Shown here: positions 1-44,074 of the stretch, piece after piece
How positions within the stretch are numbered: the first letter of the stretch is position 1
Layout of the letters: each line of letters begins with the position of its first letter
Assembly (NCBI GenBank): GCA_016196545.1
Contig: JACPXM010000007.1
Location: 1 to 44,074, forward strand
Direction of reading: 5' to 3'
Source: Candidatus Omnitrophota bacterium
Lineage (GTDB): Bacteria > Omnitrophota > Omnitrophia > Omnitrophales > Aquincolibacteriaceae
DNA length: 44,074 bases
Position numbers and translations under genes: made by a program
The notes under the pieces: model-generated
The model's database searches: none
Seen by the model: only the letters and a program-made list of their open reading frames with translations
What the model was told of the DNA's origin: nothing

Positions 1-1292
1 GTACTCTTGCAATAATCAAGCTTCATGGGAATAATCCCACGAAAAAGTGCAAGACGGCGGCAAACCTCTGGGAGCGGTGTAAAAGCCAGGATGGACAGTG
101 TCCGTTCAAATTTAGAAACTGAAATCGCCGTTTTACCGCTTTGCGTAAATGCGACGATCGCTCTTGCATCAATGTCTGCCGCAGCATTTTGGGCCGCATG
201 AGCAATGGCACAAATCGGATGGTCCTTGCGTCTAACCATTTTTCTGGGAACCACTTCCTGCAATTGCAGATGCCGCTCGGCTTCAAGGATAATTTCCGTC
301 ATCATACGGACAACTTCAACCGGATATTTCCCGATCGACGTCTCCCCTGAAAGCATGACGGCATCCGTACCATCAAAAACCGCATTGGCCACATCCGATG
401 CTTCCGCACGCGTCGGACGGGGATACTCCATCATTGATTCAAGCATTTGAGTCGCTGTAATCACGGGAAGATAACTTTGATTCGCACGCTCAATCAGTTT
501 TTTTTGGATTACCGGGACCTTCTGGACCCCAAGTTCAATCCCCAAATCACCTCGAGCAATCATGATTCCATCCGCAACAGCAATAATCGCTTCAAGCTGT
601 TCAACCGCTTTGGGCTTTTCAATTTTTGCAATGATGGGTATTTGTTTTCTAAAGGTCTTGAGGCAATCCTGCACTGCTTCAATATCCTGCGCAGTCCGCA
701 CAAAAGAAAGCGCGACATAATCCACCGCTTCGTCGGCCGCAATCTTAAGGACGGCATGATCCTTCTCCGAAAGCGCCGGTAAAGTCATCGGCGCATTCGG
801 AAGATTAATCCCCTTATTCTCACCCAAAATACCCCCGGTCAAAACCTCGCACGTTACTTCCTTGTCACCAACCTCCAGAGCTCTCAGATCCATCAAGCCA
901 TTGTCTAGAAGAACGGGATCACCCTTTTTTACCATACGCGGCAACTCAGTACAGGAGGTTGTAATATGGCACCTTCCATTACTCTTCCCCTCCTGGGAGT
1001 CAGAAACAATAGAAACAATCTGCCCTTTCTTGATCACAATGGGCTGTTGATCCTTCAAGGCGCCAGTGCGAATCCGCGGCCCCTGCAAATCAATGAGTAT
1101 GGGGATCTCTTTGGCGAGAGATTGTGAAATATGACGAATTCGCTTTATCCAATCAAGCAACCCTTCTAAAGAGGTATGCGAGGTATTGATTCTAAGCACA
1201 TCGACACCTTCCCGAATGAATGCTTTTAGAATTTTTTCGGATTCGCAGGCCGGGCCTACGGTCGCCACAATTTTTGTTTTTTTCATGCTCAT
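1..1292 (-). CDS. pyk: Pyruvate kinase (3' end runs off the window; absent from the ORF track)
   Basis: Manual translation from ATG 1292/1286: MKKTKIVATVGPACES...LRINTSH...PIIAKIEKP...DGIMIARGDLGIE...ATQMLESM...PTRAEASDVANAVFDGTDAVMLSGET, the classic pyruvate kinase signatures. Confidence 0.95.
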   Translation of the reverse strand, partial: MSMKKTKIVATVGPACESEKILKAFIREGVDVLRINTSHTSLEGLLDWIKRIRHISQSLAKEIPILIDLQGPRIRTGALKDQQPIVIKKGQIVSIVSDSQEGKSNGRCHITTSCTELPRMVKKGDPVLLDNGLMDLRALEVGDKEVTCEVLTGGILGENKGINLPNAPMTLPALSEKDHAVLKIAADEAVDYVALSFVRTAQDIEAVQDCLKTFRKQIPIIAKIEKPKAVEQLEAIIAVADGIMIARGDLGIELGVQKVPVIQKKLIERANQSYLPVITATQMLESMMEYPRPTRAEASDVANAVFDGTDAVMLSGETSIGKYPVEVVRMMTEIILEAERHLQLQEVVPRKMVRRKDHPICAIAHAAQNAAADIDARAIVAFTQSGKTAISVSKFERTLSILAFTPLPEVCRRLALFRGIIPMKLDYCKS

Positions 1293-1342
1293 CGCATTTT
1301 CCTGACGGCCCATCTTTAAAAGAGGAACGACAACAGCGCTTT

Positions 1343-2578
1343 TCATCGATTGCGGCTGTCTTCTAAAACAGGTTGAGGTACGGGTGTCACCGCCGGTAAA
1401 AGATCCATACATGACCAGCCTTTCTGGACCGCGCGCAGTAACACCAACGCCGATAAAGCGGTTCCGGCAAAAATTAGAAATCCCACTCCGTAAGAACCCA
1501 TGGTCTGTTTAAAAAATCCAAGCAAGGTCGGAAGAAAAAATCCTCCAAGCCCTCCGGCGGCGCCGACAATCCCCGTCATCACCCCGATTTCTTTCTGAAA
1601 CCGTAAAGGGACGAGTTGGAATACGGAACCGTTTCCCATCCCCAAAGCTGCCATCACCAGAAAAATGAGAAACACCGTTGCCGCAAGCGGCGGAAGAAAA
1701 GAAATTCCAAACATCAATAAAGCCACGCATCCAAAGAGAACACTGAGAATCCGGACACCGCCAAAACGGTCGGCCAGATACCCGCCCACCGGACGGATAA
1801 AACTCCCGGCAAACACACAGAGTGCAGTAATTTGGCCGGCCATGACTTTGCTTAAACCAAATTGGTCATAAAAGAAAATTCCAAGGAAACTGGCCATTCC
1901 TACAAAACCGCCGAAAGTAACCCCGTAAAAAAAACAAAACCAGAAAGTATCGGCTTCTTTAAAAACCAAAAAATAATCGGCAAGTTTTTTCGGTTTTGGC
2001 TGCGTAGGACTTTCTTTAGCCAAGAAAATAAAAACCAAAAGCGTGAGGGTCACGGGGATAAGCGCAAGACCAAAAACATTCCGCCATCCCACGATTTCTG
2101 CCAAAACAGGTGCAAATAAAGAAGCAAGAACAGTCCCGCTGTTGCCCGCTCCCGCAATACCTAGTGCCATGCCTTGATGCTCCGCAGGATACCACCGGCT
2201 TGCAAGTGGAAGCGCCACGGCAAAACTGCCGCCAGCGATTCCCAAAAGCAATCCAAAGGCCAGGACGGTTTGAAAATGAGGCGCAAAAAGCCAAATCCCT
2301 AAAAGGGGGGTAAAAACAATAAGCTGCCCCAAAATTCCTGTTTTTTTGGGGCCCAGATGATCGACTAAAAAACCCAGCGGAAGGCGGACCAAGGATCCTC
2401 CGAGAATGGGAACTGCGGCCATAAAACCCTTCTGGGCCGGCGTAAGCCCAAATTCTTTTGAAATATAAACGCCGAGCACGCCCATCAAAACCCACACCAT
2501 AAAACTGATGTCAAAATAAAGAAAAGCAGAAAATAATGTCGGAGGATGCCCGCTTTTTAAAAAATCCTTAATTCTCAT
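1343..2578 (-). CDS. narK: MFS nitrate/nitrite transporter (NarK/NasA, NNP family)
   Basis: About 12 hydrophobic segments; NNP motifs GIAGAGNSG, ALGMGNGSVFQLVP, FYGVTFGGF; lies in the nitrate assimilation cluster. Confidence 0.92.
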   Translation of the reverse strand: MRIKDFLKSGHPPTLFSAFLYFDISFMVWVLMGVLGVYISKEFGLTPAQKGFMAAVPILGGSLVRLPLGFLVDHLGPKKTGILGQLIVFTPLLGIWLFAPHFQTVLAFGLLLGIAGGSFAVALPLASRWYPAEHQGMALGIAGAGNSGTVLASLFAPVLAEIVGWRNVFGLALIPVTLTLLVFIFLAKESPTQPKPKKLADYFLVFKEADTFWFCFFYGVTFGGFVGMASFLGIFFYDQFGLSKVMAGQITALCVFAGSFIRPVGGYLADRFGGVRILSVLFGCVALLMFGISFLPPLAATVFLIFLVMAALGMGNGSVFQLVPLRFQKEIGVMTGIVGAAGGLGGFFLPTLLGFFKQTMGSYGVGFLIFAGTALSALVLLRAVQKGWSCMDLLPAVTPVPQPVLEDSRNR

Positions 2579-2592
2579 AGTTTCGTCTCCTT

Positions 2593-3978
2593 TTAAAAGG
2601 TAAGAACGGTTTGTGTATATAAAAAATTGGCGTCATCATGAGCGCCTGTGTCCTTGGCAAAAGGCCCCGCGAAAAAATGCGAATAACCGAGCATAAGATT
2701 CAAATGCTCAGTAAGTTTGTAAGTGCCCAAAAGATCAAGTTCCTCTCCCAATTGAGTGTCTGCATTCGCATTAGGCGCCCTGAAAGTGCCGCCTGCGGCG
2801 TTAAACCAGGCCGATTCCTTGGCATCCAGAAGGAACCAATGAAAATCTGAGGAAAGCTGAAGCCGGGTATGAGGTTTCACGCTTGTACCCACCATAAAAT
2901 CATTCATGTTTTTGAGAGAGAGAAAATCCATGAATCCATACTTGTTGTGGTTTGTCGGAAAAAGATTATCGAAGGTCTGGGATTTTCCATCGGTCGGATT
3001 GCGGTCGCCGGACGCGTGATTGTATTCGCCGTAAATCCGCGGCGTCCATGGCAGTTTCGACAGTGTATAACCGAGTGCCTGATGAAATGCCCAGGCCGCG
3101 ATTTCATCATGCGACCGGCTGCCAAGTTGAACCGCGTATTCAGTACCGTAATCAAAATCATATTCTTTCCCCTTAAACCGGTTCCCAAATGTGTACTCTT
3201 TAAGGGAACCATGCTCACCCGTCCGTTCCCCTGCGACGGTTCGATCTGTGTTGTCGCGGATAAAAAGAAAAGTGTCCAAGATTTGGCCCATATATTTCCG
3301 GAAAGGTTTCGTGCTGAGATAGATCCCGTAAGAATTGTCGCCATTCTGGGCCTGATCCCACTTTTCTTTTTCCACTTTCACTATGCGTGAGCCAAAAATA
3401 TCCAGTTGCACTTGGGGATTCGGATTAAAAATGAGTTTTAGAGCATCGAAAACACGGGCCGGATTCGTCCAATCAGAAGGACCGACGAAACGCTCATCCC
3501 CATAAGAAAGCACCTGGCGCCCGGCTTTTAAAGTTACGGGAGCCAGATGCCAGGGACTTTTGACCTCCGCAAAAAGCTGGCGAAGATCCAGCCAGTTCAC
3601 AAAGGTATTGGTTTTATCAACCTGGCTTTGAGCGAAGCTATGAGCCTCCTGGCCTTCAACAAAAAAATGCAAGGGCGTCTGGCCGGTATCCGAAAGATAG
3701 GAGACATCCATATTCAAACGATTCCGGAGTAAATGGAGAGAATCGTCTTCATAAGTGTTGTCGTTTAAATTGAAATCATCGCGATATTCGTAACGATAAC
3801 GCGATTGACCACCGATTTTAACTTTAACGCGGCTGTCGAAAAAAAGACGCGACTTAAAGAGGTCGTCGAGCTCTCGATCCAATCGATTAAAGATTTCCGG
3901 TTGTTGGGCTGCCATACAATGTAAAGGGCGGAAGAATATCCCCAAAATCAGCACGATGATGCTTCCCATGCGTTTCAT
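2593..3978 (-). CDS. Outer-membrane beta-barrel, alginate-export (AlgE-like) family; probable nitrate/nitrite porin
   Basis: Signal peptide; RYRYE, GRQVLSYGDERFVG, ASGD...TFDNLFPTNH motifs; C-terminal Phe; RBS AAAGGAGA. Confidence 0.75.
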   Translation of the reverse strand: MKRMGSIIVLILGIFFRPLHCMAAQQPEIFNRLDRELDDLFKSRLFFDSRVKVKIGGQSRYRYEYRDDFNLNDNTYEDDSLHLLRNRLNMDVSYLSDTGQTPLHFFVEGQEAHSFAQSQVDKTNTFVNWLDLRQLFAEVKSPWHLAPVTLKAGRQVLSYGDERFVGPSDWTNPARVFDALKLIFNPNPQVQLDIFGSRIVKVEKEKWDQAQNGDNSYGIYLSTKPFRKYMGQILDTFLFIRDNTDRTVAGERTGEHGSLKEYTFGNRFKGKEYDFDYGTEYAVQLGSRSHDEIAAWAFHQALGYTLSKLPWTPRIYGEYNHASGDRNPTDGKSQTFDNLFPTNHNKYGFMDFLSLKNMNDFMVGTSVKPHTRLQLSSDFHWFLLDAKESAWFNAAGGTFRAPNANADTQLGEELDLLGTYKLTEHLNLMLGYSHFFAGPFAKDTGAHDDANFLYTQTVLTF

Positions 3979-3993
3979 GTTTCTCCTTTTTTC

Positions 3994-4062
3994 ACGAATC
4001 CTACTTTCTGCATCGTTGCAGTAAAATAGAATCGTTTGAAAACATAAACGCCTTTGCTTATG
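3994..4062 (-). promoter_or_regulatory. ANTAR-binding dual-hairpin RNA element #2, upstream of the porin/narK/pyk genes
   Basis: Minus strand: CATAAGC-AAAGGC-GTTTATG (4062-4043) and CTGC-AACGAT-GCAG (4021-4008); both hexaloops have A1/G4. Confidence 0.75.
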
Positions 4063-4108
4063 GGTCGTTCTTCCCTTGTTAGGTTGATTTCCATCATTCC
4101 CTGCAACT

Positions 4109-6307
4109 TTACTCCAGCTTGTAAACCCGTACCGCCGCTTGTTTGTAATTGGGTTCGCGGGAGTAGGGATCGCACATGCTTACTGTTAAATTATTGGCAT
4201 TCGCTTCCGCATAATGAAATGGAATAAAGATTTGGCCTGGAGCGACCGTCTCCGTCACGCGCAAGACGATATGCGAAATCTTTCCGCGTCTGGACTCCAC
4301 GCGAACATAATCCCCGTGCTGGAATTTTAGCTTTGCGGCATCGCGGGCATTCATTTCCACCCAGGCTTCCGGCGACAAATTATTAAGAAGAGGGATTTGT
4401 CCTGTTTTGGTGCGCGTATGCCAATGCTCGACCGTTCTTCCCGTATTGAGCCAAAAAGGATATTCCTCATTCGGAGTTTCCGGAGGCGCCTCATTTTCCA
4501 CCACCCAAAGTTTTGCGCGGCCATCTTGGGTTTGGAAAACTCCATCCTGATAAAGGGGATGGCTTTTGCGGGGATCTCGCGTGGTCTTTTCACCGTAAGG
4601 CCATTGAATACCTCCCAATTTTTCAATCAATTCATAACTCATCCCGGAATAATCGCAAAGTCTGTCGGCAGATACTTTTTTCCATTCTTCAAAAGCATGT
4701 TCCGGTTTTGTCCATCCTGGAAAGAGTCGCTCAGAAACTCCCAACTCTTTGGCAATGGAAAGAAAAATATCGAAATCTGATTTGGCTTCGCCGGGCGGTT
4801 CGACGGCTTTATTGACCTTACTCACCCGCCGTTCTGAATTGGTATAAGTCCCCTCTTTTTCACCCCACACCGCAGCCGGCAGAACAAGATTCGCAATCTC
4901 ACTTGTCGGAATAGGATGATAGCCGTCCTGAACGACAAGAAACTCCAGCCTTTCAAGGACTTCCAAGAGATAATTTTGGTTTGGAAAAGACACAAGAGGG
5001 TTGGTAGCAATAATCCATAATCCTTTGATTTTTTTGCTCAGAACCGCTTCGATAATATCCGGATAGGCTAGTCCTCGGGAGGATGGAATGATTTCCTGCT
5101 CAACCCCCCAAAGTGCCGCGAGTTCAGCGCGATGGCCTGGATCTTCAAATTTACGATATCCGGGAAGGCTCGAGGCAAATCCCGATTCGCGGGTGCCCAT
5201 AGCATTACATTGTCCGGTAATAGAAAAAGGCGAGGCCCCAATCCTACCGACATTGCCGGTGATCAAGGCAAGGTTGCAAATCGTATTCACCGTTACCGTG
5301 CCCTGCGTGCTGTGATTCACGCCCATGGTCCAACCGATGAAAGGAGCTTTGGCTTGAGCGTAAAGCATGGCCACTTTTCGAATCTGCCGGGCCGAAAGGC
5401 CTGTGATTTCACTCACATAATCCGGCGTATATTTTTCAAGATGCTTGCAAAGCTCTTCAAAACCCTGTGTGTGTTTTTCGATATAGGCTTGATTGGCTTT
5501 TCCCGCTTTAATAATCACATGCATGATTCCATTGAGTAGCGCGATGTCCGTCCGTGGCTTTAAAGGAAGAAAGATATCGGCCATCATGGCCGTTTTCGTC
5601 ACACGCGGATCTGCAACAATGACTATTTTCTTACGATTCTTTTCAAGGCGATAACAAAGAATGGGGTGATTGTCCGCAATATTGGCACCGATCAGAAAAA
5701 CCAAATCCGCTTTTTCCAAATCCTCATAATTGCCTGGAGGGCCGTCACTTCCAAAAGATCTTTTATAGCCAGACACTGCGCTGGCCATACAAAGTGTGGT
5801 ATTACCATCATAATTATTGGTGCGAAATCCAAGCCGCACTAACTTTCCGAGGGTATAAAACTCTTCAGTCACAAGCTGCCCGGTGCTGATCACACCAAGG
5901 GCGTCCGGTCCGTAACGGCTTTGAATGGAACGGAATTTTTCCACCAAGGTCTGAAGAGCTGCTTCCCACGTGACTTTCTGAAATTTTCCCTTTCCACCTT
6001 TCAGCAGAGGCCACTTCGCACGATTAGGGGCGGTGATCGCATAATGTTCGGCAAGTCCTTTGGGACAAAGACGGCCTTCATTGACGGGATGGTCCGGGTT
6101 TCCGCGAACGCTCACGGGCTTGCCCTTTTTAACGCCGATAAACATTCCACATCCGACAGAGCAATATCCACAGGTGGTCGACACCCAGTGATCCGGTATT
6201 TTAGCCTTTGCCATATAGCCGAACTGCTCATCAACATCATAGGCATATTTTTCCTTTTGAATATCAATGCCCAGTCGCTTCTTTGTGGAGTTTAAAAATT
6301 TTTTCAA
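4109..6307 (-). CDS. Molybdopterin nitrate reductase catalytic subunit (assimilatory NasA/NasC/NarB type)
   Basis: CGYCSVGC...N-x-GRLCPKG Fe-S motif, DGNTTLCMASA, WTMGVNHS, TGQCNAMGTRE, EKEGTYTNSER, C-terminal LNTGR..HWHT domain; TTG start; no canonical Tat motif. Confidence 0.9.
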   Translation of the reverse strand: MKKFLNSTKKRLGIDIQKEKYAYDVDEQFGYMAKAKIPDHWVSTTCGYCSVGCGMFIGVKKGKPVSVRGNPDHPVNEGRLCPKGLAEHYAITAPNRAKWPLLKGGKGKFQKVTWEAALQTLVEKFRSIQSRYGPDALGVISTGQLVTEEFYTLGKLVRLGFRTNNYDGNTTLCMASAVSGYKRSFGSDGPPGNYEDLEKADLVFLIGANIADNHPILCYRLEKNRKKIVIVADPRVTKTAMMADIFLPLKPRTDIALLNGIMHVIIKAGKANQAYIEKHTQGFEELCKHLEKYTPDYVSEITGLSARQIRKVAMLYAQAKAPFIGWTMGVNHSTQGTVTVNTICNLALITGNVGRIGASPFSITGQCNAMGTRESGFASSLPGYRKFEDPGHRAELAALWGVEQEIIPSSRGLAYPDIIEAVLSKKIKGLWIIATNPLVSFPNQNYLLEVLERLEFLVVQDGYHPIPTSEIANLVLPAAVWGEKEGTYTNSERRVSKVNKAVEPPGEAKSDFDIFLSIAKELGVSERLFPGWTKPEHAFEEWKKVSADRLCDYSGMSYELIEKLGGIQWPYGEKTTRDPRKSHPLYQDGVFQTQDGRAKLWVVENEAPPETPNEEYPFWLNTGRTVEHWHTRTKTGQIPLLNNLSPEAWVEMNARDAAKLKFQHGDYVRVESRRGKISHIVLRVTETVAPGQIFIPFHYAEANANNLTVSMCDPYSREPNYKQAAVRVYKLE

Positions 6308-6319
6308 TGGGCCCCTACC

Positions 6320-7975
6320 TTAGTCGTGAAAAAAAGCCCCCGGCATATTTTTAGGAACCACTGTCACAAAAAATAAATACCTTCCCAAAAATTCTCCAAC
6401 GAGAGAAAAAAGAAAACAAACGAACCCAAGCCCAAGAAAGGCACTCCCCGCCAACGGGCCTGACTGCAAAAAGGCGAACAGCACAAAAGGGGAAATAAAA
6501 GACCCCAACACAAGCGCTGACAGCCGTATGAGAAAAAGCTTTTTGAACCGATGAATCAGAAGAAAGCTTGAGCCGTAAAGTTCATTCGACTCCATCCATT
6601 TAAACGAAAACAGTCTGGCTAGAAGAACGATCATTTGAAAAAAACCAGCCATGGTTGAAACCGCCAGAAATGCAAAAACCGGGGCCTTGGCAGCAAAACT
6701 TAGCGGGCCGGTGATCCGAAGAAAAACATAAACGCCATAAACTAAAAGGGCGAACAAAGGTCCTAAAATAAACCCCGTAAGAAAAAATCTCAGGGGGGTC
6801 CGGATCGTATTCCAGGCCGGTCTCGCAGGAACAAGATAGATTTTGGCGCTCGCATAGACGCCGGCGAGCCCAAAAATAACGACCACGGCACCAAGAAAAA
6901 CTATCGCATCATCGGGAATATTCCATTTCCAAAAATGCTTTGCCAATTCAAGCCCCGCATAAACTCCTCCCGTTTTGGAAAAAAGCGTAAAGAGAAGCAC
7001 TTCTCGCGACAGCCAGGAACGCTTCCACATCCGCAGGGCTTTATACGCATAAAGCGGCCGCCCCAGATGAAAAACAGCCGCAAAAAGCGCGACGCTCGTC
7101 ATCAAAAGCATGCCGACTGCTCCAAAGGGAAGAAAATCTTGAAGCGGTTTCAGAAAACCGATCCACCTTGAAAAAAATTCCAGCAGCCACAGCGTCATAA
7201 AACCTCCGGTGGCGAGCTGAGTCAAAACCGTCATCACGATTAAGGATGTGTGCGGCTTTTCGGGTTCAATGCGATGGCGGTTGGCACGAAGCAAATTTTC
7301 TGGGACATTGTCGGGAATCGTAATCCGAGTTGTTGAAATCGTCATTCTGGAATCCGGGACATGCGGCGCATCCGCTTCCTTGTGATTCTGCCGCCATTCT
7401 TCCACATTCACTTTTTCAATTTGAATGGCTCCTTGGGGACACGCCGCCACACAGGCTGGGAGTTCTCCGGCCTTCAAACGGCTGTGGCACATATCGCATT
7501 TCGTGACAATATTACGTTCAGGATTGTACTGAGGAACACCGTAAGGGCAGTTCCAGCTGCAATAACCGCAACCGATGCATTCTTCGGCTTTATGTTTGAC
7601 AATCCCATCTTCCAGTTTCACATAGGCATCTGTTGGACAACCTGTCAGGCATGCCGGATCAAGACAATGATTGCATGCCATGGAAAGATGAAAGCGTTTC
7701 GTATCCGGGTAAATACCTCCCTCCATTTCTCCGACCCGGCGCCAATTCACCGTGGCAGGATTGTTGTTCTGTTCGTTACATGCGACGACACAACATTGAC
7801 ATCCGATACAGAGGGTCATATCAAAGTGAAAGCGATATTGTTCCCCCTTCTTCAGCGGTTCTGCAGGGATGAGATTTTTCGGTGAGTAATAACCGTCTTT
7901 ACTGACACGGTTTTTAAGCGGCAGCTCACTTGAGTCCAGCAAATCAATCAAATTAAATTCTTCTGTTACGCTCAT
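6320..7975 (-). CDS. Fused 4x[4Fe-4S] electron-transfer subunit (DmsB-like) and DmsC/NrfD-type membrane anchor
   Basis: CIGCQCCVVAC, CNHCLDPACLTGCP, CIGCGYCSWNCP, KCDMCHSR...PACVAACP, followed by ~8 TM segments with HLGRP, SWLSRE and final EFLGRYLFF. Confidence 0.85.
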   Translation of the reverse strand: MSVTEEFNLIDLLDSSELPLKNRVSKDGYYSPKNLIPAEPLKKGEQYRFHFDMTLCIGCQCCVVACNEQNNNPATVNWRRVGEMEGGIYPDTKRFHLSMACNHCLDPACLTGCPTDAYVKLEDGIVKHKAEECIGCGYCSWNCPYGVPQYNPERNIVTKCDMCHSRLKAGELPACVAACPQGAIQIEKVNVEEWRQNHKEADAPHVPDSRMTISTTRITIPDNVPENLLRANRHRIEPEKPHTSLIVMTVLTQLATGGFMTLWLLEFFSRWIGFLKPLQDFLPFGAVGMLLMTSVALFAAVFHLGRPLYAYKALRMWKRSWLSREVLLFTLFSKTGGVYAGLELAKHFWKWNIPDDAIVFLGAVVVIFGLAGVYASAKIYLVPARPAWNTIRTPLRFFLTGFILGPLFALLVYGVYVFLRITGPLSFAAKAPVFAFLAVSTMAGFFQMIVLLARLFSFKWMESNELYGSSFLLIHRFKKLFLIRLSALVLGSFISPFVLFAFLQSGPLAGSAFLGLGFVCFLFSLVGEFLGRYLFFVTVVPKNMPGAFFHD

Positions 7976-8367
7976 TCTTCAACCGGATTGGAAACTTGAG
8001 AATTTTGATCCTGCCCCGAAAGATCACATTCCTGGTAAGACGCCTCTTCAAATGCAAGATAAATTTCGTTTCTCGCCACTTTTACCGGAAATGTTTTGAC
8101 CCGCCCGGTTCCGCCACTGAGCGCGCAGCCGTTTTCCAAATTGATTTTCCAATTATGCAGCGGGCAGAAAACATTTTTTCCAGCCACGATGCCATCCGCC
8201 AAAGGACCGCCCTTATGCGGGCATTGATTCTCAACCGCAAGATATTCCTCTCCCAAATTAAAAAGAGCTACGACGTGCTGGCCATATTGAACCTGCCGCC
8301 CTTCTTTTTCTGGAATAGCTCCTACCCCCGCGACTCGAAACCATTTGATTTGTTTTGTGCCGTTCAT
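7972..8367 (-). CDS. nirD: NAD(P)H nitrite reductase small Rieske subunit
   Basis: CPHKGGPL...CPLHNW Rieske motif; start at ATG 8367 overlaps the nirB stop (ATGA). Confidence 0.9.
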   Translation of the reverse strand: MNGTKQIKWFRVAGVGAIPEKEGRQVQYGQHVVALFNLGEEYLAVENQCPHKGGPLADGIVAGKNVFCPLHNWKINLENGCALSGGTGRVKTFPVKVARNEIYLAFEEASYQECDLSGQDQNSQVSNPVEE

Positions 8368-10805
8368 GACACACTTCCAATCAAAGCTTCCGCTTCCTTT
8401 GGAAGCACAAAATCCTTGAATTGCATGGGATGAACGGGTTTTGAGGCCTCTCCCCACGGATTCACAACTTTAGCTCTGGCCCTGGCCAAACGATCGAGCA
8501 GGCCTTTTTTTGTTTCCTCGGAAGCCAGGACTGTTTCGCGACGGATTTTTTCGAGGCCCACTCGCACCACAAAATCATAAGTCCGTTCGATGTACTCTCC
8601 ATTTTCACGATAATATTGAAAAAAGAGCAGTGCGGCCTCCAAAGCCTCTTCGGTTGTTTTGACAGTCACTAAAATATCCGCAGCCCGAACGATTTTTCCT
8701 GCCGCACCGCCGATGACAACCTGCCATCCGCCCTCCATTCCTACGAGCCCAATATCTTTGACCGTTGCTTCAGCACAGTTTCTTGGGCAACCCACCACCC
8801 CCATTTTGACTTTCGCTGGCGTGTAAAGGCCTTCCAAAAGAGTTTCGAGTTTGATTCCGGTCTCGATCGAGTTTTGAGTTCCGTAGCGGCAGAAATCCGT
8901 TCCCACACAGGATTTGACCATTCGCACAGCCTTGGCATACGCATGCCCGGATTTCATACCAAGATCCGCCCATACCTTGGGGAGATCCTCTTTTTTAATT
9001 CCGAGAAGGTCAATGCGCTGACTGCCCGTCACCTTGACCATTGGGACTTTGTATTTTTCCGCCACGTCGGCAATTTTGCGCAATTGTTCCGGACTTGTTA
9101 CGCCGCCATGCATGCGTGGAATCACAGAAAAAGTCCCGTCCCTCTGAATGTTCGCGTGCACGCGATCATTGATAAATCGAGCCGAGCGGTCTTCTTTGTG
9201 ATCTCCACAGTGAACTTCATCCACAATAAAACTTAAGGCGGGTTTACAAAAAGAACAACCGATGGCATTTCCGTAAATATCTAAAACATCCTGCACGGAT
9301 TTTAGTTTCTGCGTTTCAATCATCGTCCGGAGCTGCTCTTTGGGGAAAGGGACGCAGGCACATAACGTTTCCTTTTTCTCTTCCTGAAATTCAGAACCCA
9401 GTGCGGCCACCAAAATATCCTGAACAAGGCCGGCACAGGTGCCGCAACCCGAAGAAGCTTTCGTGCAGGCTTTCACTTGGGAAACAGTTTTACAGTCTTG
9501 ATCTTTGATCGCAGAAAGAATTTGTCCCTTCGAAACACCAATACATCCGCAAATGGTATCGGTATCCGCCCGCGACATCACATCCGAGGGAGATCCGCTA
9601 GCCGCCACTGACTCCCCAAAAAGAAGCCCTTTTCTCCCTTTGCTGATCAATTCCTTTTTTCGCATTAATTCAAGCAGCTTGTTTGCATCGGAGGCATCCC
9701 CAATCAAAATAGTTCCAATCACCCGGTCATGTTGAAACACAATTTTTTTATAAATACCCAACCCCTGATCTTGGTAAGCCGCGATTTCTTTGTCCGGTCC
9801 ATCCGCTTTAAAATCTCCGGCAGAGAAAAGTTCGATTCCCATAATTTTTAGTTTGGTTGCCAAAACGGAACCTTCATAAACCATCCCTTTGTCTCCCGTC
9901 ATAGTTGCTGCCAGCACTTTCCCTTGGTCATAAAGAGGCGCTACAAGACCGTAAACTTTGCCCCGGTGTTCAACGCATTCGCCAACCGCAAAAATACTCG
10001 GATCGTTTGTTTCCATCATGTCGTTCACAACGATTCCACGATTGACTTCTAAACCCGCTTTTTTTCCAAGTTCGACATTGGGCCGTATGCCGCACGCGAT
10101 CACAACCATATCGGTCTCGACCTGAGAGCCGTCTTTAAACAGAACCCCTTGAACATTTTCCTCCCCTAAAATCTGAGTCGTGTTTTTATTCAAAAGGATT
10201 GAAATCCCTAGTTTCTCAATCTCACGCTTGAGAAAATTTCCTCCAACTTCATCGAGCTGCACATCCATAAGCCGGTCCAGCAAATGCACAACAGTAACGG
10301 GTACTTTCTGATTCGAAATTCCGCGCGCAGCTTCAAGCCCCAAAAGGCCGCCGCCAATCACTAAAGCATGTTTCGAGGTTTTGCAGGCAGCGAGAATATT
10401 TTCCGTGTCCGCCATATTGCGGAAAGTAAACACACCTTTTTTATTAACTCCTTCAATAGGCGGAATGAAAGGATTGCTGCCGGTCGCTAAAAGCAAAAGA
10501 TCATATGAAAACGTTCGGCCATCTGCGGTATGAATAACTTTATTTTTAGGATCGACATCAATGACTTTAGCTTCCAAACAAAGCATAATTTCATTTTGCT
10601 CATACCATTCCTTACTATTAATGTAGATCTCGTTCAAATTTTTCTCGCCGGCAAGAACGGAGGAAAGGAGAATCCGGTTATAGTTGTAATAAGATTCTTC
10701 ACTTAAAACAGTGATTCTGAAATTGGGTTTTCTTTTCAGAATCTGATCCACGCAAGCAATGCCGGCCATTCCATTACCAACAACTATTAAATGTTTTTGT
10801 TCCAT
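8364..10805 (-). CDS. nirB: NAD(P)H nitrite reductase large subunit
   Basis: VVGNGMAG, YNRILLS, IGGGLLGLEAA, two BFD-like domains, ERVHANIQ-like DRVHANIQRDGT, KSCVGTDFCRYG, GCPRNCAE. Confidence 0.95.
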   Translation of the reverse strand: MEQKHLIVVGNGMAGIACVDQILKRKPNFRITVLSEESYYNYNRILLSSVLAGEKNLNEIYINSKEWYEQNEIMLCLEAKVIDVDPKNKVIHTADGRTFSYDLLLLATGSNPFIPPIEGVNKKGVFTFRNMADTENILAACKTSKHALVIGGGLLGLEAARGISNQKVPVTVVHLLDRLMDVQLDEVGGNFLKREIEKLGISILLNKNTTQILGEENVQGVLFKDGSQVETDMVVIACGIRPNVELGKKAGLEVNRGIVVNDMMETNDPSIFAVGECVEHRGKVYGLVAPLYDQGKVLAATMTGDKGMVYEGSVLATKLKIMGIELFSAGDFKADGPDKEIAAYQDQGLGIYKKIVFQHDRVIGTILIGDASDANKLLELMRKKELISKGRKGLLFGESVAASGSPSDVMSRADTDTICGCIGVSKGQILSAIKDQDCKTVSQVKACTKASSGCGTCAGLVQDILVAALGSEFQEEKKETLCACVPFPKEQLRTMIETQKLKSVQDVLDIYGNAIGCSFCKPALSFIVDEVHCGDHKEDRSARFINDRVHANIQRDGTFSVIPRMHGGVTSPEQLRKIADVAEKYKVPMVKVTGSQRIDLLGIKKEDLPKVWADLGMKSGHAYAKAVRMVKSCVGTDFCRYGTQNSIETGIKLETLLEGLYTPAKVKMGVVGCPRNCAEATVKDIGLVGMEGGWQVVIGGAAGKIVRAADILVTVKTTEEALEAALLFFQYYRENGEYIERTYDFVVRVGLEKIRRETVLASEETKKGLLDRLARARAKVVNPWGEASKPVHPMQFKDFVLPKEAEALIGSVS

Positions 10806-10835
10806 TTTAGGCTCCCTCGTTCCCTATGAGCTTTT

Positions 10836-10881
10836 AAAAGCAAAAAGGCGTTCAACGAATCTATCCGCTGAACGCCTTTGC
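10836..10881 (-). terminator. Intrinsic terminator in the nirB leader (attenuator)
   Basis: Minus strand GCAAAGGCGTTCAGCG-GATAGATT-CGTTGAACGCCTTTTTGCTTTT: long stem followed by U-tract. Confidence 0.85.
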
Positions 10882-10915
10882 TCAACTTTTGAACTGGAAC
10901 GCCGTTGCCCCAGTT
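10869..10915 (-). promoter_or_regulatory. ANTAR-binding dual-hairpin antiterminator element #1
   Basis: P1 AACTGGGGC-AACGGC-GTTCCAGTT and P2 TGAGC-AAAGGC-GTTCA, A1/G4 hexaloops; P2 overlaps the 5' arm of the terminator; adjacent to an ANTAR gene. Confidence 0.88.
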
Positions 10916-10953
10916 TTTCAAATTTTAAAAACGGGTTTTACTTGCTTGTTCGA

Positions 10954-11667
10954 CTAATTCGCAATTTCCTCCGATAAAATAATTGCTTCCGCAATATCCT
11001 TCAAAGAATGGCCTTTATCCATGCTCTGTTTTTGGAGTATCCTATAGGCTTCTGCCTCACTGATGGAGTGCCTCTTAATCAAAATACCTTTGGCACGCTC
11101 AATCCGCTTACGGGCTTCAAGTGCTTCAACTGCGGTAATCTTCTCTGTTAAAAGATTTGTGTTTTCAATCGCGACCGCGGCCTGATTGGCAACCCCAACG
11201 AGAAGCTGAATTTCCTCTTCGCCAAATTCATGTTCCGTTGTTGTATAACAGTTTAGGACCCCAATCACCCGGTTTTTTATCATCATGGGAACCGAAACAA
11301 GTGACCGTAAGCCCTCTGTTTTTGCAATTTCCGGATATTTGTAACCGCTTTCCGCGGTAACATCGCGTACTGTAATCGGAACTTTTTTCTGAACAACCCT
11401 TCCGACGACACTCTCACCGACTTTAATCGGAGGCTTGGTACGGTAATGCTCACTTAAACTTTGGGTGGCTTTAATCACAAGCTCCTGTTTTTCTTCATCC
11501 AATAACATGAGTGAACAAATTTTAGATCCCATGAGGTCTGCCGTCATTCCCACCACAAGCAAAAGAATTTCTTCAACGTAGCGGTTGGACGTAATAGCAC
11601 GGCTAACTTCATAAAGGAGATCGAATCCTTTATGCTTTTTTGACTTGAGGCCATCATATTCAGTCAT
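10954..11667 (-). CDS. GAF + ANTAR transcription antiterminator
   Basis: GAF (CSLMLLD...GESVVG...SLVSVPM...IGVLNCY...AAVAIEN) followed by ANTAR signature RKRIERAKGILIK...EAEAYRILQKQSMD...LKDIAEAII. Confidence 0.9.
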   Translation of the reverse strand: MTEYDGLKSKKHKGFDLLYEVSRAITSNRYVEEILLLVVGMTADLMGSKICSLMLLDEEKQELVIKATQSLSEHYRTKPPIKVGESVVGRVVQKKVPITVRDVTAESGYKYPEIAKTEGLRSLVSVPMMIKNRVIGVLNCYTTTEHEFGEEEIQLLVGVANQAAVAIENTNLLTEKITAVEALEARKRIERAKGILIKRHSISEAEAYRILQKQSMDKGHSLKDIAEAIILSEEIAN

Positions 11668-11816
11668 CGCTCACTATGGACCAGCTTTTCTGCTCAAATA
11701 CTTTTAATCTTTCAAAAGTCTTCACAAAAAGGTAACTAAAAAGGACATTTTTGTAAGAGAAGTCTGCTCTTTTCTCTCGTATGACTATTTATTGTAGGGA
11801 GTATGCCCCCTGATAT

Positions 11817-11831
11817 ACATAAATCATGCCA
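11817..11831 (-). promoter_or_regulatory. Possible sigma54 promoter of the GAF-ANTAR / nitrate operon
   Basis: TGGCAT-GATTT-ATGT: good -24 box, non-consensus -12 box; AT-rich upstream DNA. Confidence 0.35.
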
Positions 11832-12197
11832 AATAATTTTATTTTTAGCCTTATCATCCTAAATCAAGGCCTTTTTCTTTCTGCCCCCCCCATTGAACAA
11901 CAACGATTTCAAGAACCTGCCTTATTGATCTCTTAAACACTTTGAGGGCAGGTTTCTGGGCAATTCCCAAATCAGTGGAAATAATTTCCTTTCTATAGGA
12001 AAGCACATGGAAATAGTTATTTTTTGCCTGGATAACTAAATATAATTATCTTTTGGAAGGAAATCAAAAGGTTGAAAAAAAAGTAAGAATACAACGCGGA
12101 AGCTAGGTCTTAGTTTTTGTAACTTCTTATTCATCAATGCCATACATAACAAGTCCGCATGTTTGGAATAAAAATCATACGGAGCTTTGTCCATCGG

Positions 12198-12248
12198 TCA
12201 GCCAAAAGTTTTAATGCTGACTTTTAATGGTTTATCTTGTGTGTTCAT
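12198..12248 (-). pseudogene. Short MiaB-like N-terminal remnant, copy 2 (MNTQDKPLKVSIKTFG*, then PMD)
   Basis: Resembles the methylthiotransferase N-terminal motif IxTFGCQMN with TGA at the Cys position; homologous to 13709-13768. Confidence 0.55.
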
Positions 12249-12306
12249 GAGTAGTTAGTAAAATTTATTGAGTTTGTCGAGCCGATGAATTCACATGACT
12301 GTGACT

Positions 12307-13086
12307 TCACTTAAGAATTCTAACAATTTCCGCAAGAAAAACATCTACATCATGTGAAAAATTGACTTGGGTTCTGTTCGGCAATACTTCTTTTTTTCTG
12401 ATCTGGCAATGAAGGTGCTGATCTGCGATTTTCCGAGATGAATTCTCAAGATGCTGCATTGATTCTCGAAATGATTTGGATCCACCGTAATTAGAAGCGA
12501 CCTGAGCAAAGGTTTTCTGTCCAAAAATCGGCGGCACATGATCAATGACTGCTCGAGTCAGTTGAATGACTGATATATAAGATTCGTTTTGAAATGCTAG
12601 ATTTATTTCTTTTAAAATCTGGAGAAGCCTTGATAAATCAAAATCAGAATGCCTTAAAGCCTTTAACTGCTGCATTCGATCGTAATTGATAAAAGAATCG
12701 TGAGAAGGCCCTTTAAGTTGTCCGTGTGGTTGTTCTGGCAAATCACCTGATTCATAAATACCGATTGCTTTATTTAGAGCATCTAAAATACTATCTGGCG
12801 GAACAGCGTAAGGACCGCCTTCGTTGTGAAACATATCGTCTATCAAATCCATGCTGAAAAGGAACCCACCAGCTACAGGTGCTGCCCTACCAGACATACG
12901 GGTAGGCACATTAGCATTACTCAGATATTTTTTCATTTTCGTCGATTGCCTTGTAATCGCTTCTCTAATTGTTTTTAGCTGTTCTTCGGAGACGGAACTA
13001 TAGTGATCGAATCTATGTTGAAAATACAAAGAGACATTTTTTTTAAAATTATCTATTTCTGAGATTATCTTTTTATATTCAGTCAT
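12307..13086 (-). CDS. Hypothetical protein with a helical C-terminal domain, possibly HEPN-like
   Basis: 259-aa ORF in AT-rich DNA; RAVIDHVPPIFG...SRKIADQHLH contains an R-x5-H / R-x7-H pattern; start overlaps the upstream stop (ATGA). Confidence 0.6.
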   Translation of the reverse strand: MTEYKKIISEIDNFKKNVSLYFQHRFDHYSSVSEEQLKTIREAITRQSTKMKKYLSNANVPTRMSGRAAPVAGGFLFSMDLIDDMFHNEGGPYAVPPDSILDALNKAIGIYESGDLPEQPHGQLKGPSHDSFINYDRMQQLKALRHSDFDLSRLLQILKEINLAFQNESYISVIQLTRAVIDHVPPIFGQKTFAQVASNYGGSKSFRESMQHLENSSRKIADQHLHCQIRKKEVLPNRTQVNFSHDVDVFLAEIVRILK

Positions 13087-13634
13087 TTGGCGTTAGCTGG
13101 GTCAACTCGTTCTTTCAAAAAGGTATTCTGAAAGTCTTCGATCCAATCAGGAAACATTACCGCATTATATTCGTTCTTATCTTCAAAGCTTTCATACCGA
13201 AGAGCCTTGATATGCTTTCCATAAAACTTTTTCCATATGCCTTCCCTGTCTTCGTTTATGTATGGCTTCGGAACACCCTCTGCAGCACATATCGAATCCA
13301 TATCTATAGCGTCAATACTGGTCTTTAAGGTCAGCTTCCAAAGAACTTTGTTTTTGGCATCACTCTCTTGAAGAGCGACATGAACTTTATACGTAACGCA
13401 AGTACTCGCAGTCCCTACGCCGATTGCCTGCCCATTCTCATATAACGATGCAAACTCCTTGGGACCAGGATATTGTGAAGGTTGTGAGGAAAACCTGGAG
13501 TATAGACCGCTTGGAATAACTGGGTCTATACCGTCATCCACAACTCTATAAAAAATTGTCCCCGCTTGCATAGTCATTTTGTGTAGGTTTAAGTCAATCT
13601 TATCGATATCGATGTCGCTCAAATTCTTATGCAT
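13083..13634 (-). CDS. RES-domain-like protein (putative NAD+-degrading toxin fold)
   Basis: Ordered motifs GTIFYRV, SRFS, ALQES, ALRYES, NAVMF match RES R-E-S spacing; start chosen at ATG 13634 (GGGAAG upstream), alternative 13712. Confidence 0.6.
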   Translation of the reverse strand: MHKNLSDIDIDKIDLNLHKMTMQAGTIFYRVVDDGIDPVIPSGLYSRFSSQPSQYPGPKEFASLYENGQAIGVGTASTCVTYKVHVALQESDAKNKVLWKLTLKTSIDAIDMDSICAAEGVPKPYINEDREGIWKKFYGKHIKALRYESFEDKNEYNAVMFPDWIEDFQNTFLKERVDPANAK

Positions 13635-13708
13635 AGGTCTTCCCAATAAACGCCGCAACCCCTTCCGCCAAAGCTTGGCAAACCTGTATTGCATTCGAAA
13701 TATGATGG

Positions 13709-13768
13709 TCATCCGAAAGTTTTGATACTGTCACGCAGCGGCCTAATTCCCTTATTCTGGACAATCAT
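13709..13768 (-). pseudogene. Short MiaB-like N-terminal remnant, copy 1 (MIVQNKGIRPLRDSIKTFG*)
   Basis: Follows the O-antigen ligase stop and a GAGGAGG; same SIKTFG*P codon string as 12198-12248. Confidence 0.55.
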
Positions 13769-13794
13769 TTTTCTATTTTGATTCCTCCTCACTT

Positions 13795-15006
13795 TCATGG
13801 ATATTTTGAGTAAGCCAAGCTAAGGCCGGCCAGATACCAAAATGCCATCACCGACGGGGCATTGTGCATCACGGTATCGACCATGGCAAAGAGCAAAAAA
13901 TTGAGGGCGCCGGCAAAAAGCCCGAGGCGGAGGATGCGTGCGGATTCCGGCTCCTGAGGATTTTTTCGAAAATGAATTGCGAAAAGCCGCAGCAAGAATA
14001 AAACAAAACAGAGAAGGCCCGGGAGCCCGATTTCCGCGGCCATTTGCAAATAGCCATTGTGCGCATAGTAATTTCTGACACGCCAGTTTTGTGTCATGTC
14101 GTATTTGGTATGTGCCTTTGCATAGGTGTTGATTCCGGTTCCAAAGACCGGGCGGGCTTTAATGACTTGAAGGGCGCGGTCCCAAAGCACCTGGCGCTCA
14201 ACCACCGACTGCTCCGCGCCGTGCTGATCCAAATGGATCATCATTCTCTTGGGAACAAAGGTCACAAGCACCGTACAGACAATGATCCCTGCGCCCAGCC
14301 ATTTCCATTTCCTCAAATAAATAAGCATCAAAAAAAGCCCGGCACCAAAGGCCAAGACCGCCCCTCGGGATCGTGTCAAGAATAATAGGGTGCAAGCCAA
14401 AAAAAATAAAATCCACGAAATCCACAACGCTGGCCCTTTTTTACCCTTTGTCTTATGCAGCGCCAATGCAAAAAGGAACGGGGCTGTGCTGATGAGATAA
14501 GAAGCAAATAACCCATAGCTTTTAAAGGATGCTGAAACACGCGGCCGCGAATCCATGATTTCAGCCATATAGCCGCGAAGAAGGTCCGTCCCCGCAAAAT
14601 ACTGATAACATCCGTCCGCGACAAGCACACCATAAAAGAGAAGAAACACGGTTTCAAGCACGGGCCGCCGACCAGCCTCTGCAAAAAATTCGGCAGCCAT
14701 CCAAAAAATCGCAACGTGCTGGAGCATTTTCAAAAGGCCGCGGAAACTTTCAGAGGGAAAATCCGAAAGAACTGCGGAAAAAACCGCTGCCACAAACCAA
14801 AACCCGAGAAAGAGCTTAATTTGGGGATCCAGGCGAATCCTATAATCCTTCTTCTTTCTTTTCCAAACCAGGAAGAAAAAAAGCGCGAGGACAAAGGCAA
14901 TTTCGACAAGCGCGGTGGAAAACGCAAGACCCGCCCAAAGCGCAAGAAGCGAGGCGGTCATTAAATTGATTTGCAGCTTTGCAGGTTTTATCCAAACCGT
15001 GGTCAT
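13795..15006 (-). CDS. O-antigen ligase (Wzy_C/WaaL) family membrane protein
   Basis: Multi-TM; LTRSRGA, R..LW..AL..IK.RP.FGTG, AHNGYLQMAAEIGLPG motifs. Confidence 0.88.
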   Translation of the reverse strand: MTTVWIKPAKLQINLMTASLLALWAGLAFSTALVEIAFVLALFFFLVWKRKKKDYRIRLDPQIKLFLGFWFVAAVFSAVLSDFPSESFRGLLKMLQHVAIFWMAAEFFAEAGRRPVLETVFLLFYGVLVADGCYQYFAGTDLLRGYMAEIMDSRPRVSASFKSYGLFASYLISTAPFLFALALHKTKGKKGPALWISWILFFLACTLLFLTRSRGAVLAFGAGLFLMLIYLRKWKWLGAGIIVCTVLVTFVPKRMMIHLDQHGAEQSVVERQVLWDRALQVIKARPVFGTGINTYAKAHTKYDMTQNWRVRNYYAHNGYLQMAAEIGLPGLLCFVLFLLRLFAIHFRKNPQEPESARILRLGLFAGALNFLLFAMVDTVMHNAPSVMAFWYLAGLSLAYSKYP

Positions 15007-15100
15007 GAGCCTCCATTTTCGCCAAACTTTCCTCGCTGTCAATCCTCGATTTGCCTAGTATTTTACATTTTGACTGTTTCTCAAGAACCTGCCTCCTCGC

Positions 15101-15191
15101 CCTCCCCCACACCCGGTGTGTCGACGGTTCCTACACCCAACCACCCTGACACCCGGTGTGAAATGCTTTTACACACCGGGTGTAGGAGAGG
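15101..15191. repeat. REP-like intergenic repeat cluster
   Basis: ACACCCGGTGTG at 15109-15120 and 15149-15160, inverted copy at 15172-15183; TCCTACACCC (15129-15138) also pairs with 15178-15187. Confidence 0.65.
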
Positions 15192-15304
15192 TGCGGCTAT
15201 TGTCAACAACCTGCTGCCGTCAGATAGACGCCCATGCAGGGTTTTTCTTGAAGCACAATGAACACAAGCTTTATAATGACAGTATTTTAACCAAGGAGGA
15301 CCGT

Positions 15305-16318
15305 ATGGCGACTGTGGCTCAGAAAACAAAGAAAAAGGTCTCTGAAAGGGGCGGGGCGATCAAAAATTTTATCAAGCATCACTTCCGCCACTTTAATGCG
15401 GCCGTCATCGTGGATGCTGCCGAGGCCTGGGTCCAATATTTGGAAGACGGCAACAAAATGTTTTTCACCATGGCGGGCGCCATGAGCACGGGCGAACTCG
15501 GGCTTTCGCTTGCGGAAATGATTCGCCAAAATAAAATTCACGGCATTTGCACCACGGGCGCTAATCTCGAAGAAGATATTTTTAATCTTGTGGCCCATGA
15601 TTTTTATAAGCGGGTTCCCCAATACCGCAACCTTACGCCGAAAGAAGAATTAGAACTTCGGGACAAAGGGTTAAATCGTGTCACCGATACTTGCATTCCG
15701 GAAGAAGAAGCAATGCGAAGGATTGAACGGGAGGTGCTCAAATTCTGGCAAAAGGCAGATCAAGAAAAGAAGCGCTGTTTTCCTTACGAATATATGTATC
15801 AGCTCTTGAGAAGCGGCGCCATTGAAAAATGGTATCAAATTGATCTCAAAGATTCGTGGGTCGCAGCCGCGTGTGAAAAAAACTTGCCGATTTTTACTCC
15901 GGGCTGGGAAGATTCCACCCTCGGTAATATCTTTGTCGCCAATGTCAGACGCAAGGAGGTGTCCGAGTTTCACGTCGTAAAATCCGGCGTCGAGCAAATG
16001 GATTTTCTGATTGATTGGTACAAGCAAAATACGAAAACCGGAAGTCTTGGTTTTTTTCAAATCGGCGGAGGCATTGCAGGTGACTTTCCAATTTGCGTGG
16101 TCCCGTTGATTCAGCAGGATTTAAAGGAAAACTGCAAACTCTGGGGCTATTTTTGTCAAATTTCCGACAGTACGACCTCTTACGGTTCTTACAGCGGCGC
16201 TGTCCCCAATGAGAAAATCACCTGGGGCAAGCTCGACATCAACACCCCACGTTTCATCATTGAATCAGACGCCACCATCGTCGCTCCCCTCGTCTTCGCC
16301 TATGTCCTCGGACAATAA
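15305..16318 (+). CDS. Deoxyhypusine synthase family protein (bacterial; probable homospermidine synthesis)
   Basis: RHFNAA, AGAMST, TGANLEED, NRVTDT, WEDSTLGN, QIGGGIAGDF, SYSGAVPNEKITWGK, SDATIV; RBS AAGGAGGA before ATG 15305. Confidence 0.9.
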   Translation: MATVAQKTKKKVSERGGAIKNFIKHHFRHFNAAVIVDAAEAWVQYLEDGNKMFFTMAGAMSTGELGLSLAEMIRQNKIHGICTTGANLEEDIFNLVAHDFYKRVPQYRNLTPKEELELRDKGLNRVTDTCIPEEEAMRRIEREVLKFWQKADQEKKRCFPYEYMYQLLRSGAIEKWYQIDLKDSWVAAACEKNLPIFTPGWEDSTLGNIFVANVRRKEVSEFHVVKSGVEQMDFLIDWYKQNTKTGSLGFFQIGGGIAGDFPICVVPLIQQDLKENCKLWGYFCQISDSTTSYGSYSGAVPNEKITWGKLDINTPRFIIESDATIVAPLVFAYVLGQ

Positions 16319-16320
16319 AC

Positions 16321-16343
16321 CAAAAGGTACCAGGTACCTTTTG
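16321..16343. repeat. Short palindrome between convergent genes (REP-like or bidirectional terminator)
   Basis: CAAAAGGTAC-CAG-GTACCTTTTG. Confidence 0.6.
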
Positions 16344-16347
16344 CATT

Positions 16348-17052
16348 TTATCCGCCGAGATAGGCTTCGATGACGGTAGGACTGGCGAGGAGTTCGGAAC
16401 CACTGCCTTCAAGCTGAATGCGGCCGCTTTCAAGGACGTAGGCGTAATGCGCGAGTTCGAGCGCCCGGAGCGCGTTTTGCTCCACCAGAAGAAGCGTAAT
16501 CCCGCGCTCATTAATCTGCTGAATCAAATCAAAGACCAGGTCCACCATTTTGGGCGCAAGGCCGAGGCTCGGCTCATCCAAAAGCAAGAGCTTGGGCCGG
16601 GCCATCAGCGCGCGGGCCATGGCGAGCATTTGCTGCTCCCCACCACTCAAATTTCCTGCCAAATGGCGCAAACGCTCGCGAAGCGCGGGAAAAAGATCCA
16701 AAAATTCTTCTTTGTCATGGGCCAGCTCTTTTCCAGGAGTCCGGGTATAAGCGCCCAAATCCAGATTTTCCTCCACCGTCAAATGCGCAAATACCCGTCT
16801 TCCCTCCGGAACCTGCGTGATGCCAAGCCGCACAATGGCATCCGGCGCCAGCCTTTCGATCGAATAGCCTTCGAATTGAACGGAGCCCTTTTTGGATGCC
16901 ACAATGCCTGAAAGCGTCATAAGAAGCGTCGTCTTACCCGCCCCATTGGAACCAATCAGCGTGACGATTTTCCCGGCAGGCACTTCGAGTTTGACGCCCT
17001 TGAGAATTTCGATTTTTCCGTAGCCGGAATGAAGCCCCGTCACCTTTAGCAT
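16348..17052 (-). CDS. livF: Branched-chain amino acid ABC transporter ATPase
   Basis: GSNGAGKTT, VPEGRRVF, LSGGEQQMLA, LDEPSLGLAP, LLVEQN. Confidence 0.93.
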   Translation of the reverse strand: MLKVTGLHSGYGKIEILKGVKLEVPAGKIVTLIGSNGAGKTTLLMTLSGIVASKKGSVQFEGYSIERLAPDAIVRLGITQVPEGRRVFAHLTVEENLDLGAYTRTPGKELAHDKEEFLDLFPALRERLRHLAGNLSGGEQQMLAMARALMARPKLLLLDEPSLGLAPKMVDLVFDLIQQINERGITLLLVEQNALRALELAHYAYVLESGRIQLEGSGSELLASPTVIEAYLGG

Positions 17053-17849
17053 CGCTTGACCCCCTTTCCCAAATACGCCTCAATCACCTTGGGATTGGAT
17101 TGAATTTCCTGCGGCTTGCCCTCCGCAATTTTTTTCCCGTAATCAAGCACCACCACGTGATCGGAAACCGGCATAACAACTTTCATGTCATGTTCGATCA
17201 GAAGAATCGTCACCCCTTTATCCCGGATGACGCGGATTAAATCAAGGAGATCCTCTTTTTCTTTAGGGTTCATGCCCGCCGCGGGTTCATCCAAAAGGAG
17301 CAGTTGGGGCTCGCAAGCCAAGGCTCTTGCGATTTCGAGTTTTCGCTGCTGCCCGTAAGCGAGATTACGCGCCAGCTCCCTCGCCCTTCCCGTCAGTTCA
17401 AAAAAAGCAAGAAGGCGGCGGGCTTGCTTGTAAATCTTTTTTTCCTCGACTTCCACCCACCGGGGACGCAAAAGAGAGCCCCAAATGCCTGTATGTCCCT
17501 TGGCATGGGCGCCGACCATCACGTTTTCAAGCGCAGTCATGTTTTTAAAAAGGCGAATGGTCTGGAACGTGCGGGCGATGCCAAGCCTTGCAATTTCATG
17601 GGCGGATAAGTGATTGAGCTGGGCTTGGGCATCCCCGTAATAAATATTGCCTTCATCAGGCGTATATAGTCCGGTGATGCAATTAAAAAGCGTGGTCTTC
17701 CCGGCGCCGTTAGGCCCAATCAGGCTTATGACTTTACCTCGCTCCACCGTAAAATTAATTTTTTCCAGCGCCGTCACACCGCCAAAGCGTTTGGAAAGTT
17801 TTTCAATGGAAAGGACAAAATCCTGGGAAAGTTTGCGCTCGGGTTTCAT
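17046..17849 (-). CDS. livG: Branched-chain amino acid ABC transporter ATPase
   Basis: GPNGAGKTT, GIARTFQ, LDEPAAGMNP, IEHDM, VIEAYLG. Confidence 0.93.
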   Translation of the reverse strand: MKPERKLSQDFVLSIEKLSKRFGGVTALEKINFTVERGKVISLIGPNGAGKTTLFNCITGLYTPDEGNIYYGDAQAQLNHLSAHEIARLGIARTFQTIRLFKNMTALENVMVGAHAKGHTGIWGSLLRPRWVEVEEKKIYKQARRLLAFFELTGRARELARNLAYGQQRKLEIARALACEPQLLLLDEPAAGMNPKEKEDLLDLIRVIRDKGVTILLIEHDMKVVMPVSDHVVVLDYGKKIAEGKPQEIQSNPKVIEAYLGKGVKRC

Positions 17850-18838
17850 TGCTTGCCCCCCCGCGTACTGAATTCCCCAGATTGGTACAAGTCCCCCAAA
17901 AGACCCTGGGGACGAAAGAGCATCACAAGAATCATGGAAAGCCCGAAAAGCAGCATACGGTAAATTTCAAATCCGCGCAAAAATTCCGGCAAGATGCTAA
18001 GCAGCACAGCGCCCAGAATTACACCGTAAATATTGCCCAGCCCTCCGAGCACCACCATCGCGAGCACCATGACGGACAAAATAAAATCAAAGCTGTCGGG
18101 GGAAACACTCCCTTGCTTAGCCGCGAAAAGCGAGCCGGCCAAGCCCGCCACAAATCCTCCGAGGGCAAAGGCGGAGAGTTTGGCCCAGATCGGGTCAATC
18201 CCCATAAAGCCGGCCACAAGCTCGTCTTCGCGAAGTGCGCCCCAGGCGCGGCCCAAGCGCGAATTTTCAATGCGGCGCATAAAAAAGATAACGACCGTGA
18301 TCAGCGCGAGCGTCAAAAAGTAATACGGCTCGGAATTCACGCCAAAATCATAAGCCATGAAGGGAAGCGTTGGATGATCAATCCCCAAAAGACCGTTGGG
18401 ACCGCCGGTGAGGGGATCTAAATTATTGAGCGCGATCCGGACAATTTCACCGGCGCCGAGAGTAACAATCGCCAGATAGTCCCCAGAAAGACGAATCGCC
18501 GGAGTGGCCAGAAGGACTCCGAAAAGCGAGCCCGTAAAAGCGCTGAAAATAAGGCCAGGCCAAAAGGGAATATTCCAGTGAAGATTCAAAAGTGCATAGG
18601 CATAGGCACCTACCGCAAAAAATGCGGCAAAACCAAGATTTAAAATCCCCGCATAGCCCACAATGACGTTCAAGCCGAGGGCCAGCAGGACAAAAATACC
18701 GGCGCTGGCCATGACATCAATGTGATACGGGTTGGAATCCAGAAAAGGAATGGAAATCGCTAGAACGAGCCAAAGAAAAGGGCGGTAAGGCCGAAGGACT
18801 TTTAAAATTTTCCTTCTCCGCGCGGCCTTGGATTTCAT
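17846..18838 (-). CDS. livM: Branched-chain amino acid ABC permease
   Basis: GLNVIVGYAG, RLSGDYLAIVTL, GRAWGALREDE, MVVLGGLG. Confidence 0.92.
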   Translation of the reverse strand: MKSKAARRRKILKVLRPYRPFLWLVLAISIPFLDSNPYHIDVMASAGIFVLLALGLNVIVGYAGILNLGFAAFFAVGAYAYALLNLHWNIPFWPGLIFSAFTGSLFGVLLATPAIRLSGDYLAIVTLGAGEIVRIALNNLDPLTGGPNGLLGIDHPTLPFMAYDFGVNSEPYYFLTLALITVVIFFMRRIENSRLGRAWGALREDELVAGFMGIDPIWAKLSAFALGGFVAGLAGSLFAAKQGSVSPDSFDFILSVMVLAMVVLGGLGNIYGVILGAVLLSILPEFLRGFEIYRMLLFGLSMILVMLFRPQGLLGDLYQSGEFSTRGGKQ

Positions 18839-19752
18839 AATTTCTTGACCACACGCGTTCCCAAGAGGCCCTGGGGCCTAAAAAGCAGGATTAAAATCAG
18901 AATAAAAAACGCAAACACATTTTTCCATTCCGAGGAAAGATAACCCGCGCCGAGGCCTTCCAGCACTCCGATTAAAATACCTCCGATCAAAGCCCCCGGA
19001 ATATTTCCGATGCCTCCAAGCACAGCGGCCGTAAATGCCTTCAGGCCGGCCAAATAGCCATCGTGAAAATTAATCGTGTTGTAATACATTCCAAACATCA
19101 AGCCGCCGGCACCGGCCATGGCAGAGCCGATCACAAAGGTCTGGGTAATCACACGGTTCACGGGAATGCCCATCAAATAGGCCGCCTGCCTGTCCTCGGC
19201 CAGCGCACGCATCGCCTTGCCCGTTCTCGTGTGCATGATCACAAGATTGAGAAGTCCCATCAAAATCAAGGCTGCGGCCGCGATAATCATTTGAAGATTG
19301 GTGAAAGTCACGGCACCGAAGGAAAACCGGTGAATGGGGATTAAATTGGGAAAATATTTGTCTTGAGGGCCGTAGAGAAGCATCACAGCATTTTGCAAAA
19401 GGAAAGAAACGCCAATGGCTGTAATAAGGGGCGCAAGGCGCGGGGCGTTATGAAGGGGGCGATAAGCGGTTTGTTCCACCAAGGCGCCGAGTGCGGAGCA
19501 TCCCAACATCGTGAAAATAAAAATGAGTGGGACTAAAATCACAAGGCCCGCGGGCCCAAAGGCAAACCCTTGAATCGCAAGGTAAATGGTCAGGCCTAAA
19601 TAGGCCCCGACCATAAAAATCTCGCCATGCGCAAAATTAATCAACTGGGCGATCCCATAAACCATGGTATAGCCCAGCGCAATCATCGCGTAAATGATCC
19701 CTAGGGTGAGGCCATTGATGATTTGCTGGAAGAAAATATCAAGCGCCGACAA
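18835..19752 (-). CDS. livH: Branched-chain amino acid ABC permease
   Basis: QQIINGL...YAMIALGYTMVYG..LINFAHGE, KAFTAAVLGGIG; start probably TTG 19752. Confidence 0.92.
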   Translation of the reverse strand: MSALDIFFQQIINGLTLGIIYAMIALGYTMVYGIAQLINFAHGEIFMVGAYLGLTIYLAIQGFAFGPAGLVILVPLIFIFTMLGCSALGALVEQTAYRPLHNAPRLAPLITAIGVSFLLQNAVMLLYGPQDKYFPNLIPIHRFSFGAVTFTNLQMIIAAAALILMGLLNLVIMHTRTGKAMRALAEDRQAAYLMGIPVNRVITQTFVIGSAMAGAGGLMFGMYYNTINFHDGYLAGLKAFTAAVLGGIGNIPGALIGGILIGVLEGLGAGYLSSEWKNVFAFFILILILLFRPQGLLGTRVVKKL

Positions 19753-19754
19753 AG

Positions 19755-19826
19755 CGTCACTCGGAGCGTTGCGAGGCAATCCCAAGATTTAGATCGCTTC
19801 GCCGGCAGCACGTTCCCGCTGTGACG
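19755..19826. repeat. Degenerate palindromic miniature element between livK and livH
   Basis: CGTCAC...GTGACG termini with internal GCGAGGCAATC / GATCGCTTCGC pairing. Confidence 0.5.
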
Positions 19827-19830
19827 AATA

Positions 19831-20964
19831 TCATTGGGCAGGCTCCACATAATCGAGTTTGCCTGAATGGACTTTAAATATCCCTAAAACCTGATTTTTA
19901 TTATCCCCTTTTTCATCAAATGCAATGATGCCCGTGATGCCCGTAAAACTCGGCGTCGAGCGCAGTGCCTCCAGAATTTTTCCGCGGTCTTTGACGCCGG
20001 CCTTTGTCAGGGCGCTCATTAAGATATTCGCGGCATCATAACCGTAGGCCGACCACAGGCCGACGGGTCCGTATTTAGCTTCGTAATTTTGAATAAATTT
20101 TTCTGCCGCTGGAACTTTTTTCATGTCTTGGCCCACCATGGTCGCGTAAGTACCCTCGGCAATCTCGGGGCTCGCGAGTTCGATAAACATGGGGCTTGCG
20201 ATTCCATCTCCTCCCATGAATAAGGAAGGAATTTGGAGCGAGCGGGCCTGCCTTATCAGCAAGGCGCCTTCCGGGTAAATGCCTCCAAAATAAATCATAT
20301 CCGGATTGAGGGGTTTTATTTTGATTAGGAGTGGCGTGAAATCTTTATCCCCCTGAGTAATGCCCTCATGGGTCAAAACGCTTAAGCCCTGCTTTTTTGC
20401 TTCTTTTTCAAATTCATCGGCGAGACCTTTGCCGTAAGTGGTTTTATCATCGATGAGAATCACAGTTTTAATCCCGAGGGAGGAAGCCGCGTAACGGGCC
20501 CCGCTGGGCCCTTGAATGTCATCGGTGGCCGAAACACGGAAAAAGGTGTTAAAGCCCTGTTTGGAAATATCCGGATTCGTGGAAGCAGGTGTGATTTGAA
20601 CCATTCCCGCAGCGTAATAAATTGCGGAGGCGGGCTTGGTACAACTTGAATTAAAATGCCCAATGACGCCCATGACATCGCGGTCTGCAGCAAATTTTTT
20701 GGCTACATTAACTGCCTGAGAGGGATTATGCTGATCATCCTGAGACATGACCTGAAACCGGTAGCCGGGTATTGCAAACCCATTTTCTTCAGCCTGCGCT
20801 ACGGCCAACTCCACGCCCCGGCAGTTTTCGAGCCCGATTTGTGCCTGATCCCCGCTCAAGGGCGCGGCGCATCCGATTTTGATCACAGGGGTCTTTGGAT
20901 TACCGCCACAGCCTGCGAGGATGAGGATTAAAACGACACGTGGAAATTGTAGGATTCTTTTCAT
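19831..20964 (-). CDS. livK: Branched-chain amino acid ABC substrate-binding lipoprotein (LivK/LivJ)
   Basis: Lipobox LAGC; APLSG, DDQHNP, IGHFNSS, ITPASTNP, DDKTTYGKGLA. Confidence 0.9.
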   Translation of the reverse strand: MKRILQFPRVVLILILAGCGGNPKTPVIKIGCAAPLSGDQAQIGLENCRGVELAVAQAEENGFAIPGYRFQVMSQDDQHNPSQAVNVAKKFAADRDVMGVIGHFNSSCTKPASAIYYAAGMVQITPASTNPDISKQGFNTFFRVSATDDIQGPSGARYAASSLGIKTVILIDDKTTYGKGLADEFEKEAKKQGLSVLTHEGITQGDKDFTPLLIKIKPLNPDMIYFGGIYPEGALLIRQARSLQIPSLFMGGDGIASPMFIELASPEIAEGTYATMVGQDMKKVPAAEKFIQNYEAKYGPVGLWSAYGYDAANILMSALTKAGVKDRGKILEALRSTPSFTGITGIIAFDEKGDNKNQVLGIFKVHSGKLDYVEPAQ

Positions 20965-21011
20965 AGCCTTTTTGTGTCAGTCTATTGACATCTTAAAAAG
21001 AAGCAAGCCAA

Positions 21012-21062
21012 ATAACCTACCGGTTCCAGGTTGCCGGCGGCAACCTGGAACCGGTAGGTTAT
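21012..21062. repeat. Perfect 51-bp palindrome (25-bp arms, 1-nt centre)
   Basis: ATAACCTACCGGTTCCAGGTTGCCG-G-CGGCAACCTGGAACCGGTAGGTTAT in the divergent livK / APC intergenic region. Confidence 0.9.
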
Positions 21063-21197
21063 CGGCATCCCTTTTATTAAGCTCAAATTGACCTTTCATA
21101 AGGATCGGGACAGCCCCTTTGAGGCATAATTTATTTTCTCGATTACCTCACTCATTTTACCTATAATTGGCGCTTCAATCAGGAGGTTCGCCCAAGC

Positions 21198-22925
21198 GTG
21201 CTAGCACTTAAGAGAGTTGAAAGGCCTCGAGAACTGAAATGGTATCAGGCGGGCGCCATGCTCTACGGCGACTGGGGAACCAGTAAAGCCTATGTTCTGG
21301 GCATTGCCTTTGCCCTTTCCGGACATGCCTCATGGTTTTTCCTTGGTATTATGTCGGCACTCACCGCCGTTGTCGGCATTTGTTATATGATTATCTGCCG
21401 CATTTATCCCGATGGCGGCGGCGTTTATTCTTCGGTCAAACATCGCTCTCAAAATCTGGCCGTGATTGGCGCCCTGCTTTTAATTGCGGATTATGTCGTC
21501 ACGGCCTCCCTGAGCGCGCTGGACGCCTTTCATTATTTTAATGTGCCCCATCCGGAACGCTGGGCCATTGCCTCGATTCTCATGATCGGAATCATTAACT
21601 GGATTGGCCCCACCAAAGGAGGAAGTATCGCCGCCGTGATTGGGGTTGCAGCCTCAGCGGTAGCGGCCGTCCTTTTCATTTCCACCTTGCCTTCACTTCC
21701 TCATGTTGAACTTTCCATGCCCAAAAGCGGCTGGAATTCAAATTGGTCCGTCTTTGTCGGAATTATCCTCGCCCTTTCTGGCGTCGAGGCCGTTGCCAAT
21801 ATGACAGGCATTATGGTTCATCCCGTGGAGCGCACCGCCAAAAAGGCCATTTGGCCAGTTCTCTTGGAAGTTTCAATACTCACGTTCTTATTGGGTATTG
21901 CTATGAATGCGATTCCGGGACTCACGGATCACACCGAAGACATGCTTCGCGCGCTGGGAAATCATTATATCGGTCCCTGGTACGGGAATCTCATTTCTAT
22001 TGTTTTCGGATTTTTGCTTTTATCCGCGGTCAACACCGCGGTTTCCGATCTCGTCAGCATTCAGTTTTCTCTCGCCAAGGATCGTGAACTTCCCCCTGTT
22101 TTTGGGATACTCAACCGCTTTGGAATGCCGGGATTGGCCCTTATCGTCGCAACAGTCGTCCCGATTTTAGTTTTGCTCTTTGAGCATGATCTCGTCCATC
22201 TTGCTTCTTTCTATGCCATCGGAGTCGTCGGGGCCATTACGTTAAATTTAGGCTCTTGCGCCACAAATTTCGGAATTCGGCTAAAAAGGAGGGAGCGTCT
22301 TGTTCTAACGGTCACTTCCATTGTCCTGCTTCTGGTTTGGGTGACAATTGCGGTTCAAAAACATAACGCGCTTTTATTTGCGCTTACCGTTTTAGGGGTG
22401 GGACTCACTTTAAGATTTGCCGCGCAAAAAGTTATGGTTCCGGCCGCCATTCCCGAAGAATTGCTTTCCGTCAATGTCTTATCGGTTTCCGAGGCCAAGG
22501 AAATTACCCCGCTTTACAATAGTTCCACCCTGGTTGCCTTTAAGGGGATTAATATCAGCCTTCTCGAAGAAGCGGCACTTCGTTCAAAGGCCTTGGGAGA
22601 AAATGCAGTGTACCTCAATTATGTGGAAGAAAGCCCTCCCTCCCTGGATCTCCCCACAGAAATGGCACCTTCCGTGCAATCCATTGAGTTGCTAAAGAAG
22701 GCTCAAACGATTTTGGAAGAAAAAGGGCTGACGGCGGTTCCAATTTGGAGGCTTGGGGAAGATCCGGGAAAATTAATTGCAAACACCGCCAAAGAACTAG
22801 GTGTCAAAACCGTGATGATTGGCACCACGAAACGCAGCGCCCTCATTAATTTACTGCGCGGAGACGTACTACGAACCCTCGCCAAAAATCTTCCCGCAAG
22901 CTGTCACTTGGTAATAAGCGGCTAA
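21198..22925 (+). CDS. APC-family permease fused to a C-terminal universal-stress-protein (USP) domain
   Basis: About 12 TMs with YPDGGGVY, DYVVTASLS, LSGVEAVAN; C-terminal ELGVKTVMIG...LLRGDVLR...LVI USP pattern; RBS AGGAGG, GTG start. Confidence 0.8.
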   Translation: MLALKRVERPRELKWYQAGAMLYGDWGTSKAYVLGIAFALSGHASWFFLGIMSALTAVVGICYMIICRIYPDGGGVYSSVKHRSQNLAVIGALLLIADYVVTASLSALDAFHYFNVPHPERWAIASILMIGIINWIGPTKGGSIAAVIGVAASAVAAVLFISTLPSLPHVELSMPKSGWNSNWSVFVGIILALSGVEAVANMTGIMVHPVERTAKKAIWPVLLEVSILTFLLGIAMNAIPGLTDHTEDMLRALGNHYIGPWYGNLISIVFGFLLLSAVNTAVSDLVSIQFSLAKDRELPPVFGILNRFGMPGLALIVATVVPILVLLFEHDLVHLASFYAIGVVGAITLNLGSCATNFGIRLKRRERLVLTVTSIVLLLVWVTIAVQKHNALLFALTVLGVGLTLRFAAQKVMVPAAIPEELLSVNVLSVSEAKEITPLYNSSTLVAFKGINISLLEEAALRSKALGENAVYLNYVEESPPSLDLPTEMAPSVQSIELLKKAQTILEEKGLTAVPIWRLGEDPGKLIANTAKELGVKTVMIGTTKRSALINLLRGDVLRTLAKNLPASCHLVISG

Positions 22926-23212
22926 ATCTTGCCGTCCCAGCGCCCGCCCTGACGCGCAATCAATGCATCCCAACCCGACCAAAAGCGGAAGATTCCGGTA
23001 AGTCCCAAAACTGCGTGAGTCACGTTTTTTTTGGTTTCATTATCATTTAAATACTGACCCAAGCCCGGCCAAATGATGAGCGATGCAAGCCCTGCGATGA
23101 CCGTCTTGCCATTCATATCCCCGTGCTTGGCGGTATTCTCGGCAAAGGCTCCGTTTGGAACTGCCATTACTGCAATTATCCCTAACATGAGATACACAAC
23201 TAATTTCTTCAT
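22922..23212 (-). CDS. Small exported/membrane hypothetical protein
   Basis: RBS AAAGGAGG, signal peptide ending AFA, WPGLGQ motif. Confidence 0.7.
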   Translation of the reverse strand: MKKLVVYLMLGIIAVMAVPNGAFAENTAKHGDMNGKTVIAGLASLIIWPGLGQYLNDNETKKNVTHAVLGLTGIFRFWSGWDALIARQGGRWDGKI

Positions 23213-23213
23213 T

Positions 23214-24431
23214 TTATCCTCCTTTGGTTTCATTAACCGGTTTCAAGGTTTTTAAAATATCCAAAAATTCCTGAGCGGAAACAAACCCCGTAATGCGGGC
23301 GGCCTTCTTTTCCTCTCCCTTTTCATCGAGAAAAAGCAGGGTAGGTACCCCAATGATATCAAATTTATCTATGACGTCTTGGATTTCTTTAGTATCGGCC
23401 TCTGTCAAATCGACTTTAAGGCGCATAAAATCTTCCAGTGCCGTGATCACACGCCTGTCGGTGTACGTGTACTGGTCCAGTTCATGGCATGGGATACACC
23501 AGTCTGCAAAAAAATCCATGACTACCTTTTGGGATGCAGATTTGGCGTTTTCCAACTTTTCAGGCGAATACGGTTCCCAGATCACACCCTCACGGGGCAT
23601 CAGGATAAACCCCAGAAGGCCGCCGAGCACCGCTAAAAAACCAAGCAGCTTTTTCCCCATCACAAACTTTTCCGAGTAAATGCTGGACCGTTCCATAAAT
23701 CCCAGATAAATGCCCCCCGCCATAAGTGCCGCAGGCCCCAGCCATTTGATAAGATCGGGATTGAAGGCAAGGAAAAGATAAAAAAGGCTCAAAGCGAGTA
23801 AAATCACGCCGTAAAGTTTTTCCATCCACACGAGCCACATCCCGGATTTGGGAAGGCGGTGCAAAAGCCCGGAAAATGTCCCTAACACCAGATAGGGCAT
23901 CCCAAGACCCAGCGACAAAATAAAAAAAACCAAAAATGCGAAAGTGGGATCCTGACGGGTTCCCACAAAGGTCAAAAGCGCGAGGATCGGAGGCCCAATG
24001 CAGGGCGCCGCAAAAACACCGACAAAGAGCCCGGAAAGAAAAATCCCCAGAAGCCCCTTGCGGTGGGATTCCTCCCCTGCTTTCTGAATCATCCAAGATG
24101 GAAGTTGAAAGGTATAAACCCCAAAGAGGCTCATGGCAAGGATTCCAATAATCCCCGCGATGGCGACTAAAACCCATCGGTTTTGAAGCAATCCACCGAA
24201 CAAAGATCCCGTCAGCGCCGCGCCGACTCCCAGCGAGGTGTAAGTCACGGCTATGCCCAGCACATAGACCAGCGCGTGTCCAAAGGCCACGGTCTTTGAA
24301 GTATGCTGATGTTTTCCGAAAAGCGCGGCCGTTACCGAAAGCATCGGATAAACACAAGGGGTTAGATTAAGCGCAAGGCCTGAGAAAAAAATTCCCAAAA
24401 AAGAAAGGGGTCCGCCCGGCAACTCCATCAT
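23214..24431 (-). CDS. DsbD/CcdA-type transmembrane disulfide reductase with C-terminal thioredoxin domain
   Basis: LTPCVYPM and AAPCIGP TM cysteines; DFFADWCIPC; lacks the DsbD N-terminal alpha domain; start overlaps the MFS stop. Confidence 0.88.
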   Translation of the reverse strand: MMELPGGPLSFLGIFFSGLALNLTPCVYPMLSVTAALFGKHQHTSKTVAFGHALVYVLGIAVTYTSLGVGAALTGSLFGGLLQNRWVLVAIAGIIGILAMSLFGVYTFQLPSWMIQKAGEESHRKGLLGIFLSGLFVGVFAAPCIGPPILALLTFVGTRQDPTFAFLVFFILSLGLGMPYLVLGTFSGLLHRLPKSGMWLVWMEKLYGVILLALSLFYLFLAFNPDLIKWLGPAALMAGGIYLGFMERSSIYSEKFVMGKKLLGFLAVLGGLLGFILMPREGVIWEPYSPEKLENAKSASQKVVMDFFADWCIPCHELDQYTYTDRRVITALEDFMRLKVDLTEADTKEIQDVIDKFDIIGVPTLLFLDEKGEEKKAARITGFVSAQEFLDILKTLKPVNETKGG

Positions 24432-25615
24432 AGGCGCCCTTTGAGATCGTGAGGATGATGCGTCATAAAAATTGCGATAAAACCCGAAATCCCAATGCTC
24501 AAGATCGAGCAAAGGAAGACCTGCTCCAAGCTTAAAACCTGATGCTCGCTTAAAAATCCGGTCCCAAATGTGCCCACGCCCACCCCGCTCATAAGCCCTG
24601 CCATCACAAGACCTGGCAATAAATCCCGGTGCTCGTCAAAATACTGAGTGGAAAGACTGATTGTGAGCGGCAAAAAATAGGAACATCCCAGACCAACTCC
24701 CGCGTAAGCCCATAATAAAGAAGAAGCGTTGTTTGTTTTAAGGATCGCCTGAAGGCTTGCCATCATCACAAAGGGAGAAATCCAATAAAGCTTACGTGCA
24801 TCTATACGAAGCGTTAAAAGACCCGCCCCAAGTCTTCCGGCCGTCATCAAAGCCCAAAAAAGCGCCAGCGCATAAGAGGCCACTTCCAGCGAGAAGGCCC
24901 TCGACTGATTCAAATAAGCTGTACTCCAATTCCCAACAATGGATTCCGTAATCCCGTAAAAAAATGCGGCGGCGGGAAATAACCACAAAGCGAAAGGAAT
25001 CGGAGGAATTTTTTCTTCCTCCATTTTTTCTACAGGAATCAAGGCCGGCTCTGGAACCACGCGCTGCCAAAAAGAAACAGCCATAATAACTAAGATGAGG
25101 GCAAATGCGAGCGCGCAGCCTCCCGTCCATATTTTCCTTTCAAAGAAAAAATTTACCGCAACCGGAGCTAGCGCTGCCCCCAATCCAAGAGTCCCGTGAA
25201 GCCCCGTCGTAACGCCGTCGCGTTTTTCGGGGAAAAGCTCCACCACAAAAATATTCATCACCGTAATCAAGAGGCCAAAACCCGTTCCCAGAAAAAAATT
25301 GCCGGTCATGAGAAGCCAGAAACTCATCTCGGGCGTCCGGTAAGTTTCCGCAGTCGCCAGCATAAGGACAAGATAAATCAAGTTGCTTCCGAGGCCAAAG
25401 TAATAAACATGGGTGCGGCCCATACGATGGAGAAACCAAGGGATGCCCAGCATGGTCACGATCGAACCTATGATTTCCGGAAGAAATAAAAGGCCGTATT
25501 GTTGATCCGAAAGTTGATGATAGCGGGGCGAGGTGAAAATAAAACTCGTGGAAGGGAGCAGGATAAGGCAAAAACCCTGAGCCAGAGAGGCCAGGTAATA
25601 AATAAAGACTCTCAA
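24428..25615 (-). CDS. MFS transporter
   Basis: About 12 TM segments, FWALMTAGRL motif of FucP/TsgA-like MFS. Confidence 0.8.
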   Translation of the reverse strand: MRVFIYYLASLAQGFCLILLPSTSFIFTSPRYHQLSDQQYGLLFLPEIIGSIVTMLGIPWFLHRMGRTHVYYFGLGSNLIYLVLMLATAETYRTPEMSFWLLMTGNFFLGTGFGLLITVMNIFVVELFPEKRDGVTTGLHGTLGLGAALAPVAVNFFFERKIWTGGCALAFALILVIMAVSFWQRVVPEPALIPVEKMEEEKIPPIPFALWLFPAAAFFYGITESIVGNWSTAYLNQSRAFSLEVASYALALFWALMTAGRLGAGLLTLRIDARKLYWISPFVMMASLQAILKTNNASSLLWAYAGVGLGCSYFLPLTISLSTQYFDEHRDLLPGLVMAGLMSGVGVGTFGTGFLSEHQVLSLEQVFLCSILSIGISGFIAIFMTHHPHDLKGRL

Positions 25616-25618
25616 GAC

Positions 25619-27505
25619 TTATTTTCTCGGGCTTTGATAATAAACGTTACCCACAAAAAAGGGGCCAAGCGACTGCATATACCGTGCGGTTTGCTGGGTC
25701 TTTCGCATGGCTTCGACCAGCTTGGACAAATAATGAAGCTCGGGACCGACAAGGCCCAGCACAAATTCATTGTCCCGCGCGTCCAAGCCGTAACAGGCAA
25801 GGCGAAGGTCCGCGGCATAACCTGCCTGACCGAAATTGCGGCCAATCATAGCATGCTCCCACAAAATTTTATCCTGTTCCGCTTTGGAAAGGAGCGCGAA
25901 TTCTGGCTTGCGGCGAAGAGGATACCAAATCGCCCAGGGCCAATCAGGATTCAGGGCCGTGCGTCTCGGTTTCTGAAGCAGCCAGTCTTCCAGGGCCGCT
26001 TCCCGGCCTGCCGCATAAGTTCTTCCGAACATCGTTAGCTCGGCTTTAGGAGTCAAATTTTCAAAGGGTGGTTGCTGAAAAAGTTTTCGTACCTCACGAG
26101 TGAACATTTCGGGATTTTCCGAAAGAATCAAGGCGCCGACACCGTACGGATCATTCACATCCGCATAGAGCACTCCTTCAAGACCCGAGGCTTGAAAGGT
26201 TTTTGCCAAGGAATCCACATTCCTGCAGCCTGTAAAACATTGCAGCTGAAAATAAAGCCGCCTGTCCAGGGCTTGAATCACGCCCGATTTCGGCTGTCCG
26301 GTTTCACGCAAATCCCGTGAGTCCCCTTGATAATAGAGGTCGCGGTCCGGGACAATCTCCCAGCGCCTCGCAACTTCGGAAAGTTCCTGTGTCAACGGCC
26401 ATTGATCCGCCTGAGGTTTTCCTGAATATTGCGTCGTGGCTCCCTTTAAAGACATTGAATTCCGATTATCACCGATTTTTGTGATGGCCTCAACGATGTC
26501 GCGCGGCAACGGAGGTGCCAGGGAAAGTTTGACCAGCTCCTCAAGTTCGATTTCAACCGGTTTGGCGTCCGGTCCCGCCTCTTGAACCAAGGTCGGGATC
26601 ACGCAATCCACAGCAGGCTGAGCGAGCGTCCAGCGCGAGGCAAGTTGCAAAAGCGTCATCGGAAATTCGCGCGCGGTTTCACGCATTTTCTCTGCCTTCG
26701 GAAGCGCAGTTTCAATCCAGCCCTCGGGCCGAAAGGCGCGATGATCCTGACGGCTGAGTTTATGGCCCGGTTTTAAATCGCCGTGAAAGATGCCGCCAGA
26801 GTCCACGACACGCGCGATGACTTTGACTGCAAATTTTTCCGCGGCAGGAAGCGAGAGCATTCCAGGCCACGGCTCCAGTGGATTTAAAATAATCATGGCC
26901 CAATCGATTAAATCATGAAATTTTTCAAAACATTGAATGAGATCCAACGCAAAACCGTTGGCCGGACCCGGGGCAAGGCCGAGTCGATGCGTAATCCCCT
27001 GTTTTTTGAGCGATTCCAGGCCTTTCCAAACGGCCTCGCCCGTATATCCCGTAAAGTCGGGATTATGAAGAAGCAGCAAGTCAAAATAGGCCGTACCCAG
27101 TCTTTCAAGGGATTTTCCGGAGGCCATCGCAAGAAAATTTGCGTATTCATTTTCAGGACGAAGATTTGGGTCCGTAAAACGCGGAAAACCTTTTTCTGCC
27201 TGGCGCTTTCCTTTGTAGAAATCATGTCCAATGAGTCCAATAAGGCAATAACTTGAGCGCGGATAACCGCCCAGGGCTTTTCCCATCAACTTATCCGCTT
27301 CCCCCTCACCGTAAACATCGGCGGACATAAACGTGCGAATGCCACTTTCATAAGCACGTTGGATGAGCCTTAGGAGCCGCAATTCGCCGATATCTTCGCC
27401 GAAATTCATGAAATGGCCGCCAGACCAGATGCCGAAGGCGGCTTCACCCGGCTCAAGGCCTTTGATTTCAGTTTTCTGAGAAATGTTTTTTAACTGGGTA
27501 GGCAT
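25619..27505 (-). CDS. Aldo/keto reductase fused to a chlorite-dismutase / coproheme-decarboxylase (Cld/ChdC) family domain
   Basis: N-terminal ADVYGEG..D, SLERLGT.YFDLLLLHNPD, QLA.RW.L AKR motifs; C-terminal WYPLRR...EHAMIGR...YGLD...MRKT...GPFFVG. Confidence 0.8.
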   Translation of the reverse strand: MPTQLKNISQKTEIKGLEPGEAAFGIWSGGHFMNFGEDIGELRLLRLIQRAYESGIRTFMSADVYGEGEADKLMGKALGGYPRSSYCLIGLIGHDFYKGKRQAEKGFPRFTDPNLRPENEYANFLAMASGKSLERLGTAYFDLLLLHNPDFTGYTGEAVWKGLESLKKQGITHRLGLAPGPANGFALDLIQCFEKFHDLIDWAMIILNPLEPWPGMLSLPAAEKFAVKVIARVVDSGGIFHGDLKPGHKLSRQDHRAFRPEGWIETALPKAEKMRETAREFPMTLLQLASRWTLAQPAVDCVIPTLVQEAGPDAKPVEIELEELVKLSLAPPLPRDIVEAITKIGDNRNSMSLKGATTQYSGKPQADQWPLTQELSEVARRWEIVPDRDLYYQGDSRDLRETGQPKSGVIQALDRRLYFQLQCFTGCRNVDSLAKTFQASGLEGVLYADVNDPYGVGALILSENPEMFTREVRKLFQQPPFENLTPKAELTMFGRTYAAGREAALEDWLLQKPRRTALNPDWPWAIWYPLRRKPEFALLSKAEQDKILWEHAMIGRNFGQAGYAADLRLACYGLDARDNEFVLGLVGPELHYLSKLVEAMRKTQQTARYMQSLGPFFVGNVYYQSPRK

Positions 27506-27682
27506 TTAAGAAGCTTTGGGAGGATTTTGATTCTGATCGGAGGAGCCGTCTTTCAGTGATTTTTTAAACTCCCGTATTCCTTCTCCGAGGGCACGACCTA
27601 TTTCGGGCAGTCGTTTGGCGCCGAAAAGCAGTAACACAACCGTAAGAATGACGACTACTTCCAAAGGCCCAGGCATATTCAT
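27506..27682 (-). CDS. tatA: Twin-arginine translocase subunit TatA/E
   Basis: E..VILTVVLLLFGAKRLPEIGRALGEGIREFKK; RBS GGAGG before ATG 27682. Confidence 0.93.
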   Translation of the reverse strand: MNMPGPLEVVVILTVVLLLFGAKRLPEIGRALGEGIREFKKSLKDGSSDQNQNPPKAS

Positions 27683-27748
27683 AAAAGCCTCCAAAATTGG
27701 GGATTAAGATGTCTGTAGGATAGCAAAAATTCGGCACTTGCTCAACTT

Positions 27749-27830
27749 GTTACTTTTTGACTTTTTCGAGCATTTCCTGGGCGTGCTGGCGGGAAATATC
27801 ACTTTCTTTTTGGCCGCTCATCATTTGCGC
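27749..27830 (-). repeat. Orphan duplicate of the recN 3' end (islet boundary)
   Basis: 68/82 nt identical to 31109-31190 by manual count; encodes AQMMSGQKESDISRQHAQEMLEKVKK* versus RecN AQMMSGKSETDISRRHAEEMLEKVKK*. Confidence 0.92.
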
Positions 27831-27832
27831 TC

Positions 27833-28294
27833 TCACTTACTTCGTTTTACCTTCATCCCAGGAGGAATTGAAAACAAAGCTGCATCTAATGGGACATTTT
27901 CTTCAATCTTTATAGCTTCTCTCGTCTTAAAACTGCCGAATTCATTTTTTTCTTCTTTTAGCGTAATTCCATACCAAGACCAAATCTTTGTCTGATTCTC
28001 GTCGGCAAAAAGTTTTCCTTGGTAAACCTTGCACGTTTTGTCCAATATTTTTTCTTCACCCCGTAGATTTTTTTCCTCTAGCAACAAGTCAAACCATACG
28101 GGAGATGATACAGCGGGAATAAGATCTTGCCCTCCCGGAATGGTATACCTTGATAAATGCAATAGCCAATTTGATAAAAAATCATGCCCATAAAACTGGG
28201 CCTCATTTTTTACAGGGTCAACGTAGTAAGTCCTATCACTGTTACGAATGGCTGCTCTCTCCGATGTAGGTGGCTCACTCTTAAACTTTTTTTC
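27833..28294 (-). pseudogene. C-terminal part of the IS-interrupted membrane protein gene
   Basis: Frame is open from the IS edge (EKKFKSEPP...) to the stop at 27833 and is in frame with 29568-30422 if the IS is removed. Confidence 0.7.
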
Positions 28295-28349
28295 TATAGT
28301 GGCCCCGGTTGTCTAGACCGTTTTTTGTATCGATTTTAGATATTATTTG

Positions 28350-29189
28350 TTAAGCCACCGGGTTGGGATTTTGGGCCACCTCCAGCCCCGAGTACACAAG
28401 CCACGGGGTTTTGTAATCCAGCGATTGATGATGCCGCTGCAAGTTGTAGAAATCGAAGTATTCTTTGAGCCCCGCCTCAGCGTCCGGAATTGTTTCATAG
28501 CCTTTCAGGTAAACATTTTCGTATTTAACGCTGCGCCACAATCTTTCCACAAAAATGTTGTCCAGCGCGCGGCCGCGGCCGTCCATACTGATTTTGATGC
28601 CACGATTCAAAAGCACTCGCGTGAATTCCTCGCTCGTGAACTGGCTGCCCTGGTCCGTGTTGAAAATCTCTGGTGTCGCATACCCAAGCGCCTCTTTCAA
28701 AGCTTCCACGCAAAAATCGCTGGTTAGCGTGTTAGAAATTTTCCAAGCGAGCACATACCGGCTTTTCCAATCCATCACGGCCGCCAAATACACGAATCCC
28801 TGCCGAAGCTTGATGTAGGTAATATCCATGCTCCAGACTTGGTTGGTGCGATTGACATTCACTCCGCGGAGCAAATACGGATATACCGGATGACCGGGAT
28901 GCGGCTTTGAGGTGTTTCTCTTGGGAAATATCGCCTCAAGGCCCATCAAACGCATCAACCGGCCCGCGCGTTTGCGGCCCACAAAAGACCCGCGGCTTTT
29001 GAGCTCACGCGACATTCTTCGGGCACCGTAAAACGGCCACTTCGTGTAAATCTCGTCGATCAGATTCATCACCGCCTGATCTTCGGGACTTACCGGCATC
29101 GGCTCGTAATAAAAACCAGAGCGGCTGCAAAAAAGCAGCTCACACTGACGCCTCACACTCACAGGAGATGATTCCTCACGCTCAATCAA
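28350..29189 (-). CDS. IS3 transposase OrfB (DDE domain)
   Basis: WSMDITYI, NTDQGSQFTS, DNIFVERLWRSVKYE. Confidence 0.95.
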   Translation of the reverse strand: MIEREESSPVSVRRQCELLFCSRSGFYYEPMPVSPEDQAVMNLIDEIYTKWPFYGARRMSRELKSRGSFVGRKRAGRLMRLMGLEAIFPKRNTSKPHPGHPVYPYLLRGVNVNRTNQVWSMDITYIKLRQGFVYLAAVMDWKSRYVLAWKISNTLTSDFCVEALKEALGYATPEIFNTDQGSQFTSEEFTRVLLNRGIKISMDGRGRALDNIFVERLWRSVKYENVYLKGYETIPDAEAGLKEYFDFYNLQRHHQSLDYKTPWLVYSGLEVAQNPNPVA

Positions 29190-29209
29190 AGCACGCCTCT
29201 CGTCCAGAC

Positions 29210-29503
29210 TCAGATGTTTAATTTTTTTTTGAGCCAGTTGTTTTCCACCTGCATCCGGCCCACGTTTTTGTAAAGATCCTCGATCAACTCTTTTTGGTCC
29301 TTCATCTTTTCGGCTCCGCCGGAAGGACTTGAGAAAAGCTCGGCCAGCCGGTCCTTGACCACGGCTTTCCAGGTGTTGATCTGCGAGACGTGCACTTCGT
29401 ATTCGGCGGCAAGCTCGGCCATTGTTTTGTCGCCCCTCAACGCCGCCAGAGCCACTTTCGCTTTAAATTCATCCGGAAATTTCTTGCGCATTTGGACCTC
29501 CAT
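29210..29503 (-). CDS. IS3 transposase OrfA (HTH)
   Basis: EFKAKVAL.AL....T.AELA..YEVH..QI..WK; ends WLKKK at the frameshift site. Confidence 0.93.
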   Translation of the reverse strand: MEVQMRKKFPDEFKAKVALAALRGDKTMAELAAEYEVHVSQINTWKAVVKDRLAELFSSPSGGAEKMKDQKELIEDLYKNVGRMQVENNWLKKKLNI

Positions 29504-29567
29504 TTATTGGGCCTGATTATATCTAACTTCAGGCTACTTTTTGGTCCAGTTTTCCGGGGCCACTATA

Positions 29568-30422
29568 GTCAATATACCTGACTTCGACACTTTTCATATC
29601 GGAGAATTTGCCTTTCTCTCTTACTTGATAGACAATTTTCACGGTCTTAAAAGGCGGCTTAGTGAATTGCGGAAGAGACCCATTTTTTTGAATATGCGAC
29701 ATAGCAAGATCGACTTGGTATCGTTTCGTAGAAACATCAACCATGTCATGCAGAAGAAAGATAACCATCCAAATCAAAAAAAATCCATAAACTGTTCTTT
29801 TATCCCAGCTCTTTAAAATGTAACCGTCATTTCCATTAATTCGCTCCGCTTGCTTATAAGCATCAATAGAAGCCCAGAGTATTATCCCTGTGACAAAAGG
29901 AAAACCAATCGATATTGGTAATATTAGAAGTTTTCGAGAAGAAGACCCTATCATAGTCAAAAGGGAAGAAATGGAAAATAGAAGCAAATATCCAAAACCC
30001 TTTAATTTCTGCGAATTATAAAATTGCCCTACGCCGGGAAACAGTACGGACAGAAAGACGGCCAAAAAGGGTTCTTTCCCTCGCTTCGGTATTTGAAAAG
30101 AGTGTTTCTTATTGTACTTTTTAGTAGTGGCATGAGCATCCACCAATACGTAAATCCAAAAAATTAGACCTGCGTAGCTTAAAACCCGGGCAGCTATTTT
30201 TAGATTGGGCAATGTAACAAGTTCAACAAACGGTCTCCAAGTTATGACAAACAATAAGGGGATTTCCAATAAAATCCCAAGAAGAATAAAAACCAAGCCT
30301 TTAATTTTCTTTCCACCGTAAATTTGACCCATTCCGGGGAAAATTTGGGAAAGCACAACCGCCAGCCATGGTTCTTTCCCGACTGCACCTTCTCTAGAAA
30401 AAATAAAGGATCGGGTATGCAT
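29568..30422 (-). pseudogene. N-terminal part of a membrane protein with two tandem 'P.LA..LS..FPG.GQ.Y' repeats, interrupted by IS3
   Basis: KEPWLAVVLSQIFPGMGQIY / KEPFLAVFLSVLFPGVGQFY; the ORF reads into the IS end (YSGPG = inverted repeat) and stops at 29529. Confidence 0.75.
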
Positions 30423-30431
30423 AAGTTAAAC

Positions 30432-30761
30432 CTAGAGAATTTTTTTAATCTCTATAGCAAGATCGGGGAGCTTATTTTTAATAACATCCCAAATAATCTC
30501 GGTGTCGATCCCAAAATATTCGTGAATAAGAATATCCCGAAGACCGGCTATTTTCTTCCACTCAACAGACGGATATTTTGTTTGAATTTCTTTGGGGATT
30601 TTTTTGACCGCTTCACCGATAATTTCCAGATTGCGGACAACGGCGTCAAGGGTTTTAAGATCGCTGGAAAATTGCTCCCTGGTTAGGCTGGAGGTATAAG
30701 TTTGGATTCGAGAAGCGGCTTCGAGAATATCGTCCAAATAGACTTTATAATCACGCGGCAT
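30432..30761 (-). CDS. HEPN (DUF86/HepT-like) RNase toxin
   Basis: YL.DILEA, DAVVRNLEIIGEA, RDILIHEY (Rx4H); start ATG 30761 overlaps the MNT gene end. Confidence 0.9.
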   Translation of the reverse strand: MPRDYKVYLDDILEAASRIQTYTSSLTREQFSSDLKTLDAVVRNLEIIGEAVKKIPKEIQTKYPSVEWKKIAGLRDILIHEYFGIDTEIIWDVIKNKLPDLAIEIKKIL

Positions 30762-31041
30762 CAACAAGATCCTGAAGAATTCGAGTCTTAAGGCGGGGCT
30801 TAATGGCACTGAATAAAACAAGGTCCACACGGCAGCCAAACAAATCCTCAAGATAATGCTTCAAATTCATGTAGGAGTCAAAAGTCTTTGGCTCCAGCTC
30901 AACGGCAAAGTCCAAATCACTGGAGACGTTTTGTTTGCCACGCACAAAGGATCCGAAAAGCCCCAAACGCTTGACCCCTAATTTTCGAATGTCTGTCTGA
31001 TGATCCCGAATGGTTTTTAAAACTGATTCCTTATCTTGCAT
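30751..31041 (-). CDS. Minimal nucleotidyltransferase antitoxin (MntA-like)
   Basis: LFGSFVRG....SDLD, L..LFG..VDLV; RBS AAGGAGG. Confidence 0.9.
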   Translation of the reverse strand: MQDKESVLKTIRDHQTDIRKLGVKRLGLFGSFVRGKQNVSSDLDFAVELEPKTFDSYMNLKHYLEDLFGCRVDLVLFSAIKPRLKTRILQDLVDAA

Positions 31042-31109
31042 AATCAGCCTCCTTTCGAATTGACAAATCGATCATGAGTATATTCGATCCAATACGGAAT
31101 AAAAAGAAG

Positions 31110-32774
31110 TTACTTTTTGACTTTTTCGAGCATTTCCTCAGCATGGCGGCGGGAGATATCGGTTTCGGACTTTCCGCTCATCATTTGCGCGAGCTCTTTC
31201 ACGCGTTCCTCACCTTCAATGACGCGGTACTGGGCAAAGGTGCGCTTGTCCTTAATCGTCTTAAAAACCTTGATGTGGCGCTCTCCGAAAGAGGCGATTT
31301 GGGGAAGATGCGTGATCACAAACACCTGATGGCTTTGTGTAATTTCCTTCAATTTATTGCCCACCACCGTACCCAGCCGACCGCCGATATTGGCGTCGAT
31401 TTCATCAAAAATCAAAGTCGGAACGGGGTCGGCCTTCATCAGCGTTTTTTTCAGGGCAAGCATCACGCGCGAGGCCTCGCCACCAGAAATGATTTTCGCG
31501 AGGGCCTGCGCCGGCTCGCCGGCATTTAAGGAAATCATAAATTCTGCTGCGTCTTGGCCGAGGGGCCCAAAATCAGCGGGGGAAAAATCCATGCGGAATT
31601 CGGCGTGAGTCATCCCCAAATCCAAAAGCTCTTTTTCAATTCCCTTTCTTAAATTTTGAGCCGCTTTTTTTCGAGCATCCGTCAACACGCGCCCGGCGGT
31701 TTGAATTTGGGGAAGAAGCGAACTGATTTTTCTCTCGGTTTCCTTTTCATAAACCCCAGAATGGGTAAGATCGTCAAATCGCTTTTTTGTTTTCTCATAA
31801 AAAGAACCGGCTTCGGCAAGTGTCGGGCCGTACTTTTTTTTGATGCGGTTTAAGTCGCTCAACCGCGACTGGATTTCCTCAAGACGCTCCGGGTCCGCGT
31901 CAAGCTTTTCCAAATAATCGCGCAGGGAACGAATGAATTCCTCAAGCTCAAGACGCGCGGTTTCAAATCCAGCCTTCAGAGGTTCCAGAGAAGAATCGAT
32001 ACGGGATAAATCTTGAAAATATCGGGAAGCCTCCCCCGCATTGGACGACGCCGAACCTTCCCCTTCTTCCAAAAGATTTAGGATGCGCACGGTTTTTTCC
32101 CGGATTTTTTCCGAGTGGGCAAAGCGCACGCGCTCGGATTCAAGCTTCAAGTCTTCCTCCGGGTCGGAAATCCCCGCATTTTTTATTTCCTCGATTTGAA
32201 ATTTGAGTAAATCAAGCTCGCGCTCCCGGCCCTGTTGAAGGGACAAAAGCTCATCTCTTCTTCGCAAAAGAGAGGAGAATTCTTCATAAAGCGTACGGTA
32301 TTCTTGAAGGGGCCGCGCGGAAGGCCAAAGCCCGTCCAGCACGGGAAGATGCGTCGCCGGGTCCAGGAGCATTTGATGATCATACTGCCCATGAATATCC
32401 ATTAAATATTTTCCTAATTCACGCAAAGTTGAAATATTCACGGTGCGGCCGTTTACCCACCCACGGCTGCGCCCCTGCCAGGAAAGGTCGCGGCGCAAAA
32501 TTAAAAGCGAATCACCGTCTTCAAAATATTCAGAGAACGAAGGTTTTTTTAAAAATTCCTTCGCAGGTTCAAACACCGCCTCCACAAGACAGCTTTTTTT
32601 TGAATCGCGCACATATTCTGCGTCCGAACGCTCACCCATCACAAAACGCAATGCGTCTATCAAAATCGATTTTCCCGCTCCAGTTTCCCCGGTCAAAATA
32701 TTCAGATCCCGGATAAATTCAAGCGTCACGTCATCGATCAATGCAAAATTTTCGATGTGAAGACGCGCGAGCAT
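31110..32774 (-). CDS. recN: DNA repair protein RecN
   Basis: ILTGETGAGKSILIDAL, IHGQYDHQ, SGGEASRVMLALK, FDEIDANIGG, ITHLPQIA. Confidence 0.97.
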   Translation of the reverse strand: MLARLHIENFALIDDVTLEFIRDLNILTGETGAGKSILIDALRFVMGERSDAEYVRDSKKSCLVEAVFEPAKEFLKKPSFSEYFEDGDSLLILRRDLSWQGRSRGWVNGRTVNISTLRELGKYLMDIHGQYDHQMLLDPATHLPVLDGLWPSARPLQEYRTLYEEFSSLLRRRDELLSLQQGRERELDLLKFQIEEIKNAGISDPEEDLKLESERVRFAHSEKIREKTVRILNLLEEGEGSASSNAGEASRYFQDLSRIDSSLEPLKAGFETARLELEEFIRSLRDYLEKLDADPERLEEIQSRLSDLNRIKKKYGPTLAEAGSFYEKTKKRFDDLTHSGVYEKETERKISSLLPQIQTAGRVLTDARKKAAQNLRKGIEKELLDLGMTHAEFRMDFSPADFGPLGQDAAEFMISLNAGEPAQALAKIISGGEASRVMLALKKTLMKADPVPTLIFDEIDANIGGRLGTVVGNKLKEITQSHQVFVITHLPQIASFGERHIKVFKTIKDKRTFAQYRVIEGEERVKELAQMMSGKSETDISRRHAEEMLEKVKK

Positions 32775-33607
32775 CAGTCCTCTGCTTTTTCAGATTGCGA
32801 AATTTTATCCTGCAGAAGCCGGACCAGCCGGACAGAAAAAGAGCGGCTGACAAAACGGTTTCCGAAAGCCAATAATTTATTTTTGAATCCGGGGATTACC
32901 AGGGACTTCCCCTTCATCATCCCCTCGTAACCGATTTCTGCCACTTTTGAGGCAGACATCATACCCAACTTGAACAGTTTGGAGTCCTTCATACCCGCCC
33001 TTTCGCGGAATTCGGATTCCGTAGGACCGGGGCAAAGGCAGGTGACGGATACACCCTTGGAATTTAGTTCATTATGAAGCGCCTCAGAAAAGGACAACAC
33101 AAAGGCCTTCGTCGCGTAGTAAATTGCCATCATAGGCCCGGCCTGAAAGGCCGCGGTGGAGGCGACATTCATAATTTTTCCCCATCCCCGCTGGGCCATG
33201 CGAGGCAGAAAAAGTTTAGTCAAATGAACCAAGGCCCCCATATTGAGCTCCATCATCTCAAGCTCTTCATCGAGATCGGTTTCAAGAAAAGTACCGTGAA
33301 GGCCAAAACCCGCATTATTAATTAAAACATCGGGCTCCCATTGTTCGCGGGTAAGTTCGATAAATATCTCGCCCGGGGCAAGCGGCTTGGAAAGATCCTT
33401 GGCGAGGACATAAATCTTAATGGGATGAAGGGCATGCTGTGACTTGATTTCCTGAGCCACGGCTTCAAGGCGGGCTTTGTTTCGGGAAATGAGAATTAAA
33501 TCGTAGCCTTTGCGCGCAAAAAGCCGGGCGAATTCAAGCCCTATCCCCGCAGATGCTCCCGTGATGAGAACGGATTTTCTTTCCTGATAAGGAGGGTTCG
33601 ATTCCAT
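32774..33607 (-). CDS. Short-chain dehydrogenase/reductase
   Basis: TGASAGIG, NNAGFG, YYATK. Confidence 0.93.
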   Translation of the reverse strand: MESNPPYQERKSVLITGASAGIGLEFARLFARKGYDLILISRNKARLEAVAQEIKSQHALHPIKIYVLAKDLSKPLAPGEIFIELTREQWEPDVLINNAGFGLHGTFLETDLDEELEMMELNMGALVHLTKLFLPRMAQRGWGKIMNVASTAAFQAGPMMAIYYATKAFVLSFSEALHNELNSKGVSVTCLCPGPTESEFRERAGMKDSKLFKLGMMSASKVAEIGYEGMMKGKSLVIPGFKNKLLAFGNRFVSRSFSVRLVRLLQDKISQSEKAED

Positions 33608-33661
33608 GCCCCTTAAACTATCAAAAAATGACGTGTTTCTCCACGTAAAATATTTTTGAGA

Positions 33662-34039
33662 TCAGGCGGCTTGAGGACGCATCGCTTTCACGATCGCTTC
33701 TTGGAGATCTTCCATCGTCACGGGCTTCATCAAAACTATATCCGCTTGAGGAGCCGTATCTTCCGTTATGGTTCCGGAAAGCATGATCACGGGCAATTTA
33801 GGATTCAATTTTTTGATCCGTAGGACGAGTTCATCTCCCGTCATGAAGGGAAGCGCGCGGTCCGCGATGATCAAATCATAATTCCCTCTATTCCCTTGAA
33901 ATTTTTCGAAGGCTTCAAGGCCCGTATCTGCGGTTTCCACTTTATGGCCGCCGCGCTCCAGAAACATCACGATGATGTCACGCACATGCGGATTGTCCTC
34001 CACATAAAGAATCCGGTGTTTCTCGCTCCCAGGGACCAT
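33662..34039 (-). CDS. Single-domain response regulator (CheY-like receiver)
   Basis: ILYVEDN, LIIAD..LP, IMLSG, KP; start ATG 34039 just after the kinase stop. Confidence 0.85.
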   Translation of the reverse strand: MVPGSEKHRILYVEDNPHVRDIIVMFLERGGHKVETADTGLEAFEKFQGNRGNYDLIIADRALPFMTGDELVLRIKKLNPKLPVIMLSGTITEDTAPQADIVLMKPVTMEDLQEAIVKAMRPQAA

Positions 34040-34043
34040 CGCT

Positions 34044-34892
34044 TTAGGAACTTTCTCTTTCTCGATCGTCCGATCGAGAAAATGAAATTGAAAAGGTTGT
34101 CCCTTTATTTTTTTCGCTTTGAATAAGCACGGACCCTCCATGCCTTTGAATTACACCGTAGACAACAGAAAGTCCCAGTCCCGAACCGCTATCCCCTTTG
34201 GTCGTAAAAAAAGGTTCCCAGCATCGCCTTTTCACTTCTTCATCCATTCCGATACCTTGGTCGCAAACTTCAAGCACAACTTCGTACGCATTGGCATAAG
34301 TCCTAAGCATCAATTCCCCACCTTGGGGCATAGCATCCACGGCATTAAAGATAAGATTGGTAAGGACTTCACGGAGCTGGACGTCGTCGCCTTCAATCAA
34401 GGGAATATCCCCCAGCTCCTTTCGAACGGTGATCTGCGCTCCCTTAACGAGCGCCTGACTTTTCCATTTAGGCTGCGTTAAGGAGATCATCTCTTCAATC
34501 ATGGGATTTAAATGAACCGACGTAAAGGGTTCGTTTTGCTCCCGGGTGTAGAAAAAATCCCGAAGCCTCTTGACAATCCCTGCGGCGTGGCGCGCAGCGG
34601 CATTCATGATCTGCAAAAATTGAAGCAGCGTTTTGCGATCTTCACGCGCCTGGGGATCCTTTAAAAGAAGCTCGCTATAACCCAAAATCGGCGACAGCGC
34701 ATTATTGAAATCGTGGACAATACCGCTTGCCATTTGGCCGAGGGCACGAAGCCGCTCCTGCTGAACAAGCTGGTATTGTGTCTTACGGAGTTCTTCAAGT
34801 GCCTTTTCAAGCTGTTGGGTTCTTTCCGATATTTTTTTTTCGAATTCGGCCTTGACCTTTTCAACATTTTCTTGCGATCCTGAAAAACTCAT
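34044..34892 (-). CDS. Cytoplasmic histidine kinase without a sensor domain
   Basis: Coiled coil, H-box GIVHDFNNAL, NLIFNAVDAM, DQGIGM, PFFTTK, GSGLGLS; RBS AAGGAAGG. Confidence 0.9.
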   Translation of the reverse strand: MSFSGSQENVEKVKAEFEKKISERTQQLEKALEELRKTQYQLVQQERLRALGQMASGIVHDFNNALSPILGYSELLLKDPQAREDRKTLLQFLQIMNAAARHAAGIVKRLRDFFYTREQNEPFTSVHLNPMIEEMISLTQPKWKSQALVKGAQITVRKELGDIPLIEGDDVQLREVLTNLIFNAVDAMPQGGELMLRTYANAYEVVLEVCDQGIGMDEEVKRRCWEPFFTTKGDSGSGLGLSVVYGVIQRHGGSVLIQSEKNKGTTFSISFSRSDDRERESS

Positions 34893-34933
34893 AGCTTTCC
34901 TTCCTTGACACACCTTAACTTAATGTTCTGTAG

Positions 34934-34948
34934 TCAATTTTTGTGCCA
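34934..34948 (-). promoter_or_regulatory. Possible sigma54 promoter
   Basis: TGGCAC-AAAAA-TTGA about 42 nt upstream of the kinase start; -12 box is TTGA instead of TTGC. Confidence 0.5.
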
Positions 34949-35034
34949 ATTGAACAGCAGCGAAGAATTTTAGAGAGAAGAAAATAGGGAGGAGTTTTGC
35001 CGCGGGTTTTTAGCTGACTTTAAAACTGTGCAAA

Positions 35035-36789
35035 TCAAACCAATGAGGCATTTCTAGGTTGAAATTCATTTTTTAATTTTTGCGGTTGAGAGACGGGTAA
35101 ATCAACCAAAAAAAGCGTGCCTTTGTCCGCCCTGCTGATGACGGAAATATTTCCTGCATGATTTTCCACAATTTTTTTTGCAATGGCCAGGCCCAGCCCC
35201 ATGCCGCCGTGTTTGGTGGTAAAAAAGGGTTTAAATATCTCATGAACTTGATGCGCGGGAATACCGGAACCGGTATCGCGAACTGAAATACGCACCTGCG
35301 AAATTTCGGAATTACAATCGGATTTGAGCAACAAGATTCCCCCTTGGGGCATGGCTTGAATCGCATTTTGAATCAGATTTTCAAAGAGCTCGTACAATTG
35401 ATCGCGATCCCCTTCAACTCCAGGACAATACGGTACCGTTTCCACCTTGAAAACGATCCCTAAGCGACCGGCAGTTTCCGCGTAGCGTTCCCGCAGCGAT
35501 TCAAAAATAGTTTCCAAACTTAATTCCTCGAGGTCTGATTTTTTAGGAGCTGCGATTTGCGACAGGCTATTGAAAATCTTCTCCAAATTTTCAATCGCTG
35601 CTGAAAATTCTTTTTCAAAGCGCTGGATAAAAATTGGATCCGTCTTACGCTCTGGAAGAAGCTGGGAAAAGGTCTTAAGCGCTACAATGGAATTTTTAAA
35701 CTTGTGGGAAATGGTGGTTGCGGCCGCGCCAATAGCCGCCAAATGTTCCCGTTCGCGAGCCCTCTTTAAACGCCGGCTCATTTGCTTGAACCGCAAAAAA
35801 AGCCGACCCAACTCATCGGAGGATTTGGGAGGAATTTCGAAATCAAAATCGCCAACCGCGACGCGCCGGCTCCAGGCTTGTAATTCCCGAACAGGCTGAA
35901 CCATCATTTTTGCAAGTCGGAAACTGACCAAAATAGAAAGAATCAAGGAAACAAAAATAACAGACCAAATGAGAAATTTCATAGGGCGCATGAATTCATA
36001 AGCCTCTCGAGTCTCAATCTGAAGACCCACAAATAAGGGCAAAGGGCCTTTCACGGGCGCATAGGAAACCAAGTTATCGTTTTTTCTCCACGTTCTCTCG
36101 TGAAAAATTTCTTGGGTGGGTAAAACCGTATTTTTTAAAACAAGTCTGCGGTCCGGATGAGCCACCAAAAGACCTTCTTTTGTCACCAAAAAAGCTCGGC
36201 CGGTACGGCCTATTTGAATACCGTCCACGATTTCCCAAAGTCCTCTCAGATTCACTTGAGCCATCAACACTCCCGCAATCTCCCCTTTGAATTGATAAGG
36301 AAAGGCCACGGAAAAATGCGGCAGATAATTATCGCTGATATAAACCGAGGATACAGAGGTACGGCCGTGTCGCGCTTCCCGGAAAATTTTTTCACGGTTG
36401 TATTTCTTTTTAGGATACCCAGGATTGGAGGAAGCAATTTCCTCGCCTTTTAAATTTAAGGAAAGAATTTCTTCGAAAAAAGGGTATTCCAGCGACAATT
36501 CCACCAAAAGGGTTTCCTGGTCCCATGCACTTGACCCCGTTCTCCCCAGAAGTTGGCCTGCGGTTTTTAAAAGTTCTACAGGCCGCGCTATAAATAAAGA
36601 GATTTCCCGCGCCGCACGGACAGCAATAGCCTGATGACTTTCCTGGATGTTGGCCTTTAGAACACGCGCCGAAATTTGATTGAGCGTGATCCCTAAAAGG
36701 GAAAGCAATCCGATCACTAGAAGGCAGATGACAAGCGCCAGTTTGACCGCAATTTTTTGAGGTATTAATTTTCTGAGAAACTGAATCAT
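35035..36789 (-). CDS. Membrane sensor histidine kinase (TM - Cache-like - TM - HAMP - HisKA - HATPase) with atypical H-box
   Basis: Two TMs around a periplasmic region with G.AFLV...G.LVAHPD; HAMP DELGRL; H-box SHKFKNS; NAIQAM, DTGSGI, PFFTTK, GLGL. Confidence 0.88.
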   Translation of the reverse strand: MIQFLRKLIPQKIAVKLALVICLLVIGLLSLLGITLNQISARVLKANIQESHQAIAVRAAREISLFIARPVELLKTAGQLLGRTGSSAWDQETLLVELSLEYPFFEEILSLNLKGEEIASSNPGYPKKKYNREKIFREARHGRTSVSSVYISDNYLPHFSVAFPYQFKGEIAGVLMAQVNLRGLWEIVDGIQIGRTGRAFLVTKEGLLVAHPDRRLVLKNTVLPTQEIFHERTWRKNDNLVSYAPVKGPLPLFVGLQIETREAYEFMRPMKFLIWSVIFVSLILSILVSFRLAKMMVQPVRELQAWSRRVAVGDFDFEIPPKSSDELGRLFLRFKQMSRRLKRAREREHLAAIGAAATTISHKFKNSIVALKTFSQLLPERKTDPIFIQRFEKEFSAAIENLEKIFNSLSQIAAPKKSDLEELSLETIFESLRERYAETAGRLGIVFKVETVPYCPGVEGDRDQLYELFENLIQNAIQAMPQGGILLLKSDCNSEISQVRISVRDTGSGIPAHQVHEIFKPFFTTKHGGMGLGLAIAKKIVENHAGNISVISRADKGTLFLVDLPVSQPQKLKNEFQPRNASLV

Positions 36790-36801
36790 AAAGGGTTTTT
36801 A

Positions 36802-36816
36802 TCAAAAAGCATGCCA
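36802..36816 (-). promoter_or_regulatory. Possible sigma54 promoter
   Basis: TGGCAT-GCTTT-TTGA 13 nt upstream of ATG 36789. Confidence 0.4.
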
Positions 36817-36847
36817 AAAAAATGGCCGCGGCGCTTATGCCGCGGCC
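36816..36847 (-). terminator. Intrinsic terminator after the radical SAM gene
   Basis: GGCCGCGGC-ATAAGC-GCCGCGGCC followed by ATTTTTTT on the minus strand. Confidence 0.85.
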
Positions 36848-36881
36848 TATATTACTCTTTAAATGGAATCGGGGAAAGTTC

Positions 36882-38255
36882 TTAAACGGTGAGGGCGGGC
36901 TGCTTTTCTCGCTCCCTTTTCTTGGCCATCAGCTGCTCGTATTTGATTTTAATGTAATCGTGAATTGTTTTATCGAAGAAATCCCTTTCACAAAAGACAT
37001 TTTTGTAGCTTCCAGTTTGAAGTTCCGCATGATAATTACACCCGCCCGCACAAAAAGGCACGTATTGGCAATCCTGGCATTTGCCCTTCCACTCGACAAG
37101 GTCAAACGACATGAAATCCTTATAGCGATCGTTCAGTTTTAGATCGGAAACATTCCCGCAAGATTTATCATAATGCCCCACCATGGCAGGACATTTAAAA
37201 ATCACGCCGTCGGGATCAATAATGACTTGGTGTTCGCCCGATTTGAAGTGGCATACGCCTCCCCCGTCGAGAGACCTTGAAGTGGCAAAACCGCGTCGCA
37301 TGAGCTCCTTTTTAATCTGAATCATTTTTTCACCATGGCCTGGGTCGCAGGCATAAGTGGCAACCGCTTGAGAGTCATGCGGCATGGGATCGCGACGTTC
37401 GGTAATGGGCTTGAAATCAATCATTGCGATTTTTTCTTTTAAGCCTTCGGCTTCAAAAAAATCTAAAAGTTTGTAAAGGCTTTCGTAACTATGGGTGTTG
37501 AAATTGCTCGCCAAAATGACTTTGGTTTTATGCGCCACGGCCTTGATATTCCGTATGAGAATGTCAAAACTCCCTTTTCCGCTGATAAAAGGACGGTATT
37601 GGTCGTGTTGCTCTTTATCCCCGTCCAGGGTAATCCGAAGGCTTTTAAGCCCCCAGCCATTGAGCCGATCCACTAAAGCCTCTGTCACAAGAGATCCATT
37701 GGTAATAATATTGAATTCAAAATGCCAGGGGGTCGTGGCGGTCCACTCATGCATTTCGCGAGCAATGTATTCCAACATCGGGACATTCAAAAGGGGTTCG
37801 CCTCCGTAGAAAACAATTTCTATTTTTTCCGGATTGACCTCCATAGCTTTGTTTTTTAACCATAACACGATTTCCTGGGCCTTTTCTTGACTCATGAACC
37901 TTTTCTGCTCTTTCACCTTGCCTTCGAAGCAATAAGGACAGGCAAAATTACAAAAATAAGTGGTCAGAACATAGGCCTCCAGTTTTTTCGAATTGTAACG
38001 GATCGTTTCGAACCAATCTCGCATAATGTCGAGTTCATCAGCATCATCGCGCAACGTAATCCCCATTTCCTCAAGCTTGGTAAGAATGGGACGCGCCTCT
38101 TCAGCGACAGCGGTAACCGCTACGGGCATTTCGCGGAGCAGGGACCGTATGGCATCGTTGAGAACCAGCAGAGCCTGCGTGCGGGTATTGTAGGCTAAAT
38201 GTTTTCCAGGTTGGGGATAATCATCGACAATAATGGTGAACTGAGAAATTTTCAT
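36882..38255 (-). CDS. Radical SAM/SPASM peptide maturase with N-terminal extension (probable RRE)
   Basis: CNFACPYC, FYGGEPLLN, ITNG, ITLDG; SPASM C...DPDG.IFKCP...C..C....FC.GGC...C; ~90-aa N-terminal domain (AYNTRT...LEEMGI). Confidence 0.92.
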   Translation of the reverse strand: MKISQFTIIVDDYPQPGKHLAYNTRTQALLVLNDAIRSLLREMPVAVTAVAEEARPILTKLEEMGITLRDDADELDIMRDWFETIRYNSKKLEAYVLTTYFCNFACPYCFEGKVKEQKRFMSQEKAQEIVLWLKNKAMEVNPEKIEIVFYGGEPLLNVPMLEYIAREMHEWTATTPWHFEFNIITNGSLVTEALVDRLNGWGLKSLRITLDGDKEQHDQYRPFISGKGSFDILIRNIKAVAHKTKVILASNFNTHSYESLYKLLDFFEAEGLKEKIAMIDFKPITERRDPMPHDSQAVATYACDPGHGEKMIQIKKELMRRGFATSRSLDGGGVCHFKSGEHQVIIDPDGVIFKCPAMVGHYDKSCGNVSDLKLNDRYKDFMSFDLVEWKGKCQDCQYVPFCAGGCNYHAELQTGSYKNVFCERDFFDKTIHDYIKIKYEQLMAKKREREKQPALTV

Positions 38256-38304
38256 AAGGAACGCTCCAATTTTTTAGACGCGTGGGAGGATTTATTAATA
38301 TTCC

Positions 38305-38332
38305 AAACGGGCTGCGAATAAGCAGCCCGTTT
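38305..38332 (-). terminator. Stable hairpin between precursor and maturase (weak terminator or mRNA stabiliser)
   Basis: AAACGGGCTGC-TTATTC-GCAGCCCGTTT, starting 7-8 nt after the peptide stop; only 3 U follow. Confidence 0.7.
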
Positions 38333-38339
38333 TCTTCAT

Positions 38340-38438
38340 CTACTCTGGGAATCCAACAAACCAAATATCCGACACACAACAGTTAGTGACAATTCCTTTC
38401 GCATCTTTTGCAGTGTCAATAACCACGATATCTTCCAT
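38340..38438 (-). CDS. 32-aa putative RiPP precursor MEDIVVIDTAKDAKGIVTNCCVSDIWFVGFPE
   Basis: Strong SD AAAGGGGGTGAT just before ATG 38438; sits in the gap between the SBP stop and the rSAM gene; leader/core composition. Confidence 0.85.
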   Translation of the reverse strand: MEDIVVIDTAKDAKGIVTNCCVSDIWFVGFPE

Positions 38439-38463
38439 CCCATCACCCCCTTTCCACTCAGAT

Positions 38464-40011
38464 TTACTCTTGCTTATATAATTTTCTAAGAAGATAAAAT
38501 GGGATGAAGGGACCGAAAAAATTATCCGCAGGAATAATATCCTTGGAGGAGGCGTGAAACGAGTAGGGAATATAAAGAAAAACAGCGGGAATATCCTTCG
38601 CAATCGTTTCCTGCAATTGATGATAAGTGATTTTCCGCTCCTCCCGGTCATTCATTCTTCGTGCCGCCTCAAAACCTTTTGAAACCTCCGGATTTTCATA
38701 ATTTCCCAAATTAAACGATCCCCCCGGAAAATAATGACTGACAACATCGGGATCCGGATCCATATTATTAAATGTCGTTAAGAAAATTTGGAAAGGAGCA
38801 TTTGGCTGATAGACTTGGGAATGAAGCTCCTTGTAATCGGAAAACGTATGAATTTTAAGAGAGATTCCGATTTCTTGAAGCTGCTGGCGAATCAGTTTGG
38901 CCATCCGCATCAAATGCTCGTTTTCTGAACTTACCAAAAGATTCAAGTCTAATCCCGAAACACCTTCCTCCTTGAGCAGCCTCGCGGCACTTTCTGCAGG
39001 ATGCCTCTGAACACGAATATTCGAAGAATAAGCCCAAGAGGCAGGGTGGAAGGGACCCTCAATCAGAATGCCCTGATCGCCTTCAAGCTTGTTCCGCATT
39101 TCATCACAGTTAATGGCCAAACGAATGGCTTCGCGAAGATTTCTTTTTTTTAACCGTTCATCCTTAAAATTAAATAAAAGCATATACCCGCCCGGAGCCA
39201 GTGAAGTAAAAACATGAAAGGAGGAATTCTCCCGAATTTCTTGAAAATCATCGCGGTCCAGATAAAAAACCAAATCTACATCTCCACGAAGAAAAGCGGA
39301 CCATACGTGCTTCTTTGAAGAAAATATCTGGACACTGACTTGATTCAAATAGGGCCTGCCTTCAAAATAATTTAAATACGCCCTGAGACGCATGGAACCA
39401 TTACTCTCCTCACCCTCAAAAATAAACGGGCCCGTCCCAATGGGTGATTTTGCAATGACATTTAAATCATCTTTCGTGTGAATCAATTGATTCTTGGGAA
39501 CAATGCTGACGCGCCATATTGAAACTAAAAAGGGGGAAAAAGGCTCTTTCAGTATGGCCTGAAAAACATAGCGTGAAGGAATCTTCCATTCTTTGACACG
39601 GTCAAACTGTTTTGAAAACGCGGGACTAATGTTTTTATCGCTCATAAGCCGGAAGCTATGCAATACATCCTCAGAGGTGCATTCCTGACCGTTGTGAAAC
39701 TTTACGCCGCTGCGCAGGTAAAAGGTATAGGTTAAACCATCCTTTGAAATTTCCCAACGTTGCGCCAAATCCGGTTCGAATTCTCCGGAGGGTGAAACTC
39801 GGACTAGTTTGTTAAAAATTAAATCCATCAAGGGCGCGGAAATGGTGTCGGTGACGTTAAACGGGTCGAGGGGTGCAGGCTTTTGATGTGTGCCTAAATA
39901 AAGGGTGCCTCCGTAGCGCGGCTTTGGCGACGAGACGGCGGAAGGCGCTGCATATGCGGGCTGCACGGCCGCTGAAGCAATCATGAGACCTGCCAACAAA
40001 ACCCCCTTCAC
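38464..40011 (-). CDS. Family-5 (Opp/Dpp/Nik-type) periplasmic solute-binding protein, no cognate permease nearby
   Basis: EPDLA.RW.IS.DG.TYTF.LR.GVKFHNG, PIGTGPF; signal peptide from GTG 40011 (MKGVLLAGLMIASAAVQPAYA). Confidence 0.88.
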   Translation of the reverse strand: MKGVLLAGLMIASAAVQPAYAAPSAVSSPKPRYGGTLYLGTHQKPAPLDPFNVTDTISAPLMDLIFNKLVRVSPSGEFEPDLAQRWEISKDGLTYTFYLRSGVKFHNGQECTSEDVLHSFRLMSDKNISPAFSKQFDRVKEWKIPSRYVFQAILKEPFSPFLVSIWRVSIVPKNQLIHTKDDLNVIAKSPIGTGPFIFEGEESNGSMRLRAYLNYFEGRPYLNQVSVQIFSSKKHVWSAFLRGDVDLVFYLDRDDFQEIRENSSFHVFTSLAPGGYMLLFNFKDERLKKRNLREAIRLAINCDEMRNKLEGDQGILIEGPFHPASWAYSSNIRVQRHPAESAARLLKEEGVSGLDLNLLVSSENEHLMRMAKLIRQQLQEIGISLKIHTFSDYKELHSQVYQPNAPFQIFLTTFNNMDPDPDVVSHYFPGGSFNLGNYENPEVSKGFEAARRMNDREERKITYHQLQETIAKDIPAVFLYIPYSFHASSKDIIPADNFFGPFIPFYLLRKLYKQE

Positions 40012-40058
40012 AGGGAAAAAAACCTTGGCATAAAAAGCACGAAATCCAAAGGGCGTTG

Positions 40059-40073
40059 GCAATGTCTGTGCCA
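40059..40073 (-). promoter_or_regulatory. sigma54 -24/-12 promoter of the SBP-precursor-rSAM operon
   Basis: TGGCAC-AGACA-TTGC, exact consensus TGGCAC-N5-TTGC. Confidence 0.85.
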
Positions 40074-40113
40074 TTGAATATTTTAAAAGAGCGCAATCAA
40101 TCATAACGTTGAA

Positions 40114-40126
40114 TAAAGCTTTGATT
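40114..40126 (-). promoter_or_regulatory. IHF-like binding site
   Basis: AATCAAAGCTTTA matches WATCAANNNNTTR and lies between the sigma54 promoter and the candidate enhancer. Confidence 0.55.
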
Positions 40127-40196
40127 TTAAAAGGAAAAATAATAAGACTAAGATAAATAACAAATCGAATCGAGGAAAATTAAAATCAAACACTCG

Positions 40197-40232
40197 TGCA
40201 CAATATTCGGGATTTGTCGAGACTCTTGTGCA
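40197..40232. promoter_or_regulatory. Candidate upstream activator (enhancer) sequence
   Basis: Inverted repeat TGCACAA-N22-TTGTGCA about 125-160 bp upstream of the -24 box; NtrC-like half-sites. Confidence 0.45.
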
Positions 40233-40235
40233 GGA

Positions 40236-42173
40236 TCAAAAACCATACTTCGCTCCGGCTTCAAAATTCCTTTCTGGATTAGGGTCCCGACTGCCGTCAA
40301 AGGAAAAGTCGTGATTGAAGAGGTTCTCCCCTTCGACAAATACGGAAAATCGGCCATACAGGATTTTGGGGAATTTAAGAACCGCCTTGCTATCAAAAAT
40401 GAATGCCTGATCCTTGGGATTCGTAAATCCCGCGTATTGAACCAAATCCGTATAACGACCAGCAAGATGGAGATTTAGAATCATTCCCCAGAATGCCTTG
40501 GAGTAATTGAGTTTAATGTCCTGAGTAAAGCGAGGCCGGCTTTGCAAGGGTCCGGCCGAACCCGGCTCTACGGCTAAGACATACATTGTGCCATAGGAAC
40601 CGGAAATTCCTTGCCAGGGGCCAAGCCCAATTTCGGTTTCGAAACCTGTTCGTCTTTCCTCATCAATATTGACGGGCTGCCTAAGGCCATCGGAGCGGAC
40701 AATGGTTTGAATGCTATCTTCGAGAAAAGTCTGAAAAAATACGGCTTTCCCGAGAATTCCATTACGGGGTTCGGTCTCAAAGCCAAAATTGTAGACAATG
40801 GCCTTCTCAGCCTCCAAATCGGGATTTGCAACAGTCGTCGCTGCGCTTAGATATCGATCCACTAAGGAAGGCGCATTAAACGCCCGTGAAACATTACCCC
40901 GTAACAAGCTCCTCCAAAAAGGCAGATGATAAACAAGCCCTGCACTTGGATCAAAATAGGTGCCGTAACTGTTGGTCGCATCGAGGCGGGATCCGAGTGT
41001 GGCATCCCAATTTTTCCAGGAAAGCTGATAATTGATAAAATAGCCTTGGCGCGTGCTTTCTTTATTGACATTAAACGGGCTCGTGGCTGCCCGGAAAACC
41101 GCGTCCCGGTATACTTCCACGCCGATATCAGCTCCCGTCACGAGGGTCTGGGATTCGGTGATGTCCCATATATTCTTCACAGAGGCTTCATGAATCATGC
41201 TGCGCGCCTTCGCAACTTGAAAAAAAGTGTAGCGCGGCAAAAGCAACGTATCGCGGCGGAAAGTTCTTTCCGATAATTTATAAAAAAATTCTGAATACAC
41301 ATTTCCGCCATGCTCCATCACAAGCCCTGCGCTGCCATAACGCGAATAGACCTTTCTTTTTGCAGAAAGATTCAAATCGGGCAAATCAAATTCGCTTACC
41401 TTAGAACCGGAGTATCCGAAGGATCCCTTTAGAGAAAGTCCTTCAATCCCGGGAATCGTAACTTCGCTTTTTAAAAATCCCCTCTTCTCCAGCTCATCGC
41501 TATTCGGACGAAAGCCCCCGGCCTCGGTATAACTTCCCATGCCGTAATAACCCAGAGGCCCGGCCGAGCCCCAAATTTCCCCTTTCTCACGCTGAGTGCC
41601 AAATTCTCCAAAGCTGAGAGTGGTTTCTCCCTTCGGCATCAAGGATTTTCCAACAGGCCTCGTAATAACGTTAATGACTCCGCCCATGGCCGAACCCCAA
41701 ACACTTGAGGACGCTCCCTTAATCACTTCGATTTTCTCCACAATTTCGAGTGGAATCTGAGACAAATCCGCAATGCCTCCCGTAGTGGTTGCATTAAAGG
41801 TAATGCCATCCACCATCACGCGCACTTCACGCGCCTTGGAGCCATAAATTTGAGCCGTGGCGTTTTGTCCAATGTGTCCGTCATCTTGAACCACAATGCC
41901 GTTAATCAATCCAAGTGCTTCATCCAAATCCTGAACGGGCCAGCGGTCAAGTTCTTCACGGGTCACCACCGTCACATGATCCGTCACTTGAGGAAGGGCT
42001 TGGAGGCTTCGTGTGGAACTAAAAAAGGAATCCTTAGAATACAGAAAATCCGACTGAGAGGATAAGACTTCCGAAGGCGGACTGGATAAAACGCGGCGAT
42101 CACTATGGGCCATGAGAGGAGGAATTAAAAGAAATAGGAGCGGGAGTGAAAAGAACAAAAACCGGTACATCAA
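40236..42173 (-). CDS. TonB-dependent outer-membrane receptor (BtuB/CirA-like size)
   Basis: Signal peptide; plug VTVVTREEL...VMVDG...IEVIKGASSSVWGSAMGGVINVIT; NPDLEAE; ENLFN...C-terminal YGF; start overlaps the activator stop. Confidence 0.92.
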   Translation of the reverse strand: MMYRFLFFSLPLLFLLIPPLMAHSDRRVLSSPPSEVLSSQSDFLYSKDSFFSSTRSLQALPQVTDHVTVVTREELDRWPVQDLDEALGLINGIVVQDDGHIGQNATAQIYGSKAREVRVMVDGITFNATTTGGIADLSQIPLEIVEKIEVIKGASSSVWGSAMGGVINVITRPVGKSLMPKGETTLSFGEFGTQREKGEIWGSAGPLGYYGMGSYTEAGGFRPNSDELEKRGFLKSEVTIPGIEGLSLKGSFGYSGSKVSEFDLPDLNLSAKRKVYSRYGSAGLVMEHGGNVYSEFFYKLSERTFRRDTLLLPRYTFFQVAKARSMIHEASVKNIWDITESQTLVTGADIGVEVYRDAVFRAATSPFNVNKESTRQGYFINYQLSWKNWDATLGSRLDATNSYGTYFDPSAGLVYHLPFWRSLLRGNVSRAFNAPSLVDRYLSAATTVANPDLEAEKAIVYNFGFETEPRNGILGKAVFFQTFLEDSIQTIVRSDGLRQPVNIDEERRTGFETEIGLGPWQGISGSYGTMYVLAVEPGSAGPLQSRPRFTQDIKLNYSKAFWGMILNLHLAGRYTDLVQYAGFTNPKDQAFIFDSKAVLKFPKILYGRFSVFVEGENLFNHDFSFDGSRDPNPERNFEAGAKYGF

Positions 42174-43570
42174 ACTAAGGATTTGTGATCGCTGGATTGC
42201 TTGAGCTGCTTTACATCGATTTGTAGCGCATCTAATTTAGCAAGGAGTGTATTCCGGTGAATGCCCAAAATCTCGGCGGCCTTACTCTGATTCCATTCAG
42301 AATATTCGAGGATATTTAAGATCACCTTGCGTTCATAATCATCCAAAATTTCCTTAAAGGAAAAAGGTTCACGGTATTCGGTAAACTCGCCTCGCGGCAC
42401 GGCTAAGTCGAGAGGTAAATGGGCCTTTTGGATGCAGGGTCCCTCCATTAAAACCACAGCCCGTTCCACAACATTTTTGAGCTCGCGGATATTACCGGGC
42501 CAGTTGTAATCCTGCAATGTCGATTTGGCCTCTTCAGAAAACCCGCTTGCGGGTTTGTTAAATTTTTTTGAAAATTGGCGCAAGTAATGCTCCGCTAAAA
42601 TCAAAATATCCCCTTGGCGATCCCGAAGCGGCGGCAAATGGATATGGACCACTTTTACGCGATAATAGAGGTCTTCACGAAACTGACCGGTTTCCACCAT
42701 TTTTCGCAAATTGCCATTGGTCGCTGCCACAATGCGAACATCAATCGGAAGAACCTTAATGCTACCCACCCTCTCAATTTCCTGCTCCTGAAGGACTCGC
42801 AGCAATTTTACCTGAAGGGTCTCCTTCATGGCTGAAATTTCATCGAGAAATAAAGTCCCGCCTTGGGCCATTTCAAACTTTCCAATTTTTCGCTCCAAGG
42901 CCCCCGTGAAAGCCCCCCGTTCATGCCCAAAGAGCTCGCTTTCCAGCAAATTTTCAGGAATGGCGCCGCAATTAATGGCTTTGAAGGGGCGGTTTTTTCG
43001 CGAGGACTGATAATGAATCGCTCGAGCCACGAGCTCTTTGCCCGTTCCACTTTCGCCGGTAATAAGGACAGTGCTGTCTGTCAAGGCAACCTTGGAAATT
43101 ATTTTTAGAATTTCCTTTAATTTCGGATCCCGGCCCACCATGGGATGGCTATCGTCGAGCTGCTGGACATCATCACGCAGGGAGACGATTTCTTCGGCCA
43201 TGGATTTTTTCTCAAGCACACGGCGGGTCATCAGAAGAATTTCGTCTTTATCGAAGGGTTTCGTAATGTAGTGAAACGCACCTAACTCCATGGCACGCAT
43301 GGCCGAACGCGCCTTGTCATCCGCCGTAAGCATGACCACGTCGACGGTAGGATCGAGGGCTTTGATTTGTCGCAATACTTCAAAACCATCGAGTTCCGGA
43401 AGAGTAATGTCGAGAAATACTAAATCGACGGGCTCAGACCTCAATCGCGAAAGGGCATCGCGGCCGTCCTTGGCAACTACCAGCTCAAAACTATCACCGA
43501 GTAATAAATCGAGGGAATCAACGGTCGGCTTTTCATCATCGACTATCAGAATTCGGCGCTTTTTTTTCAA
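42170..43570 (-). CDS. sigma54-dependent response regulator (NtrC/AtoC family: REC-AAA+-HTH)
   Basis: ILIVDDE, LD..LP, GESGTGKE, ESELFGHERGAFTGA, FLDEI, WPGNIREL, NQSKAAEILGIHRNTL. Confidence 0.95.
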   Translation of the reverse strand: MKKKRRILIVDDEKPTVDSLDLLLGDSFELVVAKDGRDALSRLRSEPVDLVFLDITLPELDGFEVLRQIKALDPTVDVVMLTADDKARSAMRAMELGAFHYITKPFDKDEILLMTRRVLEKKSMAEEIVSLRDDVQQLDDSHPMVGRDPKLKEILKIISKVALTDSTVLITGESGTGKELVARAIHYQSSRKNRPFKAINCGAIPENLLESELFGHERGAFTGALERKIGKFEMAQGGTLFLDEISAMKETLQVKLLRVLQEQEIERVGSIKVLPIDVRIVAATNGNLRKMVETGQFREDLYYRVKVVHIHLPPLRDRQGDILILAEHYLRQFSKKFNKPASGFSEEAKSTLQDYNWPGNIRELKNVVERAVVLMEGPCIQKAHLPLDLAVPRGEFTEYREPFSFKEILDDYERKVILNILEYSEWNQSKAAEILGIHRNTLLAKLDALQIDVKQLKQSSDHKSLV

Positions 43571-43667
43571 AGGGGGAGTGATCCTTTTCTGCTAGTTCGA
43601 ATTATCAATTAGGGCATCATCATAGAGGGACCTGGCAGTTAAGGCAATCTTATTTTTAGGAAGGCTG

Positions 43668-43742
43668 TCGGGGTGGAGTGATTTGAACACTCGACATCTT
43701 GCTCCCAAAGCAAGCGCTCTAGCCAGGCTGAGCTACACCCCG
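43668..43742 (-). tRNA. tRNA-Pro (TGG), CCA not encoded
   Basis: CGGGGTG-TAGCTCAGCCTGGCTAGAGC-G-CTTGC-TTTGGGA-GCAAG...GTTCAAATC...CACCCCG-A cloverleaf. Confidence 0.96.
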
Positions 43743-43755
43743 TTGAAGATTCTTT

Positions 43756-44074
43756 TTAAAAGATTGAACGCTCCTTATAAATACTGAGAATCAATCCAGC
43801 TGCCAAGGCACTCATCAAGAGGGAGGAGCCACCGTAGCTGATAAACGGCAGAGTGATTCCCGTAATGGGAACAAGGCCGATGCTCATGCCAATATTAATA
43901 AATACCTGTGTAAAAATCATGGCACAAATACCGGCCGCAATGAGCTTGGCTTTAATATCCGTCGTTTTTTCCATAACCAGAAACATGGAAGAAAATAAAA
44001 GGCCGTAGAGACCCAAAAGCAGAAGGGATCCCATATATCCCCATTCTTCCCCAATGACGCAGAAAATAAAATCA
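43756..44074 (-). CDS. RodA/FtsW (SEDS) family protein, 3' part only
   Basis: DFIFCVIGEEWG...INIGMSIGLVPITGITLPFISYGGSS. Confidence 0.92.
   Translation of the reverse strand, partial: DFIFCVIGEEWGYMGSLLLLGLYGLLFSSMFLVMEKTTDIKAKLIAAGICAMIFTQVFINIGMSIGLVPITGITLPFISYGGSSLLMSALAAGLILSIYKERSIF

Follow-up and report, generated by a model that had tools for sequence, protein, structure and literature searches.

The window (the whole stretch of DNA analysed, 44,074 nucleotides of an Omnitrophota contig) most probably carries the scars of large serine recombinase (LSR) elements that were inserted successively at the first Cys codon of miaB (IKTFG|C). We give this insertion-scar explanation as a whole a probability of about 0.85. 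Each of two short, stop-terminated reading frames, hereafter called stubs, would be an attL-type junction, in which a former miaB start is followed by a TG crossover within the Cys codon and then by the far arm of an element that inserted there, because LSR-miaB overlaps and stubs broken at TG|ACC recur in other genomes. The features discussed below are listed here in the sense of miaB; the stretch between the two stubs is referred to as the islet.

13795 to 15042, minus strand: Wzy_C / O-antigen-ligase-like gene (Pfam PF04932, E 5e-27).
13709 to 13768, minus strand: stub 1, a truncated miaB start with a left arm of the LSR-borne type, up to the putative crossover TG.
13657 to 13709, minus strand: class-A far arm (P' arm), left end of the putative cassette, conserved with genomes G018 and G092.
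13083 to 13631, minus strand: cassette gene 1, RES-like, 182 aa (from family profile and residues).
12307 to 13086, minus strand: cassette gene 2, HEPN-like, 259 aa (from homologues and predicted fold).
12192 to 12300, minus strand: class-A right end, a conserved 5' leader and putative replacement start, including stub 2 (from blastn).
12198 to 12248, minus strand: stub 2, probably the class-A cassette's own replacement miaB start, severed at the crossover TG by the next insertion.
11734 to 12198, minus strand: class-B far arm and first 460 nt of the putative next element (from arm likeness to relatives).
3 to 11667, minus strand: nitrate block, with a GAF-ANTAR regulator, nirB, nirD, an Fe-S/DmsC-like subunit, an assimilatory nitrate reductase, a porin, an MFS transporter and pyk (from Pfam and NCBIfam).

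Stub 1 opens with an ATG at 13768 and ends with a TGA at 13711-13709 (peptide MIVQNKGIRPLRDSIKTFG, then stop), and stub 2 runs from an ATG at 12248 to a TGA at 12200-12198 (peptide MNTQDKPLKVSIKTFG, then stop). The preliminary description had pointed to two mini-ORFs sharing S-I-K-T-F-G-stop-P and differing at third positions only, and this was confirmed: eight codons are common to both (AGT/AGC, ATC/ATT, AAA, ACT, TTC/TTT, GGA/GGC, TGA, CCA/CCG), with five nucleotide differences, every one at a third codon position. In both stubs ACC directly follows TG. The putative crossover TG is at 13711-13710 in stub 1, where the TGA stop is completed by the first base of the next arm, and at 12200-12199 in stub 2. 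We searched the window with a 23-nt degenerate pattern covering both stubs and obtained 2 matches, against 0.00 expected (100 dinucleotide-preserving shuffles, mean 0.00, maximum 0). A looser pattern, applied to the entire 1.2-Mb assembly, found three places, which are stub 1, stub 2 and the intact miaB start on another contig, C50; the extra matches of a still looser peptide scan were short and chance-like, without the extended motif. The order of stub 2, islet, stub 1 and ligase end is not an artefact of this MAG's assembly alone, since a Logan contig of 2413 nt covers 12089-14501 with one difference; it comes from a groundwater run that may be the source sample.

The sole miaB of the genome is located on C50 (75613-77151), whereas the stubs are on contig C2. 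Its product is a true MiaB of 512 aa (TIGR01574, 442 bits vs a cut-off of 355), with the N-terminus MSDETVMPKKENRKTVVCIKTFGCQMN. The latter includes ...CIKTFGCQMN, which bears out the earlier view that the stub motif is a MiaB start broken at the Cys codon by TG|ACC. A full-length LSR gene (C50:77073-78737, 554 aa) overlaps the miaB start by 79 nt: the LSR stop falls just past the miaB Cys codon, and the final part of the LSR gene contains the first 24 codons of miaB. The in-frame start is supplied by the element and the C50 miaB remains full length. The LSR contains the domains Resolvase (PF00239, 6.4e-35), Recombinase (PF07508, 7.4e-22) and Zn_ribbon_recom (PF13408, 1.5e-9), a set also found in the enzymes of G030 and G004, and its best NCBIfam rows are CcrB, CcrC and XisF, all under cut-off. 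The statement that no integrase is present thus holds for the window, but a recombinase was found elsewhere in the genome. Beside the LSR, in the element core, is a wHTH gene of ~400 aa conserved with G004 (80%), G036, G021 and G022. The right end of C50 falls inside this gene, and its missing N-terminal third was found on no other contig of the assembly. No overlaps of 12 nt or more that could join C2 and C50 were found at the contig ends, and the pyk of G004 used as a query matched no contig except C2. We infer that the stubs on C2 may still be physically continuous with the LSR-miaB end of C50.

The same association is observed in other members of the phylum. In 11 of the 30 Omnitrophota genomes examined, the reading frame of an LSR extends into the start of miaB, and 2 more have LSR fragments there; 5 of the 30 loci had less than 400 nt upstream and so escaped judgement. 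Across 251 genomes of the phylum, stubs of the type ...KTFG-TGACC, all broken at the identical dinucleotide, were found at 22 sites in 19 genomes, vs 1 control match; in the order, there are 15 sites in 12 of 96 genomes, and all 15 have a short ORF ending in (I/L)KTFG-stop followed by non-miaB DNA. At the 15 sites read (of the 22 counted), the miaB-like arm ends with ...GGN TG, the foreign arm begins with ACC and the bases flanking TG vary. Judging from these alignments, TG would be a 2-nt crossover. One could still imagine a chance resemblance, or a local duplication of a miaB fragment without any recombinase, as the repeat is short (23 nt with 4 differences). However, this is contradicted by the shuffle expectation and by the phylum-wide stub count, and the far arms are conserved between genomes; we rejected it and consider its probability negligible.

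Another explanation would be that the mini-ORFs are real small genes, or upstream ORFs controlling the genes behind them, including a TGA read as a residue. The likeness of the stubs is indeed at the protein level, and the TGA of stub 1 overlaps the ATG (ATGA) that opens a mechanical ORF of 209 aa. That ATG, at 13712, falls however within the conserved non-coding arm. Moreover, the sequence after the TGA is unrelated between the two copies and among the 15 relatives' sites, arm classes aside, the same peptide begins the 512-aa MiaB elsewhere in the genome, and Rfam gave no family in 10500-16500 at E <= 0.1. We thus regard small genes as very improbable, and selenocysteine or another recoding was given low weight because the sequences downstream of the TGA are unrelated.

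A complete element was found in G030, where a 12.2-kb element, its stub and the miaB start lie on one contig (C4), with the LSR at the miaB end. It contains the LSR, a 317-aa gene, MarR regulators, an RND efflux set and DoxX. The reverse complement of its start arm agrees with its far arm at 16 of 27 positions, a hand count made with no control; a quasi-palindrome is expected of an LSR attP. The preliminary description had also proposed a search for tandem stubs with cargo and a linked recombinase. Such stubs exist: two are 2 kb apart in G037, with AbiEi/AbiEii between them, and two are 136 nt apart in G020, in addition to the LSRs at miaB mentioned above. Units bounded by scars in direct orientation were observed in the window (12198-13709), G018, G092, G037 (AbiE) and G032, and no LSR similarity was detected within any of them. 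Altogether, the LSR-miaB overlap, the recurrent stubs and the complete element of G030 support the earlier claim of serial site-specific insertions at the miaB 5' end, each bringing a replacement start.

On the upstream side of the LSR, no attL stub was found within 5.6-18 kb in G004, G021, G022, G023 and G036, using the peptide pattern and up to 3 mismatches to the arm consensus, so that some elements would be large, old or differently bounded. A weak attL candidate at position 8571 of L079 was unconvincing. The LSR used as a query against genome contigs gave 6 loci only, and the genes read beside miaB included no tyrosine integrase. Our literature search found no paper on a miaB insertion hot spot in Omnitrophota.

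We propose the following mechanism. The incoming element would carry a replacement 5' leader and miaB N-terminus, plus a far arm beginning with ACC; in LSR-bearing elements, the replacement start would overlap the end of the recombinase gene. Strand exchange at TG would fuse the element's start to the miaB body, so that the gene stays whole. The same exchange would fuse the previous start to the far arm, where TG followed by A makes a stop and a stub of 16-19 codons would be left behind.

The left arms of the stubs suggest an order of events. Counted by hand, the left arm of stub 1 shares 27 of 32 nt with the miaB start linked to an LSR in G021 (L032), and 17 of 32 nt with the C50 miaB start of its own genome. 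The left arm of stub 2 also shares 27 of 32 nt, in this case with the working miaB start of G018 (L040), located behind a class-A cassette of the same type. Stub 1 does not represent the native start: its left arm matches LSR-borne replacement starts. This implies at least three insertions, the first element being later lost. In the sense of miaB, the stack could then be read as the ligase gene, stub 1, the class-A cassette, stub 2 and the arm of the next element. Stub 1 would be the start once supplied by an LSR element since deleted. The cassette would consist of its arm, the RES-like gene, the HEPN-like gene, the leader and its start, the latter having become stub 2 when cut by the next insertion. 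The other end of this next element would be found at the end of C50, with the ~400-aa wHTH gene, the LSR, a third start and the intact miaB.

The ligase-like gene now stands next to the stack on its upstream side and ends 26 nt ahead of the stub 1 ATG. No LSR remnant was found between them, and a deletion must therefore be assumed. We also looked for the adjacency of ligase and miaB in relatives, as had been suggested, and did not find it: none of the relatives' 19 ligase loci has miaB within 1.5 kb. These loci also lack DS and the islet genes.

The islet itself has a GC content of 0.35-0.40 vs about 0.47-0.50 in its surroundings, and the GC3 of its two genes is 0.30 and 0.41 vs a genome mean of 0.512 (sd 0.048, 718 long ORFs). 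By blastn, the stub and class-A arm match G018 at 83% identity (88 nt) and G092 at 85% (41 nt); for the right end, the values are 83% (66 nt) and 72% (113 nt), respectively. These ends enclose 1.46 kb and two genes here, 1.08 kb and a 297-aa gene in G018, and 0.5 kb and a 113-aa gene in G092. Read from its sequence, the islet is a recombinase-less imported cassette with two toxin-like genes (RES-like and HEPN-like). Conserved ends around unrelated cargo in three genomes lead us to infer that an LSR acting in trans would have moved it.

One would also wonder whether the islet could be what deletion left of a formerly complete LSR element, the ends shared with G018 and G092 being inherited remnants. 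An internally deleted LSR, represented by a 109-aa N-terminal fragment, does lie directly beside the stub of G092, immediately ahead of it, and a weak LSR C-terminal remnant (E 0.004) precedes the G019 stub. In addition, metagenome contigs were scanned twice for the class-A arm with no match, so that only three copies of class A are known. On the other hand, these three copies come from two families and keep both ends (72-85%) around unrelated cargo of 0.5, 1.1 and 1.5 kb. The class-A start has no overlapping LSR reading frame, no LSR similarity was detected inside the copies, and the LSR fragment of G092 is outside the cassette, across the stub. We find the remnant explanation doubtful, although it deserves consideration, and we retain the cassette. 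No cassette-skipping joint was present in the contigs of four groundwater runs of one study (depth 3-7, contigs only, which drop rare forms), and hence there is no sign of present-day excision.

Neither islet protein has a direct match in Pfam, nor any in PADLOC, PHROGs or NCBIfam. The mechanical ORF of cassette gene 1 starts at 13712, and an ATG at 13631 lies beyond the conserved arm. The protein and 5 near relatives do not match RES at E <= 5, and PDB sequence profiles returned nothing for the family. A profile search with the protein gave 32 representatives. In this family E90 and S149 are invariant and R47 is nearly invariant, and 8 of 24 wider-family members match Pfam RES PF08808 (best E 6.5e-8). 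Fold comparison gave MbcT (Z 3.5, 110 aligned) and the Xre-RES complex (Z 3.0, 114 aligned), both full-length but weak and obtained with a model of pLDDT 53. Among 251 genomes, the family is found in G000, G032 and G198 only, without adjacent HEPN partner and without stub.

The product of cassette gene 2 is helical and variable in its N-terminal half, and its C-terminal domain (about 145-259) is conserved and HEPN-like; most of its 316 homologues match the C-terminal half only. HEPN ribonucleases are characterized by a four-helix fold and an R-x(4-6)-H motif. Here R218, D222 and H226 are invariant in 32 sequences, which gives an invariant R218-H226 spacing of x7, while H224 (spacing x5) is a majority residue only. 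The AF2 model has a pLDDT of 88, and for residues 145-259 the top VIA rows are all HEPN (2hsb, Z 8.9; AbiA 8oz7, Z 8.5; 1ufb, Z 8.3; 110-111 residues), a VIA Z under about 13 being common for helical bundles. Foldseek against the PDB with the 259-aa model gave nothing at E <= 0.001.

The class-A replacement start is 84% identical over 56 nt to the stub of G018:C85, which lies directly behind a chromosomal TPR gene. As this start resembles a native one, a circular form of the cassette would carry an attL-like site, with a host-type arm and a far arm. A further hypothesis could be drawn from this, namely that class-A units form a separate cassette system, the mirror image of the LSR elements, with the miaB start as an integron-like platform. 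The cassette would enter the attR of a resident LSR element by the normally excisive reaction, leaving an attP-like junction, as stub 1 looks, and an attB-like working start. We judge this hypothesis improbable. If it were true, the miaB start would gather toxin and defence cassettes of one or two genes each, and here perhaps nitrate-assimilation genes.

Under the preferred reading, in which LSR elements inserted in series, stub 2 is followed by the class-B arm of the next element. This arm resembles those behind stubs in G019, G020, G037 and others. The likeness is confined to about 25-30 nt of DNA, so that the far arm, which we had considered as a conserved ORF, is not a gene. A 52-aa ORF within the next element (12036-12194) belongs to no known family. 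Homology to the nitrate-cluster region of G022 starts only at 11733, and a Logan contig covers 10861-12067. The nitrate block then continues past the edge of the contig; it could be carried by the stack as cargo, or a rearrangement could have moved ordinary chromosome to this place.

If the stack is continuous, the nitrate cluster and pyk would be cargo between stub 2 and the LSR of C50, and this organism would have acquired nitrate and nitrite assimilation through the miaB hot spot. The cluster begins 460 nt after the far arm, in a stretch confirmed by two Logan contigs, and nirB has a patchy distribution (7 of 41 genomes). Cluster proteins are 72-87% identical across genera, vs 64-67% for MiaB, 58% for RNR and 55-58% for ordinary pyk. 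Of the two pyk copies in G004, that adjacent to the nitrate cluster has 67% identity to the pyk of the window; G000 and G004 have different sequences on either side of the block. The GC3 from pyk to nirB (0.445-0.481) is lower than the genome mean, with 0.52-0.60 on the other side of the stubs, and the LSR elements of relatives have metabolic or transport cargo. However, the block is syntenic in G004, G022, G024, G026 and G038, where it sits away from miaB and where no stub or LSR was found in the 10.9-20 kb read; 18 kb more on each side in G004 also contain no LSR. Furthermore, pyk is a housekeeping gene, the GC3 shift is only about one standard deviation, and the join to C50 is missing. We therefore place the cargo interpretation a little below even odds.

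These insertions show a route by which Omnitrophota, an uncultivated phylum with small genomes, gain accessory genes, the conserved Cys codon at the miaB start serving as a landing pad for serine-recombinase elements. As each element repairs the gene that it cuts, insertions can accumulate without cost to the host, and the scars are a readable record of their order. The recombinase-less cassettes, with their conserved ends, point to an inexpensive means of carrying toxin and defence genes. Should the nitrate cluster be cargo, core nitrogen metabolism would also move between genera through this pad. The short, defined natural target of these recombinases, in a near-universal gene, may also interest those who search for new serine integrases.

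A comparison can be made with several known systems. Integron cassettes are small, promoter-poor units of one or two genes without recombinase of their own, stacked beside a recombinase gene. Integrons use a tyrosine integrase and folded attC sites, and no such integrase was seen near miaB; the likeness to the miaB stack is thus an analogy only. SCCmec and SCC composite islands at rlmH (orfX) have Ccr-like large serine recombinases and form arrays in which some units lack ccr. Unlike the miaB elements, they target the 3' end of rlmH and use two recombinases, and we know of no rebuilt gene start in their case. SXT at prfC is a case similar to the islands found at dusA. The islands and prophages at dusA likewise target a tRNA-modification gene, entering its 5' end and exchanging that end for their own sequence (PMC4482086); they differ by their tyrosine integrases and longer identity segments, the recombinase here being a large serine one.

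The ssrA islands of Dehalococcoides are, like the stack described here, arrayed in tandem at a single-copy gene, with a repeat of the target end bounding each island (PMC3146451). Their integrase DsiB is CcrB-like (PMC3146451), and CcrB and CcrC were among the best NCBIfam rows for our LSR, under cut-off. Some of these islands have no integration module and were proposed to be cis-mobilizable, their cargo being metabolic, and a second, small recombinase, DsiA, is present (PMC3146451). Their target is in contrast the 3' end of an RNA gene (PMC3146451), so that there is no coding start to rebuild.

Finally, the phage JC1 is described as having a predicted serine recombinase gene next to attP and as being inserted in the first codons of a MiaB-family methylthiotransferase gene, where an ATG of the element keeps the gene in frame with an altered N-terminus. 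In related prophages, the integrase gene overlaps rimO, as the LSR gene overlaps miaB here. This description mentions neither stacking nor recombinase-less cassettes; JC1 is a phage, its target is rimO and not miaB, and its overlap region is 18 bp. The Omnitrophota elements, by contrast, have no phage genes in the parts read, share as their core the coding motif and TG, and stand as several insertions stacked at one gene.

The window comprises an entire contig (C2) of a MAG of 1.2 Mb, in 57 contigs and 72% complete. On its minus strand, which is the sense of miaB, two cut-off miaB-like starts, termed here stubs, lie in the following setting:

Upstream of the stubs, minus sense: Wzy_C ligase-like gene
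13768-13709, minus strand: stub 1 ORF, 19 codons, ending in S-I-K-T-F-G-stop, then CC
12248-12198, minus strand: stub 2 ORF, 16 codons, ending in S-I-K-T-F-G-stop, then CC
Downstream of the stubs, minus sense: 52-codon ORF, GAF-ANTAR regulator, nirB, nirD, Fe-S/DmsC-like protein
Further downstream, minus sense: assimilatory nitrate reductase, porin, MFS transporter, pyk (cut by the contig end)

Over eight common codons the two stubs show five differences, every one at a third position, and a 23-nt degenerate pattern spanning both gave two matches in the window versus 0.00 in shuffles (n=100). The two mini-ORFs of the preliminary description, with their common ending and third-position differences, are thus real. 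They are separated by about 1.46 kb of AT-rich DNA holding two ORFs. In the whole assembly, the motif I-K-T-F-G-TGN occurs in three places only, namely stub 1, stub 2 and a miaB gene on contig C50.

The genome encodes two UPF0004 methylthiotransferases, one on contig C4 with a RimO-like beginning and the other on C50:

C50:75613-77151, minus strand: miaB (TIGR01574, 442 bits versus a cut-off of 355)

The C50 MiaB protein begins MSDETVMPKKENRKTVVCIKTFGCQMN. Directly upstream, and overlapping miaB by 79 nt, lies the gene for a 554-aa large serine recombinase (LSR) with Resolvase, Recombinase and zinc-ribbon domains, the stop codon of which falls a few bases beyond the miaB Cys codon; its best NCBIfam rows were CcrB, CcrC and XisF, each under its cut-off. 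The contig ends 2.9 kb further upstream, within a gene 80% identical to the LSR-adjacent winged-helix gene (about 400 aa) of the relative G004, a homologue of which is also found in G036, G021 and G022. Four more LSR homologues are present in the genome (contigs C45, C52 and C4), with 24-33% identity to the miaB-linked LSRs.

The same arrangement was observed in relatives. miaB was detected in 36 of 41 genomes, and the upstream region was read at one locus per genome in 30 of these 36. Of the 30 loci read, 11 have an LSR ORF that extends into the beginning of miaB (the genome under study, G022, G004, G021, G016, G019, G023, G030, G036, G002 and G011), LSR fragments are found there in two more (G012 and G024), and five loci with less than 400 nt upstream were not judgeable. 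In several genomes miaB lies at the end of its contig, which fits a variable spot. Among 96 genomes of the order, 12 contain the stub pattern (K-T-F-G codons, then TGA and CC), at 15 sites in all; in a sample of 251 genomes from the phylum, 19 contain it, at 22 sites, and the reversed pattern used as control gave one match. All 15 order-level sites consist of a short ORF ending in [IL]KTFG-stop, and the DNA past the TG is unrelated to miaB. In G030, both junctions are on a single contig, 12.2 kb apart, with the LSR at the miaB end and a cargo of MarR regulators, an RND efflux set and DoxX. In G037 an AbiEi/AbiEii pair separates tandem stubs lying 2 kb from each other, and G020 has two cut-off miaB starts 136 nt apart (locus L080, G020:C90, 4093 and 4229). 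The proposal of serial site-specific insertion at the miaB 5' end, with the old start left behind, was right in substance and is supported by the C50 overlap and the recurrence of stubs.

The first G020 start keeps its Cys codon and continues into a different kind of far arm (the foreign DNA next to the crossover) that does not begin with ACC, so at least one further class of arm makes use of the miaB pad. In three genera (loci L070, L078 and L079 of G004, G022 and G021, respectively), a common order of NTP-transferase, class II ribonucleotide reductase, HlyD-like gene, glycosyltransferase and OEP precedes the LSR and the core gene of about 400 aa. No stub was detected upstream of the LSR and core gene at these three loci; the explanation is either decay of the left junction or long residence of the recombinases.

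Serine integrases are known to cut DNA at a central dinucleotide, with a stagger of 2 nt. Across our sites the TG is constant while the flanking bases vary on both sides, and strand exchange at the TG fits this invariance and agrees with the known 2-nt cut. The G030 element has a start arm (the miaB-like side) whose reverse complement matches its far arm at 16 of 27 positions in an uncontrolled hand count; this would be the imperfect dyad that an attP should show.

The far arms sort into classes. The arm after stub 1 (class A) recurs behind stubs in G018 and G092 at 83-85% identity, and the arm after stub 2 (class B) is of the commoner ACC-N-N-TGG kind and closest to that of G019. By hand count, the left arm of stub 1 matches the LSR-borne miaB start of G021 at 27 of 32 nt, versus only 17 of 32 for the own C50 start, and the left arm of stub 2 matches the working miaB start of G018 at 27 of 32 nt. 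The class-A arm is followed by 1.08 kb with a single 297-aa gene in G018 and by 0.5 kb with a single 113-aa gene in G092, and then in both by a stub-2-type start preceded by a conserved leader of 66-113 nt. Since the same arm and leader/start bracket different cargo, arm, cargo, leader and start form a recombinase-less unit; three genomes, belonging to two families, carry it, and the cargo is unrelated between them. Its conserved ends suggest that the class-A cassette could have been moved by an LSR acting in trans; neither a cassette-free nor a circular form was seen in contigs from four groundwater runs, all of a single study (low depth, contigs only). In G092 (locus L081, G092:C56, 7098-7427), the remains of an LSR gene, of which the first 109 codons are left (61% identity to the G030 enzyme's N-terminus), are joined almost directly to the stub, outside the cassette, and are a snapshot of recombinase loss from a stack.

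The window can most simply be explained by the following history. An LSR element would first have supplied the miaB start now left as stub 1. The class-A cassette would then have entered the same Cys codon, severing that start, and the body of the first element would have been lost; 26 nt now separate stub 1 from the stop codon of the ligase gene, with no trace of an LSR between the two. A class-B element would next have inserted and severed the cassette start, leaving stub 2. The other end of this element may be the C50 LSR-miaB junction, or may have been so before rearrangement.

We read the two genes of the cassette as a putative toxin or defence-type module. For the 259-aa protein, 316 homologues were found, most of them matching the C-terminal half only, joined to varied N-termini; all 32 sequences aligned keep R218, D222 and H226. 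Its model (pLDDT 88) gave no match with Foldseek, and an exhaustive aligner ranked HEPN domains first for residues 145-259 (2hsb, Z 8.9; HEPN part of AbiA, Z 8.5; 1ufb, Z 8.3), subject to that aligner's helical-bundle caveat. The 182-aa protein has five near relatives and no Pfam match of its own. A profile search yielded 32 representatives; when 24 were aligned, E90 and S149 proved invariant and R47 almost invariant, and eight of these 24 match Pfam RES (best E 6.5e-8). Its model is poor (pLDDT 53), and the sole near-full-length rows are RES toxins, MbcT (Z 3.5) and a Pseudomonas Xre-RES complex (Z 3.0). The toxin or defence reading is in line with the AbiE pair of the G037 cassette, and also with the cargo of G018, which gave a weak TIR/deoxyribosyltransferase-like signal.

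One would also wonder whether the nitrate cluster is itself cargo of the miaB stack, for which we see about even odds. In favour of cargo, the cluster starts 460 nt past the far arm, with homology to the G022 cluster region from 11733; the stretches 10861-12067 and 12089-14501 are both confirmed by Logan contigs. nirB is present in only 7 of 41 genomes, the cluster proteins are 72-87% identical between genera versus 64-67% for MiaB and 58% for the ribonucleotide reductase, and the flanks of the block differ between the genome under study and G004. The latter has two pyk genes, of which the cluster-side copy is 67% identical to the window pyk, versus 55-58% for other pyk genes. However, five relatives carry the block with neither stub nor LSR within the stretches read, and the join between C2 and C50 is missing. 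Every gene from pyk to nirB has a GC3 of 0.445-0.481, versus 0.52-0.60 right of the stubs, which speaks for cargo, but this shift is small (genome mean 0.512, sd 0.048). The second pyk copy of G004 (G004:C107:21352-22647) has an internal TAA; the cluster-side copy, nearer the window pyk, is intact.

Elsewhere in the window the following features were noted:

15110-15183: perfect 12-bp-stem hairpin, between the ligase gene and a deoxyhypusine-synthase-like gene
25619-27505: 628-aa ORF, aldo/keto reductase domain and C-terminal chlorite-dismutase-like domain
28350-29189: IS3-family transposase (rve, HTH_21)
29529-30422: DUF5683-like ORF, GC3 0.37, in an AT-rich stretch beside the transposase
30432-30851: HepT-like HEPN RNase toxin gene, same AT-rich stretch

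The hairpin belongs to a dispersed REP-like repeat, with 14 copies of the 12-nt arm across the 1.2-Mb assembly, and in the groundwater runs it shows a depth spike (22 versus about 5) and many loose ends. The region 28350-30851 is a second small foreign-looking patch.

Our literature search returned no paper on serine-recombinase insertion at miaB in Omnitrophota. The closest published case found is phage JC1, which a serine recombinase inserts in the 5' end of the MiaB-paralogue gene rimO, the phage ATG holding RimO in frame (PMC9144972); the miaB elements share with it the recombinase type, the MiaB-family 5' end and the in-frame start. A parallel can also be drawn with the ssrA islands of Dehalococcoides, which are tandem serine-integrase islands including integrase-less units proposed to be cis-mobilizable (PMC3146451). 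The dusA islands rebuild the 5' end of their target as at miaB, but by a tyrosine integrase instead of a serine recombinase; Polaromonas rimO is listed as a target in the same paper (PMC4482086). The miaB system thus combines known kinds: a 5'-end-rebuilding serine-integrase island, tandem accretion and recombinase-less units.

What the first reader, a model, noticed from the sequence alone, without database searches (positions are those of the whole stretch)
33662..43570. Candidate RiPP-based signalling / autoinduction circuit in a diderm bacterium
Seen: one co-oriented block of sigma54 activator, TonB-dependent receptor, consensus sigma54 promoter, orphan family-5 SBP, 32-aa precursor, rSAM/SPASM maturase, Cache-type sensor kinase, sensor-less kinase and receiver. 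No protease, exporter, permease or immunity gene lies inside it. Known: rSAM/SPASM enzymes cross-link adjacent short peptides, family-5 SBPs bind peptides, and SBPs can relay ligands to sensor kinases. Inference: a modified peptide is imported by the TBDR, bound by the SBP, sensed by the kinase, and activates the sigma54 promoter driving its own synthesis (quorum-sensing-like loop). A peptide metallophore is an alternative. From memory, the acidic leader plus CC and the maturase N-terminus recall the uncharacterised TIGRFAM 'geopeptide' families; this is unverified.
Basis: partly seen in the sequence, partly recalled or inferred. Interest (0 to 1): 0.92.

Follow-up and report, generated by a model that had tools for sequence, protein, structure and literature searches.

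The report
Geopeptide-like peptide cassette with uptake and sensing genes
A groundwater Omnitrophota bacterium carries a small modified-peptide gene set that, across several phyla, always travels with its own outer-membrane importer, periplasmic binding protein and sensor kinase, which suggests a self-made peptide that the cell takes back up and senses.

Summary
On the minus strand of 33662-43570 lie an NtrC-type sigma54 activator, a TonB-dependent receptor (TBDR), a TGGCAC-N5-TTGC promoter, the genome's only family-5 SBP, a 32-aa Cys-Cys precursor, a CteB-like radical SAM/SPASM maturase, a dCache-HAMP kinase, a sensor-less kinase and a receiver.

TIGR04280 is the maturase's best family, but at 308.7 bits it is under the 400-bit cut-off. 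The precursor does not hit TIGR04229. In a tree the maturase falls outside the curated geopeptide clade.

The key new result is the neighbourhood test. Of 39 loci with related maturases and at least 5 kb on both flanks, 38 carry a TBDR. All 39 carry one periplasmic SBP: 22 family-5 (21 of them with a dCache kinase) and 17 PF04392-type. None of 14 outgroup loci carries a TBDR, an SBP or a sensor kinase.

Fifty-four of 69 loci have a short Cys-Cys peptide next to the maturase. The SBP has no Opp/Dpp-type importer in three genomes searched, two of them 94% complete.

Best reading (0.45): a self-made peptide is re-imported and sensed in the periplasm, giving sigma54-driven autoinduction. Main rival (0.3): a methanobactin-style metallophore. 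The chemistry and the function are untested. No paper on this system was found.

The parts
42170..43570 (-). NtrC-type sigma54 enhancer-binding response regulator (REC, AAA+ with GAFTGA, HTH_8). Its stop overlaps the TBDR start.
   Evidence: Sigma54_activat 243 bits, Response_reg 95.5, HTH_8 47.5. Orthologs lie beside the cassette in 18 of 39 full-flank loci.
40236..42173 (-). TonB-dependent outer-membrane receptor (645 aa, Plug + 22-strand-type barrel, no signalling extension found).
   Evidence: Plug 71 bits, barrel 96 bits. The nearest solved structure is BtuB (1.4e-20). A TBDR is adjacent in 38 of 39 full-flank family loci and in 0 of 14 outgroup loci.
40194..40235 (.). Imperfect inverted repeat (GTGCACAAT-type arms) about 120-160 bp upstream of the promoter. 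Candidate activator binding site (inferred).
   Evidence: arms 40194-40208 and 40221-40235, 15 nt each, 80% complementary. L033 has a GTGCACAAT palindrome in the same intergenic region. Not tested further.
40058..40073 (-). Sigma54-type -24/-12 promoter, TGGCAC-N5-TTGC.
   Evidence: The same motif sits at the SBP gene start in L027, L029, L031, L033, L036 and L058, and before the precursor in L062. rpoN is present in the genome.
38464..40011 (-). Orphan family-5 periplasmic solute-binding protein. Probable GTG start at 40011; the longest ORF reaches 40104.
   Evidence: SBP_bac_5 234 bits, nearest solved structure AppA (4.2e-39). It is the only SBP_bac_5 in the assembly. No Opp/Dpp-type permease or ATPase was found.
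38340..38438 (-). 32-aa precursor MEDIVVIDTAKDAKGIVTNCCVSDIWFVGFPE, with the invariant Cys-Cys at residues 20-21.
   Evidence: A homologous short ORF lies next to the maturase in 54 of 69 family loci. M1, C20 and C21 are invariant in a 31-sequence alignment.
38305..38332 (-). 11-bp stem-loop just after the precursor stop, with no U-tract. Probably a transcript-stabilising or attenuating hairpin.
   Evidence: -29.2 kcal/mol, z -4.24, 0 of 200 shuffles as good. A comparable hairpin (z <= -2.5) occurs in 29 of 39 relatives tested.
36882..38255 (-). Radical SAM/SPASM peptide maturase with an N-terminal RRE-like domain (CteB-like architecture).
   Evidence: TIGR04280 at 308.7 bits (cut-off 400); invariant cysteines C102, C106, C109 (CX3CX2C), C335, C355, C396, C402, C406 and C422, i.e. 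the C-terminal Cys motif; model pLDDT 84.9, best fold match 5wgg (CteB), TM 0.69/0.71 over 468 columns.
36824..36847 (-). Strong intrinsic terminator (9 G-C pairs plus a T-run) between the maturase and the kinase, where many relatives carry an ABC exporter gene.
   Evidence: The junction is confirmed by a 2611-nt metagenome contig with 0 differences (record 3).
35035..36789 (-). Membrane sensor histidine kinase: TM, periplasmic dCache_1, TM, HAMP, DHp (H362), HATPase.
   Evidence: A dCache sensor is present in 21 of 22 full-flank SBP5-type loci and in 0 of 17 PF04392-type loci. The kinase is directly followed by the sigma54 activator in L056 and L058.
34044..34913 (-). Soluble, sensor-less histidine kinase (coiled coil, HisKA, HATPase). 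The likelier start is the ATG at 34892, behind an AAGGAAGGAAAG ribosome-binding site.
   Evidence: It is only 32% identical to the hybrid kinase at the same place in L027, so membership in the system is uncertain.
33662..34141 (-). Single-domain receiver. Probable start is the ATG at 34039, 5 nt after the kinase stop.
   Evidence: Extra single-domain receivers recur in related loci: a REC cluster is present in 27 loci. A terminator-like site follows at 33631-33646.

Best explanation
This is a geopeptide-like RiPP cassette coupled to a dedicated uptake-and-sensing loop. Steps marked (inferred) are not shown by any search.

1. The 32-aa precursor is bound through its leader by the N-terminal RRE-like domain of the CteB-like radical SAM/SPASM enzyme.
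2. The enzyme modifies it at or next to the invariant Cys-Cys, most likely with a thioether cross-link (inferred from the enzyme's nearest families).
3. The product leaves the cell. Relatives use an ABC exporter; here the route is unknown.
4. It is pulled back across the outer membrane by the adjacent TonB-dependent receptor (inferred).
5. It is captured in the periplasm by the orphan family-5 SBP, which has no inner-membrane importer to hand it to.
6. The SBP presents it to the periplasmic dCache domain of the kinase (inferred).
7. The kinase phosphorylates the NtrC-type activator, which opens the sigma54 promoter in front of SBP-precursor-maturase.

More peptide therefore makes more peptide and more sensor: an autoinduction, quorum-sensing-like circuit in a diderm.
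For: Shown by calls:

(1) Gene content and order.

(2) Neighbourhood test. After dropping 4 duplicates, 96 loci were examined. The family was defined only by maturase score (at least 170 bits to the window's enzyme, plus the split L103), giving 69 loci, 39 of them with at least 5 kb on both flanks.
- TBDR: 38 of 39.
- One SBP: 39 of 39 (22 family-5, 17 PF04392-type, 0 with both).
- dCache sensor: 21 of the 22 SBP5 loci, 0 of the other 17.
- Sigma54 activator or REC-AraC regulator: 29 of 39.
- Outgroup: 0 of 14 for each of these.

(3) Two non-homologous SBP types, each with its own Cache-type kinase (PF04392 + sCache_4-HAMP kinase + activator in L094 and L100). This argues that 'periplasmic binder plus kinase' is the selected function.

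(4) Orphan SBP.
- It is the only SBP_bac_5 in G000.
- The genome's BPD_transp_1 permeases are Pst- and Ugp/Mal-like.
- No oligo_HPY ATPase was found in G000, G323, G157 or G215.
- The cassette SBP is the sole family-5 SBP in G070, G323 and G157.

(5) Sigma54 promoter at the same position in 6 of 10 SBP5-type loci with the activator, and in L036. It is at the SBP start in 0 of 12 loci that carry only the REC-AraC regulator. rpoN is present.

(6) The kinase is directly followed by the activator in L056, L058 and L094.

(7) No other gene family recurs in the neighbourhoods except receiver-domain proteins.

(8) The conserved precursor and the hairpin after it.

(9) Maturase fold and nearest families are Cys-targeting thioether formers: CteB, TIGR04280, CefB, PapB, QhpD and SCIFF maturases.

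(10) Predicted complex of SBP(22-515) with dCache(38-270): weak support only.
- Score 0.60; best of 3 controls 0.00.
- The mark was reached by 58 of 80 solved complexes and 2 of 110 mismatched pairs.
- At 0.60 or under it was reached by only 7 of those 80, and by both mismatches that passed.
- The runs agree in at least 94% of contacts, and the partner's pLDDT is at least 80.

From established knowledge (recalled): SBPs relay ligands to kinases in LuxP-LuxQ and TorT-TorS, and LuxO is a sigma54 activator in a quorum-sensing circuit.
Against: - No exporter lies in the window, and the assembly holds no close ortholog of the relatives' exporter. The best hit is 33% identical, and the assembly is only 72% complete.
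- No leader protease occurs in any locus.
- TonB itself was not found. ExbD sits at a contig end.
- The same layout (TBDR + OppA-like orphan binder + RiPP + ligand-responsive regulation) serves copper uptake in methanobactin systems.
- Two adjacent thiols would suit soft-metal binding.
- 15 of 69 family loci showed no Cys-Cys ORF. Five of these have almost no upstream flank. Seven form the basal L065/66/67/69/72/76/79 groups. The other three are L040, L091 and L094.
- L028, L066 and L067 have the activator but no motif at up to 1 mismatch.
- The complex prediction is weak.
- There are no expression data.
- The kin are not independent, so the counts overstate the number of independent events.
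Confidence: 0.45

Rival explanations
1. Peptide metallophore (chalkophore or nickelophore-like). The Cys-Cys peptide, modified by the rSAM enzyme, is secreted and chelates a scarce soft metal (Cu, Ni, Co, Zn) in anoxic, sulfidic groundwater. The complex returns through the TBDR and is held by the SBP. The Cache kinase senses the loaded complex and induces the system, as Pseudomonas PfeS/PfeR does for ferric enterobactin (recalled).
For: - Methanobactin systems use a TBDR (MbnT) and an OppA/AppA-like periplasmic binder (MbnE) with no known inner-membrane step (passages of PMC7558416).
- The SBP's best NCBIfam hits are nickel and metallophore binders: Opp5A_nikA 145.8 bits, NikA 134.4, CntA 93.5.
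- The TBDR's nearest relatives carry metal cofactors and siderophores: BtuB, CirA.
- Only the two cysteines are invariant while the rest of the core drifts, as in methanobactins (the comparison is recalled).
- The carriers are anaerobes of groundwater and sediment.
Against: - No metal-responsive regulator, reductase, metal transporter or inner-membrane importer recurs in 69 loci.
- No Opp/Nik-type importer exists anywhere in two 94%-complete carriers.
- All SBP family scores are far below the cut-offs, and AppA (a peptide binder) is the best solved relative. MbnE is not among the 60 best shown.
- If the enzyme makes thioethers from both cysteines, no free thiol is left.
- The neighbourhoods are rich in two-component genes rather than metal genes.
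Confidence: 0.3
2. The cell takes up and senses the peptide for another purpose. The peptide could be a cue from kin or from a host, or a scavenged public good. In this genome, which lacks the exporter, the cassette would work mainly as a listener, or the peptide would act inside the periplasm or cell.
For: - The exporter is missing here and in 9 of 22 full-flank SBP5-type loci.
- A strong terminator separates the maturase from the kinase.
- The distribution is patchy: 25 of 401 genomes of the phylum including the window's own, and 1 of 65 in its own family. This fits an accessory, exchangeable trait.
- Omnitrophota are described as host-dependent (passages).
Against: - The precursor and maturase are intact and sit behind a conserved promoter, so the peptide is probably still made.
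- Nothing in the data points to a specific alternative use.
Confidence: 0.15
3. Chance adjacency. An ordinary RiPP cluster happens to lie beside unrelated transport and two-component genes.
For: - The promoter motif alone is within chance.
- HK2 and the receiver are poorly conserved relative to L027.
Against: The same partners recur in 38-39 of 39 full-flank loci across at least seven phyla and in 0 of 14 outgroup loci.
Confidence: 0.02

Closest known systems
Geopeptide system (NCBIfam TIGR04229 precursor + TIGR04280 radical SAM maturase), curated as hypothetical, from Geobacter and relatives
   Same: - Best-scoring family for the maturase, aligned over its full length.
- A short leader followed by an invariant Cys-Cys in the precursor.
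- An adjacent TBDR, a periplasmic SBP, a Cache-type kinase and a sigma54 activator.
   Different: - The maturase scores 308.7 bits against a cut-off of 400. True members score 548-654.
- The precursor has no hit at E <= 10.
- The window lies outside the fully supported (SH-aLRT 100) 27-row geopeptide clade.
- It uses a family-5 SBP with a dCache kinase in place of a PF04392 SBP with an sCache_4 kinase.
- Its core is CCxxD-type, not CC(T/A/S)-rich.
CteB and other thioether-forming rSAM/SPASM maturases (SCIFF/ranthipeptides, PapB, QhpD)
   Same: - Best sequence match (5wgg, 1.1e-20) and best fold match (TM 0.69/0.71).
- The RRE-rSAM-SPASM architecture.
- A Cys-containing substrate.
- The window's CC-V-S-D spacing resembles PapB's Cys-X3-Asp motif (recalled, not tested).
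   Different: - About 20% identity.
- All family scores are below cut-off.
- The substrate has only two cysteines, and they are adjacent.
- The chemistry is untested.
- Those systems are mostly from Gram-positives and lack the TBDR, SBP and kinase partners.
Methanobactin operons (MbnA precursor, MbnT TBDR, MbnE OppA-like binder, MbnM exporter)
   Same: - A RiPP with essential cysteines.
- A dedicated TBDR.
- An orphan OppA/AppA-like periplasmic binder.
- An exporter in many relatives.
- Ligand-responsive regulation.
   Different: - No MbnB/MbnC-type enzyme; a radical SAM enzyme takes its place.
- Regulation by a two-component system and sigma54, rather than by a sigma/anti-sigma pair (the Mbn regulators are recalled).
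- MbnE is not among the 60 best solved relatives of the SBP that were shown.
SBP-dependent two-component and quorum-sensing circuits (LuxP-LuxQ-LuxO, TorT-TorS); recalled
   Same: - A periplasmic binder with no transporter, paired with a membrane kinase.
- A sigma54 activator as the output. LuxO scores 352.7 bits against the window's activator, far under its 800-bit cut-off.
   Different: - The signal would be a ribosomal peptite product too large for porins, needing a TBDR.
- The binder and kinase sensor domains belong to other families.

Membership tests
TIGR04280 geopeptide radical SAM maturase | Score at or above the curated cut-off (400 bits) | tested here: not met
   308.7 bits, best family, residues 1-436 on profile positions 1-422 of 428. 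Controls: L086 654, L089 646, L100 629, L094 548; Planctomycetota L058 308.
TIGR04280 geopeptide radical SAM maturase | Placement inside the clade of curated members | tested here: not met
   (quick tree, SH-aLRT): the PF04392-type (geopeptide) rows form a 27-row clade with support 100. The window groups with L027 (100), L028 (95) and L062 (90) outside it. The whole 66-row family is held together at 93.
TIGR04229 geopeptide precursor | Score at or above the cut-off (30 bits) | tested here: not met
   no hit at E <= 10 for either reading frame candidate. Relatives: L045 20.6 bits; L089 32.7, L093 35.1, L086 27.1.
TIGR04229 geopeptide precursor | Short leader followed by an invariant Cys-Cys, encoded next to the maturase | tested here: met
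   C20 and C21 are invariant in 31 aligned precursors. The ORF ends 84 nt before the maturase start.
Radical SAM/SPASM RiPP maturase | CX3CX2C radical SAM cluster motif | tested here: met
   C102, C106 and C109 are invariant in 14 sequences. Pfam Radical_SAM 66 bits.
Radical SAM/SPASM RiPP maturase | C-terminal auxiliary-cluster cysteine motif (SPASM) and fold | tested here: met
   C335, C355, C396, C402, C406 and C422 are invariant; full-length fold match to CteB 5wgg and TigE 8vpo. The Pfam SPASM model itself did not hit at E <= 0.01.
Radical SAM/SPASM RiPP maturase | N-terminal leader-recognition (RRE) domain | tested here: inconclusive
   residues 1-87 model as three strands and three helices at pLDDT 83-96. 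The CteB alignment spans the whole length. No RRE-specific model was run.
Ranthipeptide / sactipeptide (thioether RiPP) | Cys sulfur to carbon cross-link in the product | not testable with these tools
   Supported only by homology to thioether formers.
Sigma54-dependent operon with NtrC-type activator | GG-N10-GC promoter, activator with GAFTGA, and rpoN in the genome | tested here: met
   Searches (TGGCAC-N5-TTGC; GAFTGA in the translation), and (Sigma54_DBD 187 bits on contig C50). Activity is untested.
TonB-dependent transporter | Plug and barrel, with the energising TonB-ExbBD present | tested here: inconclusive
   Plug and barrel are met. ExbD was found at the end of contig C25. TonB_C was not found in the 72%-complete assembly.
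Methanobactin-type chalkophore operon | MbnB/MbnC (DUF692-type) biosynthetic pair | tested here: not met
   none of the eight cluster proteins hits such a family. The TBDR plus OppA-like binder feature is met (for the comparison).
Peptide autoinducer (quorum-sensing) circuit | The extracellular peptide accumulates and induces its own operon through the kinase | not testable with these tools
   Only the wiring is seen. No RNA data are available.

The most novel reading that the evidence does not exclude
A widespread, undescribed kind of cell-to-cell signalling in anaerobic diderm bacteria (Omnitrophota, Planctomycetota, Spirochaetota, Auribacterota, Myxococcota, Nitrospirota, Geobacter relatives). 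A radical-SAM-modified Cys-Cys peptide too large for porins is actively imported by its own TonB-dependent receptor. It is read in the periplasm by an orphan binding protein docked on a Cache kinase, and this drives sigma54- or AraC-type autoinduction.
Probability: 0.4. Interest if true: 0.88.

Novelty: new variant of a known kind. Interest (0 to 1): 0.78.

Why it matters
- Ribosomal peptide signals are textbook for Gram-positive bacteria but rare in diderms, because peptides do not cross the outer membrane freely. A cassette that couples a modified peptide to its own energised importer and a periplasmic sensor would show how diderms can solve this.
- It would give a function to the "geopeptide" families, which have been curated as hypothetical for years.
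- If the product is instead a metallophore, it would be a second, radical-SAM-based route to peptide metal carriers, in uncultured groundwater phyla.
- Either way the system is directly testable. The true geopeptide version occurs in cultured Geomonas and Geomesophilobacter strains.

Tried and rejected
- **Antibiotic or bacteriocin reading.** Set aside, because a producer would not keep a dedicated importer for its own toxin and no immunity gene recurs.
- **SBP serving a distant Opp/Dpp importer.** The three BPD_transp_1 loci of G000 are Pst (two) and Ugp/Mal-like. No oligo_HPY hit in G000, G323, G157 or G215. G357 has a separate Opp-like operon about 560 kb away.
- **HK2 and the receiver as remnants of L027's hybrid kinase.** Only 31-32% identity, so unresolved.
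- **Other conserved partners** (protease, metal transporter). None found. The single large cluster is receiver-domain proteins, and the rest is local synteny of close Nitrospirota.
- **Variant sigma54-like motifs TGGCAY-N5-TTGA** upstream of both kinases. The pattern was written after seeing the two sites, so its statistic is circular. It is not conserved in L027. Kept only as a note.
- **Expression.** No RNA holder listed.
- **Literature.** 'geopeptide' 0 papers. 'TIGR04280' 0. 'radical SAM + RiPP + TonB-dependent + Geobacter' 0. 'radical SAM + SPASM + TonB-dependent receptor + precursor peptide' 2 papers held, 1 listed, on streptococci (listing only). 'RaS-RiPP + Geobacter' 0. 'Omnitrophota + radical SAM + peptide' 7 papers held, 6 listed. 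Passages of one were unrelated and the others were seen as a listing only. Supplements are closed, and subscription papers are not searched, so a description elsewhere cannot be excluded.
- **Chen et al. 2020** on ranthipeptides in clostridial quorum sensing was seen only as a reference-list entry.
- **Tree.** The careful tree search did not finish. The quick tree is reported. Seven of the 96 loci, those with maturase ORFs under 380 aa, were left out of the tree.
- **Hairpin test.** It used mononucleotide shuffles and skipped loci with under 40 nt of spacer.

Full report
**What is there.** The window is the whole 44,074-base contig C2 of a 1.2-Mb, 57-contig assembly that is 72% complete. The assembly belongs to Candidatus Omnitrophota: locus L055 is the same contig as G050's, and its public title names the phylum. 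All parts of the finding lie on the minus strand. Pfam and NCBIfam give the following.
- REC / Sigma54_activat / HTH_8 activator, 42170-43570. GAFTGA is visible in the translation.
- TonB-dependent receptor, 40236-42173.
- Family-5 SBP, 38464-40104.
- Radical SAM enzyme, 36882-38255.
- dCache_1-HAMP-HATPase kinase, 35035-36789.
- HisKA-HATPase kinase without a sensor, 34044-34913.
- Receiver, 33662-34141.
- The 32-aa ORF, 38340-38438, follows a strong ribosome-binding site.
- The motif TGGCACagacaTTGCC, 40058-40073, lies inside the longest SBP ORF. The SBP therefore probably starts at the GTG at 40011, which yields a signal-peptide-like N-terminus.

Further features:
- An 11-bp hairpin follows the precursor (z -4.24).
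- A strong terminator, 36824-36847, separates the maturase from the kinase. Another terminator-like site follows the receiver.
- The rest of the window holds RecN, an SDR, an IS3-type transposase, DsbD, a Liv transporter, a NirB-like reductase and a molybdopterin oxidoreductase. None looks connected.

**Is the geopeptide recall right?** Partly.
- TIGR04280 is the maturase's best family, aligned end to end, but at 308.7 bits against a cut-off of 400.
- The precursor hits nothing, even at E <= 10.
- Genuine members from Desulfuromonadales and Nitrospirota score 548-654 bits. Their peptides score 27-35 bits against the cut-off of 30.
- In a quick maximum-likelihood tree of 90 maturases, the curated type forms a 27-row clade (support 100). 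The window lies outside it with two Omnitrophota and an Auribacterota sequence. All 66 family rows hold together at 93.
- The window is therefore a sister lineage, not a member.

**The enzyme.**
- CX3CX2C and the C-terminal cysteine motif are invariant in 14 sequences.
- The AlphaFold model (pLDDT 84.9) matches CteB, the SCIFF thioether synthase, over its full length (TM 0.69/0.71). TigE, SuiB and anSME follow.
- By sequence the best solved relative is also CteB.
- The next NCBIfam hits are all maturases of Cys-rich peptides.
- A thioether at the Cys-Cys site is thus the likeliest chemistry, but this is inference.

**The precursor family.**
- A short ORF with a leader of the type E-I-I-x-x-G and an invariant Cys-Cys lies next to the maturase in 54 of 69 family loci.
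- In 31 aligned peptides only M1, C20 and C21 are invariant.
- Fifteen loci showed none. Five of these have almost no upstream flank. Seven form the basal groups L065/66/67/69/72/76/79, which may use another substrate. The other three are L040, L091 and L094.
- A hairpin after the stop codon (z <= -2.5) occurs in 29 of 39 relatives tested.

**The neighbourhood test.**
- I collected 20 loci from the phylum and 80 from all prokaryote species representatives.
- I dropped 4 duplicates and scored all ORFs with the window's proteins plus four locus proteins.
- Groups were defined by maturase score alone.
- Among 39 family loci with at least 5 kb on both sides:
  - 38 have a TBDR.
  - All 39 have one periplasmic SBP: 22 family-5, 17 PF04392-type, never both.
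  - 21 of the 22 SBP5 loci have a dCache kinase, and 0 of the other 17 do.
  - 18 have a sigma54 activator and 13 a REC-AraC regulator.
  - 13 have an ABC exporter between the maturase and the kinase.
- Among 14 outgroup loci none has a TBDR, an SBP, a sensor kinase or either regulator. Four have an exporter.
- The PF04392 loci carry an sCache_4-HAMP kinase followed directly by the activator.
- No other family recurs except receiver-domain proteins.
- The carriers span Omnitrophota, Planctomycetota, Spirochaetota (no TBDR seen in 3 short loci), Auribacterota, Myxococcota, Nitrospirota and Thermodesulfobacteriota.
- Within the phylum the maturase is patchy: 25 of 401 genomes including the window's own, and 1 of 65 in its own family.
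- Related genomes are not independent, so these counts show a stable association, not 39 separate events.

**The orphan binder.**
- The cassette SBP is the only SBP_bac_5 in the assembly.
- The assembly's BPD_transp_1 permeases are phosphate- and sugar-type.
- No oligo_HPY ATPase is found in G000, G323, G157 or G215.
- In G070, G323 and G157 (all 94% complete) the cassette SBP is the sole family-5 SBP.
- G357 has a separate Opp-like operon far away.
- The SBP's solved relatives are peptide and opine binders first (AppA, HbpA, DppA), with NikA lower.
- A predicted complex of the SBP with the kinase's dCache domain gave weak support only: score 0.60, best of 3 controls 0.00. The mark was reached by 58 of 80 solved complexes and 2 of 110 mismatches, but at 0.60 or under by only 7 of those 80 and by both mismatches. 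Contact agreement is at least 94% and the partner's pLDDT at least 80.

**Regulation.**
- Taken alone the promoter motif is within chance.
- It recurs at the SBP start in L027 and L033 (perfect), and in L029, L031, L036 and L058. It lies just before the precursor in L062.
- That is 6 of the 10 SBP5-type loci with the activator. It is at that place in none of the 12 loci that carry only the REC-AraC regulator.
- L028, L066 and L067 have the activator but no motif.
- rpoN is present.
- An inverted repeat, 40194-40235, is a candidate activator site.
- In L056, L058 and L094 the kinase gene is followed directly by the activator gene. This supports their pairing.

**What is particular to this genome.**
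- The exporter gene found in the closest relative (maturase 70% identical) is absent. The best exporter-like gene elsewhere is 33% identical.
- An independent metagenome contig spans the maturase-kinase junction without a difference.
- No TonB_C was found, but ExbD sits at a contig end.

**Reading.**
- A producer that keeps an importer and a sensor for its own product is typical of autoinducers and of metallophores, not of antibiotics.
- For a signal: the binder has nowhere to deliver its ligand, two unrelated binder-kinase pairs were recruited, and the neighbourhoods hold signalling genes and no metal genes.
- For a metallophore: the methanobactin layout is the same, the only invariant residues are two thiols, and the SBP and TBDR lean toward metal-complex relatives in NCBIfam.
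- I put autoinduction at 0.45 and a metallophore at 0.30.

**Novelty.**
- The curated geopeptide models show that the precursor-maturase pair was noticed before.
- I found no paper on it or on its link to uptake and sensing genes.

Noticed in passing
window 43667-43742 (-): tRNA-Pro(TGG) lies directly upstream of the sigma54 activator. Metagenome contigs of other organisms diverge at its edges (loose ends). With the patchy distribution of the cassette this may mark an island boundary.
   Followed up: partly
window 34934-34948 (-) and 36802-36816 (-): There are exactly two matches to TGGCAY-N5-TTGA in the whole window. Both are on the coding strand, just upstream of the two kinase genes (expected 0.27). 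They are possible weak sigma54 promoters. The pattern was chosen after seeing the sites, and it is not conserved in L027.
   Followed up: partly
L027 8884-10368 (G070, closest relative): The maturase of the closest relative is interrupted by one in-frame TAA and reads as two ORFs. Its dCache kinase contains a run of N. This is either a pseudogene or an assembly flaw.
   Followed up: no
window 28350-29189 (-): IS3-family transposase (rve, HTH_21, rve_3), about 4.5 kb from the end of the cassette.
   Followed up: no
window 25619-27505 (-): A 628-aa protein that combines an aldo/keto reductase domain with a C-terminal chlorite-dismutase-like domain. This is an unusual fusion.
   Followed up: no
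L094 11249-11920 (+): The Nitrospirota locus L094 carries a SAM-dependent methyltransferase right after the maturase. The phmmer scan with it found no other locus above threshold.
   Followed up: partly
L098 7841-17539: The cultured Geomesophilobacter sediminis carries two TBDR-maturase cassettes in tandem on one contig.
   Followed up: no
L065 3586-8643: Three family-5 SBP genes lie in tandem after the maturase in an unclassified MAG. No Cys-Cys precursor was found there.
   Followed up: no

Follow-up and report, generated by a model that had tools for sequence, protein, structure and literature searches.

A candidate radical SAM-modified peptide of Omnitrophota, linked to uptake and sensing genes in an apparent sister lineage of the geopeptide system

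A 32-codon gene lies between the genes of a binding protein and a radical SAM enzyme

The window, i.e. the whole 44,074-nucleotide stretch of Omnitrophota DNA analysed here, carries on its minus strand a run of genes from a sigma-54-dependent regulator to a histidine kinase, in the middle of which a very short gene is placed between those of a periplasmic binding protein (SBP) and a radical SAM (rSAM) enzyme. The features of this region are listed in the direction of transcription.

42170 to 43570, minus strand: NtrC-type sigma-54-dependent response regulator, its gene overlapping that of the receptor by 4 nt
40236 to 42173, minus strand: TonB-dependent outer-membrane receptor (Plug and barrel), BtuB-sized
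40058 to 40073, minus strand: sigma-54 promoter motif TGGCACAGACATTGCC, matching 10 of the 11 specified bases of the consensus
38464 to 40104, minus strand: SBP_bac_5 periplasmic binding protein, its start probably at GTG 40011
38443 to 38454, minus strand: Shine-Dalgarno site GAAAGGGGGTGA, 5 nt before the ATG of the precursor gene
38340 to 38438, minus strand: predicted precursor peptide gene, 32 aa, from ATG 38438 to TAG 38342–38340
38305 to 38332, minus strand: 11-bp GC-rich hairpin with no clear T-run, beginning 8 nt past the precursor stop
36882 to 38255, minus strand: radical SAM/SPASM maturase, 457 aa, starting 84 nt after the precursor stop codon
36824 to 36847, minus strand: terminator-like hairpin of 9 G-C pairs followed by a T-run, which ends the SBP-peptide-maturase unit
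35035 to 36789, minus strand: dCache_1-HAMP histidine kinase, periplasmic sensor at about residues 37–271

The initial annotation had proposed a 32-aa precursor hidden in a 103-aa frame that overlaps the SBP gene, and its coordinates and sequence proved correct: the minus-strand translation of 38438–38340 reads MEDIVVIDTAKDAKGIVTNCCVSDIWFVGFPE, and the 32-codon gene uses an internal start of the 103-aa ORF (38340–38651, minus strand), part of which lies within the 3′-end of the SBP gene (38464–40104) in a different frame. The strong Shine-Dalgarno site that it had noted directly before ATG 38438 was found as well, and the motif precedes the start of the peptide gene in 13 of 13 related loci, distant ones included. 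When a profile was built from the six orthologous peptides, with that of the window left out, it retrieved the precursor frame at an E-value of 5e-11; of the 1279 stop-to-stop frames in the window, the runner-up scored 0.27. Compared codon by codon with its counterpart at the related locus L086 (related loci are numbered with the prefix L), the gene has 9 identical, 11 synonymous and 13 non-synonymous positions, namely that 11 of 24 changed codons are synonymous. The gene is present in one copy in the assembly, and neither Pfam nor NCBIfam assigned the 32-aa peptide to a family. Only DNA data accompany this genome, the sequencing runs listed for it being four DNA runs of a single groundwater study.

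The hairpin behind the peptide gene is markedly more stable than its shuffled versions (z −4.2), and a hairpin of different sequence occupies the equivalent place in 7 of 7 loci of the clade (z −1.6 to −4.2). It likely acts as a partial terminator, or stabilises the RNA, and would in this way adjust the amount of precursor relative to maturase. An Rfam search of positions 36700–44074 returned a tRNA-Pro alone; the interval from the peptide gene to the rSAM gene contained no known RNA element.

The peptide belongs to a family with a conserved Cys-Cys-Asp-Trp core

To find relatives, their surrounding DNA was taken from genomes and metagenomes and the upstream short ORFs were listed. A 30–38-aa ORF of the same layout was present directly upstream of the six closest homologous rSAM genes among the loci fetched, the closest by rSAM identity being L086, L085, L084 and L002 (70–76%), then L004/L003 and L087 (45–47%); L003 and L004 carry the same ORFs and the same peptide. 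Searching 1.84 billion representative proteins with a profile yielded 26 peptides of 30–51 aa with the same leader and core. The conserved short ORF beside homologous rSAM genes, on which the initial annotation had staked its case, is thus seen both in the six closest loci and in the 26 database peptides.

Anchored at the first Cys, the 27 peptides (the 26 and that of the window) share this Cys in all cases and a second Cys in 26, followed by Ser at +3 (19/27), Asp at +4 (27/27), Ile or Val (26/27), Trp at +6 (26/27) and Val or Ile at +8 (25/27). The family core therefore reads C-C-x-x-D-[IV]-W, or in its closer form C-C-x-S-D-[IV]-W, and the Cys-X3-Asp/Glu motif formed by C20 and D24 of the window's peptide is invariant in 27 of 27 peptides. 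Mining short ORFs for fixed and free core positions, as had been suggested, separated C20, C21, D24 and W26, the only (near-)invariant residues of the precursor, from the variable positions +2, +7, +9 and +10. The core CC...WFVGF as first drawn accordingly holds for C20, C21 and W26, while the FVGF tail after W26 is variable. The leader covers about residues 1–19 (M-E-x-[IE]-[IV]-I-D-x-A-K; consensus of the 27 peptides, M-E-x-E-I-I-[ED]-x-A-K-x-A) and the core begins at C20; the earlier cut between leader and core, placed after G15, is arbitrary, as leader conservation extends to about residue 19. The initial annotation's warning that the sequence does not reveal the chemistry still holds, with conservation narrowing the candidate residues to C20, C21, D24 and W26.

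Beyond the window's clade the Asp of the core is not conserved. Where a locus has no Cys-Cys ORF, the rSAM gene is closely followed by a gene for a peptide with one Cys only, 5–8 residues after this Cys and a leader of the form MK[LV]x[IV]VKKG; a profile of our own picked out these peptides with weak E-values (3.6e-4 to 0.19), and they were subsequently assessed by eye. The peptide gene is also found downstream of the rSAM gene in L089. Homologues of the rSAM enzyme number about 30 close ones (60–83% identity) and hundreds of more distant ones, and the maturase is carried by 3 of 61 related genomes, the window's own counted. With its conservation at the amino acid level and its ribosome-binding site, the 32-aa ORF is almost certainly a genuine RiPP precursor.

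The adjacent enzyme is predicted to be a peptide-modifying SPASM maturase

The rSAM partner fits the role given to it at the outset, having the full SPASM cysteine set, an RRE-like N-terminus and, as its nearest solved fold, a thioether-forming RiPP maturase. Pfam recognized PF04055 (66 bits) and Fer4_12 in the protein. Across 29 aligned homologues, the CX3CX2C motif (C102/C106/C109) is invariant, and so are C335, G350, C355, C393, C396, C402, C406 and C422 of the seven-Cys SPASM motif (C-x14-G-x4-C ... C-x2-C-x5-C-x3-C ... C). An AlphaFold2 model (pLDDT 84, pTM 0.83) showed three strands and three helices in an RRE-like arrangement at residues 1–90 (pLDDT 84–96), a region with no PqqD match in Pfam. 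Querying the PDB with this model by Foldseek placed 5wgg first (E 1.6e-19, TM 0.70, 19% identity over 471 columns), ahead of 8vpo (TigE), SuiB, anSME and ChlB in this order, and 5wgg was also the best PDB match by sequence profile. We take 5wgg to be CteB, a thioether-forming maturase. The modelled fold thus points to a peptide-modifying SPASM enzyme and leaves its reaction unfixed: SuiB and 8vpo, which form C-C links or cyclopropanes, are similar too, and the resemblance in fold therefore does not establish thioether chemistry.

PapB is reported to turn a Cys-X3-Asp motif into a thioether between the Cys sulfur and the Asp β-carbon (PMC9413430), and according to another report it can additionally join Cys to a C-terminal residue (PMC12373016). 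Because C20-X3-D24 of the precursor equals the PapB motif, one or two Cys-derived thioethers are favoured; we consider it somewhat probable that the product carries at least one, with D24 and perhaps W26 as acceptors. The PapB family model NF047865 gave the maturase 141.4 bits, below its cut-off of 340, and the model for quinohemoprotein amine dehydrogenase (QHNDH) maturation, TIGR03906, matched it weakly (107 bits versus a cut-off of 453).

The locus appears to be an unnamed sister lineage of the geopeptide system

Among 74 NCBIfam families, the best match of the maturase was TIGR04280, ‘geopeptide radical SAM maturase’ (308.7 bits, below the cut-off of 400), and the second was CefB (209.5). 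The geopeptide system (TIGR04229 and TIGR04280) is defined in silico in NCBIfam, and its maturase model has never been tested. TIGR04229, the ‘geopeptide’ model with a cut-off of 30 bits, matched neither the 32-aa peptide nor the 103-aa frame even at an E-value of 10, and gave the peptides of the relatives L087, L019, L006, L020 and L029 13.7–19.4 bits, under the same cut-off. An hhalign comparison of the window-clade peptides with geopeptide-like ones gave a modest match (82% probability, E 1.1e-5, 22 columns over the leader and the Cys-Cys pair), and a profile of the distant geopeptide-like peptides failed to retrieve that of the window.

TIGR04280 scores were 537–665 in 6 of 6 maturases from Nitrospirota and Geobacteraceae and 251–339 in ten enzymes of the SBP5 lineage. 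A quick maximum-likelihood tree of 32 maturase rows, from which L002 (internal stop), L003 and L088 (near-duplicates), L009 (Ns), partial matches and most weak relatives were left out, placed the TIGR04280-passing enzymes in one clade of 5 rows (support 100) and the window inside its sister group of 22 rows (support 95), within a clade of its own of 6 rows (support 98). As the maturase falls below the cut-off and the peptide is missed by the geopeptide model, the locus appears by sequence to represent a sister lineage, as yet without a name, of the geopeptide system, and not a member of it by family thresholds. What ties it to geopeptides is the enzyme, the gene layout and one hhalign match.

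Our literature search found no paper on the geopeptide system and, within the literature outside subscription papers and supplements, no description of the present system of SBP5, dCache kinase and sigma-54 activator; passages of PMC9902471 on the expression of Omnitrophota BGCs speak of it in general, and do not mention the present cassette.

Receptor, binding protein and kinase genes usually accompany the peptide and maturase

Neighbouring genes were scanned with Pfam at 10 loci of the window lineage and at 7 loci in or near the geopeptide clade. The order in the window lineage is [sigma-54 activator]-TonB receptor-SBP_bac_5-peptide-rSAM-[ABC exporter]-dCache/HAMP kinase, with the exporter within the module in L086, L004 and L087 and with an arrangement of regulator and receptor in L086 identical to that of the window. 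L089 keeps the content in another order, i.e. receptor-SBP-kinase-regulator-rSAM-peptide. The geopeptide clade shows the order receptor-peptide-rSAM-ABC_sub_bind (PF04392)-kinase-LuxR-type regulator, so that two unrelated families of binding protein interchange, both near a kinase gene and directly beside it in L016, L020, L033, L029 and L089. A second kinase and regulator in the window (34044–34913 and 33662–34141) are not conserved in L086.

A census by tblastn, with the window's proteins as queries and the rSAM matches split at 140 bits, showed how closely these genes go together. Among the 42 loci at or above this score, 25 had the receptor, 27 a binding protein (19 SBP_bac_5, 8 ABC_sub_bind), 17 the dCache kinase sensor and 13 the sigma-54 activator, and a receptor or binding protein was found in 35; the 101 weaker rSAM relatives had no receptor, one SBP5 and no dCache kinase. 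These counts include several short contigs, L003 and L004 with the same sequence, L088 and L089 with nearly the same, and kin that are not independent.

The window lineage thus shares with geopeptides a peptide of about 30–36 aa with an [IV][IV]x[IVL][DK]xG-type leader and Cys-Cys some 20 residues in, an adjacent rSAM/SPASM enzyme with TIGR04280 as its best model and, by the census and outside the NCBIfam definition, a linked TonB receptor, permease-less periplasmic binding protein and kinase. It differs in the binding protein, which is SBP_bac_5 (PF00496) and ABC_sub_bind (PF04392) in the geopeptide clade, and in the regulator, of sigma-54/NtrC type and of LuxR/GerE type in the geopeptide clade; unlike geopeptide systems, its kinase has a dCache sensor and its core C-C-x-x-D-[IV]-W an invariant Asp and Trp. 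Being sister to a database-defined system, the locus is not categorically new. It nevertheless fails both geopeptide thresholds, has invariant core residues of its own, and departs from that system in its binding protein, its sensor and its regulator.

At the window locus no exporter was found, the best match in the genome to the L086 exporter being only 35% identical, and no leader peptidase either. The genome is 72% complete, so an exporter or an Opp/Dpp permease could sit in the missing part. We also considered a genomic island, given the tRNA-Pro, IS and toxin–antitoxin (TA) genes nearby; the GC content of the module (45–47%, versus 40–51% elsewhere) gave no clear signal.

A sigma-54 motif recurs at the head of the unit, and the binding protein is predicted to dock on the kinase

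The SBP gene is over-extended as an ORF. Its probable start, GTG 40011, opens a typical Sec signal peptide, MKGVLLAGLMIASAAVQPAYA, which ends in AYA and is followed by AP after the cleavage point, and the sigma-54 motif then falls 47 nt before this start, within the over-extended ORF. The motif is also present at the SBP start in L086 and L084 (11/11) and in L005 (10/11), and in L089 (9/11) and L011 (10/11) it stands 58–70 nt before the peptide gene; none was seen in L004, L087 and L006. Sigma-54-like motifs with up to two mismatches number 18 in the window against a shuffle mean of 20.9, and as there is no enrichment, the promoter argument rests on conserved position. The genome has rpoN.

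The SBP resembles family 5 binding proteins for peptides, nickel and opines, its top NCBIfam matches being nickel and opine-metal binding proteins, all under their cut-offs. It is the only SBP_bac_5 protein found in the 72%-complete assembly, where no Opp/Dpp-type permease was found and three BPD_transp_1 permease pairs are of Ugp/Mal or Pst type; the 10 neighbourhoods scanned also have no permease gene. These observations would suit a role of the SBP in sensing. In structure prediction, the complex of the mature SBP and the periplasmic domain of the kinase scored 0.63 (median of three runs; best of three controls 0.00), a mark that 58 of 80 solved complexes attain, as do 2 of 110 mismatched pairs; this calibration is only rough for our own shallow alignments (11 and 10 rows). 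The runs share at least 94% of contacts, with a partner pLDDT of at least 79. In the model, SBP helix 399–420 contacts kinase residues 89–103, 121–125 and W185, an interface that takes in the conserved SSNPG loop and the invariant W185 of the kinase. Solved SBP–kinase complexes are known in other families, and part of the model's pass may therefore stem from likeness to them.

A possible autoinducer-like circuit and its alternatives

The pheromone-like character that had first been read from the hydrophobic tail gains support from this context, in which a TonB receptor, a permease-less SBP, a dCache kinase, and a sigma-54 activator with a promoter motif are linked to the peptide. We propose that the RRE-like N-terminus of the neighbouring rSAM/SPASM enzyme would bind the β-strand-prone leader (MExEIIDxAK) and that the enzyme would then cross-link the invariant core C20-C21-x-x-D24-x-W26, most likely by one or two Cys-derived thioethers. 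The product might be exported by the ABC exporter that related loci encode and the window locus lacks, and re-imported over the outer membrane through the dedicated TonB-dependent receptor; in the periplasm the SBP_bac_5 protein would bind it and dock on the dCache sensor of the histidine kinase. Once phosphorylated by this kinase, the NtrC-type activator would in turn drive the sigma-54 promoter of the SBP, precursor and maturase genes, closing a positive feedback as in an autoinducer circuit. For the functional part, i.e. export, re-import, sensing and self-feedback, where gene linkage, the promoter motif and a structure model are the grounds, we see the case as evenly poised; the whole chain from biosynthesis through feedback we regard as modestly probable.

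Peptide autoinducers are textbook knowledge in Gram-positives, and diderms are thought to use mainly small diffusible molecules. The boldest reading would be a hitherto undescribed peptide quorum sensing of diderms, with a peptide that a single rSAM enzyme makes bicyclic by Cys-Asp and Cys-Trp links on the C-C-x-x-D-x-W core, TonB re-import, an orphan family-5 SBP, a dCache kinase and sigma-54 amplification, and with the geopeptides of Geobacter and Nitrospira as a sister version that uses another binding protein and regulator; we offer it tentatively and think it rather doubtful in this full form. If true, the circuit would show diderms sensing a peptide actively and through a receptor gate, in a form open to direct testing, and the ‘geopeptide’ family, known from databases only, would acquire its first function along with its unnamed sister lineage. 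The candidate RiPP, tied to an importer, an orphan binding protein and a kinase, extends across Omnitrophota, Planctomycetota, Spirochaetota, Nitrospirota and Geobacteraceae, and its C-C-x-x-D-x-W core is a compact, readily synthesised substrate with which to define the maturase chemistry.

The same uptake genes could serve a RiPP metallophore or scavenging peptide, a metal-loaded Cys-Cys peptide being taken up via the TonB receptor and an SBP of the NikA/Opp family while the kinase merely reports the loaded form. Methanobactin uptake, running through MbnT and MbnE, is a precedent, and the vicinal cysteines of the core, the receptor and family-5 binding protein genes beside precursor and maturase, and the below-cut-off likeness of the SBP to nickel and opine-metal binding proteins would all suit it. 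Against it, no permease of Opp/Dpp/Nik type was found in the 10 neighbourhoods or in the 72%-complete assembly, some relatives have one Cys only with 5–8 residues after it, the geopeptide clade swaps the SBP for the unrelated PF04392 with the kinase gene still nearby, and neither a metal regulator nor, in the Pfam scans, an MNIO/DUF692 enzyme is present. We hold this explanation to be unlikely, though the least so of those that compete with the sensing circuit. An antimicrobial or otherwise outward-acting RiPP, for which receptor, SBP and kinase would provide producer immunity or induction by a competitor's peptide and not self-sensing, seems more unlikely still: many rSAM thioether peptides are bacteriocins, and the patchy distribution (3 of 61 related genomes) and variable C-terminal tail would agree with such a role, but no ABC transporter or protease for immunity is linked to the peptide–maturase pair, which is accompanied by the receptor, SBP and kinase across phyla, and the sigma-54 motif precedes the producer genes themselves.

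Cys-to-Asp and Cys-to-Trp links would recall the small subunit of quinohemoprotein amine dehydrogenase, and the invariant C, C, D and W of the core and the weak TIGR03906 match bring to mind a cross-linked peptide serving the cell or periplasm as cofactor or redox carrier, and not as a signal. The locus has no dehydrogenase subunits or flavin monooxygenase, the peptide no signal peptide, and the genomic linkage is to uptake and sensing genes, which makes this role quite improbable. Least credible is a regulatory upstream ORF or a chance ORF that has no peptide product. Its small size and its position immediately 5′ of the rSAM gene, with a hairpin following, are what such an ORF would show; against it stand conservation at the amino acid level with synonymous changes, one core motif common to 27 peptides and the profile E-value of 5e-11, and the place of the gene downstream of the rSAM gene in L089 and the single-Cys relatives argues for a product gene and not an upstream regulatory ORF.

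The candidate system partly resembles three known ones

For the preferred sensing circuit, a functional parallel is LuxP-LuxQ-LuxO of Vibrio, where the kinase that controls a sigma-54 activator receives the autoinducer from a periplasmic binding protein. Both have a binding protein, in the present case apparently permease-less, beside a kinase with a periplasmic sensor of tandem-PAS/Cache type, and an NtrC-type sigma-54 activator; for the window's proteins the model predicts a docking of SBP and sensor. The window's ligand would instead be a ribosomal, enzyme-modified peptide, its binding protein is of family 5 and comes with a TonB-dependent receptor, and the window proteins fall short of the curated thresholds for LuxO and LuxQ.

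With the maturases of ranthipeptides and sactipeptides (5wgg, PapB) the enzyme shares the rSAM and SPASM architecture, with an RRE-like domain in front, 5wgg being its best match in fold and sequence among solved structures, and with PapB substrates the core shares the invariant C-X3-D. The core differs in having one C-X3-D only, plus a second Cys and an invariant Trp, and the system in belonging to diderm bacteria with uptake and sensing genes, which to our knowledge do not occur in ranthipeptide clusters.

Methanobactin operons encode the precursor MbnA, the TonB receptor MbnT and the family-5 binding protein MbnE, so that both systems combine a RiPP precursor, a TonB receptor and a periplasmic binding protein of family 5. 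The window's maturase is an rSAM/SPASM enzyme in place of MbnBC, no MbnB/MbnC-type domain being found at its locus or in the 10 related neighbourhoods, and its precursor is devoid of an oxazolone/thioamide-type motif, as the locus is of copper-related genes. In place of the sigma/anti-sigma pair of methanobactin operons, the window has a kinase and a sigma-54 regulator.

Single-Cys peptides and locus variation

Single-Cys peptides of ~23-26 aa, picked up by the profile at weak E-values (3.6e-4 to 0.19) and then judged by eye, were observed just downstream of the rSAM match in eight related loci (L008, L009, L010, L012, L015, L017, L031 and L042). Their leader reads MK[LV]x[IV]VKKG, and they end in a short aromatic tail, e.g. 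...TLYCVWYVS or ...TGCLSYFF. Since SBP5 and the dCache kinase are still present in the loci carrying these peptides, one Cys seems to be sufficient in some of the superfamily.

In L002 (genome G007), the orthologous maturase, 70% identical, is interrupted at codon 33 by a single in-frame TAA (1597-1599), which falls within the RRE-like domain and reflects a nonsense mutation or else an error in the assembly. In L020, a Nitrospirota locus of the geopeptide clade, the TonB receptor is split into two ORFs, Plug and barrel (3789-5775), with a group II intron reverse transcriptase lying ~1.4 kb upstream.

Further sigma-54-like motifs

In L086, one of the closest related loci, a sigma-54-like motif (TGGCATACATATTGCT, 10/11; 10973-10988) was found directly where a two-partner-secretion gene of the ShlB/TpsB type begins; this gene is located downstream of the kinase and may be a regulon target. 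Two weaker motifs were detected in the window:

36801-36816, (-), weaker sigma-54-like motif, 2 mismatches, TTGA replacing TTGC
34933-34948, (-), weaker sigma-54-like motif, 2 mismatches, TTGA replacing TTGC

One precedes each of the two kinase genes, 12-20 nt ahead of its start codon, a spacing that is too short for a normal leader.

Genes surrounding the module

Near one side of the module (28350-31041) lies a transposase gene of the IS3 type (rve), together with a HepT/MNT toxin-antitoxin pair, and on the opposite side a tRNA-Pro(TGG) (43667-43742); the GC content of the module region gave no clear sign of a genomic island. Elsewhere in the window, a 628-aa ORF (25619-27505, (-)) carries an aldo/keto reductase domain and a C-terminal chlorite-dismutase-like domain, an unusual fusion, and a cluster resembling nitrate assimilation (1343-11667) comprises an MFS transporter, an alginate-export-type porin, a molybdopterin oxidoreductase, an Fe-S/DmsC-like protein, a Rieske protein, a NirB-type nitrite reductase and a GAF-ANTAR regulator.
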